Sequence record: OP889247.1
DNA length: 64,000 nucleotides
Strand: one strand, 5' to 3'
Shown here: positions 1 to 64,000 of the stretch, in pieces
Layout: every line of letters begins with the position of its first letter
Numbering within the stretch: position 1 is the first letter of the stretch
Made by a program: the position numbers and the translations under genes
Notes under the pieces: generated by a model
What the model saw: only the letters and a program-made list of their open reading frames with translations
What the model was told of the DNA's origin: nothing
Databases searched by the model: none

Positions 1-348
1 CCAGTTTTTAATGAAATCCCCGATATACTGTTGTATTTTTCTTATTATGGAAAAACAATTAATGTGTCATGGGATGGGGTTAATGTTAATGTTTCGGGAA
101 ATACGGAATTAAATAAAGAGATTGAGACTTGTCTAATTGACATCGGAAAGGGTTTAGTTTTATCCTACGATCCAAACATCATTACTGTTGATAGTTCTTT
201 ATTAGAAGGTTCAATAGATTTCAAGAAGGGATTATCAATCCGTGATAATCCATACAAGAATAAAGAACAAATAAAAAATGATGACTGGATTTACGGCTGG
301 GAACTTGCCAAATCTTTTAATCCAGATTCAATATTAAAATTTAATTAA
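1..348 (+). CDS. hypothetical protein, 5'-truncated by window edge
   Basis: Frame is open from base 1 (PVFNEIPDILLYF...) to TAA at 346-348; followed by a long hairpin. Confidence 0.7.
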   Translation, partial: PVFNEIPDILLYFSYYGKTINVSWDGVNVNVSGNTELNKEIETCLIDIGKGLVLSYDPNIITVDSSLLEGSIDFKKGLSIRDNPYKNKEQIKNDDWIYGWELAKSFNPDSILKFN

Positions 349-352
349 TTTA

Positions 353-386
353 AACTCTACTTACTCCTAAGGGAGTAAGTAGAGTT
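353..386. terminator. hairpin at convergent gene junction (likely bidirectional terminator)
   Basis: AACTCTACTTACTCC-TAAG-GGAGTAAGTAGAGTT, 15-bp stem. Confidence 0.75.
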
Positions 387-389
387 ATT

Positions 390-3300
390 TTACCTTTTCA
401 TTTCGATATTAACAGTTGTATCCCAACTACGTTCGGTGTCTGTTAAAATCACCCTTAGTTGTGTTTTACCTATTTTACCAGTACTTCCAACATTTATTCT
501 ATATTTACTGTTTTCTATTAATTTAATTTTACTATTAATAGTTGTGATAAACGTTGGATCAAAATCAACTCTTCCGATTTCTATGGCTTCAAGGGAAACA
601 TCTGGTTCATTGTATTTATCCAACTTAACAGTAAAATCTATATCCGAATTCACATTTAGTACCGCTATTCCGTCAGATACTTTCGAAACTTTTGGAATAA
701 CCGGATTTACCTCAATATTAGTTACGTCGGAACTCACGGTAACACCGCCCAAGTTTACACTTATAATAAATCCACCGTTACCACCCAGATGACTTAACAT
801 TAAGTGTGATTGATAAATACCGTTTACGGGATCAATAAGTTCTATAAAGTTATCCGTCCCAATAATGGTCGGTAAATTATTTTCTCCATTCTCATAACCC
901 ACACCTGCTGTTCTAGCATTGTAGATATAAGACCCAGTTTGATCTTTTAGTTTATACAAAATAACTTGCTTGGTACTAGCCGTAAAGTTCTTAGTTAGTA
1001 ATTCAACAGTTATCCCTGTAATGACCTTCCTTGTTACCTGTACTAATCCCCCTATTTCCTTCCTATATAAACTAACTCCATCTAATAATCTAACTTCCAA
1101 ATCTATTTCAGAAATATCAACTTCTCCCATAGAAACTGACTTAGTAGTTTCTAAAATTATTCCATCTGGTTCAATTGATTTAACTAAAACTTCTGAGGAA
1201 CTTAATTTTACATTTACAGTTATTCTAGGATCTGTTAACAAAACAAAATTTCCATTATAACTAACTGAAACATTAAGCTTTTTACTTAAGTACGATTCAA
1301 TACTAACCTTTCCGTCCATATTGACTTTCAACGGATAAGAAGGTTGGATATCACTGTTTACTAACAACTCACCGATATCATCAGGATTAATTCTATCATT
1401 GAACTTCAATACTGATGCCGTTGAGCCTTGTTCCACTAAACTATAACCAATAGTAATAAACTGTTCAGTTACTTTCTTCAGTGGATTAAAATTGATATTA
1501 GGATACAAAGTTGACAACTCAGGTTTATATCGAACCCTGGTATTTATCCGATCACGTTTATTGTAAACGCAAACATCAAATTCCCCAGTTTCCAATTCCC
1601 TTCCTTCCAAGTCTTTAGATTTAGGTAACAAAACCAAATCAGGTCCAGTGTAACCTAAAATCTCAAACTCCTGTTCCCAAGAGAAGTCCTTCTCAATCCC
1701 ATCTACCAAAACTTTAAATTTGAAATTAACTTTCTTATTAGTAGTTACACTTTCACCATCAACAACGATCCAAGTTTCCTGAATAGTCCAAGGATCAAAG
1801 CTCATTATTACTGGAGATGTTTCGCTGTCCTCAATAGTTACATCTCTAACTTTATCACTTGACTCATTACCATTAATATAAACTTGAAATGGTAAAGGTC
1901 CTTTCTGATAACGTTCAACAGATTTATTGAAACTATTCCTAGGTCTAAGATCTACGGTAGAAACTTTAATAACTTCTACATTTAACTTATCAGTTCTAGA
2001 GTAAAGTTCTCCATTACTAGCGGGATACTTTAATCCAAAGTTAATAGTGTCAGTAATAATCATTCCAGGTAAATTAGAATCCTGAACAATCTCATATCCA
2101 AAACGCTCTGTATCGACGTCTGTGACATTTATCAGTTGTCTTTGACCTACCAGGCCAATATTAACTCCGCATTTATTTAAAGCAATTGGGGAGTCTTTTA
2201 ACTTAACCTGATAAGTTATACTTCCAATGTCACCTTTCTCACCTTTAATTAAAACTGGTTCTAAGTTAACTAACTCTAACTGATCCTGTTCGCCTAAAGG
2301 TTTAACTATTTCCAACTCTACAAATAAGTTACCTTTATTACCCTGATGACTAAACTCGCCAATAATTAGATCGTTGAAACTAGAGTTGTGATCGGGAAGA
2401 ATAGTAGTCGGTACACCTGTGTAAAGTAACCCATCTTTCCAAGTTTTATCTAAGGTGTATTTGTCATTAGTGAGCTTACATGTTAGCCAACTAGGGTAAA
2501 CATCAGGAATAACATTTTCACTATTTACTTGACACTTAACAACTATTCCTAGTTTATACAAAGTAGAAGTTCTAATACTTTCAGTTTGGGTAATTACTTT
2601 TAGTTCAGATACTTCATCTTGATTAATCGTAAAACTAACTGTAACGACTTTAGAGAAGACATAATCATCGTGGACTACATTGATGCCAATTTCTACTTCA
2701 TCGCTTAATACGGAGCTTACAGAGCCTTTCACAAAGGTGAAAATACTCTCAAGTTTATTAGGAGATTGTTTTCCAGAAATATAACCATTTTTACTTCTGT
2801 AAGTTAATTCCGTTTTAGCTGTTACATCAACACCATCAACTGTAAACAAGTTAGTGAAACGTAACTCATCACCCCGTTTACCAATTAATGTACTAGGGAA
2901 ATTATCGGTAACCGTATTCTTATCTAACTGGTCTTGAACTAACTCTTCAACAAATAAGTGAACAGGTTCTACTCCTACTGAATCATCAGTAACCAATACA
3001 CCACCAGATGTTAAGCCACTCTTACTAATATGAGTTTCATCTTCCCGATAAAACTCCGATTGTTCAAAGAACACATGACCCATTAATTCATTGAATTTAG
3101 CTAACCCAAAAGCTTCCTCGTGCTTAACACAATAACCTAGAGCATTTCTCCAAACTAAGTTAAGTAGTTTACCTTGTACTTCTTTCCTATTAAACTTATT
3201 CTTGAAATCAGTTAATGTATTACAAACAACGACTTCTCGATTAAAGTCTTTAGCAATAGTTAACATACTAACAGTAGAAACTGGAATATCTACCCTAGCG

Positions 3301-3572
3301 AATGACTTATCACGCTTCACTAAACAGATCTTCTTAGAACCATCATCGTCAGTATAGACAGACTCTATCATAAAGTCTTCTGGTTTCAAATCAGAGTAAC
3401 GAGTATCTGCAAGATGACGTTCTACTAAATTACCTTGTTCGTTTACAATTTCATGTCTTTGTTTAAAGAACTGTTTCACAATAGAAAATAAAGGATCATT
3501 TATCTTCTTTGGGAATACCTTATGTTCATTAGCTACCATAACGTAGTTTCCTTTGGCTTTAAGGATAGTCAA
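390..3572 (-). CDS. large beta-rich (Ig-like repeat type) putative virion/tail-fibre protein with N-terminal DP..G..RY module
   Basis: 1060-aa ORF, V/I/T-rich alternating beta pattern; N-terminus aligns with ORFs 11316-11915 and 21125-21904; function is inference. Confidence 0.55.
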   Translation of the reverse strand: MTILKAKGNYVMVANEHKVFPKKINDPLFSIVKQFFKQRHEIVNEQGNLVERHLADTRYSDLKPEDFMIESVYTDDDGSKKICLVKRDKSFARVDIPVSTVSMLTIAKDFNREVVVCNTLTDFKNKFNRKEVQGKLLNLVWRNALGYCVKHEEAFGLAKFNELMGHVFFEQSEFYREDETHISKSGLTSGGVLVTDDSVGVEPVHLFVEELVQDQLDKNTVTDNFPSTLIGKRGDELRFTNLFTVDGVDVTAKTELTYRSKNGYISGKQSPNKLESIFTFVKGSVSSVLSDEVEIGINVVHDDYVFSKVVTVSFTINQDEVSELKVITQTESIRTSTLYKLGIVVKCQVNSENVIPDVYPSWLTCKLTNDKYTLDKTWKDGLLYTGVPTTILPDHNSSFNDLIIGEFSHQGNKGNLFVELEIVKPLGEQDQLELVNLEPVLIKGEKGDIGSITYQVKLKDSPIALNKCGVNIGLVGQRQLINVTDVDTERFGYEIVQDSNLPGMIITDTINFGLKYPASNGELYSRTDKLNVEVIKVSTVDLRPRNSFNKSVERYQKGPLPFQVYINGNESSDKVRDVTIEDSETSPVIMSFDPWTIQETWIVVDGESVTTNKKVNFKFKVLVDGIEKDFSWEQEFEILGYTGPDLVLLPKSKDLEGRELETGEFDVCVYNKRDRINTRVRYKPELSTLYPNINFNPLKKVTEQFITIGYSLVEQGSTASVLKFNDRINPDDIGELLVNSDIQPSYPLKVNMDGKVSIESYLSKKLNVSVSYNGNFVLLTDPRITVNVKLSSSEVLVKSIEPDGIILETTKSVSMGEVDISEIDLEVRLLDGVSLYRKEIGGLVQVTRKVITGITVELLTKNFTASTKQVILYKLKDQTGSYIYNARTAGVGYENGENNLPTIIGTDNFIELIDPVNGIYQSHLMLSHLGGNGGFIISVNLGGVTVSSDVTNIEVNPVIPKVSKVSDGIAVLNVNSDIDFTVKLDKYNEPDVSLEAIEIGRVDFDPTFITTINSKIKLIENSKYRINVGSTGKIGKTQLRVILTDTERSWDTTVNIEMKR

Positions 3573-3605
3573 AACATCTTTATTTTATTTTTCAATTGAG
3601 TTTAC

Positions 3606-3706
3606 TATATTATAACTGACTAGGAAACCCCGGTTAGCCCGGTAGGGCAATTTGTTTGTTATATAGCGGAATGAACGTAGTGAATGACATCCTTCTTTAT
3701 TTAATC
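3606..3706 (+). ncRNA. structured non-coding element, copy A (ncRNA or ssDNA signal; function unknown)
   Basis: Intergenic; near-duplicate of 39069-39161 with two conserved hairpins showing compensatory variation. Confidence 0.5.
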
Positions 3707-3732
3707 TTTAATATTTATTTTTCTACTTCCAA

Positions 3733-3756
3733 ATATTTTCAAACATATATTATTAA
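3733..3756 (+). promoter_or_regulatory. phage promoter motif, probably early/vRNAP
   Basis: ATATTTTCAAACATATATTATTAA; one of 8 copies, each upstream of a + strand gene block; resembles the phiKZ early TATATTAC element. Confidence 0.7.
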
Positions 3757-3800
3757 GATGAAAGAGTAACAATGTTAATTAAATCTAGGAGAAGAAAGAT

Positions 3801-4328
3801 ATGACTTTAATTGAAAGATTAGAAACTAGCGGCGATGTGGAAGAAAGTTGGTTTTATTATACCCCCTTACTGACATCGGGCACGCAAGAGGGTAGAGTAG
3901 TTAAGGTTGTTGTGACCGAGGAAAGTATGTGCGAAAATCAGTTTAAACTTCCTATTGTAATACATAGTCTCTCTTGTTCTCATAACTACATGTATATAGA
4001 AGAATCTAAAGCCGGGTATGGGTTTCTCTTTAGTAATGAACCAATATCCATTATGGATATATTTTTAGTAGATCATAAGAGTGCGTTCAACCAGTACGGT
4101 TTCTGGGGAACCATTATCCATGGTCTAGGTTTACTGACGTTAAAACAGACCCATAAAAACATAAAGAAATTTATCCAGTCTAACCAATCTAAACCTATTG
4201 TTACCAATAAAGAGCAAGTTAAGAAGACTTACACGTTTGATCAGATTAAACATCTGGTTAAAGTTGTTCGTGGTGACTTGGATGATGAGATAATTAAACA
4301 GGTCTTGGAGTTGGAGCAATGGAAATAA
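3801..4328 (+). CDS. hypothetical protein
   Basis: 175-aa ORF, AGGAG SD, first gene after promoter motif. Confidence 0.8.
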   Translation: MTLIERLETSGDVEESWFYYTPLLTSGTQEGRVVKVVVTEESMCENQFKLPIVIHSLSCSHNYMYIEESKAGYGFLFSNEPISIMDIFLVDHKSAFNQYGFWGTIIHGLGLLTLKQTHKNIKKFIQSNQSKPIVTNKEQVKKTYTFDQIKHLVKVVRGDLDDEIIKQVLELEQWK

Positions 4329-4684
4329 CTAAAGCTATGTTAAATATGCCCGGATGGGTATTCAGTGGTTTGTTCTATGGTTATCCGCTTTGTTGTATTA
4401 AAGAGTTTAGTGAATTAAAACACCTGCATTTAGATCATTTTAAACTCATAGGAACTGGGTATGTTCCTTGTTCAAAATGTCGATCAAAGAGTAAAGCTGA
4501 GCTGATTAAAGTAATCACTGACAATCGCTTTGATCCTAAACCTTTCCCAGAACAATCTGAATGGGGTGAAAGAGAACAGTTCGTTAAGCAGTTGATAAAG
4601 GAAGGTCTTCCTGATAAATGGAAGATTTTACAACCAGTGTTAAATGAATTAATTAAGAATCGTAAATTAGCTAAAAATAAATAA
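4319..4684 (+). CDS. Cys-rich hypothetical protein (GYPxCC...PCxxC), probable metal binder
   Basis: 121-aa ORF overlapping upstream stop; motifs GLFYGYPLCC and GYVPCSKC. Confidence 0.7.
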   Translation: MEITKAMLNMPGWVFSGLFYGYPLCCIKEFSELKHLHLDHFKLIGTGYVPCSKCRSKSKAELIKVITDNRFDPKPFPEQSEWGEREQFVKQLIKEGLPDKWKILQPVLNELIKNRKLAKNK

Positions 4685-4704
4685 CTTAGTCTAGGGGAAG
4701 AAAA

Positions 4705-5148
4705 ATGTACAAAGCTGATAATCTTGAAGTAACTCTGGGTCAGGTTGATGTTCGTGTTGATCTTTCTGCTCCGCAGGATAGTGTCACTGGTCGTGTTCTT
4801 CATAAACTGATGTATAATAATACCTCTTTGTATGAGCTCGCACCTAACCCATCTGGTTGTCCTCACAATGGTGGTGAACATACCCTTTCTATCACAGGGT
4901 CTCAGGTAGACATTAATGCTTGGTTGGATTTGTTAAGTGAAACCTACTCAGAAGTAAGAATAATGGTCATTAGCGTTAAACGCAAGATCCATAAGGAGTT
5001 TCTGTCTGGTGAATGGCGTAAGTACAACCGAATTAATGTGAAGCTTAAAGATCTTCAATATCTGGAACAGAAACCTCATCAAGACAAACTTGTTGCCGTT
5101 AAATGGTTCCAGAGTAAAGTCGAGAAGTTTGTTCCTGGTAATAAGTGA
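4705..5148 (+). CDS. hypothetical protein
   Basis: 147-aa ORF with GGGGA SD, tiles the operon. Confidence 0.75.
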   Translation: MYKADNLEVTLGQVDVRVDLSAPQDSVTGRVLHKLMYNNTSLYELAPNPSGCPHNGGEHTLSITGSQVDINAWLDLLSETYSEVRIMVISVKRKIHKEFLSGEWRKYNRINVKLKDLQYLEQKPHQDKLVAVKWFQSKVEKFVPGNK

Positions 5149-5176
5149 TGAGATATGTAGTCTAGGAGAGAATACC

Positions 5177-5977
5177 ATGTTTTCAAGAAATAAAGATATT
5201 TTTGTTTATTCCAGTTATTGGAGAACTTGGTCACGTGTTCTGTTGAGAATGGGTGGTAAGTTCAATTATCAACTGGAAGTTGATGTGACACCTGTTAATG
5301 AACAGTATAAGGAATCTTGGGAACAAACCAAGAATATTCGTATTCGTCGTCACTGCACTGTACATGGACCGAGAGATGTCTATACTCATGATCTTCCTGA
5401 TGAAGTCGTAGAGAATATGAATAAACACATCTCTCAGGAAGCTATTGATGTTATTCTTCACTCTGATCTCTACAATCTGATCGATTGGGAACGTTTTGAT
5501 GATCTCCACAATGCAAACGGTGGTGGAGTACATCTCCTTGATTGTATTAAAACCATTACTCCTATCTTTAGATTAGGGTACGCTAATGATCAAGGTAGTG
5601 ACGTTATTAATGGTGATGTTGAATCTTTTTGCAATAAACTCAAAGAAGATTTTGGTAGAGAAATCAACAATAACGAAAGATTAGTCACCGGTTGGATTGA
5701 AATTCAATCTCAAGGTACCGTTTGTATTTACATTACCAGAGATAAAGTGACCGAGGTTTCTACAACACACTTTATAGTCAAGGATAGAAATACCCAATAT
5801 TACGTAAATGCTTTCATGGTTAAGTTCCCCAGTGACTGGTATTATGAAATTAAAGGTCTTGTAGATCAGTTGCTAGGTGGGTATATTGACAAACTGGAAA
5901 TTAATGGCGAGGTCGATACTTATATTGACCAAGCTAAACTTATTTTGGAATACGATATGCTGTGGGGATTAGTATAG
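5177..5977 (+). CDS. hypothetical protein
   Basis: ORF track starts at 5090; start moved to ATG 5177 after AGGAGAG SD. Confidence 0.75.
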   Translation: MFSRNKDIFVYSSYWRTWSRVLLRMGGKFNYQLEVDVTPVNEQYKESWEQTKNIRIRRHCTVHGPRDVYTHDLPDEVVENMNKHISQEAIDVILHSDLYNLIDWERFDDLHNANGGGVHLLDCIKTITPIFRLGYANDQGSDVINGDVESFCNKLKEDFGREINNNERLVTGWIEIQSQGTVCIYITRDKVTEVSTTHFIVKDRNTQYYVNAFMVKFPSDWYYEIKGLVDQLLGGYIDKLEINGEVDTYIDQAKLILEYDMLWGLV

Positions 5978-5979
5978 TA

Positions 5980-6507
5980 ATGAGTGAATTAGAACAAGAG
6001 TTGTCTTTAATTCTTTCTGAATCGGTTGGGGTAAGATCCCCAACCTCTACGGATTGTCAACTTATCGAATACATCGGTAAGGACACACCAAAGAACGTAA
6101 CGTCTTTCAATATAGATAAACCCGTTCTAACACCGGAACAGGAACTTATAAAGAAAGATCTGTTGAATCGACTGGGACTTATTCCACCAGGAGTAACTGT
6201 TTCTATTAAGTCACTTGGATTAGATAAAGAAGAACTAGTAGAGTTGTTTAAACATTTGACTATCACTGGTTCTACTATTCCTAATCGTTCTGTGGTTGAA
6301 CAACCTAAACTGGAGTTCTTCTATACCAATTACAAAGGTAATGAAGAAAGAAGGGTGGTTTCAACCAAAGTCCACATCTGGCATGGTGTATCAAAATACC
6401 ATAAAGATAAACAACATTTCTTAAGAGCTTACGATTACGATCGTGAAGGAATAAGAGATTTTGCTATGCCGGATATTTCTTGTTTCTTACAAGTTCCTGG
6501 ATACTGA
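5980..6507 (+). CDS. WYL-domain protein
   Basis: C-terminal LEFFYTNYKGNEERRVV...HFLRAYDYDREGIRDFAMPDI fits the WYL pattern (Y..G..R.v...wyL.A.D..R...R.F....I); start moved to ATG 5980. Confidence 0.7.
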   Translation: MSELEQELSLILSESVGVRSPTSTDCQLIEYIGKDTPKNVTSFNIDKPVLTPEQELIKKDLLNRLGLIPPGVTVSIKSLGLDKEELVELFKHLTITGSTIPNRSVVEQPKLEFFYTNYKGNEERRVVSTKVHIWHGVSKYHKDKQHFLRAYDYDREGIRDFAMPDISCFLQVPGY

Positions 6508-6508
6508 T

Positions 6509-6937
6509 ATGAACATATTTAGTTTACAACATCAGTTGTTGTTTTATAAGAAAATGGAGTTGTGGGTAAAGTTAAAGAAAACTAAAACGCAACTTGCTAT
6601 TCTCTTATATAAAGAGAAACTCCATAAGCTAATCTTTGGGGAGCGTGTTAGATTTGTTCTAGCGACATGGGATTGGAAAGAGATTACATATCCTAATGGT
6701 CAAGTGATCAAGTATCGTAAAGTTTCTTGGTTCTGGACATATCAGCGTTTTGATTTTTCAGAAAAAGAGATCACTGCCGGTTATCAGTTAGATGGGGAAG
6801 ATGGATATTATCTTGCCAATGTAGAACCGGAACAATTTCAAAACCATTTACTATATATGGAAGACATTTATAGTAAAGTCGATAATCTTTGTATCAGATT
6901 GGGTATTCTGATTGGTCAAATGGAGAAAAGGAAATGA
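6509..6937 (+). CDS. hypothetical protein
   Basis: In-frame ATG 6509 directly after upstream stop. Confidence 0.7.
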   Translation: MNIFSLQHQLLFYKKMELWVKLKKTKTQLAILLYKEKLHKLIFGERVRFVLATWDWKEITYPNGQVIKYRKVSWFWTYQRFDFSEKEITAGYQLDGEDGYYLANVEPEQFQNHLLYMEDIYSKVDNLCIRLGILIGQMEKRK

Positions 6938-7392
6938 ATGTGGTAGAAAAATCGTTCAAAGAGTTGATGAGTGATATCCAGGGATTTGCACCAATTCATG
7001 TTCGAGATATCATTATTGAAACTTTGAAAAACATCACTCATCAAAGTTTTGGTGATAAGAATATCTTTGAAAGCTCTTTGGTGAATTTTAAAGAACGTGT
7101 TAAGTACAAGTACGAAACGTTTCCCAATCAACTCACCGAAGTGCAGTATGGTGAAATGACCGATTACCAAGGTTTTTACTCAGAGTTTATTTCCGGACTT
7201 TCCATCCCATTAATTTCACCAAAATGGTCTGTAGGAAGTAGAGCAAGATTGGTTATTGCTATTCCTGATGATCTCCCTATCCCACAAATCTCAGTTCAGT
7301 TTTATGTTGACAATGTTGATAAATGGGTTTCTGTTCCTTGTCGGACAAACACTGTGAAAGAAACCATCATGAATTTGTTTCCTCAAGAATAA
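6934..7392 (+). CDS. hypothetical protein
   Basis: ATGA overlap with upstream gene, AAGGA SD. Confidence 0.75.
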   Translation: MNVVEKSFKELMSDIQGFAPIHVRDIIIETLKNITHQSFGDKNIFESSLVNFKERVKYKYETFPNQLTEVQYGEMTDYQGFYSEFISGLSIPLISPKWSVGSRARLVIAIPDDLPIPQISVQFYVDNVDKWVSVPCRTNTVKETIMNLFPQE

Positions 7393-7403
7393 AGGATAAA
7401 GTA

Positions 7404-7937
7404 ATGGAAAAGTTTGATAGTGTAGTTCCTGTAGACCAATCTCTTTTCGCCAAGAATTTTCCATTTCAAGTACCGTTGATCGATAGTGTTAGCCAAAATA
7501 CGGAACTTGATCTGGAAATAGATTTCACGCTTTACCAGTTATCCTTTAAGAACATTATCTTTGGTTTGGTTGCTGTTAACAATAAGACCAGTGATGATCT
7601 AGCTGAACTACAATCACAAGTTTGTGGTATTAAGAAGTACAAACATCCTTTCCACGATGCTGTCCGTATTAGTCCGGTATCCGATCGTTATGGTTATAAG
7701 TGGTTGGGCCAAGCTATTGCCAATTACGTAGGGCAATCTCCGATCCAGGTTTACTCTTACATTAACCCTGATCAGAGTGTTGGGATGTTGATGTGTTGTC
7801 CTCGTAAGGCTTTGCGTAAAGGGTTTGTTAACGCAGCAGTTTGGCAAGGTGTGAATGACCTTGATGGTGTAAAGTTTGGTAAATACATTTACCCAATACT
7901 GGAAGCAGGTGGGTTCACTAGTGTAGAAAAGGTTTAA
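7404..7937 (+). CDS. hypothetical protein
   Basis: In-frame ATG 7404 after AAGGA SD. Confidence 0.75.
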   Translation: MEKFDSVVPVDQSLFAKNFPFQVPLIDSVSQNTELDLEIDFTLYQLSFKNIIFGLVAVNNKTSDDLAELQSQVCGIKKYKHPFHDAVRISPVSDRYGYKWLGQAIANYVGQSPIQVYSYINPDQSVGMLMCCPRKALRKGFVNAAVWQGVNDLDGVKFGKYIYPILEAGGFTSVEKV

Positions 7938-7951
7938 TAATTATCAATATC

Positions 7952-7979
7952 CTCTCTAACCGAACATTCGGTTAGAGAG
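7952..7979 (+). terminator. intergenic hairpin
   Basis: CTCTCTAACCGAA-CA-TTCGGTTAGAGAG followed by ATTTATTT. Confidence 0.6.
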
Positions 7980-8006
7980 ATTTATTTAAATATAGGAGAG
8001 AAAGAT

Positions 8007-8510
8007 ATGTTGCAACAAGTATGTGTCCACCAAGGTAAACGTCATCGTTATTTCATTATGGAACACCAGAATGTTCCTACTTTCGTTAAAGCTGTTAAAG
8101 AGTGTAAAGGTGATGATATTTATGTCACTGGTGCTATCGAAGGTGTCGACTTACATAAACGGTTCGTATCTGCGCATTACAAACTTTGTTTTAGCGTTGA
8201 ACTGGGATTTGGGATTTTAGCTTATGGACTAAAAGAAGCCGACGGTATGGGTATTCCAGGGTTTATCAATAAACACACAGATTGTCGTGAGAGTGTTAAT
8301 AAACTAGGTATTGCGGAGTTTATTCGCCAAGGTGAAATGAAGTTCCTACTGGGTACTGAAGATCAAGCAACATTTGACTTCAGCGAAGTATCTGATGATA
8401 AGTTTCTTGACAGAGTAATCGTTGATAAGATTGACGAAACTTTACGTAAAGAAGGTCTCCAGCTAACTCCTTCCCAAATCCTAGTACTCAATAAATATAT
8501 TAAGGACTGA
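8007..8510 (+). CDS. hypothetical protein
   Basis: 167-aa ORF, AGGAGAG SD. Confidence 0.8.
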   Translation: MLQQVCVHQGKRHRYFIMEHQNVPTFVKAVKECKGDDIYVTGAIEGVDLHKRFVSAHYKLCFSVELGFGILAYGLKEADGMGIPGFINKHTDCRESVNKLGIAEFIRQGEMKFLLGTEDQATFDFSEVSDDKFLDRVIVDKIDETLRKEGLQLTPSQILVLNKYIKD

Positions 8511-8513
8511 GAC

Positions 8514-8918
8514 ATGAATGAGAAAGAAAAAGGAATCTTAATTATTCATTCACCCACAGATATTGAAAAAAGTAAAGTATTGCAGTATGTTGGTGAAAGA
8601 AGGATTGGTAATGGAGTGGAGACTACACCTGTCATTCATCTTGACCGATTAAAACCAGAAGAAGCTGACAATTTGGGATTGATTATGGAACCTAGTGGTC
8701 AGATTACAGTTAAGCAACCTGTAGTTTTATCTGGTACAGGAACAGTAACTTCGATGGGTAATATAATAAACGCACAGTTAAGAATGGTTAATGAAGTTTG
8801 TAAATCGATCGGTAAGTTATTTAAAGAGAGTGGTTATGAGGGTTGTCGGACTCCTGCTCCTTTTCGTAATGACAAAGGTATATACAGGCAACATAAACGT
8901 CAAAGGAAACATAAATGA
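8514..8918 (+). CDS. hypothetical protein with basic C-terminus
   Basis: 134-aa ORF ending RQHKRQRKHK. Confidence 0.75.
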   Translation: MNEKEKGILIIHSPTDIEKSKVLQYVGERRIGNGVETTPVIHLDRLKPEEADNLGLIMEPSGQITVKQPVVLSGTGTVTSMGNIINAQLRMVNEVCKSIGKLFKESGYEGCRTPAPFRNDKGIYRQHKRQRKHK

Positions 8919-9178
8919 GAATAAGAGAATACATTATCTTGTTCTGTGGTTCGGTTATGTTATTTGGGTTATTACCAAACTTAATAAATAAAACTGGTAA
9001 AGAGTTTGAAGTTACTCTATTTATATTTGGGATGTTTGCTCTTTGCCTAATGTTAACTTGCGCTACTTACTATATAGAGTGGTTAATAAGAAAAGAGAAT
9101 AGAAGGAGTTTAAGAAAAGATCGGAAAGATATTACTGAAAATCTTAATCTATTAAACGATTTTTGTAATAAGGATTAA
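8915..9178 (+). CDS. small membrane protein (2 TM)
   Basis: ATGA overlap; two hydrophobic stretches then basic tail. Confidence 0.7.
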   Translation: MRIREYIILFCGSVMLFGLLPNLINKTGKEFEVTLFIFGMFALCLMLTCATYYIEWLIRKENRRSLRKDRKDITENLNLLNDFCNKD

Positions 9179-9246
9179 GATCCAAATAGTTTTAGATAGA
9201 TATTATTTAAGTGACATTCAACCATAATGTTTAAGGATTCTAGGAT

Positions 9247-9630
9247 ATGATGAACGAACTGAAAACTCAAATCTTCAAAAAGAAACTCTTTGGTCTGAAA
9301 CATAAGTTCCGTTTCCTCAAAGATGATGAAGTGATTCAAGAAGGTGATCTTCACTTCAAGGTCAGTGGGTACGGCGTTTTTGAATTTAAATCTCAAGATG
9401 CTCTAATGGGGTATTTGGAACATCGGATCAAAGAAGCCGAAGTTGGTAACTGGGAAGGTAGAGTTCTTAAATATCTTTCTGAAAACCTGGATAAGTATCA
9501 GGAAGGTTATAAGTTGATCTTGGTTGCAAGACTGCTCGATAATCCCGAGGACACAGCTCTTTGGAATGCTACTTGTTTTGGTGAACCCGTAATCGAATTC
9601 CCAATGCGTGTGTTTGTACGTAAAATCTAG
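9247..9630 (+). CDS. hypothetical protein
   Basis: 127-aa ORF, AGGA SD. Confidence 0.75.
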   Translation: MMNELKTQIFKKKLFGLKHKFRFLKDDEVIQEGDLHFKVSGYGVFEFKSQDALMGYLEHRIKEAEVGNWEGRVLKYLSENLDKYQEGYKLILVARLLDNPEDTALWNATCFGEPVIEFPMRVFVRKI

Positions 9631-9646
9631 ATAAGGAAATATCAAA

Positions 9647-10009
9647 ATGAAACTGTTCAACGTATTATTCGTAACACTGGTAATGTTCTGTTCTTCAGCT
9701 TTTGCTAACGACACTCCGTTCAAGATTCGTAGTGCGATGAGCGAAGACCATTTCGGTGGCGTCCTATTGGACATCATTGTAACGTCTCTGGCTGACAACA
9801 TCTTTGTAAAGAACGTAGAAGTTAATCGTGGTGCTTGTAAGGAAGGTCCAAGTAATTACCGGATGAAAAACAAGTCGCTCAAGTTCGGACAATCGATCAC
9901 TTATCAGTGGCGCTTATTCAACGGTATAGACAACTCCCGTTATGAGTGCGAAGTGATCGAAGTAAAGGTTTACAGCAGTGCTGGTGATTTCACCTATTAC
10001 CCCAATTAA
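9647..10009 (+). CDS. secreted/periplasmic protein with signal peptide
   Basis: MKLFNVLFVTLVMFCSSAFA|ND Sec-type signal; two mature Cys (NRGAC, YEC). Confidence 0.75.
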   Translation: MKLFNVLFVTLVMFCSSAFANDTPFKIRSAMSEDHFGGVLLDIIVTSLADNIFVKNVEVNRGACKEGPSNYRMKNKSLKFGQSITYQWRLFNGIDNSRYECEVIEVKVYSSAGDFTYYPN

Positions 10010-10036
10010 TAAAACCCTACCAAAAAGGAATAGATA

Positions 10037-10414
10037 ATGATCAAAGGTATCAAACAAGGTCAGGTTGTAGTTGGTAAAGTTAAGCATCCTAAAGTAGGTA
10101 TGCTTCCTACTAACCTTATTCTGTTTGCAGTAGAAGGTGAAGTTGAAGATCTCGGTCTGGAACTGGAATGGGTTCAAGAACCTGTAGTGTTTGAAACCGT
10201 TACCGATCTGGGTAATAAAGAAGGTTACGTGAAAGCCATTAAAGGTTACGCTCGTACTTTGGATAAAGAGATCGGTCGTAAACTGGAATGTCTGGCCGAC
10301 TCTATCCACGGATCTTCTTCCAGTTACTATCTGGACGTGTTGGATCCTAACCACTGCATTACACTGTTGCTCTCTAAGAACCACGGTGTACAACTGGGTG
10401 ATCGCTGGAAATAA
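10037..10414 (+). CDS. hypothetical protein
   Basis: 125-aa ORF, AAGGA SD. Confidence 0.8.
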   Translation: MIKGIKQGQVVVGKVKHPKVGMLPTNLILFAVEGEVEDLGLELEWVQEPVVFETVTDLGNKEGYVKAIKGYARTLDKEIGRKLECLADSIHGSSSSYYLDVLDPNHCITLLLSKNHGVQLGDRWK

Positions 10415-10429
10415 GTATAGGAGAAAGGA

Positions 10430-10879
10430 ATGCTGAAATATCTTTATGGAAAACTTCCAGTAGCAAGTAAGTTGAATGGCGATCGAGAAGAACGAGCAGG
10501 GCGTGTTAATGCCCTGCTTTTCTCTGTCAGGCGTGATGTTTATCAACATAAAGAAATGGCGTTTGATGCTTGTTTCATTGCTTTCAATGGAGGGTTTGCT
10601 AACTTCACTCCTAATTTGAAAGAACGTCATTTCTACGGGGAGAGTATTTCCTGCCGGGTTGAAACAGATAAGTCAATTGTTGATAAGCTGATTGAACTGA
10701 AGCACACTGGTCAGGTATTCTACACCAATGCAGTAGATAACAAACAAAAACTGTTTGCTATTATCGAAGGTGAAAATATTTATCCTCGTAAAACTGAGCG
10801 TACCGGTAACTGGATTCCATGTTCTTTGCAAGAGATGGAAAAACTCTGTAACGAAGAACGTTCCACATTACCTTATTGA
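10430..10879 (+). CDS. hypothetical protein
   Basis: 149-aa ORF, AGGAG SD. Confidence 0.8.
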   Translation: MLKYLYGKLPVASKLNGDREERAGRVNALLFSVRRDVYQHKEMAFDACFIAFNGGFANFTPNLKERHFYGESISCRVETDKSIVDKLIELKHTGQVFYTNAVDNKQKLFAIIEGENIYPRKTERTGNWIPCSLQEMEKLCNEERSTLPY

Positions 10880-10895
10880 GTATAGGAAAGAAAAT

Positions 10896-11258
10896 ATGGC
10901 TGAACCAGTGGCAAGATTCAATATCTATACTGTAAACGATTTGATCACTTATCTGTCAGCTTGTATAAATCCCGATCAACCTATCTCTGGGATTTATATA
11001 GTCAATACAGATCCTGTTGTTCAGGAAGAGTACTCGACAGAGTTTGGACTGATGTTATCACAAGTTCCAGTTAAGTACCAACCTTACGAACTTGATATTG
11101 ATTGTATCATTTCTGAGAATGTTACTATAGATCAAGTTATTGGTATCTTGAAGAAAGTCAAAGATCCGTTTACTTTAATTAAACATATCAGGCTCAAAGG
11201 TGCAAGTAATAAGATTTATGCTTCTGTTGATGAGAACGGGTTTGTAATGCACGATTAA
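10896..11258 (+). CDS. hypothetical protein with internal duplication
   Basis: ATG 10896 after AGGA SD; TVNDLITYL..../TIDQVIGIL.... two-fold repeat. Confidence 0.7.
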   Translation: MAEPVARFNIYTVNDLITYLSACINPDQPISGIYIVNTDPVVQEEYSTEFGLMLSQVPVKYQPYELDIDCIISENVTIDQVIGILKKVKDPFTLIKHIRLKGASNKIYASVDENGFVMHD

Positions 11259-11267
11259 TAAAGTATT

Positions 11268-11297
11268 CCCAACCTAACCCACTTGGGTTAGGTTGGG
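11268..11297. terminator. hairpin at convergent gene junction
   Basis: CCCAACCTAACCCA-CT-TGGGTTAGGTTGGG. Confidence 0.75.
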
Positions 11298-11315
11298 TTC
11301 TTTTACATGTTTATT

Positions 11316-11915
11316 TTATTCTTGTAGGTGGGGTTTATAATAAATAGGTACTGTTTTATCGCCCATATTTATTGATTTAATTAAAACACTCCCAGAACGC
11401 TCTGTAACAAGATCTTTAGTATCAGGTATAGTGAGTGTCATCTCGTACCAATGAATATCATCAAAGAGTTTGTATACTGCTTCTACAGTTGTTCTTCTTT
11501 CACTTAATACTAATACTATTTCTTTAGTATCCGTTAAGTAATAAACACCACTATCTAACCCTTGTTCCTTAATAGTTGTTAGAATAGTTTTAGATGTAAA
11601 CTCTCCTTCTAAAACAACTTCTTGATCTTTCAGGATAGTTTCAAAATCTACTTTTTCCAATAAAGCATCAGCGTGGAAGAACCCTCTACTTCTTGATACA
11701 AAGCAAGCTCTGATCTTACCATTATCAAACTTAACAGCAGGTTCTATTTGTACGTCCATGTAACGAAGATTTTCATATCTCTGTTTAGCGACTTTGATCC
11801 TTTCGTCATCACCTTCTGCGATAATGAGTGTCAATTGATTTTCTAGATATTTCTTTATTGAACTAAATAATGGATCATAAATCTTCTTTCGTTTAATAGA
11901 TTCTTCATAAATCAT
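11316..11915 (-). CDS. hypothetical protein, stand-alone DP..G..RY module paralog
   Basis: KKIYDPLFS...AKQRYENL aligns ungapped with the N-terminus of 390-3572. Confidence 0.75.
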   Translation of the reverse strand: MIYEESIKRKKIYDPLFSSIKKYLENQLTLIIAEGDDERIKVAKQRYENLRYMDVQIEPAVKFDNGKIRACFVSRSRGFFHADALLEKVDFETILKDQEVVLEGEFTSKTILTTIKEQGLDSGVYYLTDTKEIVLVLSERRTTVEAVYKLFDDIHWYEMTLTIPDTKDLVTERSGSVLIKSINMGDKTVPIYYKPHLQE

Positions 11916-11988
11916 GTTAATTCCTTACTTAGTGTACTATTCTAAGAAGAATGTTAAAAGTCATTCAAACGATCTTAAATAGATAACT

Positions 11989-12017
11989 CTATATTTTTTC
12001 AAGCAGATATTATTTAA
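11989..12017 (+). promoter_or_regulatory. phage promoter motif, probably early/vRNAP
   Basis: CTATATTTTTTCAAGCAGATATTATTTAA. Confidence 0.7.
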
Positions 12018-12048
12018 ATGAGTAAGTATAGAGTATTGAGGAATATAC

Positions 12049-12552
12049 ATGTCGAACACCTCGTTTATAAGCGATTTACATTTAGATCACTTAAAGGCTT
12101 TACAAGTAAGAGGGTGGTTTCCTACCCTAAAGGAATACCAAGAATATGTTTGCGACATTTGGATTGATAAAGTTACTCCAAGAACCACTATATATCTTTT
12201 AGGTGACATTGCTTTCACTTGGGAAGGTTTAAGTATTCTAAAGAAGCTACCTGGAAAGAAGGTCTTGATATGTGGTAACCACGACCATACTCGTAATTCA
12301 ACGAGAGATTTATTAGAAGTCTACGATGAAATTTACGGACTTCATAGACATCGTTCTGGTCTGTGGTTAAGTCATGCACCAATTCATCATTCTGAACTGC
12401 GTGGTAAATTGAATGTCCACGGTCATACACATGAAAAGGTCATTCAAGATACTCGCTATATCAACGTTGCCATAGATCATTTAAGAAATGGTCCAGTTGA
12501 TTTGGAATTAATTAGGTCTGGCGAATATAGAACATGGAGAGATAATAAATGA
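12049..12552 (+). CDS. calcineurin-like metallophosphoesterase
   Basis: SDLH, LGD, GNHD, SHAP and HGHTH motifs in order. Confidence 0.9.
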   Translation: MSNTSFISDLHLDHLKALQVRGWFPTLKEYQEYVCDIWIDKVTPRTTIYLLGDIAFTWEGLSILKKLPGKKVLICGNHDHTRNSTRDLLEVYDEIYGLHRHRSGLWLSHAPIHHSELRGKLNVHGHTHEKVIQDTRYINVAIDHLRNGPVDLELIRSGEYRTWRDNK

Positions 12553-13022
12553 GCGAAGATTCTACAATAAGAATTGAACTTGAATTTAGGACAAGAGTTA
12601 GATATCTTAAGTTCCAGTTGGAAGAAGATTACGACACTTTCTACCAGAAAACTCCTAATTCAGACAGAACCGATTTCTGTGTAAAGATGTTAGGAATTGT
12701 ACCTACACATAAGGAAGCTGGAAGGTATATTGTCCCTAAGTTACTTAAAGTTCTTGACAATATTAACAATGGTAAACTTCACACTCTTCTTTCTAATGAA
12801 AGGGATTATCGTGAAACTAACATGTTGTTACAGACGGAATTTTGTAGATCCGTTACAAAGATGGATTATAAGGGAAATTTAGATTTCTATATTAATAGAG
12901 ATATCAACATCCCTGAATCAAGAACTGTATTAAAAGACATGCTCGACCTGATGGTCTTTGTGGAAGCCATTAATCAATTTGTTAAAATCGAATCCGTTAA
13001 ACCAATCTTTGCTGGAGAATAA
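12549..13022 (+). CDS. hypothetical protein
   Basis: 157-aa ORF with ATGA overlap. Confidence 0.75.
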   Translation: MSEDSTIRIELEFRTRVRYLKFQLEEDYDTFYQKTPNSDRTDFCVKMLGIVPTHKEAGRYIVPKLLKVLDNINNGKLHTLLSNERDYRETNMLLQTEFCRSVTKMDYKGNLDFYINRDINIPESRTVLKDMLDLMVFVEAINQFVKIESVKPIFAGE

Positions 13023-13024
13023 TA

Positions 13025-14269
13025 ATGTCAGAAGCTTCTGTAATGAAAATGAATGTAGATCCCGCCAAATGCCCTTTTTGCAATTCACCTGAAGTGGAGT
13101 ACCCCAGTCCTCGCACTGTTTATTCTTGCGGAACTAGTGATTATGATGGTCGACCTGAATCGGTAATGCAATCTGAAACATGTAAAGAACGTGTATTAGT
13201 TAAACCTGTTTACACTACCCAGTTTGAAAAGAAGTTTGGTATTAAAGAAGAAGATTGCAAAAACCAATATGAACTGTGGTATTTCAAAACTCTTCTTTCT
13301 CTGCTTGAAGATGGAACAGTTAAGGAAGACCGTACTAATACAGGAACACGCTCCATACCGTTCCATACCTATCAACATGATCTTCGTGAATCTTATCCAT
13401 TGATGAAATCACGTTATTTGAATCCATTTAACCCGATTAAAGAAATGGTCTGGATGTTGAGTGGATCTTCTAATGTTAAACCTCTTCAGGAAATGGGAGT
13501 TCCTTTCTGGGATTGTTTTGCTGATGAAGATGGGGAGCTGGGTCCTGTATATGGTGTTCAGTGGCGTCATTGGAAAACCCCTGATGGTGAAGAAGTTGAT
13601 CAAATTCAATATGTTCTTGATCTACTGGAGAATGAACCTACTTCACGACGTATGGTGGTTAACTGTTGGAACCCTTCATTCACCCCGATTGCTAAAACAG
13701 CTCCTAAAGATAATCCAAAACTTGGGAAGATGAGTTTGACACCATGTCACTACTCATTCATTCTGACCGCGACACCAATGAATTTTGGTGATCGACTGAA
13801 CACTTTCAAACACTCTCACACAGCCATCCATGCTAATCTTTATCCAATTTCTGGTAAAGGCTGGGCTGAACATGCTGAAGAAGTAATGGATCGTCACAAC
13901 GTTCCTAAGTTCTATCTGGATCTTAGCTTCATCATGCGTTCTAATGATTTCGTTCTAGGTAATCCCGCTAACCTAAACGAATACGCTGGTCTGTGTATGA
14001 TGTTTGCACAACAACGTAATATGGTTGCACGTTACGTCAACTATACAGGGATAGATGTTCACATTTATTCTGATCACATTACCGGTGTTAGAGATCAGAT
14101 CGATTATGCTAAGAAACATCCAGAGATCTTTACTGATAAACCAGCGCAAATGTTTTTGATTGGTGATAAACCTGAAACCATCTTTGACTACACCGCTGAT
14201 CATTTCTCAGTACAAGGTTATAGTAAAGAAAATGCCGGTCCGGTAATTCGTTTCCCTATCGCTGTATAA
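13025..14269 (+). CDS. thyA: thymidylate synthase
   Basis: DRTNTGT, LGPVYGVQWR, RRMVVNCWNP, catalytic PCH, RSND...GNPAN, DVHIYSDH, FPIAV terminus. Confidence 0.95.
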   Translation: MSEASVMKMNVDPAKCPFCNSPEVEYPSPRTVYSCGTSDYDGRPESVMQSETCKERVLVKPVYTTQFEKKFGIKEEDCKNQYELWYFKTLLSLLEDGTVKEDRTNTGTRSIPFHTYQHDLRESYPLMKSRYLNPFNPIKEMVWMLSGSSNVKPLQEMGVPFWDCFADEDGELGPVYGVQWRHWKTPDGEEVDQIQYVLDLLENEPTSRRMVVNCWNPSFTPIAKTAPKDNPKLGKMSLTPCHYSFILTATPMNFGDRLNTFKHSHTAIHANLYPISGKGWAEHAEEVMDRHNVPKFYLDLSFIMRSNDFVLGNPANLNEYAGLCMMFAQQRNMVARYVNYTGIDVHIYSDHITGVRDQIDYAKKHPEIFTDKPAQMFLIGDKPETIFDYTADHFSVQGYSKENAGPVIRFPIAV

Positions 14270-14291
14270 CTAAATAAAGAGGTCGATTAAA

Positions 14292-14402
14292 ATGCTGTTT
14301 GGTGCTTTGTTGTTAATTGGTGCATTGTATCTTATTGGTGTTTTAATCGATCTCACCATTAATAAGAAAGATAAGAGACCTAAAGGTTTCAGGGAGGGAT
14401 GA
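14292..14402 (+). CDS. 36-aa single-TM protein (absent from ORF track)
   Basis: MLFGALLLIGALYLIGVLIDLTINKKDKRPKGFREG; GAGG SD; stop overlaps next ATG (ATGA). Confidence 0.6.
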   Translation: MLFGALLLIGALYLIGVLIDLTINKKDKRPKGFREG

Positions 14403-14728
14403 GTGATAAAAGGAATTTCTATACTAATTATCTTTGGGATGATTATATTGCCATTTGTAATTTTCATGGAGAAAATGTATTGAACTTAATTCTAGACTTT
14501 ACTTTGGGTTTTCTTCAGTTCGTTAAAGAATACTGGATTACGGTAGTTCTGGTGTCAACTATCTTTATTATATTCGACATCATAGATCTGAAGAAACGTG
14601 AACACAAATCGGTACGTGAACATCGGGTAATGTTATTTTGGTTATTTGTTCAATATAACGTTATTACAGTTGTGTTTGGGTATTTCCTTGTATTGATTGG
14701 TAAAACTTTTCACTTTATAGCAGGATAA
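14399..14728 (+). CDS. small membrane protein
   Basis: 109 aa, two or three hydrophobic segments, GGAGGG SD. Confidence 0.7.
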   Translation: MSDKRNFYTNYLWDDYIAICNFHGENVLNLILDFTLGFLQFVKEYWITVVLVSTIFIIFDIIDLKKREHKSVREHRVMLFWLFVQYNVITVVFGYFLVLIGKTFHFIAG

Positions 14729-14733
14729 AAAAA

Positions 14734-15006
14734 ATGGACTTTATTTCTTTCATTAGTAATCAAAGTTTCTTGTTTTGGACTTTTCTGTTTCTAGCTTGTT
14801 TATTTGCTTATCTACTATCTGTTCTGAAAGTTATTCTATTTGATGTAAGGGACACAAAACTGGTTTATGGCCCTTATTGTAAGAATCTGAAGTTGTTGTA
14901 TAAACCCTATAAGCAATGTTTCAAAGAAGCTTTTGTAATGGAATGGAAAACGATGATACTTTTCGTTGTTCTTTACACGTGTTTCTCTTACTATCAATTT
15001 GGTTAA
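14734..15006 (+). CDS. small membrane protein (2 TM)
   Basis: 90 aa, hydrophobic N- and C-terminal segments, AGGA SD. Confidence 0.7.
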   Translation: MDFISFISNQSFLFWTFLFLACLFAYLLSVLKVILFDVRDTKLVYGPYCKNLKLLYKPYKQCFKEAFVMEWKTMILFVVLYTCFSYYQFG

Positions 15007-15012
15007 TTTATT

Positions 15013-15040
15013 AGGAGGTGGGATTCCCACCTCCTCTTTA
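15013..15040 (+). terminator. Rho-independent terminator-like hairpin
   Basis: AGGAGGTGGGA-T-TCCCACCTCCT then CTTTT. Confidence 0.65.
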
Positions 15041-15064
15041 TGTTTCAATATAGGAATTTTAATA

Positions 15065-15715
15065 ATGAGTAAATTGGTTTTAGCTTTTGATATGGACGAC
15101 ACTATTACCCAAACTGGGACCTTTATTAATAAAAAGATCAAAGAGTTCTTCAAACAAAATGACATGAAAGAAGAACTGGAATACGTTCTTGCTAATGAAT
15201 CCAATGTTTCTACTATGTTGTATCCAGCATGGATCAAGAAACATGTGGATAAAGAAATTATTGGTCCAGGTCTTTATATGCTGGAAGCTGGTAAAACAGC
15301 GCTGTGTTCAGCCTTTTCTATTGGTACTTTGGAAGCTCTGTTGGAACATCATGGTGAAGATATCATCGTTTCAATTTGTTCTCACCGTGGGTTCCACCCT
15401 TATGGTGAAGTTTACACACGCCAGTGGTTAGAAGAAAACGACCTTCTGCATCTCTTCGATGATATCCATATGTTGGACTCTTCAGTACAACCGGATAAAG
15501 TTGCTTTTCTAAAGGAAACTTATCCAGATCACGAAATTATCTTGATTGACGATAATCCGTTGTCTAAACATCTGGGTGAGATTATCCCTCATCACGAAGA
15601 AATTCTTATCTATGATGAAGAACACAAACTTGACGCTTATGTAAATCAAACCCGGTATCAATCACCTAAACAACTTTCACGCTTGATTATGGATCGACTG
15701 GAACGTCTTCTATAA
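15065..15715 (+). CDS. HAD-superfamily phosphatase (5'-nucleotidase-like)
   Basis: MSKLVLAFDMDDT (DxD motif I), CSHRG motif II, DK, LIDDNP motif IV; start moved to ATG 15065. Confidence 0.8.
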   Translation: MSKLVLAFDMDDTITQTGTFINKKIKEFFKQNDMKEELEYVLANESNVSTMLYPAWIKKHVDKEIIGPGLYMLEAGKTALCSAFSIGTLEALLEHHGEDIIVSICSHRGFHPYGEVYTRQWLEENDLLHLFDDIHMLDSSVQPDKVAFLKETYPDHEIILIDDNPLSKHLGEIIPHHEEILIYDEEHKLDAYVNQTRYQSPKQLSRLIMDRLERLL

Positions 15716-15726
15716 GGATAATAAAG

Positions 15727-16212
15727 ATGGAACTCAAATTCCTTTCCGTTAATCTTAATACCATTAATAGTGCACTTAACGAAAAACAGATCGCTAAAGT
15801 TATTGAATTACAAAACAACTTAATTAAGTGGGAAATTGAAAACAAGAAACTTTTGTGTGATCAAGAGACCTTATCTCCGTTATCCACAGATATTAGCGGA
15901 TTACTCAGACACGATTGTCAAGTACTTTATGTCGCTATTAATCCTGTTAACAATCTACCTATAGCCATTACTGTAGCTGAACCACATCCAGATAACAGAG
16001 AGATTTGTGGACTGATGTCTGTTTGTGTTGAACCTATGTACAAACGGGAAGGAATTGGTTCTCAGTTGATGAGTAAAATTAAGGAAGATCTTTCTAATAA
16101 TGGATTTAAGGAAATTGTTTTGTTTCTAGATTTCCGTAGTCCTGAAGCGTTAGGTTTCTATACTAGTTTAGGGTTTCAACTTACTTTTGCAAATGCTTCT
16201 TTAGGGATTTAA
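15727..16212 (+). CDS. GNAT-family acetyltransferase
   Basis: VCVEPMYKREGIGSQLM acetyl-CoA loop, ALGFYTSLGF. Confidence 0.85.
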   Translation: MELKFLSVNLNTINSALNEKQIAKVIELQNNLIKWEIENKKLLCDQETLSPLSTDISGLLRHDCQVLYVAINPVNNLPIAITVAEPHPDNREICGLMSVCVEPMYKREGIGSQLMSKIKEDLSNNGFKEIVLFLDFRSPEALGFYTSLGFQLTFANASLGI

Positions 16213-16213
16213 G

Positions 16214-16738
16214 ATGACTTGTCAGGTATCAATGATTTTTGCTAGTGATGAACAATTTGCAATTGGTTTTCAGAATGGATTACCTTGGAAAGGCTATCCT
16301 GAGGACATGGAGTGGTTTAAGCAGAACACTATGGGTAAAGTCGTAGTGATGGGTAGACGAACTTACGAATCTCTCCCAGAACGATTTAGACCGCTTCCTG
16401 GACGTACCAATGTAGTTCTTACTTCTAACACTGAAACCTTTATTGATGCGATTGTTTCACCATCCGTAGAAGCTGTATTAGAACGCTTTAAGGACGAGAA
16501 AGAAATTGTGATAATCGGTGGGGGTGAAGTCTACAAGTCCTTTGCTCCTTATATTACAAAGGTATATCAAACTAATATTCCTCACAGTCACGATAATGAT
16601 ATTAGAATGGAAGTTGAGTGTCATGACTGGGATTTGGTTTATCACGATTCTCGTTTAGGTGGAGACAGACCGACATTCCAAATCTTTGAGAAGATGGATA
16701 GTAATGACGAACTAGAAATCAATATTAGAAAATATTGA
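16214..16738 (+). CDS. folA: dihydrofolate reductase
   Basis: IGFQNGLPW...EDMEWF, VVMGRRTYESLP, RPLPGRTNVVLT, IIGGGEVY. Confidence 0.95.
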   Translation: MTCQVSMIFASDEQFAIGFQNGLPWKGYPEDMEWFKQNTMGKVVVMGRRTYESLPERFRPLPGRTNVVLTSNTETFIDAIVSPSVEAVLERFKDEKEIVIIGGGEVYKSFAPYITKVYQTNIPHSHDNDIRMEVECHDWDLVYHDSRLGGDRPTFQIFEKMDSNDELEINIRKY

Positions 16739-16740
16739 GT

Positions 16741-16768
16741 CTATAATTTTTCAAACCTATATCATTAA
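16741..16768 (+). promoter_or_regulatory. phage promoter motif, probably early/vRNAP
   Basis: CTATAATTTTTCAAACCTATATCATTAA upstream of clpP-groEL. Confidence 0.7.
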
Positions 16769-16804
16769 TACGTATAAGTACAAAAGGTATTTAGGAGAAC
16801 CCCG

Positions 16805-17542
16805 ATGAGTGAAGAACAGAAAGTTGTAGAAGAAAATAAAGTAGAAAGGAAACCATGGGGAACGTATACACTGTTTGGTGAATTGGACTTTGAAGGTGCT
16901 GACGATTTTAATTCACTAATGCAATCAAAGGCTCCCTCCTTGCCCATGATACTGCTAGTTAGATCTGGCGGTGGAAATGGGTTACCGGCAACTATTATCG
17001 CGGACACACTTAACGCCCATCACTGCAAGAAAGTCATTATAGGGTTGTCCATGATTTGTTCCGCAGCGTGGGCTATTTTTACCCCTTTGCAATCATTGAG
17101 ACTTTGTTACAGAACCAGTTTGTTCATGCAGCATCAGGCATCGTACAACATTCAAGCCGTTTCCCGTGACGAAGCTAATATGACAATGGGCGTCCAAAAC
17201 CACATCACAACCACCATGGACAATATGTTTAAGGAAGGTTTTGGGATAGACGATAAAACTCTACAAAAACTTATTGCCAAGGAAAGTTGGATTTCTTCCT
17301 CCGAAGCTTTGTTCTTTGGTGACCGAGGGATCGTGGATGGAATCATTGCTAAAGAACTAAGAACCGAAGATTATATCGTTCTTACTCGTGAAGGTTATAA
17401 ACGTATTGATGTTAACGAAGTTTATAATTCACATCTTCTTAAACAACACCCACTCCTCACAGAAGAAGAATGTAAAGAGTTTGAACTCAAACAACATGTT
17501 CCAGTTCCTGTTGGATTGAAGTTCACTAAAGCTTTCGCTTAA
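16805..17542 (+). CDS. clpP: ClpP-like serine protease
   Basis: VRSGGG (cf. INSPGG), ICSAA nucleophile, FMQHQ His, WISSSEALFFG..IVD. Confidence 0.7.
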   Translation: MSEEQKVVEENKVERKPWGTYTLFGELDFEGADDFNSLMQSKAPSLPMILLVRSGGGNGLPATIIADTLNAHHCKKVIIGLSMICSAAWAIFTPLQSLRLCYRTSLFMQHQASYNIQAVSRDEANMTMGVQNHITTTMDNMFKEGFGIDDKTLQKLIAKESWISSSEALFFGDRGIVDGIIAKELRTEDYIVLTREGYKRIDVNEVYNSHLLKQHPLLTEEECKEFELKQHVPVPVGLKFTKAFA

Positions 17543-17594
17543 AGTTTAGCACAAGTCTAGTAATGTAAACCTATAATTAAATAAGGATCCGATC

Positions 17595-19148
17595 ATGTCT
17601 ATTTTGACCGAACAAACATTTACCAATAAAGAAGAAACCAGAAAGATCGTTGATGAAGTAATCCAAATGGCGTATGAATCGGTTTGTAGCACCATGGGTC
17701 CAAACGGTTCTTATGCTGTTATCAATCAGCTCAATAAACCGAAACTCACTAAAGATGGTGTATCGGTCGCTAAGGCGCTGGACTTCAACGAAGCTCGTCG
17801 TAATCTCATCGCTGATGTGATCAAAGAACCTTCTATCAAAACCGATCTGGAAGTCGGTGACGGTACCACCACTACTGTATTCCTGACTTACAATCTTTAC
17901 AAAATGTTTAAAAACAAAATGAGTTTCGGTCAAACTCGTTTTGTGGACAAGCTTGTTAAAGAAGCGATAGAAGAGATCAATAAACTGATCATCCCAGGTG
18001 ATATTCATTCTGATACATTCCGCAAGATGTTGATGACAACTTCTAACTACGAATCAGAAATCGTAGATAAGGTATTGGAGATTTATCAAACTCATGATAA
18101 TCCCAACATCCGTTTGGAAAACTGTCCGACTCTTCCTGCTGATCAGATTGTGGAAACCAAGGAGATTCTGTTCCCTGGTAATTATGGTAAAGATATCTTT
18201 ACTCCCCCGCATCCTGGTATTTTGAATGTTCCTCTGGAAGCTATGTGTCCGGTAGTGATCATTGATGGTGTTGTTAATATGATTGCTGTTAACAAACTCG
18301 TTGCTGCCTTTACCGGTTATAAGAACGTGGTAATGTTTGCACGCAGTTTTGAACCTATTGCTCTGAGTGCTCTGCAATCTATTAATGGTCAAGGTACTAC
18401 TAAGTTTATTCCGTTCAAAGTAGAAGCTGCTGGTTCGCTTGGTAGCAACATTCTATCTGAACTGGGTAAACTGGTTGGCATTACTCCTGTTGTAGGTGTA
18501 GAAGAGATCTATGAGCGTGAAACAGTAGAATTGGCTACATGTTCATTTATCCTCACTACCCAAGGTGTTATGTTCACTAAGGAAGATCCGGCTATTAGTA
18601 AAGTAGCTGAAGAGATTCTTTCTGAACTTGTACCTCGTTATGAGAAGATGAATGCCATTGACAAACAAACTCCAATTGGGTTGTCTTTGTTCACTCGTAT
18701 CTCTCGTTTGCGTGCTAACAATGTAACGATCAAAGTAACTGGTACTGTTCCATCAGAAGCTACTGAACGTTACTACCGTTATGAAGATGCAATGAAGGCA
18801 GCTAAGACTGGTTCTATTTATGGCATCCTCCCTGGTATCGGTTGGGCTTATTTGACTGTAGCTCAAACATTGCTGGAGAAGTATAACCAGATGGAATTGA
18901 GTACAGAGCAAGAAGAGTTAGTACTTGACTTTACCTCAGTACTTACTCAACCTTATCTTCACCTTACTGGTAATACACTGGAGAATATCAAATTCCTTGA
19001 TCTGGTAACAGGTGAGGAAGAAGACATTCCTACTAGTGTGTTTGATAATGCTGCTGCTACCATGACAGCTTTGACTGGTGGTTGGGCTTGCTGTAAGACA
19101 CTGGCTAAGATTAATAACATTATGGGTCGTTCTAGTAAATCGTATTAA
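17595..19148 (+). CDS. groEL: phage-encoded GroEL-like chaperonin
   Basis: TMGPNG, TKDGVSVAK, VGDGTTTT, EDAMKAAK, GILPGIG; 517 aa, no GGM tail. Confidence 0.9.
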   Translation: MSILTEQTFTNKEETRKIVDEVIQMAYESVCSTMGPNGSYAVINQLNKPKLTKDGVSVAKALDFNEARRNLIADVIKEPSIKTDLEVGDGTTTTVFLTYNLYKMFKNKMSFGQTRFVDKLVKEAIEEINKLIIPGDIHSDTFRKMLMTTSNYESEIVDKVLEIYQTHDNPNIRLENCPTLPADQIVETKEILFPGNYGKDIFTPPHPGILNVPLEAMCPVVIIDGVVNMIAVNKLVAAFTGYKNVVMFARSFEPIALSALQSINGQGTTKFIPFKVEAAGSLGSNILSELGKLVGITPVVGVEEIYERETVELATCSFILTTQGVMFTKEDPAISKVAEEILSELVPRYEKMNAIDKQTPIGLSLFTRISRLRANNVTIKVTGTVPSEATERYYRYEDAMKAAKTGSIYGILPGIGWAYLTVAQTLLEKYNQMELSTEQEELVLDFTSVLTQPYLHLTGNTLENIKFLDLVTGEEEDIPTSVFDNAAATMTALTGGWACCKTLAKINNIMGRSSKSY

Positions 19149-19158
19149 TGCGGGGTTT

Positions 19159-19190
19159 GATGGGGGAGATTCAACTCCCCCATCCTTTTT
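19159..19190 (+). terminator. Rho-independent terminator
   Basis: GATGGGGGAG-ATTCAA-CTCCCCCATC then CTTTTT. Confidence 0.8.
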
Positions 19191-19208
19191 ATAAACTGTT
19201 ATTTATTT

Positions 19209-19481
19209 TTGTGTGAGGAAATGAAAATGAATATAGCGGCAAGGCGTAGAGCTAACTTATTGAGCAATACTAATCTGATACTAATGGTTAGTTTAGTTTT
19301 TATAGCTGGCGTGATGACATTAGTTAAGAGTGATCACTTTGGTTTATTTTTATTTATTTTTACTATACTTAGAGTTGGACAAATGCTCTTTACTGATATC
19401 CAATGGGTAATAAGTCCTATGACGATGTTTATTATTGTCTGCGCGGCAATAGGTAATGTCATAGGGTATTTTCTTCTTTAA
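19209..19481 (+). CDS. small membrane protein (3 TM)
   Basis: Mostly hydrophobic; true start probably an internal ATG after the GAGGA SD. Confidence 0.7.
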   Translation: MCEEMKMNIAARRRANLLSNTNLILMVSLVFIAGVMTLVKSDHFGLFLFIFTILRVGQMLFTDIQWVISPMTMFIIVCAAIGNVIGYFLL

Positions 19482-19493
19482 GGGAATAAAGAA

Positions 19494-19772
19494 ATGAACT
19501 GTAGTGTAGAATTAAAAGTAATTAAAAACGATTTCCTTAATTGGTTAGAAAATAATCTATTAAACTTTATCTTGACTATTATAGCAGCTGGATTAGTTGG
19601 CATTTTAGCCTACTATTATGTTCCTTATCACATCGGAACTGTCTACGGACCTTTCTCAATAGTAGCTTTAGTTATTCAAGGATATAAGTCTAATTATATA
19701 TTTCATCCATTAATGTTTCTTATTTGGATAATCGCGGTAATTTGCGAAGTTACTAGAATCTTCATTATTTAG
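19494..19772 (+). CDS. small membrane protein (3 TM)
   Basis: 92 aa, three hydrophobic segments, AGGGA SD. Confidence 0.7.
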   Translation: MNCSVELKVIKNDFLNWLENNLLNFILTIIAAGLVGILAYYYVPYHIGTVYGPFSIVALVIQGYKSNYIFHPLMFLIWIIAVICEVTRIFII

Positions 19773-19798
19773 ATTAATAACTTATAAAGGATAAAATA

Positions 19799-20473
19799 AT
19801 GGCTAAAAAGGTTTACTTGCAATATGGTTGCATGAACAGTTCTAAAACTGCTAGTTTGATTATGACACATTTCAATTATCGGGAACAGGGTCAAAACCCG
19901 ATGATTCTAAAACCTAGTATTGATAACCGAGAAGGTACTGAACCTCTAGTAAAGTGTCGCGCTGGTTTATCAGCTAGTGCTACTATCTTCTCTCAAACAG
20001 ATAACTTGTTCTTTCTAGCGGCTCGACTAGCTGGTGCTAAAGACACTGATTTCAATCGATATAACAAATTTGAAACCGAGATTGAGTCTGAGCATGAGCA
20101 AAAGGTTCGCTTTGGTAAAAGCTTTGATAAAACAGTTGATTGTTTCCTCATTGATGAGATTCAATTCCTCACGCTGGAACAAGTTAAACAACTTACTGAT
20201 ATTGCAGATTACCTTGACATCCCAGTAATGTGTTTTGGTCTTCGTAATGATTTCCAATCTAATCCTTTCCCTGCTTCCGCTTATCTTCAAGCCAATGCTG
20301 AGGAGTTAAAAGAAACTAAAGGTATGTGTTTCTGTAAGCGTAAAGCAACACACGTTCTTCGAGTAGATGATGAAGGTAAAGTGATTAAGGAAGGTGAACA
20401 GATCTGTGTTGGCGGGGAAGATAGATACCTCTCGGTATGTCGTTTCCACTGGAAGGCAGGTATTTACCGATAA
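19799..20473 (+). CDS. tdk: thymidine kinase
   Basis: YGCMNSSKT P-loop, LIDEIQF, FGLRNDF, Zn lasso CFC...CRFH. Confidence 0.92.
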   Translation: MAKKVYLQYGCMNSSKTASLIMTHFNYREQGQNPMILKPSIDNREGTEPLVKCRAGLSASATIFSQTDNLFFLAARLAGAKDTDFNRYNKFETEIESEHEQKVRFGKSFDKTVDCFLIDEIQFLTLEQVKQLTDIADYLDIPVMCFGLRNDFQSNPFPASAYLQANAEELKETKGMCFCKRKATHVLRVDDEGKVIKEGEQICVGGEDRYLSVCRFHWKAGIYR

Positions 20474-20484
20474 CATTTAAGATC

Positions 20485-20515
20485 CATAGATTTTCAAACC
20501 TATATTACTAGAGTG
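20485..20515 (+). promoter_or_regulatory. phage promoter motif, probably early/vRNAP
   Basis: CATAGATTTTCAAACCTATATTACTAGAGTG, contains exact TATATTAC. Confidence 0.75.
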
Positions 20516-20561
20516 ATAAATAGAAGAGATAATTTTAATCTCTTCTTTAGCTTAACCAAAT

Positions 20562-21002
20562 ATGGGAATGAACATCATGAACACTGTAAACACTGAAGCT
20601 CTGAAAGCCGCTGTAAACACTTCCTCTATCCTGGGTCAAATGGATACTGATCAGAACTCCTTCGCTCAGATGGTTGAAGTAAGTAAGAACGAAGCCCTGC
20701 TGGGTGAGAACACCAATATCGCTGCCGCCCTGGCTGGTGTTGGTTTGGCCGTTGGTCTGGAACTGGTTTCCAGCAATGGTAACAAACTCTCTGCCGCTGT
20801 AGCGGGTGTAACCGGTGGCGCTGCTGTATATGCAGCTAAAGACGCACTGCGCGGGTATCAGTCTACTGGCACAGCTGTAGTAGCAGGTCTGGTTGCTTAC
20901 AAACTGTCAGCAATGGCTGGACGCGGAATTGCAAGCTACTTCCCGAAAGTGAATGTAGTAGAACGCGTCATCGAAGTTCCGGTGCAGGTTAATGCCGAGT
21001 AA
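20562..21002 (+). CDS. Gly/Ala-rich (glycine-zipper-like) membrane protein
   Basis: LAGVGLAVG, VAGVTGGAAV, VVAGLVAY hydrophobic helices; codon choice (CTG, GCT, AAC) suggests high expression. Confidence 0.75.
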   Translation: MGMNIMNTVNTEALKAAVNTSSILGQMDTDQNSFAQMVEVSKNEALLGENTNIAAALAGVGLAVGLELVSSNGNKLSAAVAGVTGGAAVYAAKDALRGYQSTGTAVVAGLVAYKLSAMAGRGIASYFPKVNVVERVIEVPVQVNAE

Positions 21003-21022
21003 GGATCCTTCGGGGTCCTTAC

Positions 21023-21049
21023 AATAAACCCCAATGGGGTTTATTTTTT
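21023..21049 (+). terminator. Rho-independent terminator, preceded by a TTCG-loop hairpin at 21003-21018
   Basis: AATAAACCCC-AAT-GGGGTTTATT then TTTT. Confidence 0.75.
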
Positions 21050-21124
21050 GTTTCAAAGATACTATGAACTTGGGATAACGTAATAGTTTCCCTCATTTTT
21101 ATTTTGTTTATAAAGGATAAATTT

Positions 21125-21904
21125 ATGGCTCAGCTTATTGATCCTCGTCAGTACTTTCTGAACATTATCGCTAAATCCCGTTTGGCTAGTGCACAGCAAA
21201 CTGGTGTACAACTTCAAATGGATATCGCTAAAGGTCGTTACGAAGATCTGGATATCAGTGAAGTTGTATTTGGTGAAGAACAGTTTGATCAAGAAACTGG
21301 TGAGTGGAAAGTAGACATCGCTTGTAAAGGCCGTAGCTACATGCTAGAAGGTGTTAAGTATCGTTCCGGTACTCTCGCTCCTATGATCAAAGCAAACGCT
21401 GTAGAAGCAGCTGGAGAGCTTCTGGAGATCACTACCCCAGGGTTCTACCTGTTTAATGATCAACTCTATCTCCTTGCTCACAAAACTATGGAAGTATCTG
21501 AGCTACTTGCCTGGACTGGGTATGAGATCACTGAGAAACATTACTCAGTAGTTGAGCATGAACAGCGGGACGAAGTTACTAAAGCTGATGCAGAGATCGA
21601 CGTAGAATATAGTTTCCTTAAAGGTAAACTGTTTGTAACTTATATCGACTCCATTCCTTCTACTCCGGCAATTGATCTTGAAACTGTTGGTATGGATCAC
21701 GACGTTGCTAAACTGGAAGAAGCTCAGCTTGAGCATAAAGATGAAGTAGTTACTGAAGAAGTTGTTCAAGATGAAGTTGTATCTGAAGAACCAGTAACTG
21801 AAGAAGATACCAGTGTTGTAGAAGCTGAACCTGTACAGGAAGAGAAAGTACAAGCTCCTGTTCAACAAGTTCAAGAAAACCGTAAAGGTAATAAACGTCG
21901 CTAA
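21125..21904 (+). CDS. hypothetical protein, DP..G..RY module plus acidic low-complexity tail
   Basis: QLIDP...AKGRYEDL matches family; E/V-rich C-terminus; ATG 21125 after AAGGA SD. Confidence 0.75.
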   Translation: MAQLIDPRQYFLNIIAKSRLASAQQTGVQLQMDIAKGRYEDLDISEVVFGEEQFDQETGEWKVDIACKGRSYMLEGVKYRSGTLAPMIKANAVEAAGELLEITTPGFYLFNDQLYLLAHKTMEVSELLAWTGYEITEKHYSVVEHEQRDEVTKADAEIDVEYSFLKGKLFVTYIDSIPSTPAIDLETVGMDHDVAKLEEAQLEHKDEVVTEEVVQDEVVSEEPVTEEDTSVVEAEPVQEEKVQAPVQQVQENRKGNKRR

Positions 21905-21916
21905 GACTTTCTAATC

Positions 21917-21946
21917 GAACCTCTTAGCCAATTGGCTAAGAGGTTC
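21917..21946. terminator. perfect 30-bp palindrome after stop codon
   Basis: GAACCTCTTAGCCAATTGGCTAAGAGGTTC. Confidence 0.7.
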
Positions 21947-21991
21947 ATTCCTTCTTTATAATAACAAATTTACGGGACTATTTTCTTTGTT

Positions 21992-22023
21992 CTATAATTT
22001 TTGAGATAGATATTATTTAAGTG
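21992..22023 (+). promoter_or_regulatory. phage promoter motif (GAGATAG variant)
   Basis: CTATAATTTTTGAGATAGATATTATTTAAGTG; 26 nt identical to 36759 copy. Confidence 0.7.
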
Positions 22024-22071
22024 TTATTACGGCATGATCTTCACTTAAGTATAGAAAAGAGAGAATAGAAA

Positions 22072-22737
22072 ATGATTATGATAAATGAAAAAACAATTGC
22101 AAATGCTTTAGCTTTAAGTATTAGTCAAGTAGAATATAAAGACGATCCCCGTTTATATCTCTACGAAGTTAATCAAGTTCTTAATCGTTATAAAACGAAT
22201 CTGTATAAACTAATGGATGAGTCAAAATCCAATATCGATCCCGCTACTGTTATTCAGTTTGTACTTCGTAGTTCTGTCGATATTAGTGGCCAGGGTAATG
22301 TAGTAAACCTGGTCAGAAAGAACAGTACAATGTTGAAGGTTTATGGTACACGTGCTTATGGTCCAGAGGTATACGTGGAATATGAGCCATTCCAATGTGC
22401 TATTGACATTACAGATAAGTTTCATTCAGAAGCTTTGGCGCAAATTCGTGACGATCTGTTCTTAAGAGAAACTGGTAATGAAAAACGTCCAGCTTGGCAC
22501 ACCTGTAATAACGCAATGTTGGAACATCCGGATATTCTAGAATCAAGAATGTCAATTGGATTTCAATTGATCAAATCTGGTCACACTGATGGCTGTTTAT
22601 CTATTCTTATGTCTGGTATTATTTACCCTGAAGAACTAGAGAAAGGACGGATGAGATGTCCTATGCAATTTGATCCTGGTGAACCAAAACGTAATCAGAA
22701 ACAACGTAAACCGGATGCTTATTACCTTACTGCTTAA
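22072..22737 (+). CDS. hypothetical protein
   Basis: 221-aa ORF after promoter motif. Confidence 0.75.
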   Translation: MIMINEKTIANALALSISQVEYKDDPRLYLYEVNQVLNRYKTNLYKLMDESKSNIDPATVIQFVLRSSVDISGQGNVVNLVRKNSTMLKVYGTRAYGPEVYVEYEPFQCAIDITDKFHSEALAQIRDDLFLRETGNEKRPAWHTCNNAMLEHPDILESRMSIGFQLIKSGHTDGCLSILMSGIIYPEELEKGRMRCPMQFDPGEPKRNQKQRKPDAYYLTA

Positions 22738-22764
22738 TACAATAATAAAATCTAGGGATAAACA

Positions 22765-23352
22765 ATGAAGCAAGATGTTTCTATTAAGAATACAATTACC
22801 GAATTGAGTACTGAGAACTCCGGCTTTTATGGAGTTAGATTTGGTGCTTTGGGAGAACCTTATATTACGTTTTACAAGGATCGATTTAACGTATTATGTT
22901 TCGATGCTAAAACGTGTAGCAAGGTATTTGGGTTTATTCATCGCACTACAGCAATTACAATTGAGATCTCTTGTCAAACTCTGAAAGTTAATTTCTTTTC
23001 TAAAGGGTCTGAACAAGGAATAAGTTTTGCAATAACCATTAATGACACTGATTACACAACACGTAAAATGAGTACTTCAGACACTCTTATTTTGATTAAG
23101 AGGGAGTTGATATCCAACTGTATGGATAAGTTGTTAGAACTTCCCTCACGTCGTCGTAAGGCGTTATGTTCGCTGCTCTGGTTGATAAACGATGAACATG
23201 TTACTAAGTACAAGATAGGACCGCGATATAAACTTATCAAACATCGTGGAAGACTTAGATTGTTATTTGGTGATAGCATCGCATCAGATGTTAACTGTAT
23301 GGAAGAGTTGACTAAAGATATGTTTGTTCATCAATATCCCGATTGTGTATAA
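22765..23352 (+). CDS. hypothetical protein
   Basis: 195-aa ORF, AGGGA SD. Confidence 0.75.
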   Translation: MKQDVSIKNTITELSTENSGFYGVRFGALGEPYITFYKDRFNVLCFDAKTCSKVFGFIHRTTAITIEISCQTLKVNFFSKGSEQGISFAITINDTDYTTRKMSTSDTLILIKRELISNCMDKLLELPSRRRKALCSLLWLINDEHVTKYKIGPRYKLIKHRGRLRLLFGDSIASDVNCMEELTKDMFVHQYPDCV

Positions 23353-23362
23353 GAGAAATAAT

Positions 23363-23392
23363 CCCTCTACTATCCCTAGGGATAGTAGAGGG
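23363..23392. terminator. perfect 30-bp palindrome at convergent junction
   Basis: CCCTCTACTATCCCTAGGGATAGTAGAGGG. Confidence 0.75.
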
Positions 23393-23401
23393 TAGTTTAC
23401 T

Positions 23402-24037
23402 TTAAGGATTTGTTTGACCAGTAATGGTTGCTTCTAACTCTTTAATATAAGTTTGAAGCTCACTAATGGTTTTATTAGCTTCTGCCAATTTAATCGTGTC
23501 ACTAGGTTCTTCAGTGATTTGTAATTGGCGAGAACGTTCCCAGTTCTCAGCTGTTTCTCTACTAACATATCCGCGAGTAGGAATAGTACCTAAAGTAGTA
23601 TTAGGTTCTTTAATTCCAACACTCTCTTTAATATAGTTATTGATATGTTCGATAGCTACATTAAGTCGATCTTTCATAGAAGGAGGACAAGGACCTAAGC
23701 TTACGATTAAAGCTAGGTTCTCGTAAATAACGCCATCTAAAAGAGGGATGCTTTTAAGAAAGGTAGAGAGTACGTATACTGGACCTCTTCCTCTACTAGT
23801 TAAAGAAACTACAACTGCTTTGTTGTCAATAGCAGTTTGGATCTCTTGCTGTGTTTGCTCAGTGGTATATCCAGCTGGTTGGAACACAGTAGCGAAAAGA
23901 TCTATGTTTAAAGCTTGCATCTCAGGAAGAGTTCTAACAGCTTCCACTGTATAGAAGACTTCTGGATTAACAACTTTATCATAAGGAACATTGGCAACAA
24001 ATTTACCAGCTGATCTGATAGATGGAATGTTATTCAT
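23402..24037 (-). CDS. conserved phiKZ-like protein, probably virion structural
   Basis: 211 aa, coupled to upstream 444-aa gene, C-terminal coiled coil; role inferred from position in core block. Confidence 0.5.
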   Translation of the reverse strand: MNNIPSIRSAGKFVANVPYDKVVNPEVFYTVEAVRTLPEMQALNIDLFATVFQPAGYTTEQTQQEIQTAIDNKAVVVSLTSRGRGPVYVLSTFLKSIPLLDGVIYENLALIVSLGPCPPSMKDRLNVAIEHINNYIKESVGIKEPNTTLGTIPTRGYVSRETAENWERSRQLQITEEPSDTIKLAEANKTISELQTYIKELEATITGQTNP

Positions 24038-25364
24038 CGATCAACCCATCCTGTACAAATTGGTATCGTGAGATCATAGTCAATTTAACCTTACTAGAAC
24101 GTTTGCTCAAGTAAAGACGTTTGTTCTTGATAACACGTTGAATACCTTGTGGTGGTAGTGAGTTAGGAGTAACTACTTCACCTGCTGCTAACAACGCTTC
24201 CAGATCTTTAATAAGTAAAGCAGTTTCTTTACTCATCATTCCAGCTTGAGAATCGGAACTTGGAATGAGTTGATAATCAGAGAAGATATTAGTCAGAAGG
24301 ATTCGTCCATCACTGTTGGTGGGTTTCCCCACTACACCTAGTTTAGCTGATTTATACAAGTGTGGAACGATTTGCAGCGATTTTATGATGTCGCTCTGAG
24401 GATAAAAGTCCGCATACTTCTTCGGAAGCACGTCTCCACCTTGGTGGGTGAATATAGGACTGTAAGTGGATCCAAGTGCAGTTTCATTAATCAAACCCAA
24501 TTCATTCCAATACGGGACTACGACAAACTCAAGTGGATTGAACAAATCAGGAATAACTTCTTCCCATTTAGTTTCAGGATACACAGAGTTAGCCAGAATT
24601 TGTTTACGAATCTCTTCGTAAGTTTCTTCTTCTGCGTCGTTAGGATTACCGTAGTAAATCACTGTCCAGTACGCAGTATTCTTTTGTGGTTTGTTGATTA
24701 GATCATAAACATCAAAAGGAAGTACAATACGACGAGTATATGGATCTTGACTACCAACCAAATCGTACACACGTTGTTCGATCTTGTCAGTGGTTTCTTC
24801 TGCTAAGCGATTTTGCACTTCTTTATAGTTGTGCTCAGCAAAGTAGTCAATGCCACCAATTGGAAGGGGGTGAATTACATAGATTTCTCGGTACGGGAAT
24901 TCACTTTCAAAACTACTATTTGCAAACCAGATTTTGAACTCATGAATCACACCACCTACTTCGTAAGTGAAGCTGATACTTGAGGGTAACCAGATGGCGT
25001 TGTTAGTTACCATCTTAGCCACATCTTTCCACACCCAACCCTGAGTATAGTTCGTTTGTAGAGCCTGCAAACACGCTTGTGAGTTTTCAGACAAGTTTCC
25101 TTTCTTGGCTTCTTCATAGAGCCAATTAATCATTGTCAACACAGGGGTAGCGTGAGTGCTAGGAATTTTCTCATAACGAACATCTGGATTTGCTTGGTTA
25201 ACACCTCGAAAACCTACCAGTTGACAAGGCTGATTATTCAAGTAGTAGTAATCCGGAGACTTAGCATAGGTTTTGGTCTCGTTGGTCAACTCTCCAAGTG
25301 GAGATGTTGAACCATTGAGTACCAGTTCAGTAATAGTGGTAAAACAGCTAAAAAGAGTTGACAT
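24030..25364 (-). CDS. conserved phiKZ-like protein, probably virion structural
   Basis: 444-aa ORF in core block beside RNase H-like gene; role inferred from synteny. Confidence 0.5.
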   Translation of the reverse strand: MSTLFSCFTTITELVLNGSTSPLGELTNETKTYAKSPDYYYLNNQPCQLVGFRGVNQANPDVRYEKIPSTHATPVLTMINWLYEEAKKGNLSENSQACLQALQTNYTQGWVWKDVAKMVTNNAIWLPSSISFTYEVGGVIHEFKIWFANSSFESEFPYREIYVIHPLPIGGIDYFAEHNYKEVQNRLAEETTDKIEQRVYDLVGSQDPYTRRIVLPFDVYDLINKPQKNTAYWTVIYYGNPNDAEEETYEEIRKQILANSVYPETKWEEVIPDLFNPLEFVVVPYWNELGLINETALGSTYSPIFTHQGGDVLPKKYADFYPQSDIIKSLQIVPHLYKSAKLGVVGKPTNSDGRILLTNIFSDYQLIPSSDSQAGMMSKETALLIKDLEALLAAGEVVTPNSLPPQGIQRVIKNKRLYLSKRSSKVKLTMISRYQFVQDGLIDE

Positions 25365-25386
25365 AGTTGACCTTTAAGCGTATAAT
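25358..25386 (+). promoter_or_regulatory. perfect sigma70 consensus promoter sequence
   Basis: TTGACA(25358-63)-17 nt-TATAAT(25381-86) upstream of 25413; -35 overlaps the divergent start codon; activity unproven. Confidence 0.4.
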
Positions 25387-25412
25387 GTTGGTAGTTAATA
25401 AAATGGTGGGCA

Positions 25413-25832
25413 GTGGCGATGCTGATTATATTGCGAGCCCTGGTTAATCGGTGGATTGACCATTTGATGCATGGGACTACGGGTGAAGTCTCTTTAAAAC
25501 GATTGCGTCAATTGTTACTGCGTTCAATTGTCATTGCGATAAGTGCAATCACCTTTAGTATAGGATTGACGGTACGATCTCTCATTTGGTATTTGGATTC
25601 TAGAACAATGGAACAGTCGATCAGGAAGATTGATGTACATCTTGTTCAACAACAAGAGAACATCAATGACCTGTTTCGTATTAACAGTGAACAACACAAA
25701 GCAAGTGTCAGGCTTACGTCTGAGAACATTGAGTTGAAAAACGACGTGTTCACACTGCTTCGTAAGAACAAAGAACTCGACCAAGAAGTAAAAAAGCTAA
25801 AGGAAGAGTTACTCACTCAAACCAAAACTTAA
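25413..25832 (+). CDS. membrane-anchored coiled-coil protein
   Basis: One TM (IVIAISAITFSIGLTV...) followed by heptad-rich region. Confidence 0.7.
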   Translation: MAMLIILRALVNRWIDHLMHGTTGEVSLKRLRQLLLRSIVIAISAITFSIGLTVRSLIWYLDSRTMEQSIRKIDVHLVQQQENINDLFRINSEQHKASVRLTSENIELKNDVFTLLRKNKELDQEVKKLKEELLTQTKT

Positions 25833-25898
25833 GAGAGGTGATTTAAGACTACACTTGCCATCAGTTGTCTAAAAGTAAACCAACGTACAGGGAACATT

Positions 25899-27323
25899 AT
25901 GAATATCGTTTATTATCTTGTCAGCTCATTAGTAAAAGATAAAAACGTAGGACTCTCTGGTGGTCATGGTTATACCTACGATCAAACTAAAGAGAGTTCC
26001 CGTAAGCTGATAAAAGACACTCCATCCGGGTACGGTTACTTTGTGAATGGGAGTTATCAAAGTATCCCCGTTGAACAAGTAATGATATTGAATGGTCGTG
26101 GTCTTCGACAGGAGACTGATGTAGATGCATTCTTAGCTCATTTGATTGATCTGCTGGAATATGCAGAACGAGAAAACGCTGAGAAAGTATTGATCATTCA
26201 CGATAGTGTCAATGGTCAGAAACTCTTGGAAAATAATAAAGTATCTGAAAAGTTTGCTGATAATAACTATGTAAAGAGAGCGCGGGAACTTTACAGCAAA
26301 CTTAAAGGTAAGATTATCTTTGACCTTGAGTATTACGCTAAAGGTGGGGAAGGTCCGAAACAAGCCCACAAACAGATGGAACTTGCTCAAGCAATGTTGG
26401 AACTACCCATTGGGGAACCAGTGAGTATTGATATTGTTACTGTAAAAGATTATAAGAATCCTGAGAACGATTTTAACAAGGTAGTTACTGCGTCTCGTTG
26501 GTTCTTTAATACTGGTGACAAGTCTGAGTTTTACAACATTGACGAAAACGGTTATCGTCGGTACGAGTTTGGTCGGATTGATCCTCAGAAAGCGTACTAT
26601 GGTAAGGCTACACCTGATGTCTTTTATTCGGCACTTTTTACCAAAACTCCAATTGTTATTTTGGATAAGCTGTACGATTTCTGTAAAGCAGTTAAACCCA
26701 ATCCGTTGAATCTGCTAGCCGCCGCTGATGTTGGAATGGTTAAGTCCAAGGAAATTAGTCGTGTAATCGATACTATTCCTGGAACGTTGACTAAGAACGA
26801 TCTGAAAGCATCTATGAGCATTGCTGGTGTTACAGATCCTGTATTGGTTAACTTCATCGATCCTCCTGGCTTGAGTTATCGAATTAAAGATTTCCAATAT
26901 AAGTTGAAAATGCTTCATTCGTACTTTATGCGCAGGGATGAGAATAACCAATTCCAGAAACAACATTTCTTGGACATCACTGATAAGTTCTTTGAACAAG
27001 ATGCTAAAGGTAAATGGAAGATCCATTCTGACTTTACTAATAACACCTTGACTGTACCTATCATGATTGATGCTCCAGGTTGTGTGAAACAAGTTAAGAT
27101 CAATTTGGCTATTCGTTATGACATTCCAGAACGTAACGCTTTGAACAGCATTATCAATAATAAGATAACTGATTTCAAAGTGTGGATTGGATTGGACTTT
27201 AACGATGACGCTGGTGTGATGTATTACACTGTGATTCAAACACCCGATTTCAACTTGGTACACTGTAACTCATGTGCTTCTCTTCGAGTGTACAACTTGA
27301 AAGAGTTGGGAAAAGCTAAGTAA
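25899..27323 (+). CDS. RNase H-like protein (phiKZ gp155-type), catalytic set apparently degenerate
   Basis: GGHGYTY strand, IIHDS (cf. TDS), YYAKG (cf. WVKGH), then a long phage-specific C-terminal domain; recognised from memory. Confidence 0.5.
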   Translation: MNIVYYLVSSLVKDKNVGLSGGHGYTYDQTKESSRKLIKDTPSGYGYFVNGSYQSIPVEQVMILNGRGLRQETDVDAFLAHLIDLLEYAERENAEKVLIIHDSVNGQKLLENNKVSEKFADNNYVKRARELYSKLKGKIIFDLEYYAKGGEGPKQAHKQMELAQAMLELPIGEPVSIDIVTVKDYKNPENDFNKVVTASRWFFNTGDKSEFYNIDENGYRRYEFGRIDPQKAYYGKATPDVFYSALFTKTPIVILDKLYDFCKAVKPNPLNLLAAADVGMVKSKEISRVIDTIPGTLTKNDLKASMSIAGVTDPVLVNFIDPPGLSYRIKDFQYKLKMLHSYFMRRDENNQFQKQHFLDITDKFFEQDAKGKWKIHSDFTNNTLTVPIMIDAPGCVKQVKINLAIRYDIPERNALNSIINNKITDFKVWIGLDFNDDAGVMYYTVIQTPDFNLVHCNSCASLRVYNLKELGKAK

Positions 27324-27337
27324 CAATATGATGAATG

Positions 27338-27366
27338 ACCTCTACTCTCCATTGGAGAGTAGAGGT
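27338..27366. terminator. hairpin at convergent junction
   Basis: ACCTCTACTCTCCA-T-TGGAGAGTAGAGGT. Confidence 0.75.
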
Positions 27367-27388
27367 TTACTTTATGTTTGTTTATTTC

Positions 27389-28345
27389 TTACCAGTTAAC
27401 TTCTTTGATGTTGTCGTTAGTCATAACAGTGTCAAAGACACTTTGATCTTCGCTCAGTACGGCAATAGAAACACTACCAAAGATCTCTGCAATTTTACCA
27501 ATGGTCTTGTTGCAACTCTTGATGCAGTTAGCAGTGTGACTAGAAAGGTTAGCCAGATAGTTAGTTACTTTCTTGGAGTAACGATGGTCTTGCTCGTTCT
27601 CAGCTTTGCCTTCTGCAAGTTTCTTAGTTTGTTCGTTAGACTTCTCAAGAGCAGGAGTAACTTTAGCTTGCAAGGATTTGAAAGCAGAACGCAGTTCAGC
27701 GATCTTGGCACACAGAGCCGCCGCTTCAGTCAAAGATTTAACATCTGCTTCTACTTTCTTACCAACCAGCTTACCCATATCCTGATAAAGAGTGTTGATT
27801 TTACTAAGGTCAGAAGAGAAATCAGGGAAGTCTGCTTTGATTTTCTCAGCAGTTCCTTTGATATCTTTCATAAGCCCATCTTTATCGATCAAATAGACAT
27901 CGTTCATCTTACGAAGACCGACTGTATGGACAACTGTCTCTGGATCGAGCTTAGCAACGTGAGTTTTCAGTTTAGCTTCGGCTTTCTCACGTTCTTCTGG
28001 GGACATTGCAGCCAGAGCTTTATTAACCTTACCAGGGAGTTCATTAGCTGCCTTTACAGTTTTAGCTACCTGTTGATCTTGCTTAGCGCCAGCCGCTCCA
28101 AAGAAGAACTCTTTGACAGATTTGAGCCAAGATTTAATCATCTCGTAGAACTTGACAGCGCCATCTTTGATGGTCTGAACGAAACCTTCATTACCAGCGT
28201 ACTGATTAAAGGAAACGCCGTTCAAAGACAAGCAGGTACGAGTGTAAGCGGCGTCACCATCTTTAGCATTGATGTCGTTATCGAGTGATTCAAAACCAGC
28301 CAGCAGACTTTGGAAATGTTCTACATCAGAAACAAAAACGTTCAT
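27389..28345 (-). CDS. internal head/ejection protein (phiKZ_IP-like) with cleavable propeptide
   Basis: AGFES and AGNE|GFVQTIKDGAVKFYEMIKSWLKSVKEFF: xE-site followed by amphipathic helix typical of phiKZ internal head proteins. Confidence 0.75.
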   Translation of the reverse strand: MNVFVSDVEHFQSLLAGFESLDNDINAKDGDAAYTRTCLSLNGVSFNQYAGNEGFVQTIKDGAVKFYEMIKSWLKSVKEFFFGAAGAKQDQQVAKTVKAANELPGKVNKALAAMSPEEREKAEAKLKTHVAKLDPETVVHTVGLRKMNDVYLIDKDGLMKDIKGTAEKIKADFPDFSSDLSKINTLYQDMGKLVGKKVEADVKSLTEAAALCAKIAELRSAFKSLQAKVTPALEKSNEQTKKLAEGKAENEQDHRYSKKVTNYLANLSSHTANCIKSCNKTIGKIAEIFGSVSIAVLSEDQSVFDTVMTNDNIKEVNW

Positions 28346-28357
28346 AAATACAGTCCT

Positions 28358-30484
28358 TTAAAATACATCAGAAATAGAAGTACGGATAAGAGAAATACTT
28401 GGAACAGCTTCCACAACATCCAATGGAATATCTAACAAAGGATCCGTGGTAGGAATGTCCCAAATATATTCACCAGATTCCATCCCACCAATTGCAGTTG
28501 TGTTAACACCAAGTTCAGCAACACCTGGTATTTTACCACCACCAAGTAAAGCCTCTACCTGCTCCCTAGACCATTCCATGATATCAATTGATCTACTAGT
28601 GATGTTCTCTTCCTCACCAGTATCAAGATCAATTAGATAAACATAACACTTTTCATCCTGTCCTCTACGATGAACCCGAGCGATGGTCTGTGTCAATTCG
28701 TAGGATCTAAATGGGGAGTTCATTAAGATGATCTGGTTAGCCATTAACATTGGCTTACCTTCCCTCAGTGTTTGGAAGGTAGTGATCAATGGGTTGGTAT
28801 CTGGGTCATCGGTTAACTGTTCAATTACTTTATCAATCTCAGTACTGTTATTACCATACACGGAAACTGATTTTAAACCAACTTCTTTGAAGTAATCTTC
28901 CAACTCCTTAATAACTTCTACATAAGAAGTATAAACCAGAGTTTTCTTTTTAACACCTTCAATAAGTTTAGGTAAATTAGCATGACGAATGGTTTCCTTA
29001 ATGGCATTCATTCGGGCTTTACCTAACACATTACCAAGAGCTTCACCTCTGATCTTTAAACCAACATATTTAACAGCTGACTTAATGTGTCTAAAGTAAT
29101 GAAGATCTTCTCCTTTCAAATAGGACTCAATTTCCTTTTCAACCGAAGCACAGAACTTTGATTTATCTGCATCAGTAAAGTTATTGTATCCATTAGCTTG
29201 AAAGTAGTTAACATAGTCCACATAAGTCTTTACTCTAGCCTGAATAGATTGGTCACTCCACTTACGTTCTTTGAAATCATTAACGTAAATTAACCAATCT
29301 TCCTTATAAGTACTCATACGTTCTTTATAGAACCTAACACGTTCTGTGATATAGGTCAACATATCAGTACGGATGTTATTCAGGGTAAAGGCTTCAGCAC
29401 CTGGGAAGGAAACTTTAATTACCTCAGGCTCAGGAGGAGCTTCCATGGTTGTAATAGCCGGGATGGTGTATTTGATTCTACCTAATCTATGAGCAAGCAT
29501 CTCATTAAGGAACGTGTTATCTCTCCCATACATTTTCAAGAAGTTATCTCTGACATTCTTATCAAAGAACTTATCGATGATGGTAAACAAAGCGTAAGTT
29601 TCTTTACCTTGCGCTTTAATAGGAGTACCTGACATAAAGAGCACATCAGAGATATATGGGTGAGAACAGAAATCAATTAAACCTTTAGTTTGTTGAGAAC
29701 TGTGTTCATTGTAGTTATGGCATTCATCTACAATCACTTTGGCTGGAAGTTGACCATTCTTAGTAATGGTTTTAATAGCCAGTTCCCAACTCTCTGTGCG
29801 AATGGGTTCTTTATGAATAATAAAGATCTCAGCATCCACGTGGTTTAGGATGTTAGTTCCATCCAGAGAAGTCCAAACTTTAGGGGGTTTCTTATACACT
29901 TTATTGATTTCATTTACCCAAGGTGAATAGACCAACCCCTTTGGAACTACAATAAATAATTTACCTTTGGAGATCATTTTACTCCAAATCAAAGACGTCG
30001 GACTCTTTCCAGAACCAACTACAGCGTCTAGTAAGCACCCCTTAAGTTGGAAACCGTATTTAATCCGACTGTATTCTTCCAGGAAATCCCGTTGGTCAGG
30101 ATAAGGTGTTATGGTAAACTCTTTAAGAGCTTCGTCAACAGGATAACTAGGAAAAGTTTGGTAAGTTGTTTCCAACCATGTTTTGGTTTTGACTTCATCG
30201 TACAATTGTTTATAACGAAACAGACCGACGTAATAACGATCAACTGTACGTTTATTCTTTTGGTTAGTAAGATGATCTAGAATCCAAGCAAGTTCCACCA
30301 TAAAGAACTTGTGAATTTTAAATGATCTTGCATTAATCCTGGTAATAAGACGATTGAAAATAACACTTGTGCCGAAGTTATTTTTCAAGTCACTTTCAAA
30401 TGCCTTTGTATTAATACCCGTAACTACATAAAACGAACCTACTTGCTCTACCTTTGGGCTGAGTGTAAAGTAACCAGATAACAT
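28358..30484 (-). CDS. SNF2/SF2-type helicase
   Basis: LDAVVGSGKS (I), IVDECH (II), SGTP (III), QTIARVHRRGQ (VI). Confidence 0.9.
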   Translation of the reverse strand: MLSGYFTLSPKVEQVGSFYVVTGINTKAFESDLKNNFGTSVIFNRLITRINARSFKIHKFFMVELAWILDHLTNQKNKRTVDRYYVGLFRYKQLYDEVKTKTWLETTYQTFPSYPVDEALKEFTITPYPDQRDFLEEYSRIKYGFQLKGCLLDAVVGSGKSPTSLIWSKMISKGKLFIVVPKGLVYSPWVNEINKVYKKPPKVWTSLDGTNILNHVDAEIFIIHKEPIRTESWELAIKTITKNGQLPAKVIVDECHNYNEHSSQQTKGLIDFCSHPYISDVLFMSGTPIKAQGKETYALFTIIDKFFDKNVRDNFLKMYGRDNTFLNEMLAHRLGRIKYTIPAITTMEAPPEPEVIKVSFPGAEAFTLNNIRTDMLTYITERVRFYKERMSTYKEDWLIYVNDFKERKWSDQSIQARVKTYVDYVNYFQANGYNNFTDADKSKFCASVEKEIESYLKGEDLHYFRHIKSAVKYVGLKIRGEALGNVLGKARMNAIKETIRHANLPKLIEGVKKKTLVYTSYVEVIKELEDYFKEVGLKSVSVYGNNSTEIDKVIEQLTDDPDTNPLITTFQTLREGKPMLMANQIILMNSPFRSYELTQTIARVHRRGQDEKCYVYLIDLDTGEEENITSRSIDIMEWSREQVEALLGGGKIPGVAELGVNTTAIGGMESGEYIWDIPTTDPLLDIPLDVVEAVPSISLIRTSISDVF

Positions 30485-30497
30485 AAGGAACCCTTAG

Positions 30498-31577
30498 ATG
30501 GAAAATTTTAACTCTGATAAATTTGTTAGTTTTCTTCACTTCGCTAACTTTGTACTCCCTGAAGAAGGCATTATGGAGCTAGATGAAGATACTGTAAACG
30601 AAGTAATCAAAATATCTCTTGGTGAACATCTCTTTACTGTTACTAGAAAGTTCTGGAATAAGTTTTGTAAGATTGTTGAGAAAGAAGAGTTAGGTGAACT
30701 ACTTCAAATGCTGGAAGAAGTTGATGGTCCATTTAAGTATTCTGCTAAACCTAGTGTAGATGATTTCTTACCTAACTTAGCTGAAGATCTGAAAGAACTT
30801 CCTGATAATGTTAAAGACGTTATTCAACAGCGTATTTCCGGTATTGTTAATATCACTGGTATTCAGATTCGTCGTTTGGCAGAGATCATTAACAAACGTA
30901 TTGAAGACGTTAGTCGTGATGTTAACATTATCAAAGACTTTGATGCTTTTCTAACTCTTGATGTTACCTATGAGAAAGGATTTAAGCTGTTTCTCTGTTT
31001 TGATAAGATCAACCCGATCTTTGATGAACCAACTGATATTCAGATTCTTCGTACTCCAATGAGTAATGAAGACATTAAACTTTATATCGGTGATGACTAT
31101 AAAGAGATTCGTCGTTTGTTCACTTTGATCGAAGAAGCTGTCAATAGTCTACTGGAATGTAAAGCAGTTAGCTTTAGTAGTTTAGCTAAGGACTTTGCAA
31201 TCAGCTTGGTTAATGGTTCTATCGTTCAACATCTACTTCAGATTACTCCAGTATTTATCTCGTTTGGTGGTGTAGATAACTGGAGACTGTTTGGTGACCT
31301 TACTCCTAACTCTACAGTTTGTCATAAACTGCTCGATCAGGAACTTGAGTACATTGTTAAGTACCTCAAAGAGATTCCTTTAGAAGAAGGCGTCGACTAT
31401 TACGCAGTGGATATTAACCATCTCACTGTATATGGTCGCAATAACCTCAATAAGACAGTCTCCGGTCCGCACAGTAAACATAGTGACCACCTATCCCTGC
31501 GTTACAATGACGGCTTCTTTAATCTACTCCTGTTGCGTTTAAAACAAGCTGACAATAAAATCTGTTTTAGTTACTAA
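30498..31577 (+). CDS. hypothetical protein
   Basis: 359-aa acidic ORF, AAGGA SD. Confidence 0.8.
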   Translation: MENFNSDKFVSFLHFANFVLPEEGIMELDEDTVNEVIKISLGEHLFTVTRKFWNKFCKIVEKEELGELLQMLEEVDGPFKYSAKPSVDDFLPNLAEDLKELPDNVKDVIQQRISGIVNITGIQIRRLAEIINKRIEDVSRDVNIIKDFDAFLTLDVTYEKGFKLFLCFDKINPIFDEPTDIQILRTPMSNEDIKLYIGDDYKEIRRLFTLIEEAVNSLLECKAVSFSSLAKDFAISLVNGSIVQHLLQITPVFISFGGVDNWRLFGDLTPNSTVCHKLLDQELEYIVKYLKEIPLEEGVDYYAVDINHLTVYGRNNLNKTVSGPHSKHSDHLSLRYNDGFFNLLLLRLKQADNKICFSY

Positions 31578-31589
31578 GCAAACATAAAG

Positions 31590-31617
31590 CCTAAGGTAGA
31601 CAATCGTCTACCTTAGG
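31590..31617. terminator. hairpin at convergent junction
   Basis: CCTAAGGTAGAC-AATC-GTCTACCTTAGG. Confidence 0.75.
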
Positions 31618-31620
31618 TAT

Positions 31621-32394
31621 TTACAGTTTCACTAATTCTTCAGAATGAATATTGAGAACTCGTGTTACTTCTGCGAGCAAAGTAAAAGAGTAACCAATGA
31701 AAGTCATGTTATCTGAAAGGAATTGAATAGACTCATTAAGCAAAGCAAAGTCAGCAGGAGATAGAATAATCTCATTACTATCGACTTTACGCTTAACCAG
31801 TTTAACAATCTCTACAACTTGATCTGCTTGTTTAGCAAGAACTTCTGCATCACGAGATTTCAAAGTAACAACTTCTTTATTGAAGTATTTGATTACATCT
31901 CCCACTTCTGACCAATTGGTATAAAGTTCAGAAACAGGACGAGTGAATACTTTACTTTCTTTAAGCTGTTCTACTTTCTCACGTAGTTCGCTAATTAGAA
32001 CCAAGTGATCACCATTACGAATACTAAAAGGAACCTTACCAGTTGCGGCAGTATTCTTTAGTGCTCGATAAAGATCTTCAGCTTGAGTCATAACCAGTTT
32101 CATAGCACCGATAGATTGGAGTAACAAAATAGTATACTCTTTGAAACTCATCTGTGCTGGGTTAAAGAAAACTGGGGATTGGATATGTTTGAACGAGACA
32201 TCAAAATAAGTTTTATTACTTTTCAACCAAACACTTGGATCTGTTTTAACAGTATGAATGGACTTATTAAAATGTTTGGCATTGAACTTATCAATACCTA
32301 GAGAAAACTCTTTATACAGAGATGAAATACGCTCACCAACGGTAAGTGCTTCATTTCCAGTGATCTGATCAAGATCAAAAATACGAGTAGTCAT
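31621..32394 (-). CDS. helical protein, probable head protein with N-terminal propeptide
   Basis: 257 aa; TGNE|A at residues 12-16 fits the protease site seen elsewhere in the window. Confidence 0.55.
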   Translation of the reverse strand: MTTRIFDLDQITGNEALTVGERISSLYKEFSLGIDKFNAKHFNKSIHTVKTDPSVWLKSNKTYFDVSFKHIQSPVFFNPAQMSFKEYTILLLQSIGAMKLVMTQAEDLYRALKNTAATGKVPFSIRNGDHLVLISELREKVEQLKESKVFTRPVSELYTNWSEVGDVIKYFNKEVVTLKSRDAEVLAKQADQVVEIVKLVKRKVDSNEIILSPADFALLNESIQFLSDNMTFIGYSFTLLAEVTRVLNIHSEELVKL

Positions 32395-32451
32395 GCTATG
32401 GAAATCCCATTAGTGTGAATCGATTCATAACATTTGAGAAAAGGGTTGATT

Positions 32452-33918
32452 ATGCTTTCTGCTTTGAGTTTCATTAAAGATTATGGTGCCGATTCTAATC
32501 TGCAAATCGGGCTAAACGTCTCTCCAATTTTTGATATGCAAACCACGAACATGATCAAGGGTGAAGATGATGTTTGGTATATGAATGGTGGGTTGATGCC
32601 AATCAATGCATTGGCTGGTGGTAACAACACCCAGAAGACTGGTCGACTGGTTAAAGACTGCGCGGCTCTACTTCACCGATTCCGTCACGCAACTATTCTT
32701 TACGGTGATACTGAATCTACTCTGGATGTTAACCGTCTTGCTGAAGAAGTAAACCGTTTGTATGGCATTGAAAACTACTTCGAAGATTATATCGAGGATA
32801 AGCGTTTCTTCTACATGCCTAACTCTGCTGGTATTGACGGTACTGAGCTTCATAACAAAGTACTTGATATCTATAAACGTATCCAAACACTCTCAGAGTC
32901 CAAAGATAAAGCTGAACAAGAAGCGTATAAAGAACTCTTCATGGATACCCCGTGGACTTCTAAGAAGACAGGTAAACGTATTCAAGTTCAACATCCTATT
33001 CTCTTTATCTGTGATTCCATTTCAGAAGTCATGTTTGACAAACTAATGTTCAAACAGTTTGATGAAGGTGATATGGATGAGGGTGGTAAGAAACGTACTC
33101 GTGATATGGAGATCGGTAACCTTCGTCGTATCCTGATGACTGATGTTTGTATCCTCGGTCCTCGAGTAGGTATTCGTTCTTACTGGATCGCACAATCTGC
33201 TGATGTAATCAATATGGATGGTAAACCTAAAGAGAAAGACTCTACCTTCCTTCGTCACAACAAGAAACTCTCTGCTCCTAAAGCAATGTTGAAACTCCCT
33301 CACATTGGTGTAGAGATTATCAAGGGGACGGTATTGAAGCAGACAGATCACTCCGTTACTTATCCTCGTGGTAAAGAAAGTCAGATCGAAGTTAATGCTA
33401 AGAGTAATCCAGATCTTGTTGAATACTTCACTACAGTGTTTCGTAACAAGTCAGGTAGCTCAGGTGGTGACATCTCCTTTATCGGTTCTCAGGAGCTGGG
33501 TATTCAGGAAGGCATGAGTATGTATCACATGCTCAAAGAAGCTAAGTACTTTGGGTTGACGGGTTCTGCTGTTCGCCACGCTTGTGCTCTTTATCCTGAG
33601 TGTAGTTTGATGCGAACCACAGTACGTGATCTGGTAGAAGGTGAAACACGCGATCCTAAGTTGTACCGTGCTATTGAGATCACTTGGCAACTGTGGTTTA
33701 TTCAGACCTTCTGGAGTAACATCCCTGCCAACTTCCGTATCACCCCAGAGGAGCTTTATAACGCTGTTAAAGAACAAGGTATCGATTGGAATGATATCCT
33801 TGAGAACACAGTTTACTTCTGGCACGATAACCCGGAACACATTAAGAAACACACACTGACTGTTTATGAACTTCTAGAGATTGCAGTCAATAAGAAAAAA
33901 CCTTATTGGATTAAATAA
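32452..33918 (+). CDS. uvsX: UvsX/RecA-like recombinase (phiKZ gp152-type)
   Basis: Walker A variant AGGNNTQKT, YGDTESTLD, Walker B LFICDSIS; start moved to ATG 32452. Confidence 0.75.
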   Translation: MLSALSFIKDYGADSNLQIGLNVSPIFDMQTTNMIKGEDDVWYMNGGLMPINALAGGNNTQKTGRLVKDCAALLHRFRHATILYGDTESTLDVNRLAEEVNRLYGIENYFEDYIEDKRFFYMPNSAGIDGTELHNKVLDIYKRIQTLSESKDKAEQEAYKELFMDTPWTSKKTGKRIQVQHPILFICDSISEVMFDKLMFKQFDEGDMDEGGKKRTRDMEIGNLRRILMTDVCILGPRVGIRSYWIAQSADVINMDGKPKEKDSTFLRHNKKLSAPKAMLKLPHIGVEIIKGTVLKQTDHSVTYPRGKESQIEVNAKSNPDLVEYFTTVFRNKSGSSGGDISFIGSQELGIQEGMSMYHMLKEAKYFGLTGSAVRHACALYPECSLMRTTVRDLVEGETRDPKLYRAIEITWQLWFIQTFWSNIPANFRITPEELYNAVKEQGIDWNDILENTVYFWHDNPEHIKKHTLTVYELLEIAVNKKKPYWIK

Positions 33919-33920
33919 TT

Positions 33921-34274
33921 ATGCTTCACGACTATTCTGTATTGGTATTGGTAGAACCGGATTTCAACTTTAAAGCTAAAGATGTCGAAACTTATCTAGC
34001 TAAACTTAAAACGTTTCTGTTAAAACGTGCTGGTGATATTAATCTGCGTGTGGTAACAGTAGAAGGTAAGTATGGTATTCCTGGTGTAGAAGTTATGCCA
34101 ACCGATAATCGAAATAAGACTGCTTTTATTAAAGCTGTCGAAGATTATTTGGGACAACTCAATGAGATTGTCGTCATCGCTAACTTCCAGAAAGAACCTT
34201 ATTTAGATGCGGTTAGTATTAAAGCGTCAGAAGCATCTAAGACATTCACTGTTTACGGTTACGAGACCAAGTAA
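33921..34274 (+). CDS. hypothetical protein
   Basis: 117-aa ORF tiling the operon. Confidence 0.75.
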   Translation: MLHDYSVLVLVEPDFNFKAKDVETYLAKLKTFLLKRAGDINLRVVTVEGKYGIPGVEVMPTDNRNKTAFIKAVEDYLGQLNEIVVIANFQKEPYLDAVSIKASEASKTFTVYGYETK

Positions 34275-34952
34275 ATGAAACATCGTAGCGAAATTGAAGA
34301 AGAGATTCTGACATTCGCAAAACGCATGACACCAGGTGGCGGAAGTCACCTGGTTTATAAAGCTCTGTTTAAAAAAATGAACGACGAGCAATTTAAAGCG
34401 TTTTGGAATGGTATTTGTGACAGTAACTTTATTCCTGTCTTTGTGAATAACTTTGACAATAAGGAGATGATTGATTACGATGATGTTTGTTTGTTCGCAA
34501 AAGAACTAAACATTCCATTGGAACAGCAACTCGTTATTACCGATCCTGATTCTGGTTTGGAATATACCACTCCAGAGACGGCCATTGTAGGTTACGCAGA
34601 AATGCGTAAACAACGTCAGTTGCAAGCTAAGAAGTTTGGTGCTAGTAAGAACGATCACGAGACAGAAGACCTTACAGGACAACCTACAGGAGATTCTAAA
34701 GCAGGTGGTATCAGTTCTCCTGAGATCCGAGTATTGCTGTCACTAGGTTTGAAAACCACTGCTAAGGAACTCTTTGATGTTCGTGGTGGTGATGTGAAAG
34801 CTTATCGAGCTTACAAGTCAGATATACTTACCAGTGGTGAAACAACTACGCAATCTTCTTTGCAGCGTGGATCTGGTGTTAAGTCTCTTCAGACAGCACA
34901 CTTCTTACTGCGTGGTAGGATGCTTGATAACAATCTCAATGCTAAGGGCTAA
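34275..34952 (+). CDS. rpoB: virion RNA polymerase beta-subunit C-terminal fragment (phiKZ gp149-like)
   Basis: LTGQPTGDSKAGGISSPEIRVLLSLG...ELFDVRGGD aligns with the beta C-terminal TxQPxxG...GG..GEME...L...E...KSDD region. Confidence 0.8.
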   Translation: MKHRSEIEEEILTFAKRMTPGGGSHLVYKALFKKMNDEQFKAFWNGICDSNFIPVFVNNFDNKEMIDYDDVCLFAKELNIPLEQQLVITDPDSGLEYTTPETAIVGYAEMRKQRQLQAKKFGASKNDHETEDLTGQPTGDSKAGGISSPEIRVLLSLGLKTTAKELFDVRGGDVKAYRAYKSDILTSGETTTQSSLQRGSGVKSLQTAHFLLRGRMLDNNLNAKG

Positions 34953-34954
34953 CT

Positions 34955-35407
34955 ATGGATCAACTACCTATTCCAGGTCAACTTGTTGATCCTGTTGAAG
35001 CCCTGCTAGGGGATATTGTTGAAGAAGCAATGATTGAGATTATTGCTAATAAAGACAGTTCTCTATTTTGGACCAAACTCAAAGATCATCTTTACGAAAC
35101 CGCTTTAATTTCGTTTGAAGAAAATTACAATAATCTAATTGCTGACTTGGGACAAACCCCAGATGCATTTGATTACTTTGTTAGATTTGTTCAACGTGTA
35201 TTAGCTAAACCGTATTGTACGGAAGCTTTGCGTAAAGTAGAGTCTACTCGAGAGTTGGTTAACAAAACAGCTGGGTTAGATAACATGTTGGTCGTTACAG
35301 CTGATAATAAAGATCAAGTTAAACCTATCTGTTATATGCTCGCTGTGTACGCTCCAATCACGATGTATCGAATTAATGTCATTGGTGTAGATAAAGGGGA
35401 AGAATAA
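34955..35407 (+). CDS. hypothetical protein
   Basis: 150-aa ORF. Confidence 0.75.
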   Translation: MDQLPIPGQLVDPVEALLGDIVEEAMIEIIANKDSSLFWTKLKDHLYETALISFEENYNNLIADLGQTPDAFDYFVRFVQRVLAKPYCTEALRKVESTRELVNKTAGLDNMLVVTADNKDQVKPICYMLAVYAPITMYRINVIGVDKGEE

Positions 35408-36135
35408 TGGACATCCTCGTATACACTGATCTAGATAGCTTATTTGATACACGTCGTGGAATCCTTCACAAACTTGCTTTAGAATCTGGTAATGTTAACT
35501 TCAACTGGGATAGTCAATTCTCCCAAATCTACGCTAGGCGAAAGTACGATATCTTTAATCAGCCGGAACTTGGAATTACTCAAGAGAAGTTCGAAGAGAG
35601 GTTTGATAAAAGAACTCTTGATGATTTTGCTGACTCAAAGTGCGCTTATGTGCTTCCGAGTAAGCTTATCAATCATATGTTTAATATTGTACGCGAGTTG
35701 GAATTTGGTGTAGGTAAGATGTTGTCCATGAGCACATTCAATGTGACAGTTAACCTATACCCATTCGAGCTCAGTTTAGAAAGACAGAAAGCACTGGAAG
35801 ATACGTTACGTGGCGCTGTGAAGTTTAACATAGGTATTAACTTTGTTAATATTCCTTATGATGATCAACGTGCTAAGTATCTTAACAGTTTTCAATATGT
35901 CTTTAAGTATGATATCTTCTTGTCTAAACACATGAAGAATTATTGGTCAGATTACGGAACGTGCCAACCTAGCAACGTGAAGTTTATCGTACCTGATGTA
36001 TTAGCAAAACAAACAGAACTACCCGAAGGAATGGATGCTGAATCTCCCAGATCTCTCATCAGTAAGCTGAATATCTCCCTTGGCGGTAAAACGACCTTTG
36101 TAGCAATTGATAAGACTATCTACGACTATCGTTAG
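35407..36135 (+). CDS. conserved phiKZ-like hypothetical protein
   Basis: 242 aa, TAATG coupling; N-terminal YTDLDSLFDTR. Confidence 0.75.
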   Translation: MDILVYTDLDSLFDTRRGILHKLALESGNVNFNWDSQFSQIYARRKYDIFNQPELGITQEKFEERFDKRTLDDFADSKCAYVLPSKLINHMFNIVRELEFGVGKMLSMSTFNVTVNLYPFELSLERQKALEDTLRGAVKFNIGINFVNIPYDDQRAKYLNSFQYVFKYDIFLSKHMKNYWSDYGTCQPSNVKFIVPDVLAKQTELPEGMDAESPRSLISKLNISLGGKTTFVAIDKTIYDYR

Positions 36136-36148
36136 ATAACGGCAAATA

Positions 36149-36180
36149 CTCCTACTCTCCCTTAACTGGGAGAGTAGGAG
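36149..36180. terminator. hairpin at convergent junction
   Basis: CTCCTACTCTCCC-TTAACT-GGGAGAGTAGGAG. Confidence 0.75.
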
Positions 36181-36195
36181 ATTTATGTCTAGTAT

Positions 36196-36735
36196 TTATT
36201 CGTCAAAACTTTCTTCAATTTCTTTTGAATCTACAACAATCAAACCTTGAGCTAATTCCTCTGCTTTGATCATTGTTTCGGAATCCAATTGTGTGACAGG
36301 TTTTAGGGGATCTAAAATAATACCCATGTCGCCATAGTTGGGAATTACAAGTTTACCATTAGCTACTTCATTAAGAGCATTAACAAAAGCTGCAAAGGAA
36401 GTCTTGTTGTCTTCCATCTCTTTTGCCTTTTGAAGTTCCTTTCTGTTATCACGTACTGACTTCTCTAATTGACCGATCAGAGTGTTGATAGAATCAAGTA
36501 GTTTACAGTTAGATGGTTTACTAATGTAAGTTTGAGTGGCAATGTCCAACAGCAAAGTACGTTGCTTTTGAACTAAATTAATAAGCTCATTTTCTGTCTC
36601 GCTATTTTGATCTTTCTTCAAAATAGCATTAATGTTACTAATAAGGACATCCTTATCTTTCAACATTACATCGCTCTTAGTACCTTCTACTGGAGGAGGT
36701 AGGATTCCTGAATCCTCCATTTCATCATCGTACAT
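36196..36735 (-). CDS. hypothetical protein (coiled-coil)
   Basis: 179-aa ORF, GGAG SD on minus strand. Confidence 0.75.
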   Translation of the reverse strand: MYDDEMEDSGILPPPVEGTKSDVMLKDKDVLISNINAILKKDQNSETENELINLVQKQRTLLLDIATQTYISKPSNCKLLDSINTLIGQLEKSVRDNRKELQKAKEMEDNKTSFAAFVNALNEVANGKLVIPNYGDMGIILDPLKPVTQLDSETMIKAEELAQGLIVVDSKEIEESFDE

Positions 36736-36758
36736 AATTTACTCCAATTTTAGTCTTT

Positions 36759-36790
36759 CTATAATTTTTGAGATAGATATTATTCTCATG
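36759..36790 (+). promoter_or_regulatory. phage promoter motif (GAGATAG variant)
   Basis: CTATAATTTTTGAGATAGATATTATTCTCATG. Confidence 0.7.
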
Positions 36791-36839
36791 GTAAACACAT
36801 GAGAAGTTTTCTACTAATGAGAATAAGGATACATTACTC

Positions 36840-37388
36840 ATGTTCTTTAAGAAGTTGCTTGCTAAGATACCATTTATTCGTAAAAGAATGATTAAGTCAA
36901 TTAGAACTAAACTAACTGAGATCTTAGAAGACTTTGATTCTGGAGCATTTAACGATATCTACGTTAAAGCTTTACAAAGCATTCTAAAATCGCCTGTAAT
37001 CGATTTTAACGAAGAGTTGGTACTTGGTTCAATCAATCCCATTAAGACGTTTAGCAATAGCTCAGCGGCTCTTGTATTAAGTATAGAGAAGAAGGAAGTA
37101 AAGAAGTCAGTAATGATGAAGAATGGGTCAGTGGCTTTAACCCAGAATACCAGATCGTTCTCTAGATGGTATTCAAATAAAGAAAGTATAGAAACGTTTG
37201 TTGGTGTACTTAGCGTATACTTAGAAAAACAAGTTATGCTAATGGAACCAGTTCTTGTCAACGGAGATAAAGTAGTCGAAGTTGTTATGACACCAGATGA
37301 GGATGAATTCCTTGATAGTCTATTGTATAGACTAGCTCTGGTTGATCTAGTTAACATCATCGACTTCTACCTAGAGAGACAGGTATGA
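36840..37388 (+). CDS. hypothetical protein
   Basis: 182-aa ORF, AAGGA SD. Confidence 0.75.
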   Translation: MFFKKLLAKIPFIRKRMIKSIRTKLTEILEDFDSGAFNDIYVKALQSILKSPVIDFNEELVLGSINPIKTFSNSSAALVLSIEKKEVKKSVMMKNGSVALTQNTRSFSRWYSNKESIETFVGVLSVYLEKQVMLMEPVLVNGDKVVEVVMTPDEDEFLDSLLYRLALVDLVNIIDFYLERQV

Positions 37389-37807
37389 ATGACCAAAAGA
37401 AAACAAAAACAGTTCCCTTTGGAAAGAATAAAAACTACGTTCCAAAAGAGCAACTAACTGATACCCCGAGTCGAATGTTTAGAGATATCATGGATGTCAT
37501 GGGAGTCAACGCAGCTAAGTGGAAATCCTACATGGATGAATACTTGCGTTGGATCCACCCAGATGACTCCGGTACACCATTAGAGGTTAAGAAAGCCAGA
37601 GGTACTTCCTTAGGTAATGCGCAGAGTGCTTACTTTTGTAGTCGTACTTTGAGTTTTAACAAACTCATTACAGGTTTAAAGATTCTTAAACTCAAACGTG
37701 TAACTTTCAAGATAGAGTGTGAAACAGAATCAGGAGAAATCTTCGATGTTTCTGAAACTACTATTCTGAGACGTTCGCGTTCAGATGTTATTGATGATAA
37801 AGACTAA
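37385..37807 (+). CDS. hypothetical protein
   Basis: 140 aa, ATGA overlap. Confidence 0.75.
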   Translation: MNDQKKTKTVPFGKNKNYVPKEQLTDTPSRMFRDIMDVMGVNAAKWKSYMDEYLRWIHPDDSGTPLEVKKARGTSLGNAQSAYFCSRTLSFNKLITGLKILKLKRVTFKIECETESGEIFDVSETTILRRSRSDVIDDKD

Positions 37808-37817
37808 TTAGAGTAGT

Positions 37818-37843
37818 TCGATACCTCCAACTGGAGGTATCGA
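37818..37843 (+). terminator. intergenic hairpin
   Basis: TCGATACCTCCA-AC-TGGAGGTATCGA. Confidence 0.6.
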
Positions 37844-37880
37844 CGCTATTCATACTTATTTTATTTTTTAAGGGTTTATT

Positions 37881-38996
37881 ATGAACTTACTTCAAAACAA
37901 TAATCTATTCAAAGGTGTCGATTTAGATAACCCTTTGCAAGCTGCTTCTAAATCAATCTCTGATGCAATGAGTGGGTTTAGTGACCAGTTAATTAACCCA
38001 ATGAAGAATATAACAGAATCTGTTAGTTCTGGGGTTGCACTGGTTGGTGAAAAAGACTCTATGCTCACCAAAGCACTTACTACCTTTAAATCGATTAACA
38101 TCGAAAAGATTCAATCTGGTGTAACTGACTTAGTGGGAGGGATTCTTAACTCTCCTGATTTAGGTTCTATTCTCTCTTATGAAGATGGATTCAAAGTAGA
38201 CACTGATCAGTTAATGAGGATCGCTTCTCAAGGTCTTGGTTACAGTATCAACGGTATTGCCGATATTAAGAATCAATTAGGTTCTAGTTTCCTAGATGAG
38301 CTAAACTCCATGACAGGTGGATTAGCTTCTGGCCTTTATTTCGATGATGGGATGAAACTTCGGATTAACGATGGCTGGGAAATGGGTGCTATTGATACGC
38401 TCACTGCTTTCCTTGGTAAGAACAATCCAGCATTCGCTAAGATCCAAAGTTTAGCTGGAGTTAACTCTATCCTCAATACCATGTTGAAACAGGCTGCTCA
38501 AAACGGCATGTATCAAAGTTTTGAAGATTTCAGTAATCAATATTTGTTCACTAGCGACTATGTTGATGCTATTATCAATTCACTAGAGTACTGTATTGGT
38601 AAAGGTGATATTCAATCAATTAACAAGATCTTTGAAATTATTAGTTCTGATGGATTACCAGTAGTAAGAGCTAAATATCCAGATCTAATTGAAAGGATGT
38701 TGGCTAACTTTACGTTTAGTTCTGAAACTAATCCTGAAGATTATCAAGAGCTCGGTATATTGCTTAAGAAGCTCTGTGAGATCGTTGGTGGTGAACACTG
38801 GTATCTTTACCAAACAGAGTTCGGAATGGCTGTAAACCTCGTTACAGTGGCTTTAATTAGCGATGATGTTAAACTGCTCCTTTCTGACTATCCTGAATAC
38901 TGTCCATTCCTATGTGCTTCTGGTATTTATCAGGAAGTAGATGCTAGGGAACACTTCTTATCACAATTCCCTAATGCAATAGCATTTGAAAACTAA
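37881..38996 (+). CDS. hypothetical protein, possibly virion/tail-associated
   Basis: 371 aa, S/G-rich helical N-terminus; function is inference from neighbourhood. Confidence 0.55.
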   Translation: MNLLQNNNLFKGVDLDNPLQAASKSISDAMSGFSDQLINPMKNITESVSSGVALVGEKDSMLTKALTTFKSINIEKIQSGVTDLVGGILNSPDLGSILSYEDGFKVDTDQLMRIASQGLGYSINGIADIKNQLGSSFLDELNSMTGGLASGLYFDDGMKLRINDGWEMGAIDTLTAFLGKNNPAFAKIQSLAGVNSILNTMLKQAAQNGMYQSFEDFSNQYLFTSDYVDAIINSLEYCIGKGDIQSINKIFEIISSDGLPVVRAKYPDLIERMLANFTFSSETNPEDYQELGILLKKLCEIVGGEHWYLYQTEFGMAVNLVTVALISDDVKLLLSDYPEYCPFLCASGIYQEVDAREHFLSQFPNAIAFEN

Positions 38997-39001
38997 TCTC
39001 T

Positions 39002-39031
39002 CCTTACCTAACCTTAATTGGTTAGGTAAGG
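39002..39031. terminator. hairpin of the TTAATT-loop family
   Basis: CCTTACCTAACC-TTAATT-GGTTAGGTAAGG. Confidence 0.7.
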
Positions 39032-39068
39032 TTTAACAGTATATTAAATTATTTTATTAAATAGATGG

Positions 39069-39161
39069 TATATTATATGTTACCATGGAAACCCCTGGAC
39101 GCCCGGGTAGGGCTTTGATTGTATATTAGCGGAACGTAGTGACTTCCTTTATTCTTTAATC
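39069..39161 (+). ncRNA. structured non-coding element, copy B (ncRNA or ssDNA signal; function unknown)
   Basis: Near-duplicate of 3606-3706; upstream of HNH gene. Confidence 0.5.
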
Positions 39162-39228
39162 AGTAGTCTTTAAAGACAAGAAACTAAAGATAAAAGGAAA
39201 TAAGAAAGTAATAAGAATTCAAATATCA

Positions 39229-39262
39229 AACTCTACTTACCCTTAATTGGGTAAGTAGAGTT
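39229..39262. terminator. hairpin of the TTAATT-loop family, stem nearly identical to 353-386
   Basis: AACTCTACTTACCC-TTAATT-GGGTAAGTAGAGTT. Confidence 0.65.
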
Positions 39263-39317
39263 ACTACAGGTATATTATGTGAAAGTTTGGAACTATTCCG
39301 TTGTCTTGAGGTTACTC

Positions 39318-40685
39318 ATGAATAAACAGTTTTTAACGTTAGATAAACACCCACTTCGTCACGTGCTAATAAAATCTCTTCCGAAGAAACTAGAGTCTAT
39401 AAAGAAAGAATTTTACGACTCGGTTGAAACAGAAGAAAAGTTTATTGCTAGGTTTAAAACCTATTTTAACCACAAACAAAATACAGACATAACCAACCTA
39501 ACTTTATACGATAAAATTTTACTGTATAAGGCCGATCACCCTGATTATGTTTTTTGGACACCGTTAAAGCTAATTCGTAATGGCAACGAGGAAGAAGTTA
39601 AGGTATACGATAGTTACAGCATTAGCACCAATGGGGAAATTTACTCTCATTTAAACCAACTTATAATGAAGGTAAGAACTAAGAAAACTGGTTATAAAGA
39701 ATTATGCATTAAAATACTAACCAGGTCTGTTTTTATTTCACATCACCGTGCAATGATGTCAAGTTTTGGATTTGATATTAAACATCAACATAAATTAAAC
39801 ACATTAACGATAAATCATAAGAATGGTATAAAGATCTGTAATGACTTATCAAATTTAGAATGGATGACAACAGGTGATAACTCTAGAGATAGGTCTATAG
39901 TGATGGGTAAATTAGGTAAAAGATATGGGACTAGACCCATAAAGATTACCGCGTTAGAAGGTATAGAAGGTGTGGAACAAGGTACAGTCTTTTACTTAAG
40001 ACTCAGCACAGATGGGTATAAATACGGTTTAACCCCAGGAATAACCAATAAACCTTTAAACGGCACTGGTTCTTGTTATAATTGTAAACTTGAATACATA
40101 GACTACGAGGAATTACCAGAAGTCGTACAGGAATTACCACTGGAGTTATTATCGCATTTTGAAAAGAAAAGGGCGATGTTTAACGGGACGTTAAAATTAA
40201 AACTATTTCTAACTAAGGAGCTTTGTGGTTATAAAGCCGGAACCATATTTGTTGCCACTAAAGAAAAAATACTTAGTATGGGAGTAGGACACAGTTCTGT
40301 GGCTTCTGCTATCTCGGGAAGCAAAACCTTATTTGGATTTAAGTTTTCTTATCTAAACACTAATACCACTGTGGACTGGTTAGACCTTCCCGATTGCTTT
40401 AAGGAACATTTTGCTAAAGAAAATAAAAGAATGGATCTAATTAAAAGGAAATGGGCTTTAAGTTGCACAGTTGTGAAAGAGATAAACGGATATGAAATTG
40501 GTGAAACCTTTATAGAAACAGATTTGAAAAAACTATTAAGTCTTGGTGTAAGACCTAGTGTTATTTACGGTTCTAGCAAAAGAGGACAATGTTCAAATGG
40601 GTTAAGATTTAATAGAATATATTGTCCAACGCAAATTAATAACAAGCCAACAATACCTCTAGATTTATTAAAACTGATTTCATAG
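39318..40685 (+). mobile_element. free-standing HNH homing endonuclease with three C-terminal repeats
   Basis: SHHRAMMSSF...TINHKNGIKICNDLSNLEWMT...N (HNH_3-type); ATG 39318 after GAGG SD; ATA/AGA-rich codons unlike core genes. Confidence 0.85.
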
Positions 40686-40687
40686 TT

Positions 40688-40719
40688 ACTTATCTCCCTA
40701 GTACGCTAGGGAGATAAGT
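40688..40719. terminator. hairpin at convergent junction
   Basis: ACTTATCTCCCTAG-TACG-CTAGGGAGATAAGT. Confidence 0.75.
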
Positions 40720-40749
40720 ATGTTTATTAATGGTACGGTAACATCAATG

Positions 40750-42945
40750 TCATCGGTTCATTGGGCGACCTAGGAATACGCGAAACGCGTCCGCGGCGAC
40801 AGAACTGGATAATGAGTTCGCAATACTGGAAGCTTTGAACATGTTTTTCGTATCTGTGCTAAAACGAGTTAAACGTCTATTAAGATCTGCATAACGAAGA
40901 ACTGTATCAAGATAATCTACTCCAGCGGTTCTTGATATGAAGTCGTTGTACTTACCTCTATCACCTAGATAACGACTAGATTGAGCTGCCATGTTAGCTA
41001 GATCCAATGGATTAGTTACACGACTAATTGGCACAGAGAGAATCGGTTCGAAATCTGCTACGTCGATTGTGACACGACAGTTACGAGGTTTCATGTCTGT
41101 AGTCCAGCCAAGAGGACCTTCTCCAAATGAAAGACTGGCGTTTCTAACCATTCCCATTCGGATAATTGATTTCCCGCGTTGGAAACATTTAATCATGAAT
41201 GGTGAACCGTAAGTCGATCCACCTGTACTAAACGGTACAATAAACGGTAGAATCAAAGACAGTGGGAGGAACACATTAGTAGCAATGGAGTAGGGGTGAG
41301 CATAAGGAGCTTCAAAGAACAAGCTAAAACTTTCAGTATGAAGGTTTGCAGTAGAGTCTTGCCAGTGTTCTGGGATTTCCACACGGCTATTACCAAGAAT
41401 ACTAAGTGGCACCGCACCCAATACTGAACCAGCAGCCACCCCAGCCACAGCTTGCTTAGTAGTTTCTATTAATCCATCGATTAACCCAATACCAGTAGCA
41501 CCACCTTGGATATTAAACTTGAAATCTGAAACAGCTTGGACTGTACTATTGAATGTGGAAGCTATAGCCGACTGTTGGAAGCTATTACTAAATGAATCTG
41601 ATACAGGTCCAGTACCTTCTACTCTGAATGTAACACCATCCATACCACCGTAGAGTTGATCCATTAATACAGAACCGATTTCAGTTAACCAGCCACCTTC
41701 GTCAATACCTGAGTCATCAGTGATAGTGGGGACATTACCTTCTAGTTGCGGAGGATTGGAACTTGCAGCACTAGAACTGTTGTTGTCCAATCCAACACTT
41801 TCGTTGTTAAGTGCGTTTACTCGTGCTCTAATATCATTAAGTGGATTTTCAGATATACCGCTAGAAACAGAAAGAGCTGGATTAGAAGGTTTGATCTTAG
41901 AGTAAGCTTCTGGATCGGTATAAGCTGAAGCTACTTCAGGGTAAGCTATTTCATCTTCCCCTCTAGAAGCCGCTACACTACGTAATTCAGCATCCAAATA
42001 CTCTTTAGTGCCTTTACCTTCAGCTCTGGTTCCTCTTCCGTTAACGAAGTTACCGTCACGAATAAGCTGATCTAGAATCTGTTCAATAGCTTGATCTTTT
42101 TCTTCAACCGTCCTAATCCCGGTATTCTTATCAAGGTCTTTTACTTTAGACAAGAAATGACGATACTTACGAACACCACGTAGACTTAATCTAGTAATGT
42201 CAATTGTACCATCTTCGTTAATAGCGTCTGGGAATAAGGAGTTCATATACGCAAAGTTATTACGCATAGCAGAACTATTGGTTTCGTATCCCCTATTACC
42301 AGCTTTAGCGCGATCACCGGCTCTTACGTCTAAGGTATTACCTTGTTTCGGTAATACAGTAAGAGTGTAACCTGCGTTTACCATTAAGTCGTTGAAGATC
42401 CCTTGAGCAGCGGTAAAGTACATCCCCATTGCTGGCTTACCGTAATACCACTTGTTCTTAGGTTCGTTCATCAGGTATTCAAAGAAGTTGTAACTAGTGG
42501 CTAGGATCTGGGCTGGCCAGAATGCAATAGCACCAGCAGCTTGACCTATATAGAACGCCCAAGAAGGAGCACGTCCTTTAGTTACCATTACAGAAGCAGA
42601 ATAATCGAACATGTTCAAAAGGAATGTCAAGAGCCCTGTAAACTCTGGTACACAAGCCGTAAATGTAGCAGTTTGCGCATTATCGTGATGAATACGTTTA
42701 TAAAACCTTCCCATATTTCCCATCCGGTTTTCCATTATCGGTTTAGGATAAGGATCGGTATTTAAACCATAACCAGGTAGGGGATTAATGTATCGGTTAT
42801 CTCCAATAGCGGTGGAGAAGAAACTGGTATAAAGATCGTAGTCAGATCTGATAAGCACTTCTTCTGGATTACGAATACCGTCACTCATTAAACGAAATGA
42901 ACGAGATATCACGTTATCGTCTTTATAAGGAAGCTTGACGCTCAT
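40750..42945 (-). CDS. tail/baseplate structural protein (phiKZ gp182-like)
   Basis: 731 aa directly downstream of tape measure; tail-tube-like beta C-terminus (FSLFFEAPY...GMVRNASLSFGEG..GWT); synteny. Confidence 0.65.
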   Translation of the reverse strand: MSVKLPYKDDNVISRSFRLMSDGIRNPEEVLIRSDYDLYTSFFSTAIGDNRYINPLPGYGLNTDPYPKPIMENRMGNMGRFYKRIHHDNAQTATFTACVPEFTGLLTFLLNMFDYSASVMVTKGRAPSWAFYIGQAAGAIAFWPAQILATSYNFFEYLMNEPKNKWYYGKPAMGMYFTAAQGIFNDLMVNAGYTLTVLPKQGNTLDVRAGDRAKAGNRGYETNSSAMRNNFAYMNSLFPDAINEDGTIDITRLSLRGVRKYRHFLSKVKDLDKNTGIRTVEEKDQAIEQILDQLIRDGNFVNGRGTRAEGKGTKEYLDAELRSVAASRGEDEIAYPEVASAYTDPEAYSKIKPSNPALSVSSGISENPLNDIRARVNALNNESVGLDNNSSSAASSNPPQLEGNVPTITDDSGIDEGGWLTEIGSVLMDQLYGGMDGVTFRVEGTGPVSDSFSNSFQQSAIASTFNSTVQAVSDFKFNIQGGATGIGLIDGLIETTKQAVAGVAAGSVLGAVPLSILGNSRVEIPEHWQDSTANLHTESFSLFFEAPYAHPYSIATNVFLPLSLILPFIVPFSTGGSTYGSPFMIKCFQRGKSIIRMGMVRNASLSFGEGPLGWTTDMKPRNCRVTIDVADFEPILSVPISRVTNPLDLANMAAQSSRYLGDRGKYNDFISRTAGVDYLDTVLRYADLNRRLTRFSTDTKNMFKASSIANSLSSSVAADAFRVFLGRPMNR

Positions 42946-42969
42946 CTTGTTACCTCTAAAAGAAAAAGG

Positions 42970-42995
42970 GAGTAGGAGGTTTGACCCTCCTACTC
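42970..42995 (-). terminator. terminator after tape-measure gene (minus strand)
   Basis: GAGTAGGAGG/CCTCCTACTC stem with adjacent AAAAA (U-tract on minus strand). Confidence 0.65.
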
Positions 42996-43002
42996 AGTTT
43001 TA

Positions 43003-46000
43003 TTAATTCATCCTCACCCCACTTTGTTGTTTAGCGAGACGATTGATACCTTCATTCAGAGTATCAACGGATGTGATCAACCTAGCCATTGCAGCTGTGT
43101 TGGCTTCATCGTTAACAGCCAGAGGTCCATCAGGTAACTTGAGTTCTACCGGAACTTCTTTGGTAGGTGTCTTCATTACACTAGACGGATTAACAGCAGG
43201 AGTATTAGTTGCTGTATTAGCTGGTTGTTGCGGAGCAGCAATACTCGGTGGAGGAGTAGGTGCTTTAGGTTTACTAGCAGGAGAAGCTGTAGGAGTACTA
43301 GTTGGTGAAACAGGTTTATTAGAAACCTTAGAAGTATCTGCTGCGTTCATCAAACTGTTGATGTCTTTCTTAGCATCTGGATTAACAGCTTTGTTACCGT
43401 CAATGTGATCAGGTGGAACATTACTATCTGGAACAGAAGGTAACTGTGCTTGTTCATTACTAATTTGAACAGCACCTTGTTCACCAGTATCAGGTACAGA
43501 GATATCACCACGGTTAAGACGATCCAGGTACTCTTGATAGTATTGTCTACGTTCATCAGAACCAGGAACAGGATTACCACCATTGATACCGCGCATAGCG
43601 GTTTCAAAATCACCTGTCTGGGCAATAGAACGCATCGCTTTACTATTAAGTAAGAATCGTACAGCAGACTCAGCCATTACATTAGGATCTTCAGACACGA
43701 TACGTGGATTAGATACAACATCAATCCCAGTCTCTTGTTTGAATTTCTCGTAGTTAGCTTTACCTGTTAACTGGAATAGTCCTCTACCACGATATAACCA
43801 ACCATCTTCCGGTTTAGTGTTACCAAGTGTTGGACCTTTAGGAGCTCTGCCATAAACATACATAGCACGTTCAGCAGGGGACAAAGCAGCAACTTTCTCA
43901 GCAGTAGCCATATCAGGAATATTTCTAAAGTACTTCTTCAAAGTAGGAGCAGACCAGTTGGTATTCTCTACTGTAGCTGAATAGTTACCGGTTTCCTTCT
44001 TAGCCATCGCCAGTGCAAGTGCCAACATCTTCTTATCAGTTACACCTGCTTTTAACAAGTGGTTTAATAAGAGTTGTTCACCTTGTGCAGGATCCATCTT
44101 GATCCCTTTATCATCACCTGCTAACTTCTGGAACTCTGGATTAAAGGTATCTGACCAACCAAGGTTAACATTACCACCTTGCAAGTTGTAGTTAGTACCG
44201 TATCCAAGACCATTGTTATTACGACCATCAGCAGTAAATGAATTACCAGTACCACCACCGTAAATACCAACATTACCAGCGGAGACATTACGGTTCTTAC
44301 CATACACTTTATCAAACAGTGCATTGGTATTAGCCTGAACTTGACTATAGTTGACCTTACTTCCACTTAATTTCTCATCGTAAGTAAGTGAACGTTCATC
44401 TTCTAACTCAGGTTCTTTCAATCTTGCTTTAGTAGCTTTAGCATCCAAAGACTTAAGATACTTCTCAACTCTATCAGGCCAGCTACCAGAATTGGAATTT
44501 TCAAATGGTGAAACTTTTACATCCCACACTGATACTTCTTCTTGCTGATAGATAACTCGAGTTTCTGACAAGAATCTAGCCAACTTAGCTTTGTTAGTAT
44601 CAGAGAGTGATCTCCAACCTTGCTTAGGTAGTTGATTACGAAGACGTTTCATTTCCTTAACGTATTGTTGCAATACAGGTAAGAAACGATTCTGGAACCA
44701 CAGATGCCAGTTAGTCTCGCCGTTAGTTGTTTCAATTCTAAATTGCGCTTTAAACAGATTAAATACCCTAGTAGGATTACCACTAAAGACCGCTTCTGTT
44801 CCAAGCGTATTAATCAGATCTTCACAATAACGTTCCAGTCTAAGCACAGCATCAACTCGCCAAGGCATATTGTCGATGTTACCATAAACACCTAAACGAA
44901 CCATAGTAAAAGCATCGATTGCTGTATTAGCGTCTTTATGCAAATCAGAGATATCGATTTCTCTTACAGCTTGTGGTGTTTGGAACTTGCGATCAACTTC
45001 TTCCTGTGCAAGTTTATTAGCTCGATCTCCATAACTATTGCTAAACCACCCCGCCAGTCCATCTGGTGTCTTTTCGTTTAATACTCGGTTACGACGTTCT
45101 ACATCTGTTTCTAGTTTGAACTCTTCTTCAGGAGTAGGGTATTTCTTACGAAGTTCTGACAGTAAAGAACTAACCAAGTTCTCAGTCATCACTCGATTAA
45201 GTATACCTTCCCTCGGATCTATCTGTACTTGTACTTCATAAGGGAATGGATCCAAAGTACCCATAGAAGTTCTCACACGTTCACAGAGTAGTGTAACTTC
45301 ATAACTCTCTTTACGATCAAACTCGTTGATGTCACCGTGTCTACCGATAGATACTGCTACAGCGTATAGCAAAAACACAGGTTTGAAGCGAGCATTAAAC
45401 CAAGTGTGAACTTGATCAAACGGAACACTATCTCCACCTTTAGCAAACTGTTGTAGAATCTGAGCAACAGGAGCACTTTGAGAGAAACTTGCTCTGTTAT
45501 TAGCGATAGCCAAATGAGGAATTAACGCTTGTTCCAGCTTAGAAACACGTTTAGCCAAATTACCGTCAATACTCTTAATGCCGTACTGAGCATAACGAAT
45601 ACGACGTTGCAGTGAATCGGGAATCTCTTTAGCACTAACTCCACCAGTCCCATCAATGTAAGCTTGTGCTTCACGACGGTCAGTAAAGAAGGTTCCATCA
45701 GGAGCCCAGAATACACCCTTGTTCTCGATAAAATCAGTAGCAGCTTTTGGTAACAGGAATTCCTTAGCGGTTTTCAAGGCAAGTGTAGGTAAGAAGAAAT
45801 CAGAAGCTGTATCAACAACTTTCTCCATAGTAGTTAACTTTGGACCATTGTCATCTTTACCATCTTCATACACATCTCCATCAGTGGGTTCAGCTTCACT
45901 ACCAAAAGCATCAGCCGCGTACATACCGCCACCTACTACAGCACCAGTGCCTAGCAAAGCAGCCAACATCTTACCTCGACCACCCAACTTACTAAGCACT

Positions 46001-49000
46001 CCACCGATCTTACCTCTCATCCCTCCTCTACCAGTGCCACCCAATGCGTCACCTAAACCACTTCCTGCTGTTTTAGCCATAGTAGCTTTAGTTAGAGCGG
46101 TGAAACCCCACTTCATTAATTTGAAGATGGGAGAAGCGACTCCTAACACACCTGAGAACAACATCGTACCAATAGAAGCTAAACGTTTTCCAGAGTTAGC
46201 CAGAGAACCCATGATTAAACCACCTAAGGTTCCAATAGGGTTCTTAATAAGACGCATAGCAAAATCACCCATACCTCCCATTAAGCTAAAGAGTTTACCG
46301 AAGATACCTTGCTTTTCGGTTTTCTCTCCCTCTTTAGGTTCTTTCATTCCTTCAGCAATATCGATGATGGAATCCTGAACCTTCTCTTGCTTCTCTGCTT
46401 TAGCTTGTCTGATCTTATCTTCTAAAGAGTTCAGTCTTAGCCCTTTAGCGATAGGTGAACCAATTGGATCACTTTCTCCGTCAAAGTTATCAGGAATATC
46501 AATACCAAACTTCTGGGAGAGTATGGCATAAATACGATCTAAACGACGTTCTACACCACGGTTACTACTTTGTCCTGATTTACCTATCCCAGAACCTTCT
46601 GTATCGCCTTGTGGACGATTGTAACCGAACTTCCCTAGGATGTTATCTAAACCTGATCTAGCGAGTCCTGCTGCTGTTCCAGCTAATCCTGAAGCAGCAC
46701 TACCCACCGCTCTTACTTTTTGACCAGTTGCAGTAATAAGACCTTGATCAAATTCTGCTTGGGAGATAACTTCGTTACCTTCACTGTCGTAGACAGGGCC
46801 ATTAATCTCATTCCATCCCCAAATAGGCTTAATAGACCCAGTACTGTCCTCAATGGAGTACTCACCTTCTTTGAACTTAATAGCTCTCAGTCTAGGTGTC
46901 TTCTCACCTTTTACAAATACGTCTTGTTGGTAAATGAGGTTCTTACCCATTTCCATAACCGACTTAATGCGTGTTAAGGGATCAATGAAGTTATAAGCTC
47001 CCACTGCCGCATCTTTGATCTTGGTAATTCCTGATAGAACTACAGCTCGTCCGTCAGCGCCAAAGATCTTACCACCCAACTCTTTAATGGTAATGGTAAC
47101 TTTATTACCAGCATCAAACAAAGGACCTTTGATATCACGCCAAGTTTTTATCACACGACGTTTTACAGCATCGTAATAATCGCCAGCTTTAAGTTTAGCG
47201 GAAGTTAAGATCTTGTTTCCGTTCTCATCGAGGATGTCTTCATCATCAGACGGTTCGTCACCTACACCTTCTGCATAATCCGTTTTACCCCAATGTTGAA
47301 CTAAAGCTCCTAGCGCAATACCACCCGCACCAGCTGCCGCTGCAAGAATAGGATTTTGGATAAAGTGTGAACTTACACCACCTAAAATAGAACCAAGGAT
47401 CAATGGTTGATTTTGCATAACCATTTCAAACCCTTTTCCGAGAATATTAGTCGGAAGGATTTTCTTGAGTCTATTTACTACATCAAAGTTGTAACGATCG
47501 GCTTGACGTTCTTCAGTTTGCGACTTAGCTTGCTTACTAAAGAGTTTCCCATCTTTTACAATACTGAGTAATTCAGTAAAGAGAAGATCCATATTAGATG
47601 TTGAAGTAGCTATCTTATCGATGTTTGAAACAACTTCACCGGTATGAGTGTCAAAATAAGCCTGAGGTCCACTGGAACGTTCTGTATCAACTTTGGAAGT
47701 ATTATCAATCAATCTACCAAGCTGTGCTGACAAATCGCTTATAGAACTGTTTAGTTCGTTAAACGTATTGTTAGTTGACGAAGATCCAGTTGGTGACTTA
47801 GGTACTATAAACCCGCCTTTGCCATCACTTACTGGTTTCTTAGATGTATTATCAAACATCCCCTTTAGCTGCGGGTTATTTGGGTTCTCCATGAACTGTC
47901 CCAGTCTTTCATGGAAAATGTTCATGTTAACTTTCTCTACCCCAGCTTCAGTGTAGATAACACCAAGATCTCTAAGGAGTTGTTCATTACCGGTAGAACG
48001 TAGCATATCGATGCGTTCTGCTACATTGGGGAAAAGATCCTTCATGTTAGCAGCAGTAGCGGAAGCTACGTTAAGACGCTCGTTACCCTCATTACTACGC
48101 ATGTCAGTCATGCGTTTGAGTTTATCAAAACCCTTAGCGGACTTAAACTCAGAAACATCTTGATCATTAAGACCAAAGTGACGTTTCATTACAGCGTGAA
48201 TTTCTTTTTGATGAGAACCAGATACGTTAGGGATATCACCAAGATAATAGAATGGGTTAAACCCTTTCTCTTGATCAACATCTTTAGCGATCTGCTGTGC
48301 AAGAGCTTTCCTAGCACCAGGACTAAGAGTACGTTCTGGATCTAATCCATCGACCATTTCCAAAGCAGCTTGAGCATAACGACTAAAGTCACCGTAAGGC
48401 ATTAAATCGGCTTTAACAGAAATGCGTTTTTCTGAATCAGTTTGGAACTGACCACGCATATAGTTATAACTAACAGCTTCTGCATCATTACTTCCAGTTC
48501 TGATATTTTCAAGAATCTGGTTGGTTCTAGATATGAGTCCAGGGATAACTTCATTAAGGGTAATGTTATTGGTCTCTTTCCAGATACCTGGGTTATTGAG
48601 ATCTTTCACATTGCGCTTATTGAGCGTATATTGAGTCCCACGAGATTTAGTAATCTCAGACATGAAACTGTTAACAGAGGCTTTAGCTTTGTTGCTGGCC
48701 GTGTTCTTAGCAACCCAAATAGCCTTTGGAATCGGCTTCTTACCTGGAGGAAGTTGATCTAAGTAATCTTGATAATCAAGATACTGCATCTCATCCATAG
48801 CTTCGTAATCTTCAGCAAGGTAGTTAATTAACCCAACACCAGAAGTAGAAGCGTAAGAAGCTTTATTACCAAAGTTAGTCAGTTTACCAAACATCTCTTG
48901 GAACTGTTTAGCTTCTTTGGGATTTTTAGCTGCTAACTTATTAATCCAATCTTTACCTTTACCACGTTCAAAGAAGTAAGGAATATTAGAAACAAACATA

Positions 49001-50046
49001 CCACCGAGTTGTTTGCCAATTAGATCACCAATCATCCCTTTGGACATCGGCATTCCATCTGACATATCCAACATGTCGGCAATTTGTTCTAAAGCAAAGT
49101 TACCACCCTGATAACCTTCCTGTCTAGCTGATTTACCAAACTTGTCTTTAATTAAACCAGTCAGACCACCTACTCGTTTACCTACTGTGTTAAAAAGCTT
49201 ATTTCTCATAAACTCTTTAGAAGCAGTAAAGTTAGAAGTCTTTTGGTAATCACTCATCATACTGGCTTTTTGAATCTTCTTCAATTCAGCAATTTCAGTA
49301 TGAATTCCTTTCTCCATGAACTTATAGTACTTAACGTTAGAAACGTAAGTCTTAGCTAATAAAGAAAGTTTAGCCTGATCCATTCGAAGTTGGACGTTGC
49401 GTTGGTAGTTAACCAAATCACGCATTCCAGATTCGATATTAACAAGCTGTCTATTACCAGATGAGATACTCGCAGTGATCATTCCGCCAACATGAGCGGA
49501 CATGGTATTGAGTGTTTCACCTAATGCCGAGAACATCCCTTCTTGAGCTTCTAGGGAACGATCTAAAGCAGCAGTGACGTCATACTCACTTGTCTCTTCA
49601 ATAGACAAACCACCGGTTTCATAACTACCTAATTTCTCCCAACTAGAAAAGTCTTTCTGAGAGAAATTCTCGAGTTCATTTGTAATTGAACTGGGCATTC
49701 TTTCGCCCATTTTCTTTGACAGATGACCCGCAATGCTTTGTAACGATTTAACAGAAGAAGCATTTTCTTCCTTAAATTCTGTTTTTAATTCGTCAAATCT
49801 ACGGCCAGCCCAGCTGACCCGATCTAACGCTGTGGAGAATGATTTAGGGAGAATAGTTCGAAGTGAACGCATTCTTGCTTCGCCACTTCCAACTGTTTCA
49901 TCGACAATCCCAGAAAGGAATCCAGAGGCCATACCTCCGACAAACCCTTTCTTTGCATATGGATCCATATCGAAATCCATATCAAAGTCGATATCTCCAC
50001 CAAAAGGATCATCATCCCAGTCTAGATCATAAGTATCACTTGCCAT
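43003..50046 (-). CDS. tail tape-measure protein with C-terminal GH19 lysozyme domain (phiKZ gp181-like)
   Basis: ~2350 aa; KETG, YRGRGLFQLTGKANY, GINGG, ERRQYY GH19 motifs; start set to ATG 50046 after GAGGGA SD. Confidence 0.85.
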   Translation of the reverse strand: MASDTYDLDWDDDPFGGDIDFDMDFDMDPYAKKGFVGGMASGFLSGIVDETVGSGEARMRSLRTILPKSFSTALDRVSWAGRRFDELKTEFKEENASSVKSLQSIAGHLSKKMGERMPSSITNELENFSQKDFSSWEKLGSYETGGLSIEETSEYDVTAALDRSLEAQEGMFSALGETLNTMSAHVGGMITASISSGNRQLVNIESGMRDLVNYQRNVQLRMDQAKLSLLAKTYVSNVKYYKFMEKGIHTEIAELKKIQKASMMSDYQKTSNFTASKEFMRNKLFNTVGKRVGGLTGLIKDKFGKSARQEGYQGGNFALEQIADMLDMSDGMPMSKGMIGDLIGKQLGGMFVSNIPYFFERGKGKDWINKLAAKNPKEAKQFQEMFGKLTNFGNKASYASTSGVGLINYLAEDYEAMDEMQYLDYQDYLDQLPPGKKPIPKAIWVAKNTASNKAKASVNSFMSEITKSRGTQYTLNKRNVKDLNNPGIWKETNNITLNEVIPGLISRTNQILENIRTGSNDAEAVSYNYMRGQFQTDSEKRISVKADLMPYGDFSRYAQAALEMVDGLDPERTLSPGARKALAQQIAKDVDQEKGFNPFYYLGDIPNVSGSHQKEIHAVMKRHFGLNDQDVSEFKSAKGFDKLKRMTDMRSNEGNERLNVASATAANMKDLFPNVAERIDMLRSTGNEQLLRDLGVIYTEAGVEKVNMNIFHERLGQFMENPNNPQLKGMFDNTSKKPVSDGKGGFIVPKSPTGSSSTNNTFNELNSSISDLSAQLGRLIDNTSKVDTERSSGPQAYFDTHTGEVVSNIDKIATSTSNMDLLFTELLSIVKDGKLFSKQAKSQTEERQADRYNFDVVNRLKKILPTNILGKGFEMVMQNQPLILGSILGGVSSHFIQNPILAAAAGAGGIALGALVQHWGKTDYAEGVGDEPSDDEDILDENGNKILTSAKLKAGDYYDAVKRRVIKTWRDIKGPLFDAGNKVTITIKELGGKIFGADGRAVVLSGITKIKDAAVGAYNFIDPLTRIKSVMEMGKNLIYQQDVFVKGEKTPRLRAIKFKEGEYSIEDSTGSIKPIWGWNEINGPVYDSEGNEVISQAEFDQGLITATGQKVRAVGSAASGLAGTAAGLARSGLDNILGKFGYNRPQGDTEGSGIGKSGQSSNRGVERRLDRIYAILSQKFGIDIPDNFDGESDPIGSPIAKGLRLNSLEDKIRQAKAEKQEKVQDSIIDIAEGMKEPKEGEKTEKQGIFGKLFSLMGGMGDFAMRLIKNPIGTLGGLIMGSLANSGKRLASIGTMLFSGVLGVASPIFKLMKWGFTALTKATMAKTAGSGLGDALGGTGRGGMRGKIGGVLSKLGGRGKMLAALLGTGAVVGGGMYAADAFGSEAEPTDGDVYEDGKDDNGPKLTTMEKVVDTASDFFLPTLALKTAKEFLLPKAATDFIENKGVFWAPDGTFFTDRREAQAYIDGTGGVSAKEIPDSLQRRIRYAQYGIKSIDGNLAKRVSKLEQALIPHLAIANNRASFSQSAPVAQILQQFAKGGDSVPFDQVHTWFNARFKPVFLLYAVAVSIGRHGDINEFDRKESYEVTLLCERVRTSMGTLDPFPYEVQVQIDPREGILNRVMTENLVSSLLSELRKKYPTPEEEFKLETDVERRNRVLNEKTPDGLAGWFSNSYGDRANKLAQEEVDRKFQTPQAVREIDISDLHKDANTAIDAFTMVRLGVYGNIDNMPWRVDAVLRLERYCEDLINTLGTEAVFSGNPTRVFNLFKAQFRIETTNGETNWHLWFQNRFLPVLQQYVKEMKRLRNQLPKQGWRSLSDTNKAKLARFLSETRVIYQQEEVSVWDVKVSPFENSNSGSWPDRVEKYLKSLDAKATKARLKEPELEDERSLTYDEKLSGSKVNYSQVQANTNALFDKVYGKNRNVSAGNVGIYGGGTGNSFTADGRNNNGLGYGTNYNLQGGNVNLGWSDTFNPEFQKLAGDDKGIKMDPAQGEQLLLNHLLKAGVTDKKMLALALAMAKKETGNYSATVENTNWSAPTLKKYFRNIPDMATAEKVAALSPAERAMYVYGRAPKGPTLGNTKPEDGWLYRGRGLFQLTGKANYEKFKQETGIDVVSNPRIVSEDPNVMAESAVRFLLNSKAMRSIAQTGDFETAMRGINGGNPVPGSDERRQYYQEYLDRLNRGDISVPDTGEQGAVQISNEQAQLPSVPDSNVPPDHIDGNKAVNPDAKKDINSLMNAADTSKVSNKPVSPTSTPTASPASKPKAPTPPPSIAAPQQPANTATNTPAVNPSSVMKTPTKEVPVELKLPDGPLAVNDEANTAAMARLITSVDTLNEGINRLAKQQSGVRMN

Positions 50047-50071
50047 ACATTCCCTCACTTAGGAAATAGCG

Positions 50072-51691
50072 ATGAGTAGACAACCTACTAACTTTACGCT
50101 GCTTGATCCTAAAACGTTTCCAATAGAACTCATGTCACCCGTGACAGTAGCTGATTCGTTTGAAGGTCAAACCACTAACTTGCACGAAGACGGACTCTAC
50201 TCGACCAGGATCTTTGGTCGAGTAGGTACTGATGAACGAGATAAAACTGAATCTTACATTAATACCTTATTACCTATTTTTAATCCCACGTATTTTAAAG
50301 CATTAGTGCAGTTAAAATCACTTTACTTAGATATAGTAAAGGGTAAGACATATGCTGTATGGGATGAGACAGAACGTGATTTCATAAAATCTAACGTCCT
50401 GGAAGGTGATACAGGATTTGCGTTTTTTATGACTCATTTTGGTGAATTAGATCCAAAACCAAATCAGTCTTTTAAACGAACTCAGAAGATCACGCTGGTT
50501 AATAGTTTCCGTGATCGAGCTTTGAATAAACACATTCCAGTTATTCCAGCGGGGATCCGAGACATTGAAATAGGTCCTACTGGATTAGTTACTGAAAACG
50601 AGATAAACGATCTTTATCGTAAATTGATTTTCCGAACTAAGTCACTAACTACGAAAAACCCTGATCCACTTGATCCAGTTTATGACAACATTCACTGGGG
50701 GATGCAGGAGTCTTTGAATAACATTGACCAACATCTCTTTGAGTTACAGGAAGGTAAACGAGGATTCATGCAACGTCGAATGAGTCGACGTTCTATCCAC
50801 TCCGCAACCCGTAACGTAATCGTCTCTCGTAAAGTCTCTGTAGAGAATATGGACGATAATACTACTGGTGATCCTAACTCTACTTTTATTGGGATGTACC
50901 AAGCACTACTTGGTTATAACCTAGTTGCGACCCATGAACTTCTTAACGGTTTCTTATCTGAAGTATTTACTCCTGGTTTGGATAAAGCACGTTTAGTAGA
51001 ACCTAAGAGTTTAGAGAGCGCTTACGTAGATGTGGATCCTTACACAGTAGATAAGTTTACTTCCGCTGATGGGATTGGTAAACTCTTTAATGGTTTTAGT
51101 GATCCTAACGTTCGTAACCGTCCTATTAAGGTAGCAGGTCATTACTTAGGTCTACTTTATGATGATGGTAAAAACGTTTGTTTAGTTCACGATGTAAATG
51201 ATCTAGGTGAAGGAATGGATAAGAAGTTTCTTCATCCTGTTACCTATATGCAATTCTTTTATATCCAGACAGTAAAAGCGATTGAAAAGAAGATGTTACA
51301 AATTACTCGTTACCCAATTACTGGGATAGGTTCGATTGTACCTACACGAGTGTTTGTTCTTCCAACTACAGCCACATCAGAATCAAGAACATTGATTGAC
51401 ATTGATGGTAGTAAGTTGGATAGTTTTCACTTCTTTCCAGTGTGGACTAAAAATCCCAGTTTCTTTGATGGGATGAGTATTAGTAACGTACGTTTAGCAG
51501 CTGCTGGTGGAGATTTTGATGGAGATCAGCTCTCTGCAAACTCAATACAGGCTAAAGATTCAGTAGAAGAAATTGAAACTTTGTTTGGTAAACGTATATT
51601 CTATATTTCTGGAGCAGGTGACTTTCTATACGACCCTGTACAGGAACCACACGCATTCCTTTTACGTTCATTGACCAATGGATTATCGTAA
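50072..51691 (+). CDS. rpoC: virion RNA polymerase beta'-like subunit with catalytic DxDGD (phiKZ gp180-like)
   Basis: GLYSTRIFG, PVIPAGIRD, RYP, AAAGGDFDGDQ. Confidence 0.88.
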   Translation: MSRQPTNFTLLDPKTFPIELMSPVTVADSFEGQTTNLHEDGLYSTRIFGRVGTDERDKTESYINTLLPIFNPTYFKALVQLKSLYLDIVKGKTYAVWDETERDFIKSNVLEGDTGFAFFMTHFGELDPKPNQSFKRTQKITLVNSFRDRALNKHIPVIPAGIRDIEIGPTGLVTENEINDLYRKLIFRTKSLTTKNPDPLDPVYDNIHWGMQESLNNIDQHLFELQEGKRGFMQRRMSRRSIHSATRNVIVSRKVSVENMDDNTTGDPNSTFIGMYQALLGYNLVATHELLNGFLSEVFTPGLDKARLVEPKSLESAYVDVDPYTVDKFTSADGIGKLFNGFSDPNVRNRPIKVAGHYLGLLYDDGKNVCLVHDVNDLGEGMDKKFLHPVTYMQFFYIQTVKAIEKKMLQITRYPITGIGSIVPTRVFVLPTTATSESRTLIDIDGSKLDSFHFFPVWTKNPSFFDGMSISNVRLAAAGGDFDGDQLSANSIQAKDSVEEIETLFGKRIFYISGAGDFLYDPVQEPHAFLLRSLTNGLS

Positions 51692-54600
51692 TGCAAGAAC
51701 ATCCGGTAAACTTTGACGAACTTAGCGGACTAGAGGGATTGTTATACTCTCAGTTCGTTAAACTACACGGTACGCGAGAACGCGCTAATGATGTAGTGAA
51801 TCCACGATATCAAGTCGTCGGTGATATCATGTTACCTCGTAATAGTCTCATTCATTACCAGGGGAACATTCCTGGTGAATTGGGACCTAGTAACACCGCT
51901 GCTTTCATTAGTAACTACGACAAACGTATTAACATCTTTTTTAATGTTAATTACGAAACTCCTCTGGGAACAACCAAGATTGTTCCTATTCAGTTGACTA
52001 AGTTGATCAAGCAATATGAAGGTGGACATTACCTTTATACTCGCGCTCGTCAATACCAAACTGTAATTCACAAAGAAGGTGAGCTACTAGTTAACAACTT
52101 AGCTATTGGTAAGATTCCTGTTCAGTATCGCAGACAAACTGTATTCACTCCATTCCAACGTTCTTACAATGAACTCTATACATTAATGGAATCTGTGAAT
52201 GAGTTTAGTCAATATGATATTCATCAGTTTGTAGAGTTTAAACTTCCTCGCTCGTTCCCCTCTTATAAAACGTTAGAGCTTAAATTTGAAAAGTATAAAC
52301 GTTTCTTTAATAATGAAGGTGTTATTGAGAAATACGAGAAGGAAGCTTTAAAAGAGTTCCAAGCTGAGGAATCTTTCTGGCTATTAGATCTATTCGGTAT
52401 TCTGATTGGTTTTGATAATAAACAATACAGTTTGTTTAATCGATTGAATGATCGAGCTAGAAGTCAACTAGAATTGATCTTTAGTTATAACGGAGTGTGT
52501 TGGATCGCTAATCTTCAAACACTGATCAATTTGATTGGGTATGATGATAAACCAGAAGACACTTCTCCCCGTCCTATTAAGTTTAACTACTTCAAGCGTT
52601 TCTACCTTGCTTTGATTTCTCTGGTGAGTCCGCTTTCTGAAGAAGTTGTGGAAGAGAGTTATGAGCAACCAGAAGAAACCACCAAAGAAGAGGTGGTGGC
52701 AGATCGATCGGAAAAAGGAGGGAGAGGATCTGGACGAGAGTCTGAAGAAAAGTCCCCTATGGTACCTAATACTACTCCTGGTGGCTTGGCTGATCTTTAT
52801 GCCAGCAGTAAGGGAACTACTCCTGCGGTGTCTGATACCTCAGGAACAAAAGGAGAGAAAACTCCTGAAGGAACACTTCCTGGGAGTTCCGAATCCGAGA
52901 ACAACCCAGTTCCTACTGAAACCACTGAGAAATCCCCGGAAGAAGAATGGGGTGCTGATATAGACGATAGTGTCTTTGAACGTGCCAGCATCGAACAAGC
53001 CACTATTGTTAACTCTGAAGAAGCTTATTCGCCAGTTAGTACAATCAATCGTATTCTGGAACGTAAAGCAGCCAGAGGTCAGTTAACAACAAAAGAGAAA
53101 GAGTATTACACTAACGCAAGTGTTTCTTATTTAGACATTGAGTTTGGTGGTCATTTACTTTCAGAGATTGTTGATATCAAACCTGAAGACTTGGTGATGA
53201 AACCTAAAACGTTCGCACCTAAGTCAGAAGCTGTTACAGATGAGTCTGTATTGCGTTCTAGAAGCATGGAACTCACTAAGGGATATGTAGAACAGTTCCT
53301 TGAACGAGATATCATGGGTGCGGTTCTTGCTGTTCAGAACGGTGGTACTGCTTTACTGGATCTGAATCGTGAAACCATTATCACCGCTGATTCCAAGTAC
53401 GATGTTTATAAGATGAAACTCCAACCTGTGGATAATGGGAATCAGTCTACCAGACAGTTCCGTTTACCTAAGGTAGCTTCTGACGGTAGCTTTACTATTA
53501 ACGGGGTTAAGTCTTACGCTCAGTTAGTACGTATGGATCTTCCGGTTAGAAAGATCAATCCAGTTAAGGTTGCCATTAGTTCTTATTACGATAAGAAACT
53601 GATGATTGAACGTTCTGCTTATAAAGTAAACGATTACAATCATTGGCTTAAGACTAATATCATCCAGAAGAGTTATGAAGACAAATCCATTACAGTTAAA
53701 TTAGGTTCATTCAAATCTGAACTTAAAGAGGTGTGTTGGTATTACTCAGTACTAGCTTCTCGCTTTAAAGAGATTACTGTTGGTGGTTTGGAATTTAACT
53801 TTGATACTGAATCCATCTTGGTAAAACACCCTAAATGGAAGAAGTATTGTAAAGGTGATAGTTGGGTCATTGGTGATGAACACGGAGTTCCTGTACTAAT
53901 CGATAACACTGGTTTGGTAATGATCGACGGTGTAGAGAAAGGTTACATTGAAGAGATCCTTCGCTTACCTATGGCTAAAGCTCCAGTCCCCACTGCCACT
54001 GCGAACATTAATGGATATAAGTTCCCTGTAGTGGTGGTACTCGCTTACTGGATTGGTTTTAGTGAACTAGTGAAACGTCTCAAACCTACCCATCGTGTTG
54101 TTGAGCCAGGTACTCGTCCTATGCTTAATGCTAACGAGTATATTGTTCAGTTTGCTGATGAGCGTTTGATTCTTGATCGTCGAGATGGATTGAGTACTCT
54201 GATCTTCTCAGGACTGAGAAAGCTAAATGGCTTAGCCAACTTCTCCAAAGCTCAATTGGATGATCCTAACGTATGGTTCAGTTTGATTAATGATAGTCGT
54301 GTTAAACCATCTCACTTTAAAGAGATGGATTTGATTTACGATATGTTCATTGATCCTATCACTGCTCGTGAATTGGAACGTCGTGGTTATCCTCTCATTA
54401 TGGATAAACTGATTATCCGTGCCGTAGAGATGCTTCTTAATAACGAAGCAGAACACGAAGTGGAAATTGCTGAACAGCGTTTGGTTGGTTTCGAGAGATT
54501 CCCTGGTCACGTTTATCGTGAACTAGTTAAGTCTACCAGACAGTTTAGGAACAAGCCCAATACTGGTAAGAAGACCTTTGACCTAAACCCGGAAGCTATC

Positions 54601-56058
54601 ATGATGAATATCCTGACTGATAGTAGTATGCAACCAGTTGAGGAAGTCAATCCAGCTCACCAGATCAAGCAACAGGAAGAAGTCACCTTTGGAGGAACCT
54701 TTGGTCGAAGTGATCAAGCGATGGTGCGACGTACTCGTGGTCAATTACCAAGTTATGCAGGGATTATCTCTGAAGCCGGTAAGGACTCAGGTAAAGTAGG
54801 ATTTATCTCTTATCTAACTTCTGATGCCAAGATTGTTGACTACGCTGGTAACGTGGATGTAACCCAAGAAACCACCAATGCTGGCCGTGGTTCTGTAACG
54901 GCTAACCTACTTTATGGTACAACACGGGATGATAGCAAACGCACTATGTTCTCAGGCGTTCAGCTAAGTCAGTGGATGGCTACTGATAGTTATGTTGCTA
55001 ACCCCATTAGAACTCCTTCTGATAGTGTAGTAGCTTATCGCAACTCGGAACTTTATTGTTCTTACGCTAAAGAAATGGGGATAATTACAGCTATCACTGC
55101 TGACGGTATGACTGTCAAGTACGATAACGGTAGTGAAGAGAAATTCCCACTTGGCTATGAAGTAGGTAAAGGCGCTGGTGAGTATCACAAACATCTTAAA
55201 ATCACCGATATGAAAGTTGGTGATAAAGTTGATAAAGGTGATGTACTTGCTTGGGATGATTGTTTCTACACTCGGGATTTAACTAATCCAAAACGGATCG
55301 TTATTAAGCTTGGGACAATGGCACGTATTGCATTGGTAGAAGATCAATTCACATTTGAAGACTCCATTGGCATTACCCAGAAGTATGCGGATTTGAATAC
55401 CACCCCTTACTTGAAAAACAATGCGTTTAAGATCGGTTATGAACAAGCTATTAAACTCTATGTTAAGGTAGGTGACAAGGTTGAGTACGATCAAGTACTA
55501 GCTGATGTGATGGATCCTTCTTCTGCTATGTTCGAAGAGGAAGGTACTAACTCTATTGCTGGTTTAGATCGTCTTGGTATTAAACAGATCAAAGCTAAGC
55601 AAGCTGGAGTAATTACCAAGATCGACGTTATTTATAATGGCGATCTTGATACAGCTGAAGAGTCTTTGAAAGCGTTTATTCAAGAGCAGGATAAGCTACG
55701 TGCCAAGAAAGCTAAGTTCCGGGAACTTGCTGCTGATAATGGTAACGTGGGTGGTAACACTTCAGTAGGTAAATCTAAGGTTTATCCTAACACTGCTTCT
55801 GTTACCATTACCATTGAGAGTAAACTCACTACCACCACTGCTGATAAGTTTGTAGCAGGTAATCAGATGAAAGGTACAGTAGGTTTCATTTACCCAGATC
55901 CTATTTATACTGTCGATGGTCGGGAAGTTGATGTTAAGTTCTCTTTGAAGTCTTTGCTTAACCGAATGGTTTTGAGTCTTCGTGATAAACTGGTAGCTAA
56001 TGAATTAAACCATGTTTACACTAGTCGCATGATGAAGAAATATGGGAGATATGAATAA
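51691..56058 (+). CDS. rpoB: virion RNA polymerase beta-like subunit (phiKZ gp178-like)
   Basis: 1455 aa; G.GEYH, FEDSIGI, ADKFVAGNQMKGT (cf. GDKxxxRHGNKG); TAATG coupling to beta' gene. Confidence 0.85.
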   Translation: MQEHPVNFDELSGLEGLLYSQFVKLHGTRERANDVVNPRYQVVGDIMLPRNSLIHYQGNIPGELGPSNTAAFISNYDKRINIFFNVNYETPLGTTKIVPIQLTKLIKQYEGGHYLYTRARQYQTVIHKEGELLVNNLAIGKIPVQYRRQTVFTPFQRSYNELYTLMESVNEFSQYDIHQFVEFKLPRSFPSYKTLELKFEKYKRFFNNEGVIEKYEKEALKEFQAEESFWLLDLFGILIGFDNKQYSLFNRLNDRARSQLELIFSYNGVCWIANLQTLINLIGYDDKPEDTSPRPIKFNYFKRFYLALISLVSPLSEEVVEESYEQPEETTKEEVVADRSEKGGRGSGRESEEKSPMVPNTTPGGLADLYASSKGTTPAVSDTSGTKGEKTPEGTLPGSSESENNPVPTETTEKSPEEEWGADIDDSVFERASIEQATIVNSEEAYSPVSTINRILERKAARGQLTTKEKEYYTNASVSYLDIEFGGHLLSEIVDIKPEDLVMKPKTFAPKSEAVTDESVLRSRSMELTKGYVEQFLERDIMGAVLAVQNGGTALLDLNRETIITADSKYDVYKMKLQPVDNGNQSTRQFRLPKVASDGSFTINGVKSYAQLVRMDLPVRKINPVKVAISSYYDKKLMIERSAYKVNDYNHWLKTNIIQKSYEDKSITVKLGSFKSELKEVCWYYSVLASRFKEITVGGLEFNFDTESILVKHPKWKKYCKGDSWVIGDEHGVPVLIDNTGLVMIDGVEKGYIEEILRLPMAKAPVPTATANINGYKFPVVVVLAYWIGFSELVKRLKPTHRVVEPGTRPMLNANEYIVQFADERLILDRRDGLSTLIFSGLRKLNGLANFSKAQLDDPNVWFSLINDSRVKPSHFKEMDLIYDMFIDPITARELERRGYPLIMDKLIIRAVEMLLNNEAEHEVEIAEQRLVGFERFPGHVYRELVKSTRQFRNKPNTGKKTFDLNPEAIMMNILTDSSMQPVEEVNPAHQIKQQEEVTFGGTFGRSDQAMVRRTRGQLPSYAGIISEAGKDSGKVGFISYLTSDAKIVDYAGNVDVTQETTNAGRGSVTANLLYGTTRDDSKRTMFSGVQLSQWMATDSYVANPIRTPSDSVVAYRNSELYCSYAKEMGIITAITADGMTVKYDNGSEEKFPLGYEVGKGAGEYHKHLKITDMKVGDKVDKGDVLAWDDCFYTRDLTNPKRIVIKLGTMARIALVEDQFTFEDSIGITQKYADLNTTPYLKNNAFKIGYEQAIKLYVKVGDKVEYDQVLADVMDPSSAMFEEEGTNSIAGLDRLGIKQIKAKQAGVITKIDVIYNGDLDTAEESLKAFIQEQDKLRAKKAKFRELAADNGNVGGNTSVGKSKVYPNTASVTITIESKLTTTTADKFVAGNQMKGTVGFIYPDPIYTVDGREVDVKFSLKSLLNRMVLSLRDKLVANELNHVYTSRMMKKYGRYE

Positions 56059-56929
56059 AATGACTAACACTAACAAAGAAGTGTTTGGGTTAAAAACTAT
56101 CCAATCACTTTTTCGGGAAGTTGGTCTCTATGGAGGGCGCATTGACGCCCTCTTTGGGACTGGTTGTGTAGACGCCATGCATAGTGTTGTTAAACACGTT
56201 AATCCGAACTACAACCCGATTGTAGCCGTTCCTACTTATTTAGCTAGTGACGTATTTAAGTGGGTTCAAGAATATCTTGTACGAGCTGGTAAGGTACCTG
56301 CTGAGTTTAAGGTAGATGGAAAGTGGGGACCTGCTAGTAAAGGTGAATTAGAGAAGCTTTGTAATATCTACGCTCAGGATAATAACCTTCCTCAATACAG
56401 TTACGCCTGGACAAGTCACAAGAATTTAACTCCTGAAGTAATTAAGAAAGTTGAAGACTGGATGGTGAAGTGGGGTAAACCTCTTGATCATGTAAGTTAC
56501 TTGTTTAGTTGTTTTGCTTTGGAGACTGGACGTACTTTTGATCCTGCTGCTTTGAATAAACATAGCAAAGCTAGAGGTCTTATCCAATTCATGCCAAATG
56601 GATCTATGAAAGATCTTGGTGTAACAGATGAGCAGTTAAAAGTCATGTCAGTGTTTGAACAACTTGACTGGGTTTTCAAATACTTTGAAAAGTACAGCTA
56701 TATCAAGAAGTGTAACTGTCTTGAAGATTATTACCTCTCTATTTTCTATCCTGCTCATGTCGGTAAAGATCCTAACTTGGTAGTTGGTACCAAGGGAACT
56801 AAACTCTACGAGCAAAACTCTGGGTTTGATTCCGAGAAGAAAGGGTTCTACACCGTTGGTGATATTGCTTCGGCGATTACTACTTTCTATTGGGAAGGTA
56901 TGGATCCAAAACTTCGTCTTGCTAAATAA
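56042..56929 (+). CDS. modular lysin: two peptidoglycan-binding repeats plus SLT-type lytic transglycosylase
   Basis: IDALFGTG and VDGKWGPAS PG-binding motifs; ALETG catalytic Glu and RGLIQFMP; start may be a nearby downstream ATG. Confidence 0.85.
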   Translation: MGDMNKMTNTNKEVFGLKTIQSLFREVGLYGGRIDALFGTGCVDAMHSVVKHVNPNYNPIVAVPTYLASDVFKWVQEYLVRAGKVPAEFKVDGKWGPASKGELEKLCNIYAQDNNLPQYSYAWTSHKNLTPEVIKKVEDWMVKWGKPLDHVSYLFSCFALETGRTFDPAALNKHSKARGLIQFMPNGSMKDLGVTDEQLKVMSVFEQLDWVFKYFEKYSYIKKCNCLEDYYLSIFYPAHVGKDPNLVVGTKGTKLYEQNSGFDSEKKGFYTVGDIASAITTFYWEGMDPKLRLAK

Positions 56930-56938
56930 GGTATTCTC

Positions 56939-57103
56939 ATGGAAAACACTGTCGACAACATCATTACGTTGTCTAATATGTACGAGGTCGTTTCACAGAC
57001 CTTGAAGAAAGTAGGTTACGAGTTCCAAGCTCCCTTGAGCGAAGTTGAGGAACAAGAAGTAATCTCCCGTCAAATCAAATCAGCTGTATTGGGAGAAGAA
57101 TAA
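56939..57103 (+). CDS. 54-aa hypothetical protein (absent from ORF track)
   Basis: MENTVDNIITLSNMYEVVSQTLKKVGYEFQAPLSEVEEQEVISRQIKSAVLGEE; AAGGT SD; fills gap with TAATG coupling. Confidence 0.7.
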   Translation: MENTVDNIITLSNMYEVVSQTLKKVGYEFQAPLSEVEEQEVISRQIKSAVLGEE

Positions 57104-58623
57104 TGATTCCTCAAAGCACTATTCTAGTCGTTACTCCTATTGCAATGGAAGCAGACCAGAAAGCCACTGTATTGTCAGAAGGTAGTTCTGACATCATCAA
57201 GGGCCTGAACGACACCACAGCGTCTCTGGGTGGGTTCACTCCTGACAACATTGCAACTGAACTCCCTGATTACACCAAACTTGTTCCTGAACACACTGAA
57301 GTAATGGAAATGGTTTCTACTAAGCTGGCAGAAATCATTCGTAGTTCTCTGTACGTAATTAGTAAATGCGTTAAACCTATTTTGAAAGAAGCGGATAACG
57401 AAATTGCTCGTAATCTGAATGTTCAGAATGTGGTCGATCTCTCCTTTGATTACCTGAATGTCAAAATGGTTAACATGGAACCGGATTTCCTTAACTCTCC
57501 GTTCTGTCCAACCGAACTTCCTAATACCTTGAAGGAAACTTCCAAAGTAGCACTTAATGAACTACTTAAAGGTAATTGGGCTGATGACAAAACTGGTGAA
57601 GAACTGATCGATCTGATCCGTGTCGATTCTGGTGTTCTTTATACTTTCTTTGAAAGTCCTGATGAAGTACTGGAAGTGTATCGCCGGATCTTTGTTAATA
57701 AAGCTTGGCATGACTTCTTTAGTAGCACCGGTATTCAAAATGGTGTTGTTGATGTCATGCATCAAGATAGTTACCATATTGGTAAATTCCGTGCTATTGT
57801 TATTGCCAACTTGTTGGTAAATAAACTGTGTGCTATGGAAGACCCAATGGAAGGTGTAACTGGTGTTAGTCTGGTTGACTATCGCGGTTCTCTTGCTATG
57901 ACTCGTGATATCCTGTCTGGCTCACTAGTACGTTTCCGTAACATTTGGCTGGGTCAGGCTGCTAGTGGGATTGTTATCGTTGATGGCGACGTCAAGTACA
58001 CAGAAGCTAACTGGGGTTTACTCAACGGCACTAAACTTCTTACTGGTAACGTTACTGTCGGTTACAATAACAAAGTCTTGGGTCTCTTTAGTGAAGCTTC
58101 CAGTTACAGTCTGTCTGAATACGTTCTTGGTTATCTGTATGCTAAAGAACGTGGGTATCGTGTTAAAGATATCATGACCGACGCTAATGTAATTGAAGAT
58201 GCATTGCGCGAATACCAGCAAGATCTTACTACTCGTCTTTATGACAACCTTCAGAAAGTCTCTAAGGAATCTTTCATTACTGCGATTAAGCGTATGGAGA
58301 TGCATGAGAACTTTGAAAGTGTTGTTAACACTATGGATGAAAGCGTTCCTAAGGGTGTTCGCATTATTAGCAAACTTCAAGAAGCGATGAACCTTAACGA
58401 TTTCTTCGGTAATCCGATGATGATCGAGGACATCTGTAAAGGTAAACGTTCCCTGCTTCAAACTGGTATGGCTAAAGAACTCTGTCTGGTATTTGGTTCA
58501 GAGATTGCAGCTGAAATCCTGTTGGAGAATGCTAAAGGCGAACCAGGCCCAGTAGAACATCAGCGTAAAGTTCTCACTGGTGCGATTATCAAAGCGATTA
58601 TCAAACGGATCTATACCAAGTGA
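57103..58623 (+). CDS. virion head protein (phiKZ gp177-like)
   Basis: 506 aa; synteny between vRNAP beta and protease; possible AME|A propeptide site. Confidence 0.6.
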   Translation: MIPQSTILVVTPIAMEADQKATVLSEGSSDIIKGLNDTTASLGGFTPDNIATELPDYTKLVPEHTEVMEMVSTKLAEIIRSSLYVISKCVKPILKEADNEIARNLNVQNVVDLSFDYLNVKMVNMEPDFLNSPFCPTELPNTLKETSKVALNELLKGNWADDKTGEELIDLIRVDSGVLYTFFESPDEVLEVYRRIFVNKAWHDFFSSTGIQNGVVDVMHQDSYHIGKFRAIVIANLLVNKLCAMEDPMEGVTGVSLVDYRGSLAMTRDILSGSLVRFRNIWLGQAASGIVIVDGDVKYTEANWGLLNGTKLLTGNVTVGYNNKVLGLFSEASSYSLSEYVLGYLYAKERGYRVKDIMTDANVIEDALREYQQDLTTRLYDNLQKVSKESFITAIKRMEMHENFESVVNTMDESVPKGVRIISKLQEAMNLNDFFGNPMMIEDICKGKRSLLQTGMAKELCLVFGSEIAAEILLENAKGEPGPVEHQRKVLTGAIIKAIIKRIYTK

Positions 58624-59366
58624 TCGAATTCGATAAGCTGAAGAAAGACACAGGGCGGATTAATTCCGCCCTTAAAGTCATGCCTGATAATACAGTCGTT
58701 GCTCTTAAGAAGATGACGTGTTACATTCCTAAGCGCTTCGAACAATCTGGTTTGGCTGAAGTTGGTGATTCGGTAAATACAATTATGGCAGTTGGGGTGG
58801 TGGTTGATGACTACTACTCTTGCTTTGGTTCTCTGACACGGTTTAGCATGAAACCCGGCGATACTTCTGAGGAAGTTATTAAAGGTGAACGTTACTATGT
58901 CATGCATTTTGAACCGGGTGATGTTGTTATTGAAAACATCTTTGTTCCGCAGGACGCTAACCTGATCTATTACTTCTATTTGGAATTCATCAAATACGCT
59001 CGTTATCCATGGTATATGGATGAAAGCGTGCTATTGAATATCTTTGATGAAAGTTCTTATTTTGCAGGTAAGAAAGTAGGTAGTTCTGCTCAAGTACTCA
59101 GAGTGTTGTTTTCGTTAACAATGCGAGATCCTGTCAACTTGGATATTCCGTTTCGTTATTCCCCGCAGTTTAAAGATCTCTCCGTGAAACCTCGGATCAT
59201 CGGTATTAACAACCCGGGTCAACTACTTAACAGTACATTTAGTAGATTGTCTTCAGGTTATATGTCTGATAACATTGTCAGTGGTATTCTTAACCCAGAT
59301 ACTCAGATGACAACGTTGGAAGAGGTGATCCGTGGTCTTCCTGAAGAGTATGGAGAGTTACAATGA
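58620..59366 (+). CDS. vRNAP-associated subunit (phiKZ gp176/SPN3US gp244-like)
   Basis: 248 aa immediately upstream of protease; assigned by synteny. Confidence 0.55.
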   Translation: MIEFDKLKKDTGRINSALKVMPDNTVVALKKMTCYIPKRFEQSGLAEVGDSVNTIMAVGVVVDDYYSCFGSLTRFSMKPGDTSEEVIKGERYYVMHFEPGDVVIENIFVPQDANLIYYFYLEFIKYARYPWYMDESVLLNIFDESSYFAGKKVGSSAQVLRVLFSLTMRDPVNLDIPFRYSPQFKDLSVKPRIIGINNPGQLLNSTFSRLSSGYMSDNIVSGILNPDTQMTTLEEVIRGLPEEYGELQ

Positions 59367-60217
59367 GTGAAATTAGCTTTGGGAATATCGTTCTAGCTAA
59401 TAGTGGTAAAAAAGGTATTCTCAAACCAAACTCAGATGGCATTTACCGTTTGAATGCCGGTGGGTTTAATATCCCTAATCACGCTGGTATTGTTTATCCT
59501 GCTAACAAATACATACGTGAACAGATGGAAGCTAATAGCGACCTTAACCGTCGTGTTAGTATGGGTTATTGCTTGATGGAACGCGAACATCCGCAACCTT
59601 TCTTTTATGTAGAAGAGAATGGTGTTCGTTATCGTAAAGCAATGACATCAGTTCTCGAGTGGATTAATCGTCTTCGTAGTTATGACGACGATAATGTTTG
59701 TGGTTTAATTACAAAGGTAATCTTCCGTCCAGAAAACCCTAATAATCTTTCAGCTCCTATTTGGAATGAAATTGATTGTAAACCATTTGGGAAACGGGCA
59801 GAAGAGTTTAGAGAATCTTTAGAAACTCCTGAACATAACACAGCTGTAAGTATTCGTACTCAGATTTCTCCATTTAAGCCTGGTGAAACTCGTAAAGAAG
59901 TTGAATACTGGACAGGATATGACTGGGTAAAGGAACCTGGGTTCTTACATGCTAATAAGCACATGACAGCTGGTTGTGAGTCCATGCTTTCTGATTTTAA
60001 TCTGGGGATGGATAACGTCATTAAGTTCAAAGCTTCTGATGTTATTGAACAGATTGATAACCAACTAGCTCTTGCTGCTAATAGTGACTTTGAACTCCAA
60101 CGTGTAGGTGGTATGGAATCACTTAACATGATGAAGGGTATGGTAGAAGCTGTTAAACGCAATTACAGGTCTGGTGACACAGCACGTATTGGTGTTTCCT
60201 TTAGCGACGTATTCTAA
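59363..60217 (+). CDS. prohead protease (phiKZ gp175-like)
   Basis: EREHP catalytic His region, VSIRT catalytic Ser region, C-terminal AGCES and GGMES self-cleavage-type sites. Confidence 0.85.
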   Translation: MSEISFGNIVLANSGKKGILKPNSDGIYRLNAGGFNIPNHAGIVYPANKYIREQMEANSDLNRRVSMGYCLMEREHPQPFFYVEENGVRYRKAMTSVLEWINRLRSYDDDNVCGLITKVIFRPENPNNLSAPIWNEIDCKPFGKRAEEFRESLETPEHNTAVSIRTQISPFKPGETRKEVEYWTGYDWVKEPGFLHANKHMTAGCESMLSDFNLGMDNVIKFKASDVIEQIDNQLALAANSDFELQRVGGMESLNMMKGMVEAVKRNYRSGDTARIGVSFSDVF

Positions 60218-60221
60218 TATT

Positions 60222-60251
60222 ACCTACTTCTCCTTAATTGGGGAAGTAGGT
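60222..60251 (+). terminator. hairpin of the TTAATT-loop family ending the head operon
   Basis: ACCTACTTCTCC-TTAATT-GGGGAAGTAGGT then TTATTT. Confidence 0.7.
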
Positions 60252-60325
60252 TTATTTATGTTTTTACTCTGTTTGACATTTATCGTAGAGCTATTTCACT
60301 TAATATATCCATCAGGAGTTTTCTA

Positions 60326-60883
60326 ATGCATTTTAATCTGGAAGTTATTCGTCGTTACTCTCATGCTATTGAATTTGTAGAACAAGCCTTTACCATTGAA
60401 AATACTTTTAAGGAAATGATCCCTGTTTGGGAGAAACTTCTTTCCGAAGATGGAAGTTCTATTATTGTTCGTGAAACACTAACACGTTCTAAAGCTCAAT
60501 TGGTCCAATTGTACGCTCGTGACCTGATGAAATATGTAAACTCTATTATCGGGTTGACTCTGTTCCCTATTACTCAAGAAGATATCAAGGTAGGTAACTG
60601 GCGAGTAGATTCCATTATTCTACAGATTGCTAGTAATGAGATTAAAGATCATCGTCATTTGTTTGATTTGATGATGACTAACTTGTATGGTGTTCCTACT
60701 GTAATGTTTGAGTTTAGTAAGGAAAAGAGTTCTACTATTCTCGCCAAGTATCTAGAGAACACTTTCCAAGGTATTAAACTTCAATATGATGAAACAAGAG
60801 AAGTTTCTTTGGTAGGTTTGGAAGACAAACTGGTTAGTTATCTGAACTCTGAAGAAGTTGAAACGGTTATCACTTTGAACTAA
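60326..60883 (+). CDS. hypothetical protein
   Basis: 185 aa, AGGAG SD. Confidence 0.8.
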   Translation: MHFNLEVIRRYSHAIEFVEQAFTIENTFKEMIPVWEKLLSEDGSSIIVRETLTRSKAQLVQLYARDLMKYVNSIIGLTLFPITQEDIKVGNWRVDSIILQIASNEIKDHRHLFDLMMTNLYGVPTVMFEFSKEKSSTILAKYLENTFQGIKLQYDETREVSLVGLEDKLVSYLNSEEVETVITLN

Positions 60884-60894
60884 ATGATATTACT

Positions 60895-60930
60895 AACAGA
60901 AGAGGGGTTGGTCCTTCTTCTGTTATTTTT
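60895..60930 (+). terminator. Rho-independent terminator-like hairpin
   Basis: AACAGAAGAGGG...TCCTTCTTCTGTT then ATTTTT. Confidence 0.6.
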
Positions 60931-60936
60931 ACTGTT

Positions 60937-60968
60937 CTATATTTTTTCAAACCGATATAATTATGATG
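60937..60968 (+). promoter_or_regulatory. phage promoter motif, probably early/vRNAP
   Basis: CTATATTTTTTCAAACCGATATAATTATGATG. Confidence 0.65.
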
Positions 60969-61035
60969 AACAGCGATTACGCTGGGAGACGAAACAGTCG
61001 TTCTCTCATTTCTTATTTGTTTAAGGGAGTCTTAG

Positions 61036-61941
61036 GTGAAACGAAGTTATCAAGATTTCTTTCTAGGTCATAGTCCTGATTTAATAGGACGTCTATATTG
61101 TAATAAAATGTCGGGTGACAATGAACCACGAATTACAATATTCAAAATGGATAAGTGGTTTACTAATCATTCCATTGAGGTATCTGAAACTCTATTAAAG
61201 GTTGTTAGAAAGCTTTCTAAGGGAAAGATGGGTGAACGCACTAGCATTCCTGTAAAGTCTCTTACAATCGTTCGTGGAGAGTCTGGGAGGATGTTTATCA
61301 CTAGGGGTGAAACAATCTCTATTTGTTTAGTAGATTATGTCTCTGGTGAGTTAGTAGAAGAGAATGAACTTAGGCTAAAGGCAAGTTATGACTTTCTAAT
61401 TAAGACATTGAGTTTAATTCTCAAATGGGGTAAAGAGAGTAAACCTGGAAGTAAACCAAAGATTAAATTCCCAGTTCATCCATCGGCTGATAAAGTAAAT
61501 AACAAAAGTTACTTTATCGATTACCCCAATAGTGAAACTCCTAGTGTATTTAGTTGGTACGAACTTCCTAATGCAGGAGGTTTTAATATCAACATAGAAG
61601 GTGGTCAATACACTGGATTTGTAACTAACAAGAATGGAGAAGTTCAAGGGCATTTGTCAGATTTAATTGAAGGACTTGAACTAATACAAAAGAACAGTCA
61701 AGTTTATCAAATGGTTAAATTGAGCAAATCTAATCCTAGTCATTATGTAACGTCTTCTCCCGGTGAACATAAAGACAAAGATGGTAAACGTATTCCAATA
61801 GTAGTAATCAACTTTGATAATACTAAGTCTTTAAACAAAGTGTTATTTGCAGGTTATCCTGAAACACTTAAAGATTTGATTATTAAGTTAAAAGAAGCTA
61901 ATAAAGGTTTAACCAAACACTTTAATAAGGAAATAGAATAA
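61036..61941 (+). CDS. hypothetical protein
   Basis: 301 aa, GTG start after AGGGAG SD. Confidence 0.75.
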   Translation: MKRSYQDFFLGHSPDLIGRLYCNKMSGDNEPRITIFKMDKWFTNHSIEVSETLLKVVRKLSKGKMGERTSIPVKSLTIVRGESGRMFITRGETISICLVDYVSGELVEENELRLKASYDFLIKTLSLILKWGKESKPGSKPKIKFPVHPSADKVNNKSYFIDYPNSETPSVFSWYELPNAGGFNINIEGGQYTGFVTNKNGEVQGHLSDLIEGLELIQKNSQVYQMVKLSKSNPSHYVTSSPGEHKDKDGKRIPIVVINFDNTKSLNKVLFAGYPETLKDLIIKLKEANKGLTKHFNKEIE

Positions 61942-62657
61942 TGAACACCACAACAAAATCAAAGATATTTGAACCTGGAGTAATGTTGGAAGCTGTTAAG
62001 GACGGATCAGTATCTGTACCTGAGTTTATTACCGTGAATAGCAACGGAAGTTTTACAGTACCTGTTTCAGAAAAGGATCATTTTAAATTAGCATACCTTA
62101 AATGGTGCCAAATGTTCTATATTCAAACTAGTAAACGCAAGACATATATTGTTTTAGCCGATGAGGCTAAAAAGATCATTCTTGCTTTGTACAGAAATGA
62201 CACAGAACTTTTGGAAAAAGCTGAATCAGTTAAACACGAAAATATGTTCTCTGCGCAAATGGTAGCACAGCTCTGTTTTGTTTTGTTGACCATGCGGATT
62301 GACTTGACTACCGATTTAGTTAAGTTCGGTGACTTCGATCTAATTGGTAGCGGCGATAAAGTTGAATACACCATTGTGATGAAATTGCGGGGTTGTGATT
62401 TTATCACCTTTAAGTTTACAGCTGGCTGTATAGACGTTAGTACAGATTCAGTAAGTTCTAAGCAACCTACTCCACACATGTTACACATGTCTATTATTAC
62501 CATACTTGATATGTGGAAAATGGTTAAAGAAGATTTAACCATTTTATCTATTACCAAGCTGGTAGATGATGATCTAGATCAAGTTGCACACCAGTATTTG
62601 TTACGAGCATTACCTATTAGCGTTAAACGTATTGTAGAGACAGAATTCATCAGTTAA
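61941..62657 (+). CDS. hypothetical protein
   Basis: 238 aa, TAATG coupling. Confidence 0.8.
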   Translation: MNTTTKSKIFEPGVMLEAVKDGSVSVPEFITVNSNGSFTVPVSEKDHFKLAYLKWCQMFYIQTSKRKTYIVLADEAKKIILALYRNDTELLEKAESVKHENMFSAQMVAQLCFVLLTMRIDLTTDLVKFGDFDLIGSGDKVEYTIVMKLRGCDFITFKFTAGCIDVSTDSVSSKQPTPHMLHMSIITILDMWKMVKEDLTILSITKLVDDDLDQVAHQYLLRALPISVKRIVETEFIS

Positions 62658-62668
62658 AATTAGTGGTT

Positions 62669-62700
62669 CTATAATTTTTCAAACCTATATTACCTAAGTG
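62669..62700 (+). promoter_or_regulatory. phage promoter motif, probably early/vRNAP
   Basis: CTATAATTTTTCAAACCTATATTACCTAAGTG, contains exact TATATTAC. Confidence 0.75.
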
Positions 62701-62779
62701 ATAAGTAAGAGAAGTATTATCTTACTATTCCTTTTGTCACTCATGGGGTGTCAAATATAAATGCTTAAGGAGCATAAAA

Positions 62780-63757
62780 ATGTCCAAAACCATTATCATA
62801 AACACCACACCTTGTTTATTCGTTACAGAAATTTATAACAAGGGTAAAAGAGCTTTGGTAATACAAGGTTCTTACTCTGGACCCAGGCAAGACATCCAAA
62901 GTCAAAACCTAATGCATATAGTTTTAGATGAACAGGAAGTCATTGAACTTAGAAATAAACTCCAGACAGTAAATGAAGATCACAACACAGTAGAAGGTAA
63001 AGAATGTCGTTATATTTCTATGGAGCGACATGACTTGTTATATACCGCCAATAAACTAGTTTTATCAAGTCCTCAAAAACCAGGGAAATCTCAAATAACT
63101 CTTCACAGTTTAATGAAGAAAACTAATTTTGAAATAGCTCAGAAATGGTTTTTGAAAGGATTTATAGAACGTTTCTCTGGTTTACTTGGATCATTCATTT
63201 TGAAGGAGGATATAACAGCACATGCATTGAAAGAAACAATTACTGGTGGGTTAATTAAACTACATTACAATAACTTCGATAGTTTAGGTTATCATCATCC
63301 AAACAGAATTTTCCATGTTACAATGGAAGCAGCCGATGGGATAAGTTACAGAATTCTCAGTGACCAAGGTCATGCAAATTTTGCAATCAGGTCTGCGACT
63401 GAATTAGGACAAATTCAACATTTGGTAAAAGAAATAGATCGGTCCACAACTGGTCAAAACTTTGCCGGTGTACTAAATTCCGCCCCGAAGATGATGATGA
63501 CTGCTTATCAAAGTTTAGAAACAACTTGGAAAGTGTTTAATAATGAAAAGATACATCATTTCATTATAGTCCAAACTAGTTTGACGGTATTGAGAAGAAT
63601 CATTTTTACTCCAACTAAGGGAACAAGTGAAACATTTCAAAAAGTTTTAGGTGTGTTGGAAACAGATATTAAAGAACGGTACATTAATAAAGACGACACA
63701 CTTCTTCATATAGAGGTTGAAACCGGGTCAACACCTATTAGACGTCTAGGTGATTAG
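62780..63757 (+). CDS. hypothetical protein
   Basis: 325 aa, AAGGAG SD. Confidence 0.8.
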   Translation: MSKTIIINTTPCLFVTEIYNKGKRALVIQGSYSGPRQDIQSQNLMHIVLDEQEVIELRNKLQTVNEDHNTVEGKECRYISMERHDLLYTANKLVLSSPQKPGKSQITLHSLMKKTNFEIAQKWFLKGFIERFSGLLGSFILKEDITAHALKETITGGLIKLHYNNFDSLGYHHPNRIFHVTMEAADGISYRILSDQGHANFAIRSATELGQIQHLVKEIDRSTTGQNFAGVLNSAPKMMMTAYQSLETTWKVFNNEKIHHFIIVQTSLTVLRRIIFTPTKGTSETFQKVLGVLETDIKERYINKDDTLLHIEVETGSTPIRRLGD

Positions 63758-63810
63758 TACACTATTTATCTTTCAAAACCATTAATAAACAATCAAAGGA
63801 AATCAAAACA

Positions 63811-64000
63811 ATGCCTAAAGCAAACGCATTCGCTAAATCCATGGATTCTTCTATCGCTGAACTGGTTAAGAACGCAACCATTCACAAAGATACACATCAC
63901 GTAGCTTTTGCTACTCCTACTCTTCCTAAAGGCATCACTGCCGAATCGCTTACTCTGCATAACGATTTCGTTAATCAGGTATCTGTAGCAACTGAAGCAG
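63811..64000 (+). CDS. hypothetical protein, 3'-truncated by window edge
   Basis: ATG 63811 after AAGGA SD; MPKANAFAKSMDSSIAELVK... open to window end. Confidence 0.75.
   Translation, partial: MPKANAFAKSMDSSIAELVKNATIHKDTHHVAFATPTLPKGITAESLTLHNDFVNQVSVATEA

Follow-up and report, generated by a model that had tools for sequence, protein, structure and literature searches.

A conserved hairpin element in the intergenic DNA of Aeromonas jumbo phages with a putative transcription-linked role

Introduction

Does the intergenic stretch at positions 3606–3706 of the DNA analyzed here hold a functional non-coding element, and if so, would it act as DNA or as RNA? The analyzed DNA (hereafter the window; 64,000 nucleotides of sequence record OP889247.1, record positions 62001–126000) belongs to Aeromonas phage AVP1, a phiKZ-like jumbo phage of the genus Ferozepurvirus with a 234 kb genome. 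The AVP1 annotation lists a tubulin-like protein, split RNA polymerase beta subunits, and a phiKZ-like internal head protein; a search for tRNAs and tmRNAs returned none. A sequence-only reading had described a structured element here and at 39069–39161 and offered two functions for it, a single-stranded DNA signal such as a replication origin or loading site, or a small RNA. We followed up these proposals in the AVP1 genome, in its close relatives ACP1, pAEv1810, PS1, and PS2 (five Ferozepurvirus genomes with AVP1), and in more distant viruses.

Results

Two copies with a common layout in AVP1

The two stretches singled out in the sequence-only reading, copy A (3606–3706) and copy B (39069–39161), are indeed alike, and every feature described for them was found in place. 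They are identical at 77 of 104 aligned positions, with a global alignment score of 46.5 compared to a mean of −5.8 (SD 4.3, maximum 7.5) for 1500 random windows, and the pattern GGAAACCCC-N8-16-GGTAGGGC matches twice when 0.00 matches are expected. An nhmmer search of the whole 234 kb genome recovered copies A and B as the only full copies (E = 5e-23 and 4e-14) and, beyond the window, a third locus that is only partial (record position 157.2 kb). The label "two-copy" is therefore right for the full element in AVP1 but not for the tip of hairpin 2, the 11-nt sequence GAACGNAGTGA, which occurs five times in the genome (0.37 expected): three times in three non-coding loci and twice within genes. 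The partial third locus carries three iteron-like repeats, found nowhere else.

On the + strand, copy A starts with a TATATTAT box (3606–3613) that is promoter-like without being a canonical early promoter, followed by CTAG (3620–3623), the putative 5′ end region, which is conserved in relatives. Hairpin 1 (CCGG-TTAGC-CCGG, 3630–3642), whose pairing is kept across differing stems, leads into a G-cluster and T-rich linker (GGTAGGGCAATTTGTTTGT, that is GGTAGGGC..TTTGTTTGT, 3641–3659). Hairpin 2 (G-GA-AT-GA-AC-GTA-GT-GA-AT-GA-C, 3668–3688) is the 21-mer GGAATGAACGTAGTGAATGAC, with covarying arms around the invariant tip GAACGTAGTGA at 3673–3683, and a TCCTT box with a T-rich tail (3690–3706) closes the copy. 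A pyrimidine-rich rather than purine-rich tract follows it.

Copy B repeats this order on the + strand: TATATTAT (39069–39076), hairpin 1 as read from the sequence (CCTGG-ACGC-CCGGG, 39094–39107), the linker GGGTAGGGCTTTGATTGT with the same conserved columns (39105–39122), hairpin 2 (G-GA-AC-GTA-GT-GA-C, 39131–39143, with the tip at 39132–39142), and TCCTT (39145–39149). It continues into a third hairpin on the + strand (39144–39199), in which TTCCTTTATTCTTTA (39144–39158) pairs with TAAAGATAAAAGGAA (39185–39199) within a 72% purine tract, so that the tract folds back onto the TCCTT and T-rich segment; this hairpin is retained in ACP1 and pAEv1810, with U.G changes.

As had been noticed, hairpin 1 keeps its stem pairing between the copies while its loop is altered, and hairpin 2 of copy B lacks exactly one 4-nt AT-GA/AT-GA unit from each arm. 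In copy B, the 5′ end could also pair with the 3′ half of hairpin 2, but this alternative helix was rejected, since it is impossible in copy A. A coding role was likewise discarded: ACP1 annotates a 37-aa ORF from an ATG inside hairpin 2, but copy B has no ATG at hairpin 2 and the frame is not conserved.

Conservation and covariation among Aeromonas jumbo phages

Copy A is 94–97% identical among the five Ferozepurviruses, compared to 85–91% for the surrounding 5 kb, a sign of purifying selection on copy A. Extending the search to related phages, as the sequence-only reading had suggested, yielded homologues in at least four further Aeromonas jumbo-phage lineages. They occupy the orthologous position in the Chaoshanvirus phages CF8, ZPAH34, and AerS_266 and other positions in AhC3_1 and the Ludhianavirus LAh10; a further homologue was found in an uncultured 233 kb phage from IMG/VR. 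A full-element pattern had 0 matches in IMG/VR, and protein-anchored searches of IMG/VR with both flanking genes returned 0 relatives. In PS1, copy B carries stretches of the PS1-copy-A type, which points to a probable gene conversion from copy A.

Both hairpins covary among the homologues in the four other Aeromonas lineages. Hairpin 1 is built from five different stems: CCGG/CCGG in copy A, CCTGG/CCGGG in copy B, TTCC/GGAA in CF8, ATCC/GGAT in ZPAH34 and AerS_266, and CCAC/GTGG in AhC3_1. Hairpin 2 reads G-TT-AT-GA-AC-GAA-GT-GA-GT-AA-C in CF8, G-TT-AT-GA-AC-GAA-GT-GA-AT-AA-C in AhC3_1, LAh10, and a second ZPAH34 copy, and GG-TT-AT-GTA-GC-GAA-GC-GTA-AT-AA-CC in copy A of ZPAH34. The lower GA/GA of AVP1 is thus swapped for TT/AA Watson–Crick pairs in relatives, which indicates that GA/GA holds a paired position. 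The tandem G.A pairing proposed from the two AVP1 copies alone gains further support from the orientation of the G.A steps, which is 5′-GA/5′-GA in 17 of the 17 found in the arms. Because these steps become C.T on the opposite strand, the structure is strand-specific.

Other parts are conserved as sequence, namely the G-cluster (GGTAGGG, GGGGAAGGGG, or GGGGTAGGGGG), the T-rich run, and the TAGCG before hairpin 2; the GGG and TTT columns of the linker are invariant in 14 sequences from six lineages. After hairpin 2, (A/T)TCCTT is found in all Aeromonas-phage copies but LAh10 and AhC3_1, the latter having TCCTA. A spacing of 3 nt separates the promoter-like box from the CTAG that follows it in AVP1 copy A, PS1 copy B, CF8, ZPAH34, AerS_266, and AhC3_1. 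The unpaired blocks between the covarying stems are conserved as well. Two possible roles for these blocks were rejected. A canonical G-quadruplex can be drawn in the G-cluster only in the IMG/VR contig L053 and is absent in Ferozepurvirus, and pairing of TCCTT with the G-cluster or with a downstream Shine–Dalgarno sequence, read directly from the sequences, is not conserved. On these comparisons, the earlier description of a structured, strand-specific, non-coding element stands: the element is real and conserved, and its predicted structure is backed by covariation.

The tip of hairpin 2 recurs in unrelated viruses

By BLAST, the hairpin-2 tip is present in all Aeromonas jumbo-phage genera, in at least two copies in several and always unannotated, and also in the Erwinia Ackermannviridae phages phiEa2809 and Bue1. 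In species-representative genomes, the 21-mer turned up in prophages of Paenibacillus and in metagenome-assembled contigs, among them those of candidate phyla (CPR). When IMG/VR was scanned for the tip, the total number of matches was about that expected by chance, and several groups of matches have extended context in common or show complementary arms not demanded by the pattern searched for. One contig, L046, is a piece of a giant virus, with genes for VLTF3-like and A32-like proteins, and behind a stop codon it has a run of four such hairpins.

The loop had been read as a C-GTA-G triloop from AVP1; more generally, it is always G-N-A closed by C-G. C-GNA-G is present in 56 of 56 distinct instances, with N being T, A, C, or G. 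The stem below it is GC/GC in ZPAH34 copy A, AerS_266 copy A, and the second phiEa2809 hairpin, and AC/GT in the other copies, so that ZPAH34 copy A contains an exact GCGAAGC and AerS_266 a GCGTAGC.

The arms are far more variable. Extra copies in the same contigs have differing arms (AATGC/GCATT, GTGTTATTAC/GTAATAACAC, and ATTTAT/ATAAAT), and some arms alternate two Watson–Crick pairs with tandem GA, as in the ||ss||ss||ss pattern of L046. Across 30 hairpins, 77.7% of the cells are paired (67.5% when shuffled). Covariation scores 0.347, compared to 0.172 with shuffling, and 0 of 500 shuffles scored as high. These figures overstate independence, since only hairpins with five or more pairs had been admitted to the set and the search pattern had itself dictated part of the 3′ arm. 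In slid registers of the same 30 hairpins, pairing was 23–43%. Within the arms, G.T (4) and A.C (4) are equally frequent; there is no RNA-type wobble excess, and the count is uninformative as to RNA or DNA.

In every true instance, hairpin 2 is intergenic, and in 18 of 20 independent contexts it points the same way as the genes beside it. One group of IMG/VR matches (group 3) has a GC hairpin after hairpin 2, and in Paenibacillus prophages the element stands upstream of an operon with DnaC- and DnaB-like genes.

Promoters, terminators, and neighboring genes

The early (virion-polymerase) promoters of AR9 and phiKZ have the layout TATATTAT-N6-G (PMC5312081). The AVP1 early promoters, with the consensus ttttcaaaca[G/T]ATATTAYTnnnnTG and about 35 copies genome-wide, match this layout. 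A late-type motif, tGATTTTATG, precedes structural genes in AVP1 and fits the late promoter of phiKZ, which reads TATG and has its +1 at the G (PMC7598289). The sequence-only reading had called TATATTAT of the element a promoter-like core, a view that has to be toned down: neither box in front of the element is an early promoter, and the copy A box has only TATATTAT in common with canonical early promoters, lacking the ttttcaaaca upstream block, the TG(+1), and also TATG. TATATTAT is not over-represented, with 4 occurrences in the window and 4.4 expected. Downstream of copy A, the gene cluster has a canonical early promoter of its own, ttttcaaacaTATATTATTAAGATG (3735–3760, + strand; box at 3746, predicted +1 G at 3760).

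The surroundings of copy B are different. A terminator hairpin, T1 (39003–39032, + strand), follows AVP1_0115, and directly behind it, in surroundings typical of late promoters, the TATATTAT of copy B is part of a putative late-type promoter, TATATTATATG (39069–39079, + strand), which resembles tGATTTTATG, has its TATG at 39076–39079, and has a predicted +1 G at 39079. A second terminator hairpin, T2 (39229–39262, no strand assigned), ends the copy-B unit and, in ACP1 and pAEv1810, is shared with the convergent gene. A search for intrinsic terminators scored only T2, with no terminator-like site at hairpin 1 or 2, and a search for sigma-70-like promoters at the element found none. Farther right in AVP1 is an HNH endonuclease gene with an early-type promoter of the TATATTAT-N6-G layout (39271–39285, + strand). 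This gene is an insertion; it is absent in ACP1 and pAEv1810, where copy B has no same-strand ORF downstream. In other genera, a single terminator fills the whole intergenic space at the copy-B site, and this empty site indicates insertion of the complete unit; Chaoshanvirus and Ludhianavirus are genera that naturally lack copy B.

TATG is present in the B copies of AVP1, ACP1, and pAEv1810, in LAh10, and at the third locus, and absent from all A-type copies and from the B copies of PS1 and PS2. In LAh10, the order is terminator, TATATG, element, Shine–Dalgarno sequence, and ATG, which makes the element a 5′ leader. In phiEa2809, a phage that uses the host polymerase, a sigma-70-like promoter (TTCTCA-16-TATAAT, 10 of 12 matches) precedes two hairpins and a GC hairpin. 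The genes downstream of the element are unrelated from phage to phage. The GC skew of AVP1, which had been suggested as a check for an origin, gave no origin signal: the curve is monotonic, follows gene orientation, and is uninformative on this point.

Folding and family searches

The sequence-only reading recognized no named family, and our searches agree. Rfam 15 at gathering thresholds, JUMPstart family included, had 0 matches in the whole window. In a permissive scan over the element, the best match was the Pseudomonas sRNA P31 (12.7 bits with a 40-bit threshold, E = 5.8), and a permissive scan of the Paenibacillus locus gave nothing relevant. Literature searches for the 11-mer returned unrelated primer sequences only, and no earlier description of the element was found.

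Nearest-neighbor folding of the + strand as RNA or DNA was no better than that of shuffles (z = +0.05 to +0.8), and the element alone gave z of about 0 as RNA and DNA on both strands. RNAalifold on a MAFFT alignment reached only −2.5 kcal/mol. The copy-B unit, by comparison, folds with z = −3.9. Flat scores are expected if G.A pairs and a GNA loop provide the stability, since standard models treat both poorly; neither the DNA nor the RNA parameters of ViennaRNA cover such a motif, and conventional energy models fail for DNA mini-hairpins of the GCGNAGC class (PMC13037366).

Discussion

A small structured RNA as the leading explanation

Between the two functions first proposed, the genomic context favors one linked to transcription. 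We consider that the element is most likely a small structured RNA or leader encoded on the + strand and linked to rightward transcription, a reading to which we assign a probability of roughly 0.45 from sequence and context. A transcription-linked role best fits the strand bias, the framing by promoters and terminators, the fact that copy B stands by itself, and the place of the element as a leader in LAh10. Copy B would be a free-standing unit of ~185 nt running from the late-type TATG promoter (+1 near 39079) to T2 (39229–39262), and its transcript would comprise, in order, hairpin 1, the G/U-rich linker, hairpin 2, the A/U-rich hairpin 3, and T2. Copy A may give a short upstream transcript or leader that would start near CTAG (3620) and either end in the T-rich tail or read through it before the early promoter at 3746. 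Hairpin 2 is the probable working part, in which the 11-nt tip GAACGNAGUGA is fixed while the arms vary or become sheared G.A steps. An invariant tip on variable arms is the pattern expected of a site recognized by a protein of phage or host, and not merely of a stable stem. We infer transcription, the start and end of the transcript, and binding of a partner to the tip from the sequence. A precedent is offered by the short sRNAs from 5′ UTRs and intergenic regions that have been mapped experimentally in phiKZ-like phages (PMC11512511).

Several observations weigh against a small RNA. Copy A has no canonical early promoter, TATG promoter, or terminator; the element alone folds no better than shuffles, and RNAalifold finds little; G.T is no commoner than A.C in the arms; and the C-GNA-G tip in its T-GA-A context is the signature of DNA mini-hairpins, which are unusually stable as DNA and much less stable as RNA (PMC13037366). 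Because downstream genes differ among the phages, no consistent cis target is visible either.

Alternative explanations

A single-stranded DNA signal is a strong second to the favored RNA, although we regard it as unlikely on balance. Here, the 11-nt tip would form a GNA mini-hairpin on the non-template (+) strand upon transcription or unwinding. In one form, a polymerase or factor would read the hairpin, as at an ops/RfaH-like pause or recruitment site; in the other, the hairpin would stabilize an R-loop that primes replication, as at T4-type origins, with the order promoter, G-clusters, displaced-strand hairpin, and AT-rich or purine-rich tract. The tip has every sequence hallmark of a DNA mini-hairpin: C-GNA-G with any N, and the GCGAAGC of ZPAH34, fit the published rule (PMC13037366). 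The ops signal, too, forms a hairpin (C-GGTA-G), on the non-template strand of a 10–11 nt bubble (PMC5995543), and the invariant tip measures 11 nt. A sense-strand bias suits a non-template-strand signal as well as an RNA, and the missing G.T excess is compatible with DNA. The R-loop form is consistent with the G-clusters just downstream of the promoter-like box in every lineage, the purine tract after copy B, the iteron-like repeats at the third locus, and the DnaC- and DnaB-like genes behind the Paenibacillus element. However, complementary arms of 5–12 bp would be needless for a signal confined to a bubble, the GC skew is without an origin, and the tract after copy A is rich in pyrimidines, not purines. 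Rfam includes the JUMPstart/ops family, yet had no match, and an RNA product accounts more simply for the terminator after copy B and for the leader position in LAh10.

It is improbable that the element is a cis-acting leader of the attenuator or riboswitch-like kind, in which hairpins 1 and 2 and the linker would form the sensor and a downstream hairpin would decide on read-through. LAh10 comes closest to this arrangement, the element being followed by a hairpin (CTACT..AGTAG) with a T-rich run, a Shine–Dalgarno sequence, and ATG; the conserved unpaired blocks between covarying stems would suit a sensor, and sRNAs from premature termination in 5′ UTRs are common in phiKZ-like phages (PMC11512511). 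Such a leader is at odds with copy B of ACP1 and pAEv1810, which has no downstream gene, with the early promoter that separates element and gene in copy A and in its CF8, ZPAH34, and AerS_266 counterparts, and with the unrelated downstream genes.

We give slightly less credence to a mobile or recombinogenic intergenic cassette that would be kept for gene shuffling without a product of its own. Several observations would suit a cassette. Both copies border differences in gene content: to the right of copy A the gene set varies among the five Ferozepurviruses, and to the right of copy B some have the HNH gene and others lack it. The insertion of copy B is specific to one genus, copy B of PS1 has its apparent gene conversion, and the hairpin-2 tip has spread with differing arms inside several genomes. 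A recombination substrate, however, leaves unexplained the invariant 11-nt tip and the covarying arms across phyla, as well as the strand specificity conferred by G.A pairs.

Finally, it is very improbable that hairpin 2 is an N4-type template-strand hairpin promoter for leftward transcription of the divergent AVP1_0063: promoters of the N4 virion RNA polymerase are hairpins of 5–7 bp with a 3-nt loop and sheared G:A closure (PMC4496689), and copy A and its CF8, ZPAH34, and L053 counterparts do face a divergent gene, but the AVP1 annotation lists only split multisubunit beta-like subunits and no N4-like polymerase, the hairpin is on the sense strand of its neighbors in copy B, LAh10, AhC3_1, the Paenibacillus prophages, and phiEa2809, and the 18 of 20 contexts on the sense strand leave little room for a template-strand signal.

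Comparison with known systems

K-turn and K-loop RNA motifs combine tandem sheared G.A pairs with a short stem or loop and are typical protein-binding sites. Hairpin 2 likewise sets tandem G.A pairs next to a short stem or loop. It differs in having no 3-nt bulge on either strand between the GA pairs and the AC/GU stem; its 7-nt loop, ACGNAGU, would be the candidate K-loop. The promoter-early stem-loop (PeSL) cassettes of T4-type phages, reportedly described by Arbiol, Comeau, Krisch, and co-workers in 2010, resemble the element as repeated intergenic modules of promoter and hairpin that flank variable genes. PeSL stems are ordinary Watson–Crick helices without an invariant tip, whereas in the element the arms covary and the 11-mer between them is fixed, and unrelated virus groups have it in common.

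A further likeness is to the GNA triloop d(GCGNAGC) of the phage G4 complementary-strand origin, RSF1010 ssiA, and the N4 early promoters (PMC13037366, PMC4496689). Shared features are the G-N-A loop with C-G closure and any N, the implied sheared G.A pairing, and a presumed stability that standard energy models would miss. Unlike the DNA mini-hairpin, most copies of the element have an AC/GT stem and invariant tandem GA/GA, making a unit of 11 nt rather than 7. In these phages, whose DNA is double-stranded, the hairpin occupies the sense strand and may act as RNA.

With the ops/JUMPstart element read by RfaH (PMC5995543), it shares a short mini-hairpin, a place in leader regions, the size of the bubble, co-orientation with operons, and conservation in both sequence and structure. 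The sequences differ (ops GGCGGTAGnnTG, element GAACGNAGTGA), as do the loops, a tetraloop in ops and a triloop here; the arms of the element are long, JUMPstart has no match in Rfam scans of the window, and AVP1 uses non-canonical phage RNA polymerases. The sRNAs of phiKZ-like phages, such as sRNA005 of 201phi2-1 and the phiKZ sRNA upstream of gp182 (PMC11512511), are short non-coding transcription units of nucleus-forming jumbo phages at positions conserved across genera, as the element would be. In a comparison made by position and not by sequence, the element lies beside homologues of AVP1_0063 and AVP1_0115 and not upstream of a gp182 homologue.

Implications for viral transcription and replication

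That unrelated phages, prophages, and a giant virus all carry the 11-mer suggests that they have a partner in common or else converged repeatedly on one unusually stable fold. A broader idea, which we hold as speculative and rather unlikely, is that the tip GAACGNAGTGA, with the size of a transcription bubble, may be an unrecognized signal of very different viruses, read by a polymerase or a conserved factor. If so, a sheared-G.A mini-hairpin, in non-template DNA or nascent RNA, would be used to pause, terminate, prime, or recruit, as a viral counterpart of ops untied to any single polymerase family. Its users would include nucleus-forming jumbo phages, Ackermannviridae, Firmicute prophages, CPR-associated elements, and a giant virus.

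Hairpin 2, with Watson–Crick and sheared G.A steps alternating under a GNA loop, has an architecture that is known from DNA biophysics and has rarely been documented as an evolutionarily conserved element. Nucleus-forming jumbo phages have their own transcription and replication machinery; their non-coding signals are barely known and their origins unmapped. The element offers purifying selection, covariation, and a defined functional strand, and copy B, being free-standing and naturally absent in sister genera, should be easily deleted.

Gene content and exchange at copies A and B

The non-coding region that holds copy A (window 3606-3706) of the two-hairpin element is retained in all five Ferozepurviruses (AVP1, ACP1, pAEv1810, PS1, and PS2) despite the differing genes to its right, which vary from the immediate neighbor onward (window 3801-6000). 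AVP1_0064 was found only in AVP1 among the five, and in PS2 the AVP1_0067 homologue directly follows copy A on this side. Near copy B (39069-39161), an HNH endonuclease gene with its own early-type promoter, AVP1_0116 (39318-40685), is present in AVP1, PS1, and PS2 and is missing from ACP1 and pAEv1810. It appears to be a mobile, free-standing endonuclease that inserted beside copy B. Because copy B of both PS1 and PS2 contains TGACTAGG and TAGGGCAATTTGTTTGTATATTAGCGG, stretches characteristic of PS1 copy A (copy-B loci L013 and L014, 1520-1620, compared with L008), gene conversion between copies A and B inside one genome is indicated.

Rfam family RF01676 (Pseudomonas sRNA P31) shows a sub-threshold similarity to copy A. 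The resemblance at window 3622-3695, where AGCGGAAUGA is common to both, is weak (12.7 bits, below the 40-bit threshold) and probably due to chance.

Promoters and terminators of AVP1

Genome-wide, AVP1 carries approximately 35 copies of the early-promoter consensus ttctataatttttcaaaca[G/T]ATATTA[T/C]Tnnnn TG (record pieces L002-L006), with sites in the window at 3735-3760 and 39271-39285, and a second sub-class of the form tttaagatccatagattttcaaaccTATATTACTAGAGTG. The layout of both sub-classes is identical to that of the virion-polymerase promoters of AR9 and phiKZ. A different motif, tGATTTTATG(t/a)ac, lies 5′ of structural genes, mostly right behind a terminator hairpin; its sites upstream of AVP1 genes 0057, 0058, 0060, 0147, and 0236 (L003, L004, and L006) are all outside the window. 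This motif probably serves as the late promoter, used by the non-virion polymerase, with the G of TATG as +1. The terminators themselves are long perfect hairpins with a common TTAATT(GG) loop and a T run that is short or absent, as in CTCTACTTACCC-TTAATT-GGGTAAGTAGAG; they occur at window 38999-39037 and 39229-39262 and at many further sites in the genome.

Similar hairpins in unrelated contigs

Four tandem purine-rich hairpins, all with the GAACGNAGTGA tip of hairpin 2, the element's second hairpin, were found on the minus strand of L046 (2677-2887), where they lie between a stop codon and the TATAAT box of the following gene. This 4 kb IMG/VR contig encodes poxvirus-type VLTF3 and A32-like proteins and is a giant-virus fragment. 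At 4860-4975 of L063, a metagenome-assembled contig from Pirellulales, a putative long-variable-arm tRNA gene read from the sequence is followed, directly past its 3′ end, by the 21-nt hairpin GTTATGAACGAAGTGAATAAC. The 3′ ends of tRNA genes are typical boundaries of integrated elements.

A third non-coding locus

Outside the window, AVP1 record 156883-157339 (L005 6880-7340) holds a conserved 450-nt non-coding region with counterparts in CF8 (L074) and ZPAH34 (L025). Its successive parts are a TATATTATATG box, three iteron-like direct repeats (GGGGTCCAnnGGTCAAG), a hairpin-2 copy with the TCCTT box, a stretch rich in purines, and a long stem resembling hairpin 1 that ends in GGGTAGGGG-TTTGTTTG immediately before the next gene. 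Possible readings of this locus are an origin and a longer non-coding RNA. Within it, ATAAGAATGAACGTAGTGAAT (L005 7170-7190, plus strand) forms a perfect 21-nt repeat with L005 15079-15099 (minus strand), which lies antisense within gene AVP1_0172; a BLAST search found no equivalent in-gene copy in other genera. Over these 21 nt, the AVP1_0172 mRNA would be a perfect complement of any RNA made from the third locus.

Follow-up and report, generated by a model that had tools for sequence, protein, structure and literature searches.

The SNF2-family helicase and the prohead protease of the phiKZ-like Aeromonas jumbo phage AVP1 (OP889247.1), two otherwise unrelated proteins, end in the same two-part tail, and judging from alignments the two tails change together between deep clades of related phages. 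We consider it rather probable that the last 32-39 residues of both proteins are a cleavable C-terminal propeptide carrying a shared prohead-entry signal. The window analyzed is a 64,000-nucleotide stretch of this genome. A preliminary description of it had pointed out the shared tail and read it as a removable zip code for import into the prohead; the observation is confirmed, while the interpretation is partly supported.

The helicase gene and its surroundings

The helicase gene, AVP1_0104, occupies positions 28358-30484 on the minus strand as an open reading frame of 708 amino acids, and its product matched AVP1 and ACP1 at 100% identity in the sequence search. Profile matches were obtained to Pfam SNF2-rel_dom (PF00176), ResIII (PF04851) and Helicase_C (PF00271) and to phrog_62. 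Membership in the SNF2 family is borne out by the N-terminal lobe, the helicase C-terminal lobe and the Walker A and DExH motifs, within which residues G157, G159, K160, D253 and E254 are invariant in the helicase alignment and H256 is kept in at least 90%. Foldseek matched the predicted structure to the Ino80, ISWI, Mot1 and CSB ATPases with E-values of 1e-14 to 1e-17, the best values (about 1e-17) falling to Ino80, ISWI and Mot1. In tblastn searches the helicase was 58.8% identical to OBP gp263 over 99% of its length, ~30% identical to KTN4_244 (annotated as 'structural protein', the counterpart of phiKZ gp203) and 28% identical to RAY gp131. Orthology with these three proteins is borne out by both sequence and gene neighbourhood.

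In all of the loci fetched, the helicase gene is accompanied by genes for a ribonuclease, an internal head protein, UvsX and the virion RNA polymerase, with the protease gene located ~30-42 kb away. Directly downstream of the AVP1 helicase gene lies AVP1_0103 (27389-28345, minus strand, 318 aa), which over its first 80 residues is similar to OBP_262 ('internal head protein'; 39% identity, 6e-14) as well as N1M2 gp207, a virion structural protein, and EL gp165. AVP1_0103 carries G-F-E-S at residues 17-20, and by sequence it is a likely internal head protein whose short N-terminal propeptide would end at G-F-E19/S. We counted the adjoining internal-head-protein gene as context in favour of a shared entry signal.

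The helicase tail

In the AlphaFold model the folded body of the helicase comprises residues 1-647 (28544-30484, minus strand; mean pLDDT 82.5), with the last confident helix at 635-647, and residues 649-699 have pLDDT values below 50. Positions 28358-28489 of the minus strand translate to the 43 C-terminal residues and the stop codon. The tail sequences and coordinates quoted in the preliminary description proved exact, both for this segment and for the GGMES that starts at 60107 on the plus strand in the protease gene.

The predicted prohead-protease site of the helicase, G666-G667-M668-E669/S670 (28475-28489, minus strand), was located from the sequence, and its G-x-E fits the S/A/G-x-E rule for the S80 protease family (PMC5694885). 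Across 62 helicase orthologues, G667 and E669 are each kept in 89%, within a stretch that is otherwise variable and disordered. A [GAS]-x-E triplet is short and often occurs by chance within 60 residues; in the helicase only the alignment column (89%) argues that the site is real. The predicted C-terminal propeptide, delimited by pLDDT and site position, spans residues 670-708 (28361-28477, minus strand). Its spacer is disordered and acidic, and both its length and its sequence vary among orthologues, the distance from the Glu to the terminal Phe being 14-72 residues with a median of 28.

The helicase ends with the motif S703-I-S-D-V-F708 (28361-28378, minus strand), followed by the stop codon at 28358-28360. 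In the same 62 orthologues, position 708 is F in 97% (W in 3%), position 707 is L, I, M or V in 98%, position 706 is D in 71% and S in 21%, and position 703 is S or T in 66%. The preliminary description had named lack of conservation in orthologues as a ground against its reading; the figures for F708 and E669 show the cleavage-type site and the end of the tail to be conserved. A further island, VEAV (V691-V694; 28403-28414, minus strand), lies outside the conserved signal according to the ortholog comparison: it is found only in AVP1, PS1 and pAEv1810, CF8 reads VEPV, and other genera have nothing alike.

The prohead protease and its tail

The prohead (head maturation) protease gene, of MEROPS/Pfam family S80, is an open reading frame of 284 amino acids at 59363-60217 on the plus strand. 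Residues 6-253 match Pfam Peptidase_S80 (PF20034) with an E-value of 7.1e-67 and 225 bits against a cut-off of 23.4, and the protein falls into phrog_3014, head maturation protease. The putative catalytic residues H76, S163 and D187 are invariant in 83 of 83 protease sequences. The top solved-structure match of the protease model was T4 gp21 (5jbl) with a probability of 0.99 and a weak E-value of 0.02; no herpesvirus protease was among the 50 best fold matches listed.

Proteases of the S80 family cleave behind x-x-E and trim off the propeptide at their C-terminus themselves (PMC5694885, PMC10052503, PMC9026906), as the preliminary description had stated, and C-terminal autocleavage has been demonstrated experimentally for phiKZ gp175, 201phi2-1 gp268 and SPN3US gp245 (PMC9026906, PMC5694885, PMC10052503). 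The predicted autocleavage site of the AVP1 protease, G249-G250-M251-E252/S253 (60107-60121, plus strand; located from the sequence), sits between two predicted helices in the AlphaFold model. Both G250 and E252 are present in 100% of the 83 sequences, while position 253 is A in 51% or S in 45%, and the invariant G250-x-E252 stands 32 residues before the protein end. The predicted propeptide, residues 253-284 (60119-60214, plus strand), was delimited from the model and the site position. The model shows a helix at 251-267, which makes up the spacer, a short strand at 273-276 and a final 8 residues with pLDDT below 50. The distance from Glu to Phe is tightly kept (median 32, range 14-36).

The terminal motif of the protease is S279-F-S-D-V-F284 (60197-60214, plus strand), with the stop codon at 60215-60217. 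Within the 83 sequences F284 is invariant (100%), position 283 is I, V or L in 95%, position 282 is D in 60%, S in 24% and G in 12%, and S279 is kept in 61%. The VEAV of the protease (V261-V264; 60143-60154, plus strand) is not conserved on comparison with close relatives, as these positions read differently even in proteases 89-96% identical to that of AVP1.

Comparison of the two tails

The two tails lie on opposite strands, ~31.6 kb apart. Synonymous differences affect 2 of 5 codons in the first island and 4 of 6 in the last. Because the codons differ, the match is at the protein level and does not reflect a recent DNA copy; a recent copy or gene conversion within AVP1 is thereby ruled out. 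The earlier statement that the proteins are otherwise unrelated, are encoded on opposite strands about 30 kb apart and use different codons for the tail is confirmed.

The preliminary description had further presented the tail as tripartite. The islands that are truly shared are a G-x-E site 32-39 residues before the end and a terminal x-D-[VIL]-F-stop; VEAV, which is limited to the genus and varies even within it, is no part of the signal. By this sequence comparison the tail is bipartite. Both islands persist in ~100 distinct tails from each of the two families, at identities as low as ~36-39%. An F stands within the last three residues in all but 2 of 103 distinct helicase tails and all but 1 of 106 distinct protease tails, and the residue two before it has nearly the same make-up in these sets (D 65% in helicase vs 66% in protease tails, S 23% vs 21%). 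The residue directly before F is aliphatic in both families. The common terminal motif can therefore be written as a small or hydroxyl residue, any residue, D or S, an aliphatic residue, an aromatic residue and the chain end. Since one or two residues follow the F in about 20-40% of family members, the motif cannot depend on the aromatic residue having a free carboxylate. Both C-termini are predicted from the AlphaFold models to be unstructured and exposed. A likeness to the C-terminal tip of bacterial SSB was set aside, since the protease shares the motif and many members extend past the F.

In a six-frame scan of the 64,000-nucleotide window, GGMES and [ST]x[ST]D[VIL]F-stop each occurred only at these two sites. 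The C-terminus scan was extended to the whole AVP1 genome, taken in six separate pieces, with open reading frames of at least 100 aa. Ends of the form [DS][ILVM]F were found in 2 of 300 open reading frames, these being the helicase and the protease, and the strict tail likewise occurred in these two alone. Within the 44-kb locus of RAY the helicase and protease are the only open reading frames ending in W, and within the 50-kb locus of KTN4 only these two match the scanned end patterns, the phiKZ-type end included.

A plain local alignment with gaps gave the pair of AVP1 tails a score of 29, which was reached by 43 of 5000 shuffles and is not significant alone. Against all other open reading frame ends the protease ranked below two unrelated open reading frames scoring 41-43, and as these outscore the protease, plain alignment was dropped as evidence. 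The case for a shared tail rests on C-terminal anchoring, conservation in orthologues and covariation.

A looser end pattern also matches AVP1_0153 (..SDIFY), AVP1_0030 and the tubulin, and AVP1_0130 (..KLFD) was reached through its CF8 and Miami orthologues in the scan of related loci. The F-near-terminal end is kept in some orthologues of AVP1_0153 and AVP1_0130. Both are without a conserved G-x-E and without a known virion link, and were kept as leads only.

Covariation between genomes

Several unusual endings appear in the helicase and the protease of the same genome. Miami ends in ..LDLF in both proteins, and two metagenomic clades carry an extra terminal R in both. A terminal W is found in both proteins of RAY (..AFSW in the helicase against ..HLRW in the protease) and of RP12 (..KLSW against ..WSNW). 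The phiKZ type of ending, P-x-[FY]-M-R, is likewise found in both, with KTN4, a member of the phiKZ species, having ..PAYMRF against ..PGFMR. Tails from the same genome scored 12.93 compared with 9.66 +/- 0.73 upon random re-pairing, a value attained by 3 of 100,000 re-pairings; for a set of 20 clade representatives, the observed score was attained by 1 of 100,000. Fine-scale covariation within the OBP/AVP1-like group is absent (12.38 vs 12.51 for random re-pairing). One contig holds a mismatched pair with W in the helicase and F in the protease, and in EL and KTN4 the ends of the two proteins differ by one terminal residue.

A similar tail is present on the proteases of SPN3US-type phages, in which a helicase orthologue is not detectable. 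For this reason the signal probably originated as the protease's own and was later gained by the helicase.

A proposed role in prohead entry

That the helicase is packaged is not new, being already known from relatives of AVP1. Orthologous helicases have been detected in virions, and proteolytic processing is reported for phiKZ gp203, with a cut at either end possible (bioRxiv 10.1101/2025.11.23.690004; bioRxiv 10.1101/2023.02.24.529968; PMC10643120). Our literature search returned no virion proteome of AVP1 itself, the reports of helicase in virions concerning relatives only. In every other substrate known for these proteases, the propeptide that is lost lies at the N-terminus and not at the C-terminus (PMC10052503). 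An experimental parallel concerns SPN3US, whose protease, when its 64-residue propeptide was shortened by 26 residues at the end, was active in vitro but absent from proheads; a targeting role for the protease C-terminal propeptide was proposed in the same work (PMC7411985).

The common tail is probably an address label for loading proteins into the head. As the prohead core assembles, the exposed terminal motif would dock at one site on a phage-encoded head component; candidates are the portal, a protein of the core or scaffold, and the propeptide segment of the major capsid protein. Docking would recruit the protease, and the SNF2 helicase would come in the same way. After closure of the shell, the active protease would cleave itself and the helicase behind the Glu, whereupon the propeptides would be released and lost and the mature helicase (residues 1-669) freed inside the head. 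There it would stay with the DNA and enter the next cell along with the virion RNA polymerase. The zip code put forward in the preliminary description is in this sense well supported but indirect: conservation of the G-x-E site and the terminal motif, covariation, predicted disorder and the SPN3US truncation (PMC7411985) favour it, with VEAV left outside the signal. A stricter version, in which the tail is a portable, co-evolving packaging tag and the protease and helicase compete for a single docking site, is possible, though we would put it somewhat short of even.

The protease itself could instead be the partner. The helicase tail would then be a decoy substrate that binds the protease, through its active-site cleft and an exosite for the terminal motif, and rides with it into the prohead, with no use of the site at which the protease itself docks. 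The helicase tail does have a bona fide-looking cleavage site, and covariation would also be expected if the catalytic domain of the protease reads the tail in trans, for example in oligomers. We regard this as unlikely, however. The AlphaFold model leaves the terminal motif undocked on the catalytic domain, in the low-confidence final 8 residues, and the SPN3US truncation indicates that the protease needs its own tail for entry, pointing to a third partner (PMC7411985). Moreover, it is left unexplained why the helicase should copy the very end of the tail, beyond the cleavage site.

Shared descent or convergence without a common partner, or a short-motif coincidence amplified across many genomes, would make the tails separate devices, such as zymogen control in the protease and contact with DNA or the RNA polymerase in the helicase. 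The shortness of the motif, the non-significant plain alignment, the unrelated spacers (a helix vs a disordered acidic stretch) and the lack of fine-scale covariation inside the OBP-like group all fit such an origin. It is distinctly unlikely, however, given that the last five columns have a near-identical make-up in two unrelated families, that rare states (terminal W, added R, the phiKZ-type ending) switch in parallel, and that the motif is found on these two genes only per genome or locus.

A quality-control or folding signal was also weighed. As a C-terminal degron, the tail would let a Clp-type or other protease rid the cytoplasm of enzyme that stays unassembled and could do harm; as a tag, it would recruit a chaperonin. 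Hydrophobic C-termini that are exposed typically act as degrons, and AVP1 genes for a ClpP-like subunit and a GroEL-like chaperonin lie close to that of the helicase, both of which count for this reading. In addition, the T4 capsid-protein propeptide reportedly directs the protein to GroEL (PMC10052503). A signal of this kind is nonetheless very unlikely here, as variation in the tail follows phage clade rather than host, a precisely placed upstream prohead-protease site would not be needed, and the truncated SPN3US protease is active in vitro, yet absent from proheads (PMC7411985). Import into the phage nucleus was rejected, since proheads and protease reside in the cytoplasm or at the membrane (PMC7411985) and orthologous helicases tagged with GFP are seen together with capsids or virion bouquets (PMC10643120; bioRxiv 10.1101/2023.02.24.529968).

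In phiKZ-like phages roughly fifty head proteins, ejected enzymes included, have to be sorted into the prohead, and the roles of propeptides still need study (PMC10052503). The six-residue terminal motif and its cleavage site, on exactly two proteins per genome, offer a handle, and the natural variants (F, W, added R and phiKZ type) allow the receptor to be sought through covariation and structure prediction. The shared tail also links the packaged SNF2 helicase to the assembly pathway of the protease. The packaging tag, if real, would be the first short linear motif defined as loading an enzyme into the head of a jumbo phage. Protease and cargo would use the same door, the clade endings F, F plus R, W and phiKZ type would mark changes in the receptor, and the small proteins AVP1_0130 and AVP1_0153 could use the same site without being cleaved.

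Comparison with known systems

The preliminary description knew of no described import signal of this kind, a statement that goes too far, since the T4 capsid targeting sequence (CTS) follows the same logic and a targeting role had been proposed for the protease propeptide (PMC7411985). No report of a shared, co-varying helicase and protease tail was found in the literature available to search. With its predicted C-terminal propeptide behind x-x-E, the AVP1 protease is a member of the S80 group that includes phiKZ gp175, 201phi2-1 gp268 and SPN3US gp245. In the literature available, however, that propeptide is treated as a feature of the protease only, with neither a terminal motif nor a second protein bearing the same tail.

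The T4 CTS of the internal proteins IPI-III and of Alt is a short propeptide that directs enzymes or internal proteins to the prohead core, as is proposed here for the AVP1 tails, and it is removed by the protease after Glu, the cargo then being ejected into the host (PMC9026906, PMC7411985). The CTS is N-terminal, ~10 residues long and of other sequence, whereas the AVP1 tail is C-terminal and common to the protease itself. The resemblance is one of logic only, and membership is not claimed.

Encapsulin cargo-loading peptides are short C-terminal peptides on unrelated enzymes that dock inside an HK97-fold shell, and the C-terminal end of the HK97 protease mediates its own encapsidation. Encapsulin peptides are uncleaved and their shells non-viral, whereas the AVP1 tails are predicted to be cleavable.

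In herpesviruses, the maturational protease, which is of the same fold class as the prohead protease, and the scaffold protein share a C-terminal tail that attaches to a capsid component and is directly preceded by a cleavage site. The protease severs this tail, which sets the contents free. Sharing there comes about through nested in-frame genes and the second protein is a scaffold, whereas AVP1 has separate genes and an enzyme as cargo; the comparison is one of arrangement. A tail common to a prohead protease and a packaged helicase would extend this parallel.

The two proteins and their phage

The window corresponds to positions 62001-126000 of the AVP1 record, in unchanged orientation, and its helicase gene is 100% identical to that of Aeromonas phages AVP1 and ACP1. 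AVP1 is a jumbo phage of 234 kb, genus Ferozepurvirus, whose relatives include OBP, N1M2, EL, phiKZ and RAY, the phiKZ-like, nucleus-forming group. The helicase ORF (28358..30484, minus strand, 708 aa) encodes, as judged from Pfam, PHROG and fold, an ATPase of the SNF2 family. The protease ORF (59363..60217, plus strand, 284 aa) encodes an S80 prohead protease (Pfam 7e-67) with invariant His, Ser and Asp, and T4 gp21 was its best match among solved structures. Many helicase orthologues are longer by about 350 residues and contain intein or homing-endonuclease domains (PF14528, PF05203), e.g. the CF8 protein (positions 1428-4622 of the CF8 locus L003, 1064 aa) and database proteins P0002, P0039, P0052, P0057 and P0060; the AVP1 copy is without an intein.

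Anatomy and conservation of the C-terminal tails

The preliminary description proposed that helicase and protease end in one tripartite tail, consisting of GGMES, VEAV and S[IF]SDVF before the stop. The helicase tail reads as described at the C-terminal end of the 708-aa ORF (28358-28489, minus strand), as does that of the protease at the end of its ORF, and the letters common to both indeed use different synonymous codons, so the likeness does not stem from recent copying of DNA. When the window was translated in six frames, GGMES occurred just twice, in each case 32-39 residues ahead of the stop codon that closes S-x-S-D-V-F. When the whole AVP1 genome was scanned as six separate pieces, only the helicase and the protease, 2 of 300 ORFs of at least 100 aa, ended in [DS][ILVM]F. 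Taken alone, local alignment of the tails with gaps allowed is unconvincing, as its score of 29 was reached by 43 of 5000 shuffles and was surpassed by two unrelated AVP1 ORF ends.

Two of the three proposed parts, the G-x-E site and the terminal motif, are kept in orthologues, whereas VEAV varies even among proteases that are 89-96% identical. In eleven related phages, from each of which both genes were fetched at one syntenic locus, the G-x-E site and a terminal x-D/S-aliphatic-F are retained in both proteins. Larger protein searches returned 120 helicases, with 103 distinct tails, and 107 proteases, with 106. F lies within the last three residues of all but 2 of the 103 helicase tails and all but 1 of the 106 protease tails. 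The make-up of position F-2 is nearly equal in helicases and proteases (D 65% vs 66%, S 23% vs 21%), F-1 is aliphatic in both with rare exceptions, and F-5 is largely S or T. G250, E252 and F284 are invariant in the protease alignment; in the helicases G667 (89%), E669 (89%) and F708 (97%) are conspicuous amid an otherwise variable region.

The helicase model is confident up to residue 647 and disordered over 649-699. In the protease model the catalytic core is confident, the linker (205-219) is disordered, helices flank the G-M-E site, and confidence is low over the last eight residues. Docking of the terminal motif back onto its own protein was seen in neither model.

Covariation between clades

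Between deep clades the two endings differ, and they change together. Miami has ..LDLF in both proteins, while the helicase and protease endings are, respectively, ..DLFR and ..DIFR in metagenomic clade 1, ..SMFR and ..DIFR in metagenomic clade 2, ..MSLF and ..MGLF in one metagenomic contig, ..PAYMRF and ..PGFMR in KTN4 (phiKZ species), ..AFSW and ..HLRW in RAY, and ..KLSW and ..WSNW in RP12. Last-residue pairs (helicase, protease) were F,F in 22 cases, R,R, W,W and F,R in two each, and W,F in one. Terminal W is found at the RAY locus in these two ORFs only, and at the KTN4 locus the scanned end patterns, the phiKZ-type end among them, were matched by helicase and protease only.

Tails were scored with BLOSUM62 over the last eight residues, metagenomic helicases and proteases being paired on the assumption that contigs of identical length are the same genome. 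Across 29 genomes the same-genome mean was 12.93, against 9.66 +/- 0.73 for random re-pairing, and was reached in 3 of 100,000 re-pairings; with 20 clade representatives the observed score was reached in 1 of 100,000, both being permutations that do not model phylogeny. Inside the OBP/AVP1-like group the same test detected no finer covariation.

Neighbouring genes and other possible carriers

The gene adjoining the helicase (27389-28345, minus strand) has only its first 80 residues in common with OBP gp262 ('internal head protein'), N1M2 gp207 and EL gp165, and contains a G-F-E-S site at residues 17-20. It looks like a fast-evolving internal head protein with a conserved short N-terminal propeptide; the equally long opposite-strand ORF overlapping it (27335..28288) is probably spurious.

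The protease is the final gene of a tightly packed plus-strand run (50072-60217) that includes two genes for virion RNA polymerase subunits (50072..51691 and 51691..56058), a gene of 295 aa, a short ORF, and a pair annotated 'virion structural protein' (57103..58623 and 58620..59366), with 4-base overlaps between the pair and with the protease. Gene order here is the same in OBP, EL, Miami, KTN4 and RAY. Compared with AVP1, the polymerase genes of PS1, CF8, ZPAH34 and EL are annotated as more or shorter pieces, two of which are separated in EL by an HNH endonuclease gene. In AVP1 and PS1, two conserved virion genes have another HNH endonuclease gene (AVP1_0116, 39279-40685, plus strand) between them; it is absent from that site in CF8, OBP and N1M2. 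Together these observations suggest mobile insertions in this module. A 2351-aa ORF (43003-50058, minus strand), variously recorded as endolysin, chitinase, tail fiber or structural peptidoglycan hydrolase, is kept beside the polymerase genes in all loci examined.

Two further proteins have related endings. AVP1_0130 (144 aa, unknown function) lies five genes downstream of the protease, at 63811-64000 and running on beyond the window (AVP1 record 125811-126245; 812-1246 of the record piece L014). It ends in ..KLFD and its CF8 and Miami orthologues each in ..DLFK, the L-F-x end being invariant in three clades; it may be one more protein, here uncleaved, that uses the docking site proposed below, or the likeness may be due to chance. 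AVP1_0153 (204 aa, no PHROG family; AVP1 record 153266-153880, outside the window; L014:28267-28881) ends in ..SDIFY without an upstream G-x-E, and a D-[IV]-F-x end occurs also in CF8 and N1M2 orthologues, not in that of OBP.

Proposed role and relation to known systems

S80 proteases cleave after the Glu of S/A/G-x-E or A-x-E motifs and take off their own C-terminal propeptide (PMC5694885, PMC10052503, PMC9026906); in SPN3US, propeptides are removed from the N-terminus of the other eight substrates (PMC10052503). When the SPN3US protease is truncated by the final 26 of its 64 propeptide residues, it keeps its activity in vitro but is not incorporated into proheads, from which a role of the propeptide in directing the enzyme to the prohead core was proposed (PMC7411985). 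The protease half of our observation is a typical representative of this known kind. As to orthologous helicases, RAY gp131 is found in virions and localises with capsids (bioRxiv 10.1101/2023.02.24.529968), PhiPA3 gp233 is located at virion bouquets (PMC10643120), and KTN4_244 is annotated 'structural protein'.

With the anatomy, conservation and covariation of the tails established, the likeliest mechanism would be that, while the prohead assembles, the terminal motifs of both proteins dock at a single site encoded by the phage. Once assembly is done the protease would cleave its own chain and the helicase at their G-x-E sites, and the mature helicase would stay with the DNA and then be ejected. 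As a rival we considered that the helicase is carried by the protease. Two other rivals are that the tail is a degron or chaperone tag and that the likeness is a short-motif coincidence; against both, the main argument is the parallel switches to W, to the added R and to the phiKZ-type ending. Regarding the origin of the proposed docking signal, the protease of Salmonella SPN3US-type phages ends in much the same way (..SLSLFS in P0206), and these phages gave no helicase match at 1e-20, so the signal probably belongs first of all to the protease and was acquired later by the helicase.

The searchable literature, which does not reach the primary phiKZ proteomics, contained no mention of a tail common to helicase and protease. 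As far as it shows, what is new is a cargo enzyme with the protease's own C-terminal signal, a definable motif co-varying across the family. The T4 capsid targeting sequence follows the same logic as these tails and is not claimed as the family of the helicase tail. Nor are three other systems, whose likeness is of logic only: the herpesvirus protease and scaffold, which have a C-terminal tail in common, the HK97 protease tail, and encapsulin cargo peptides.
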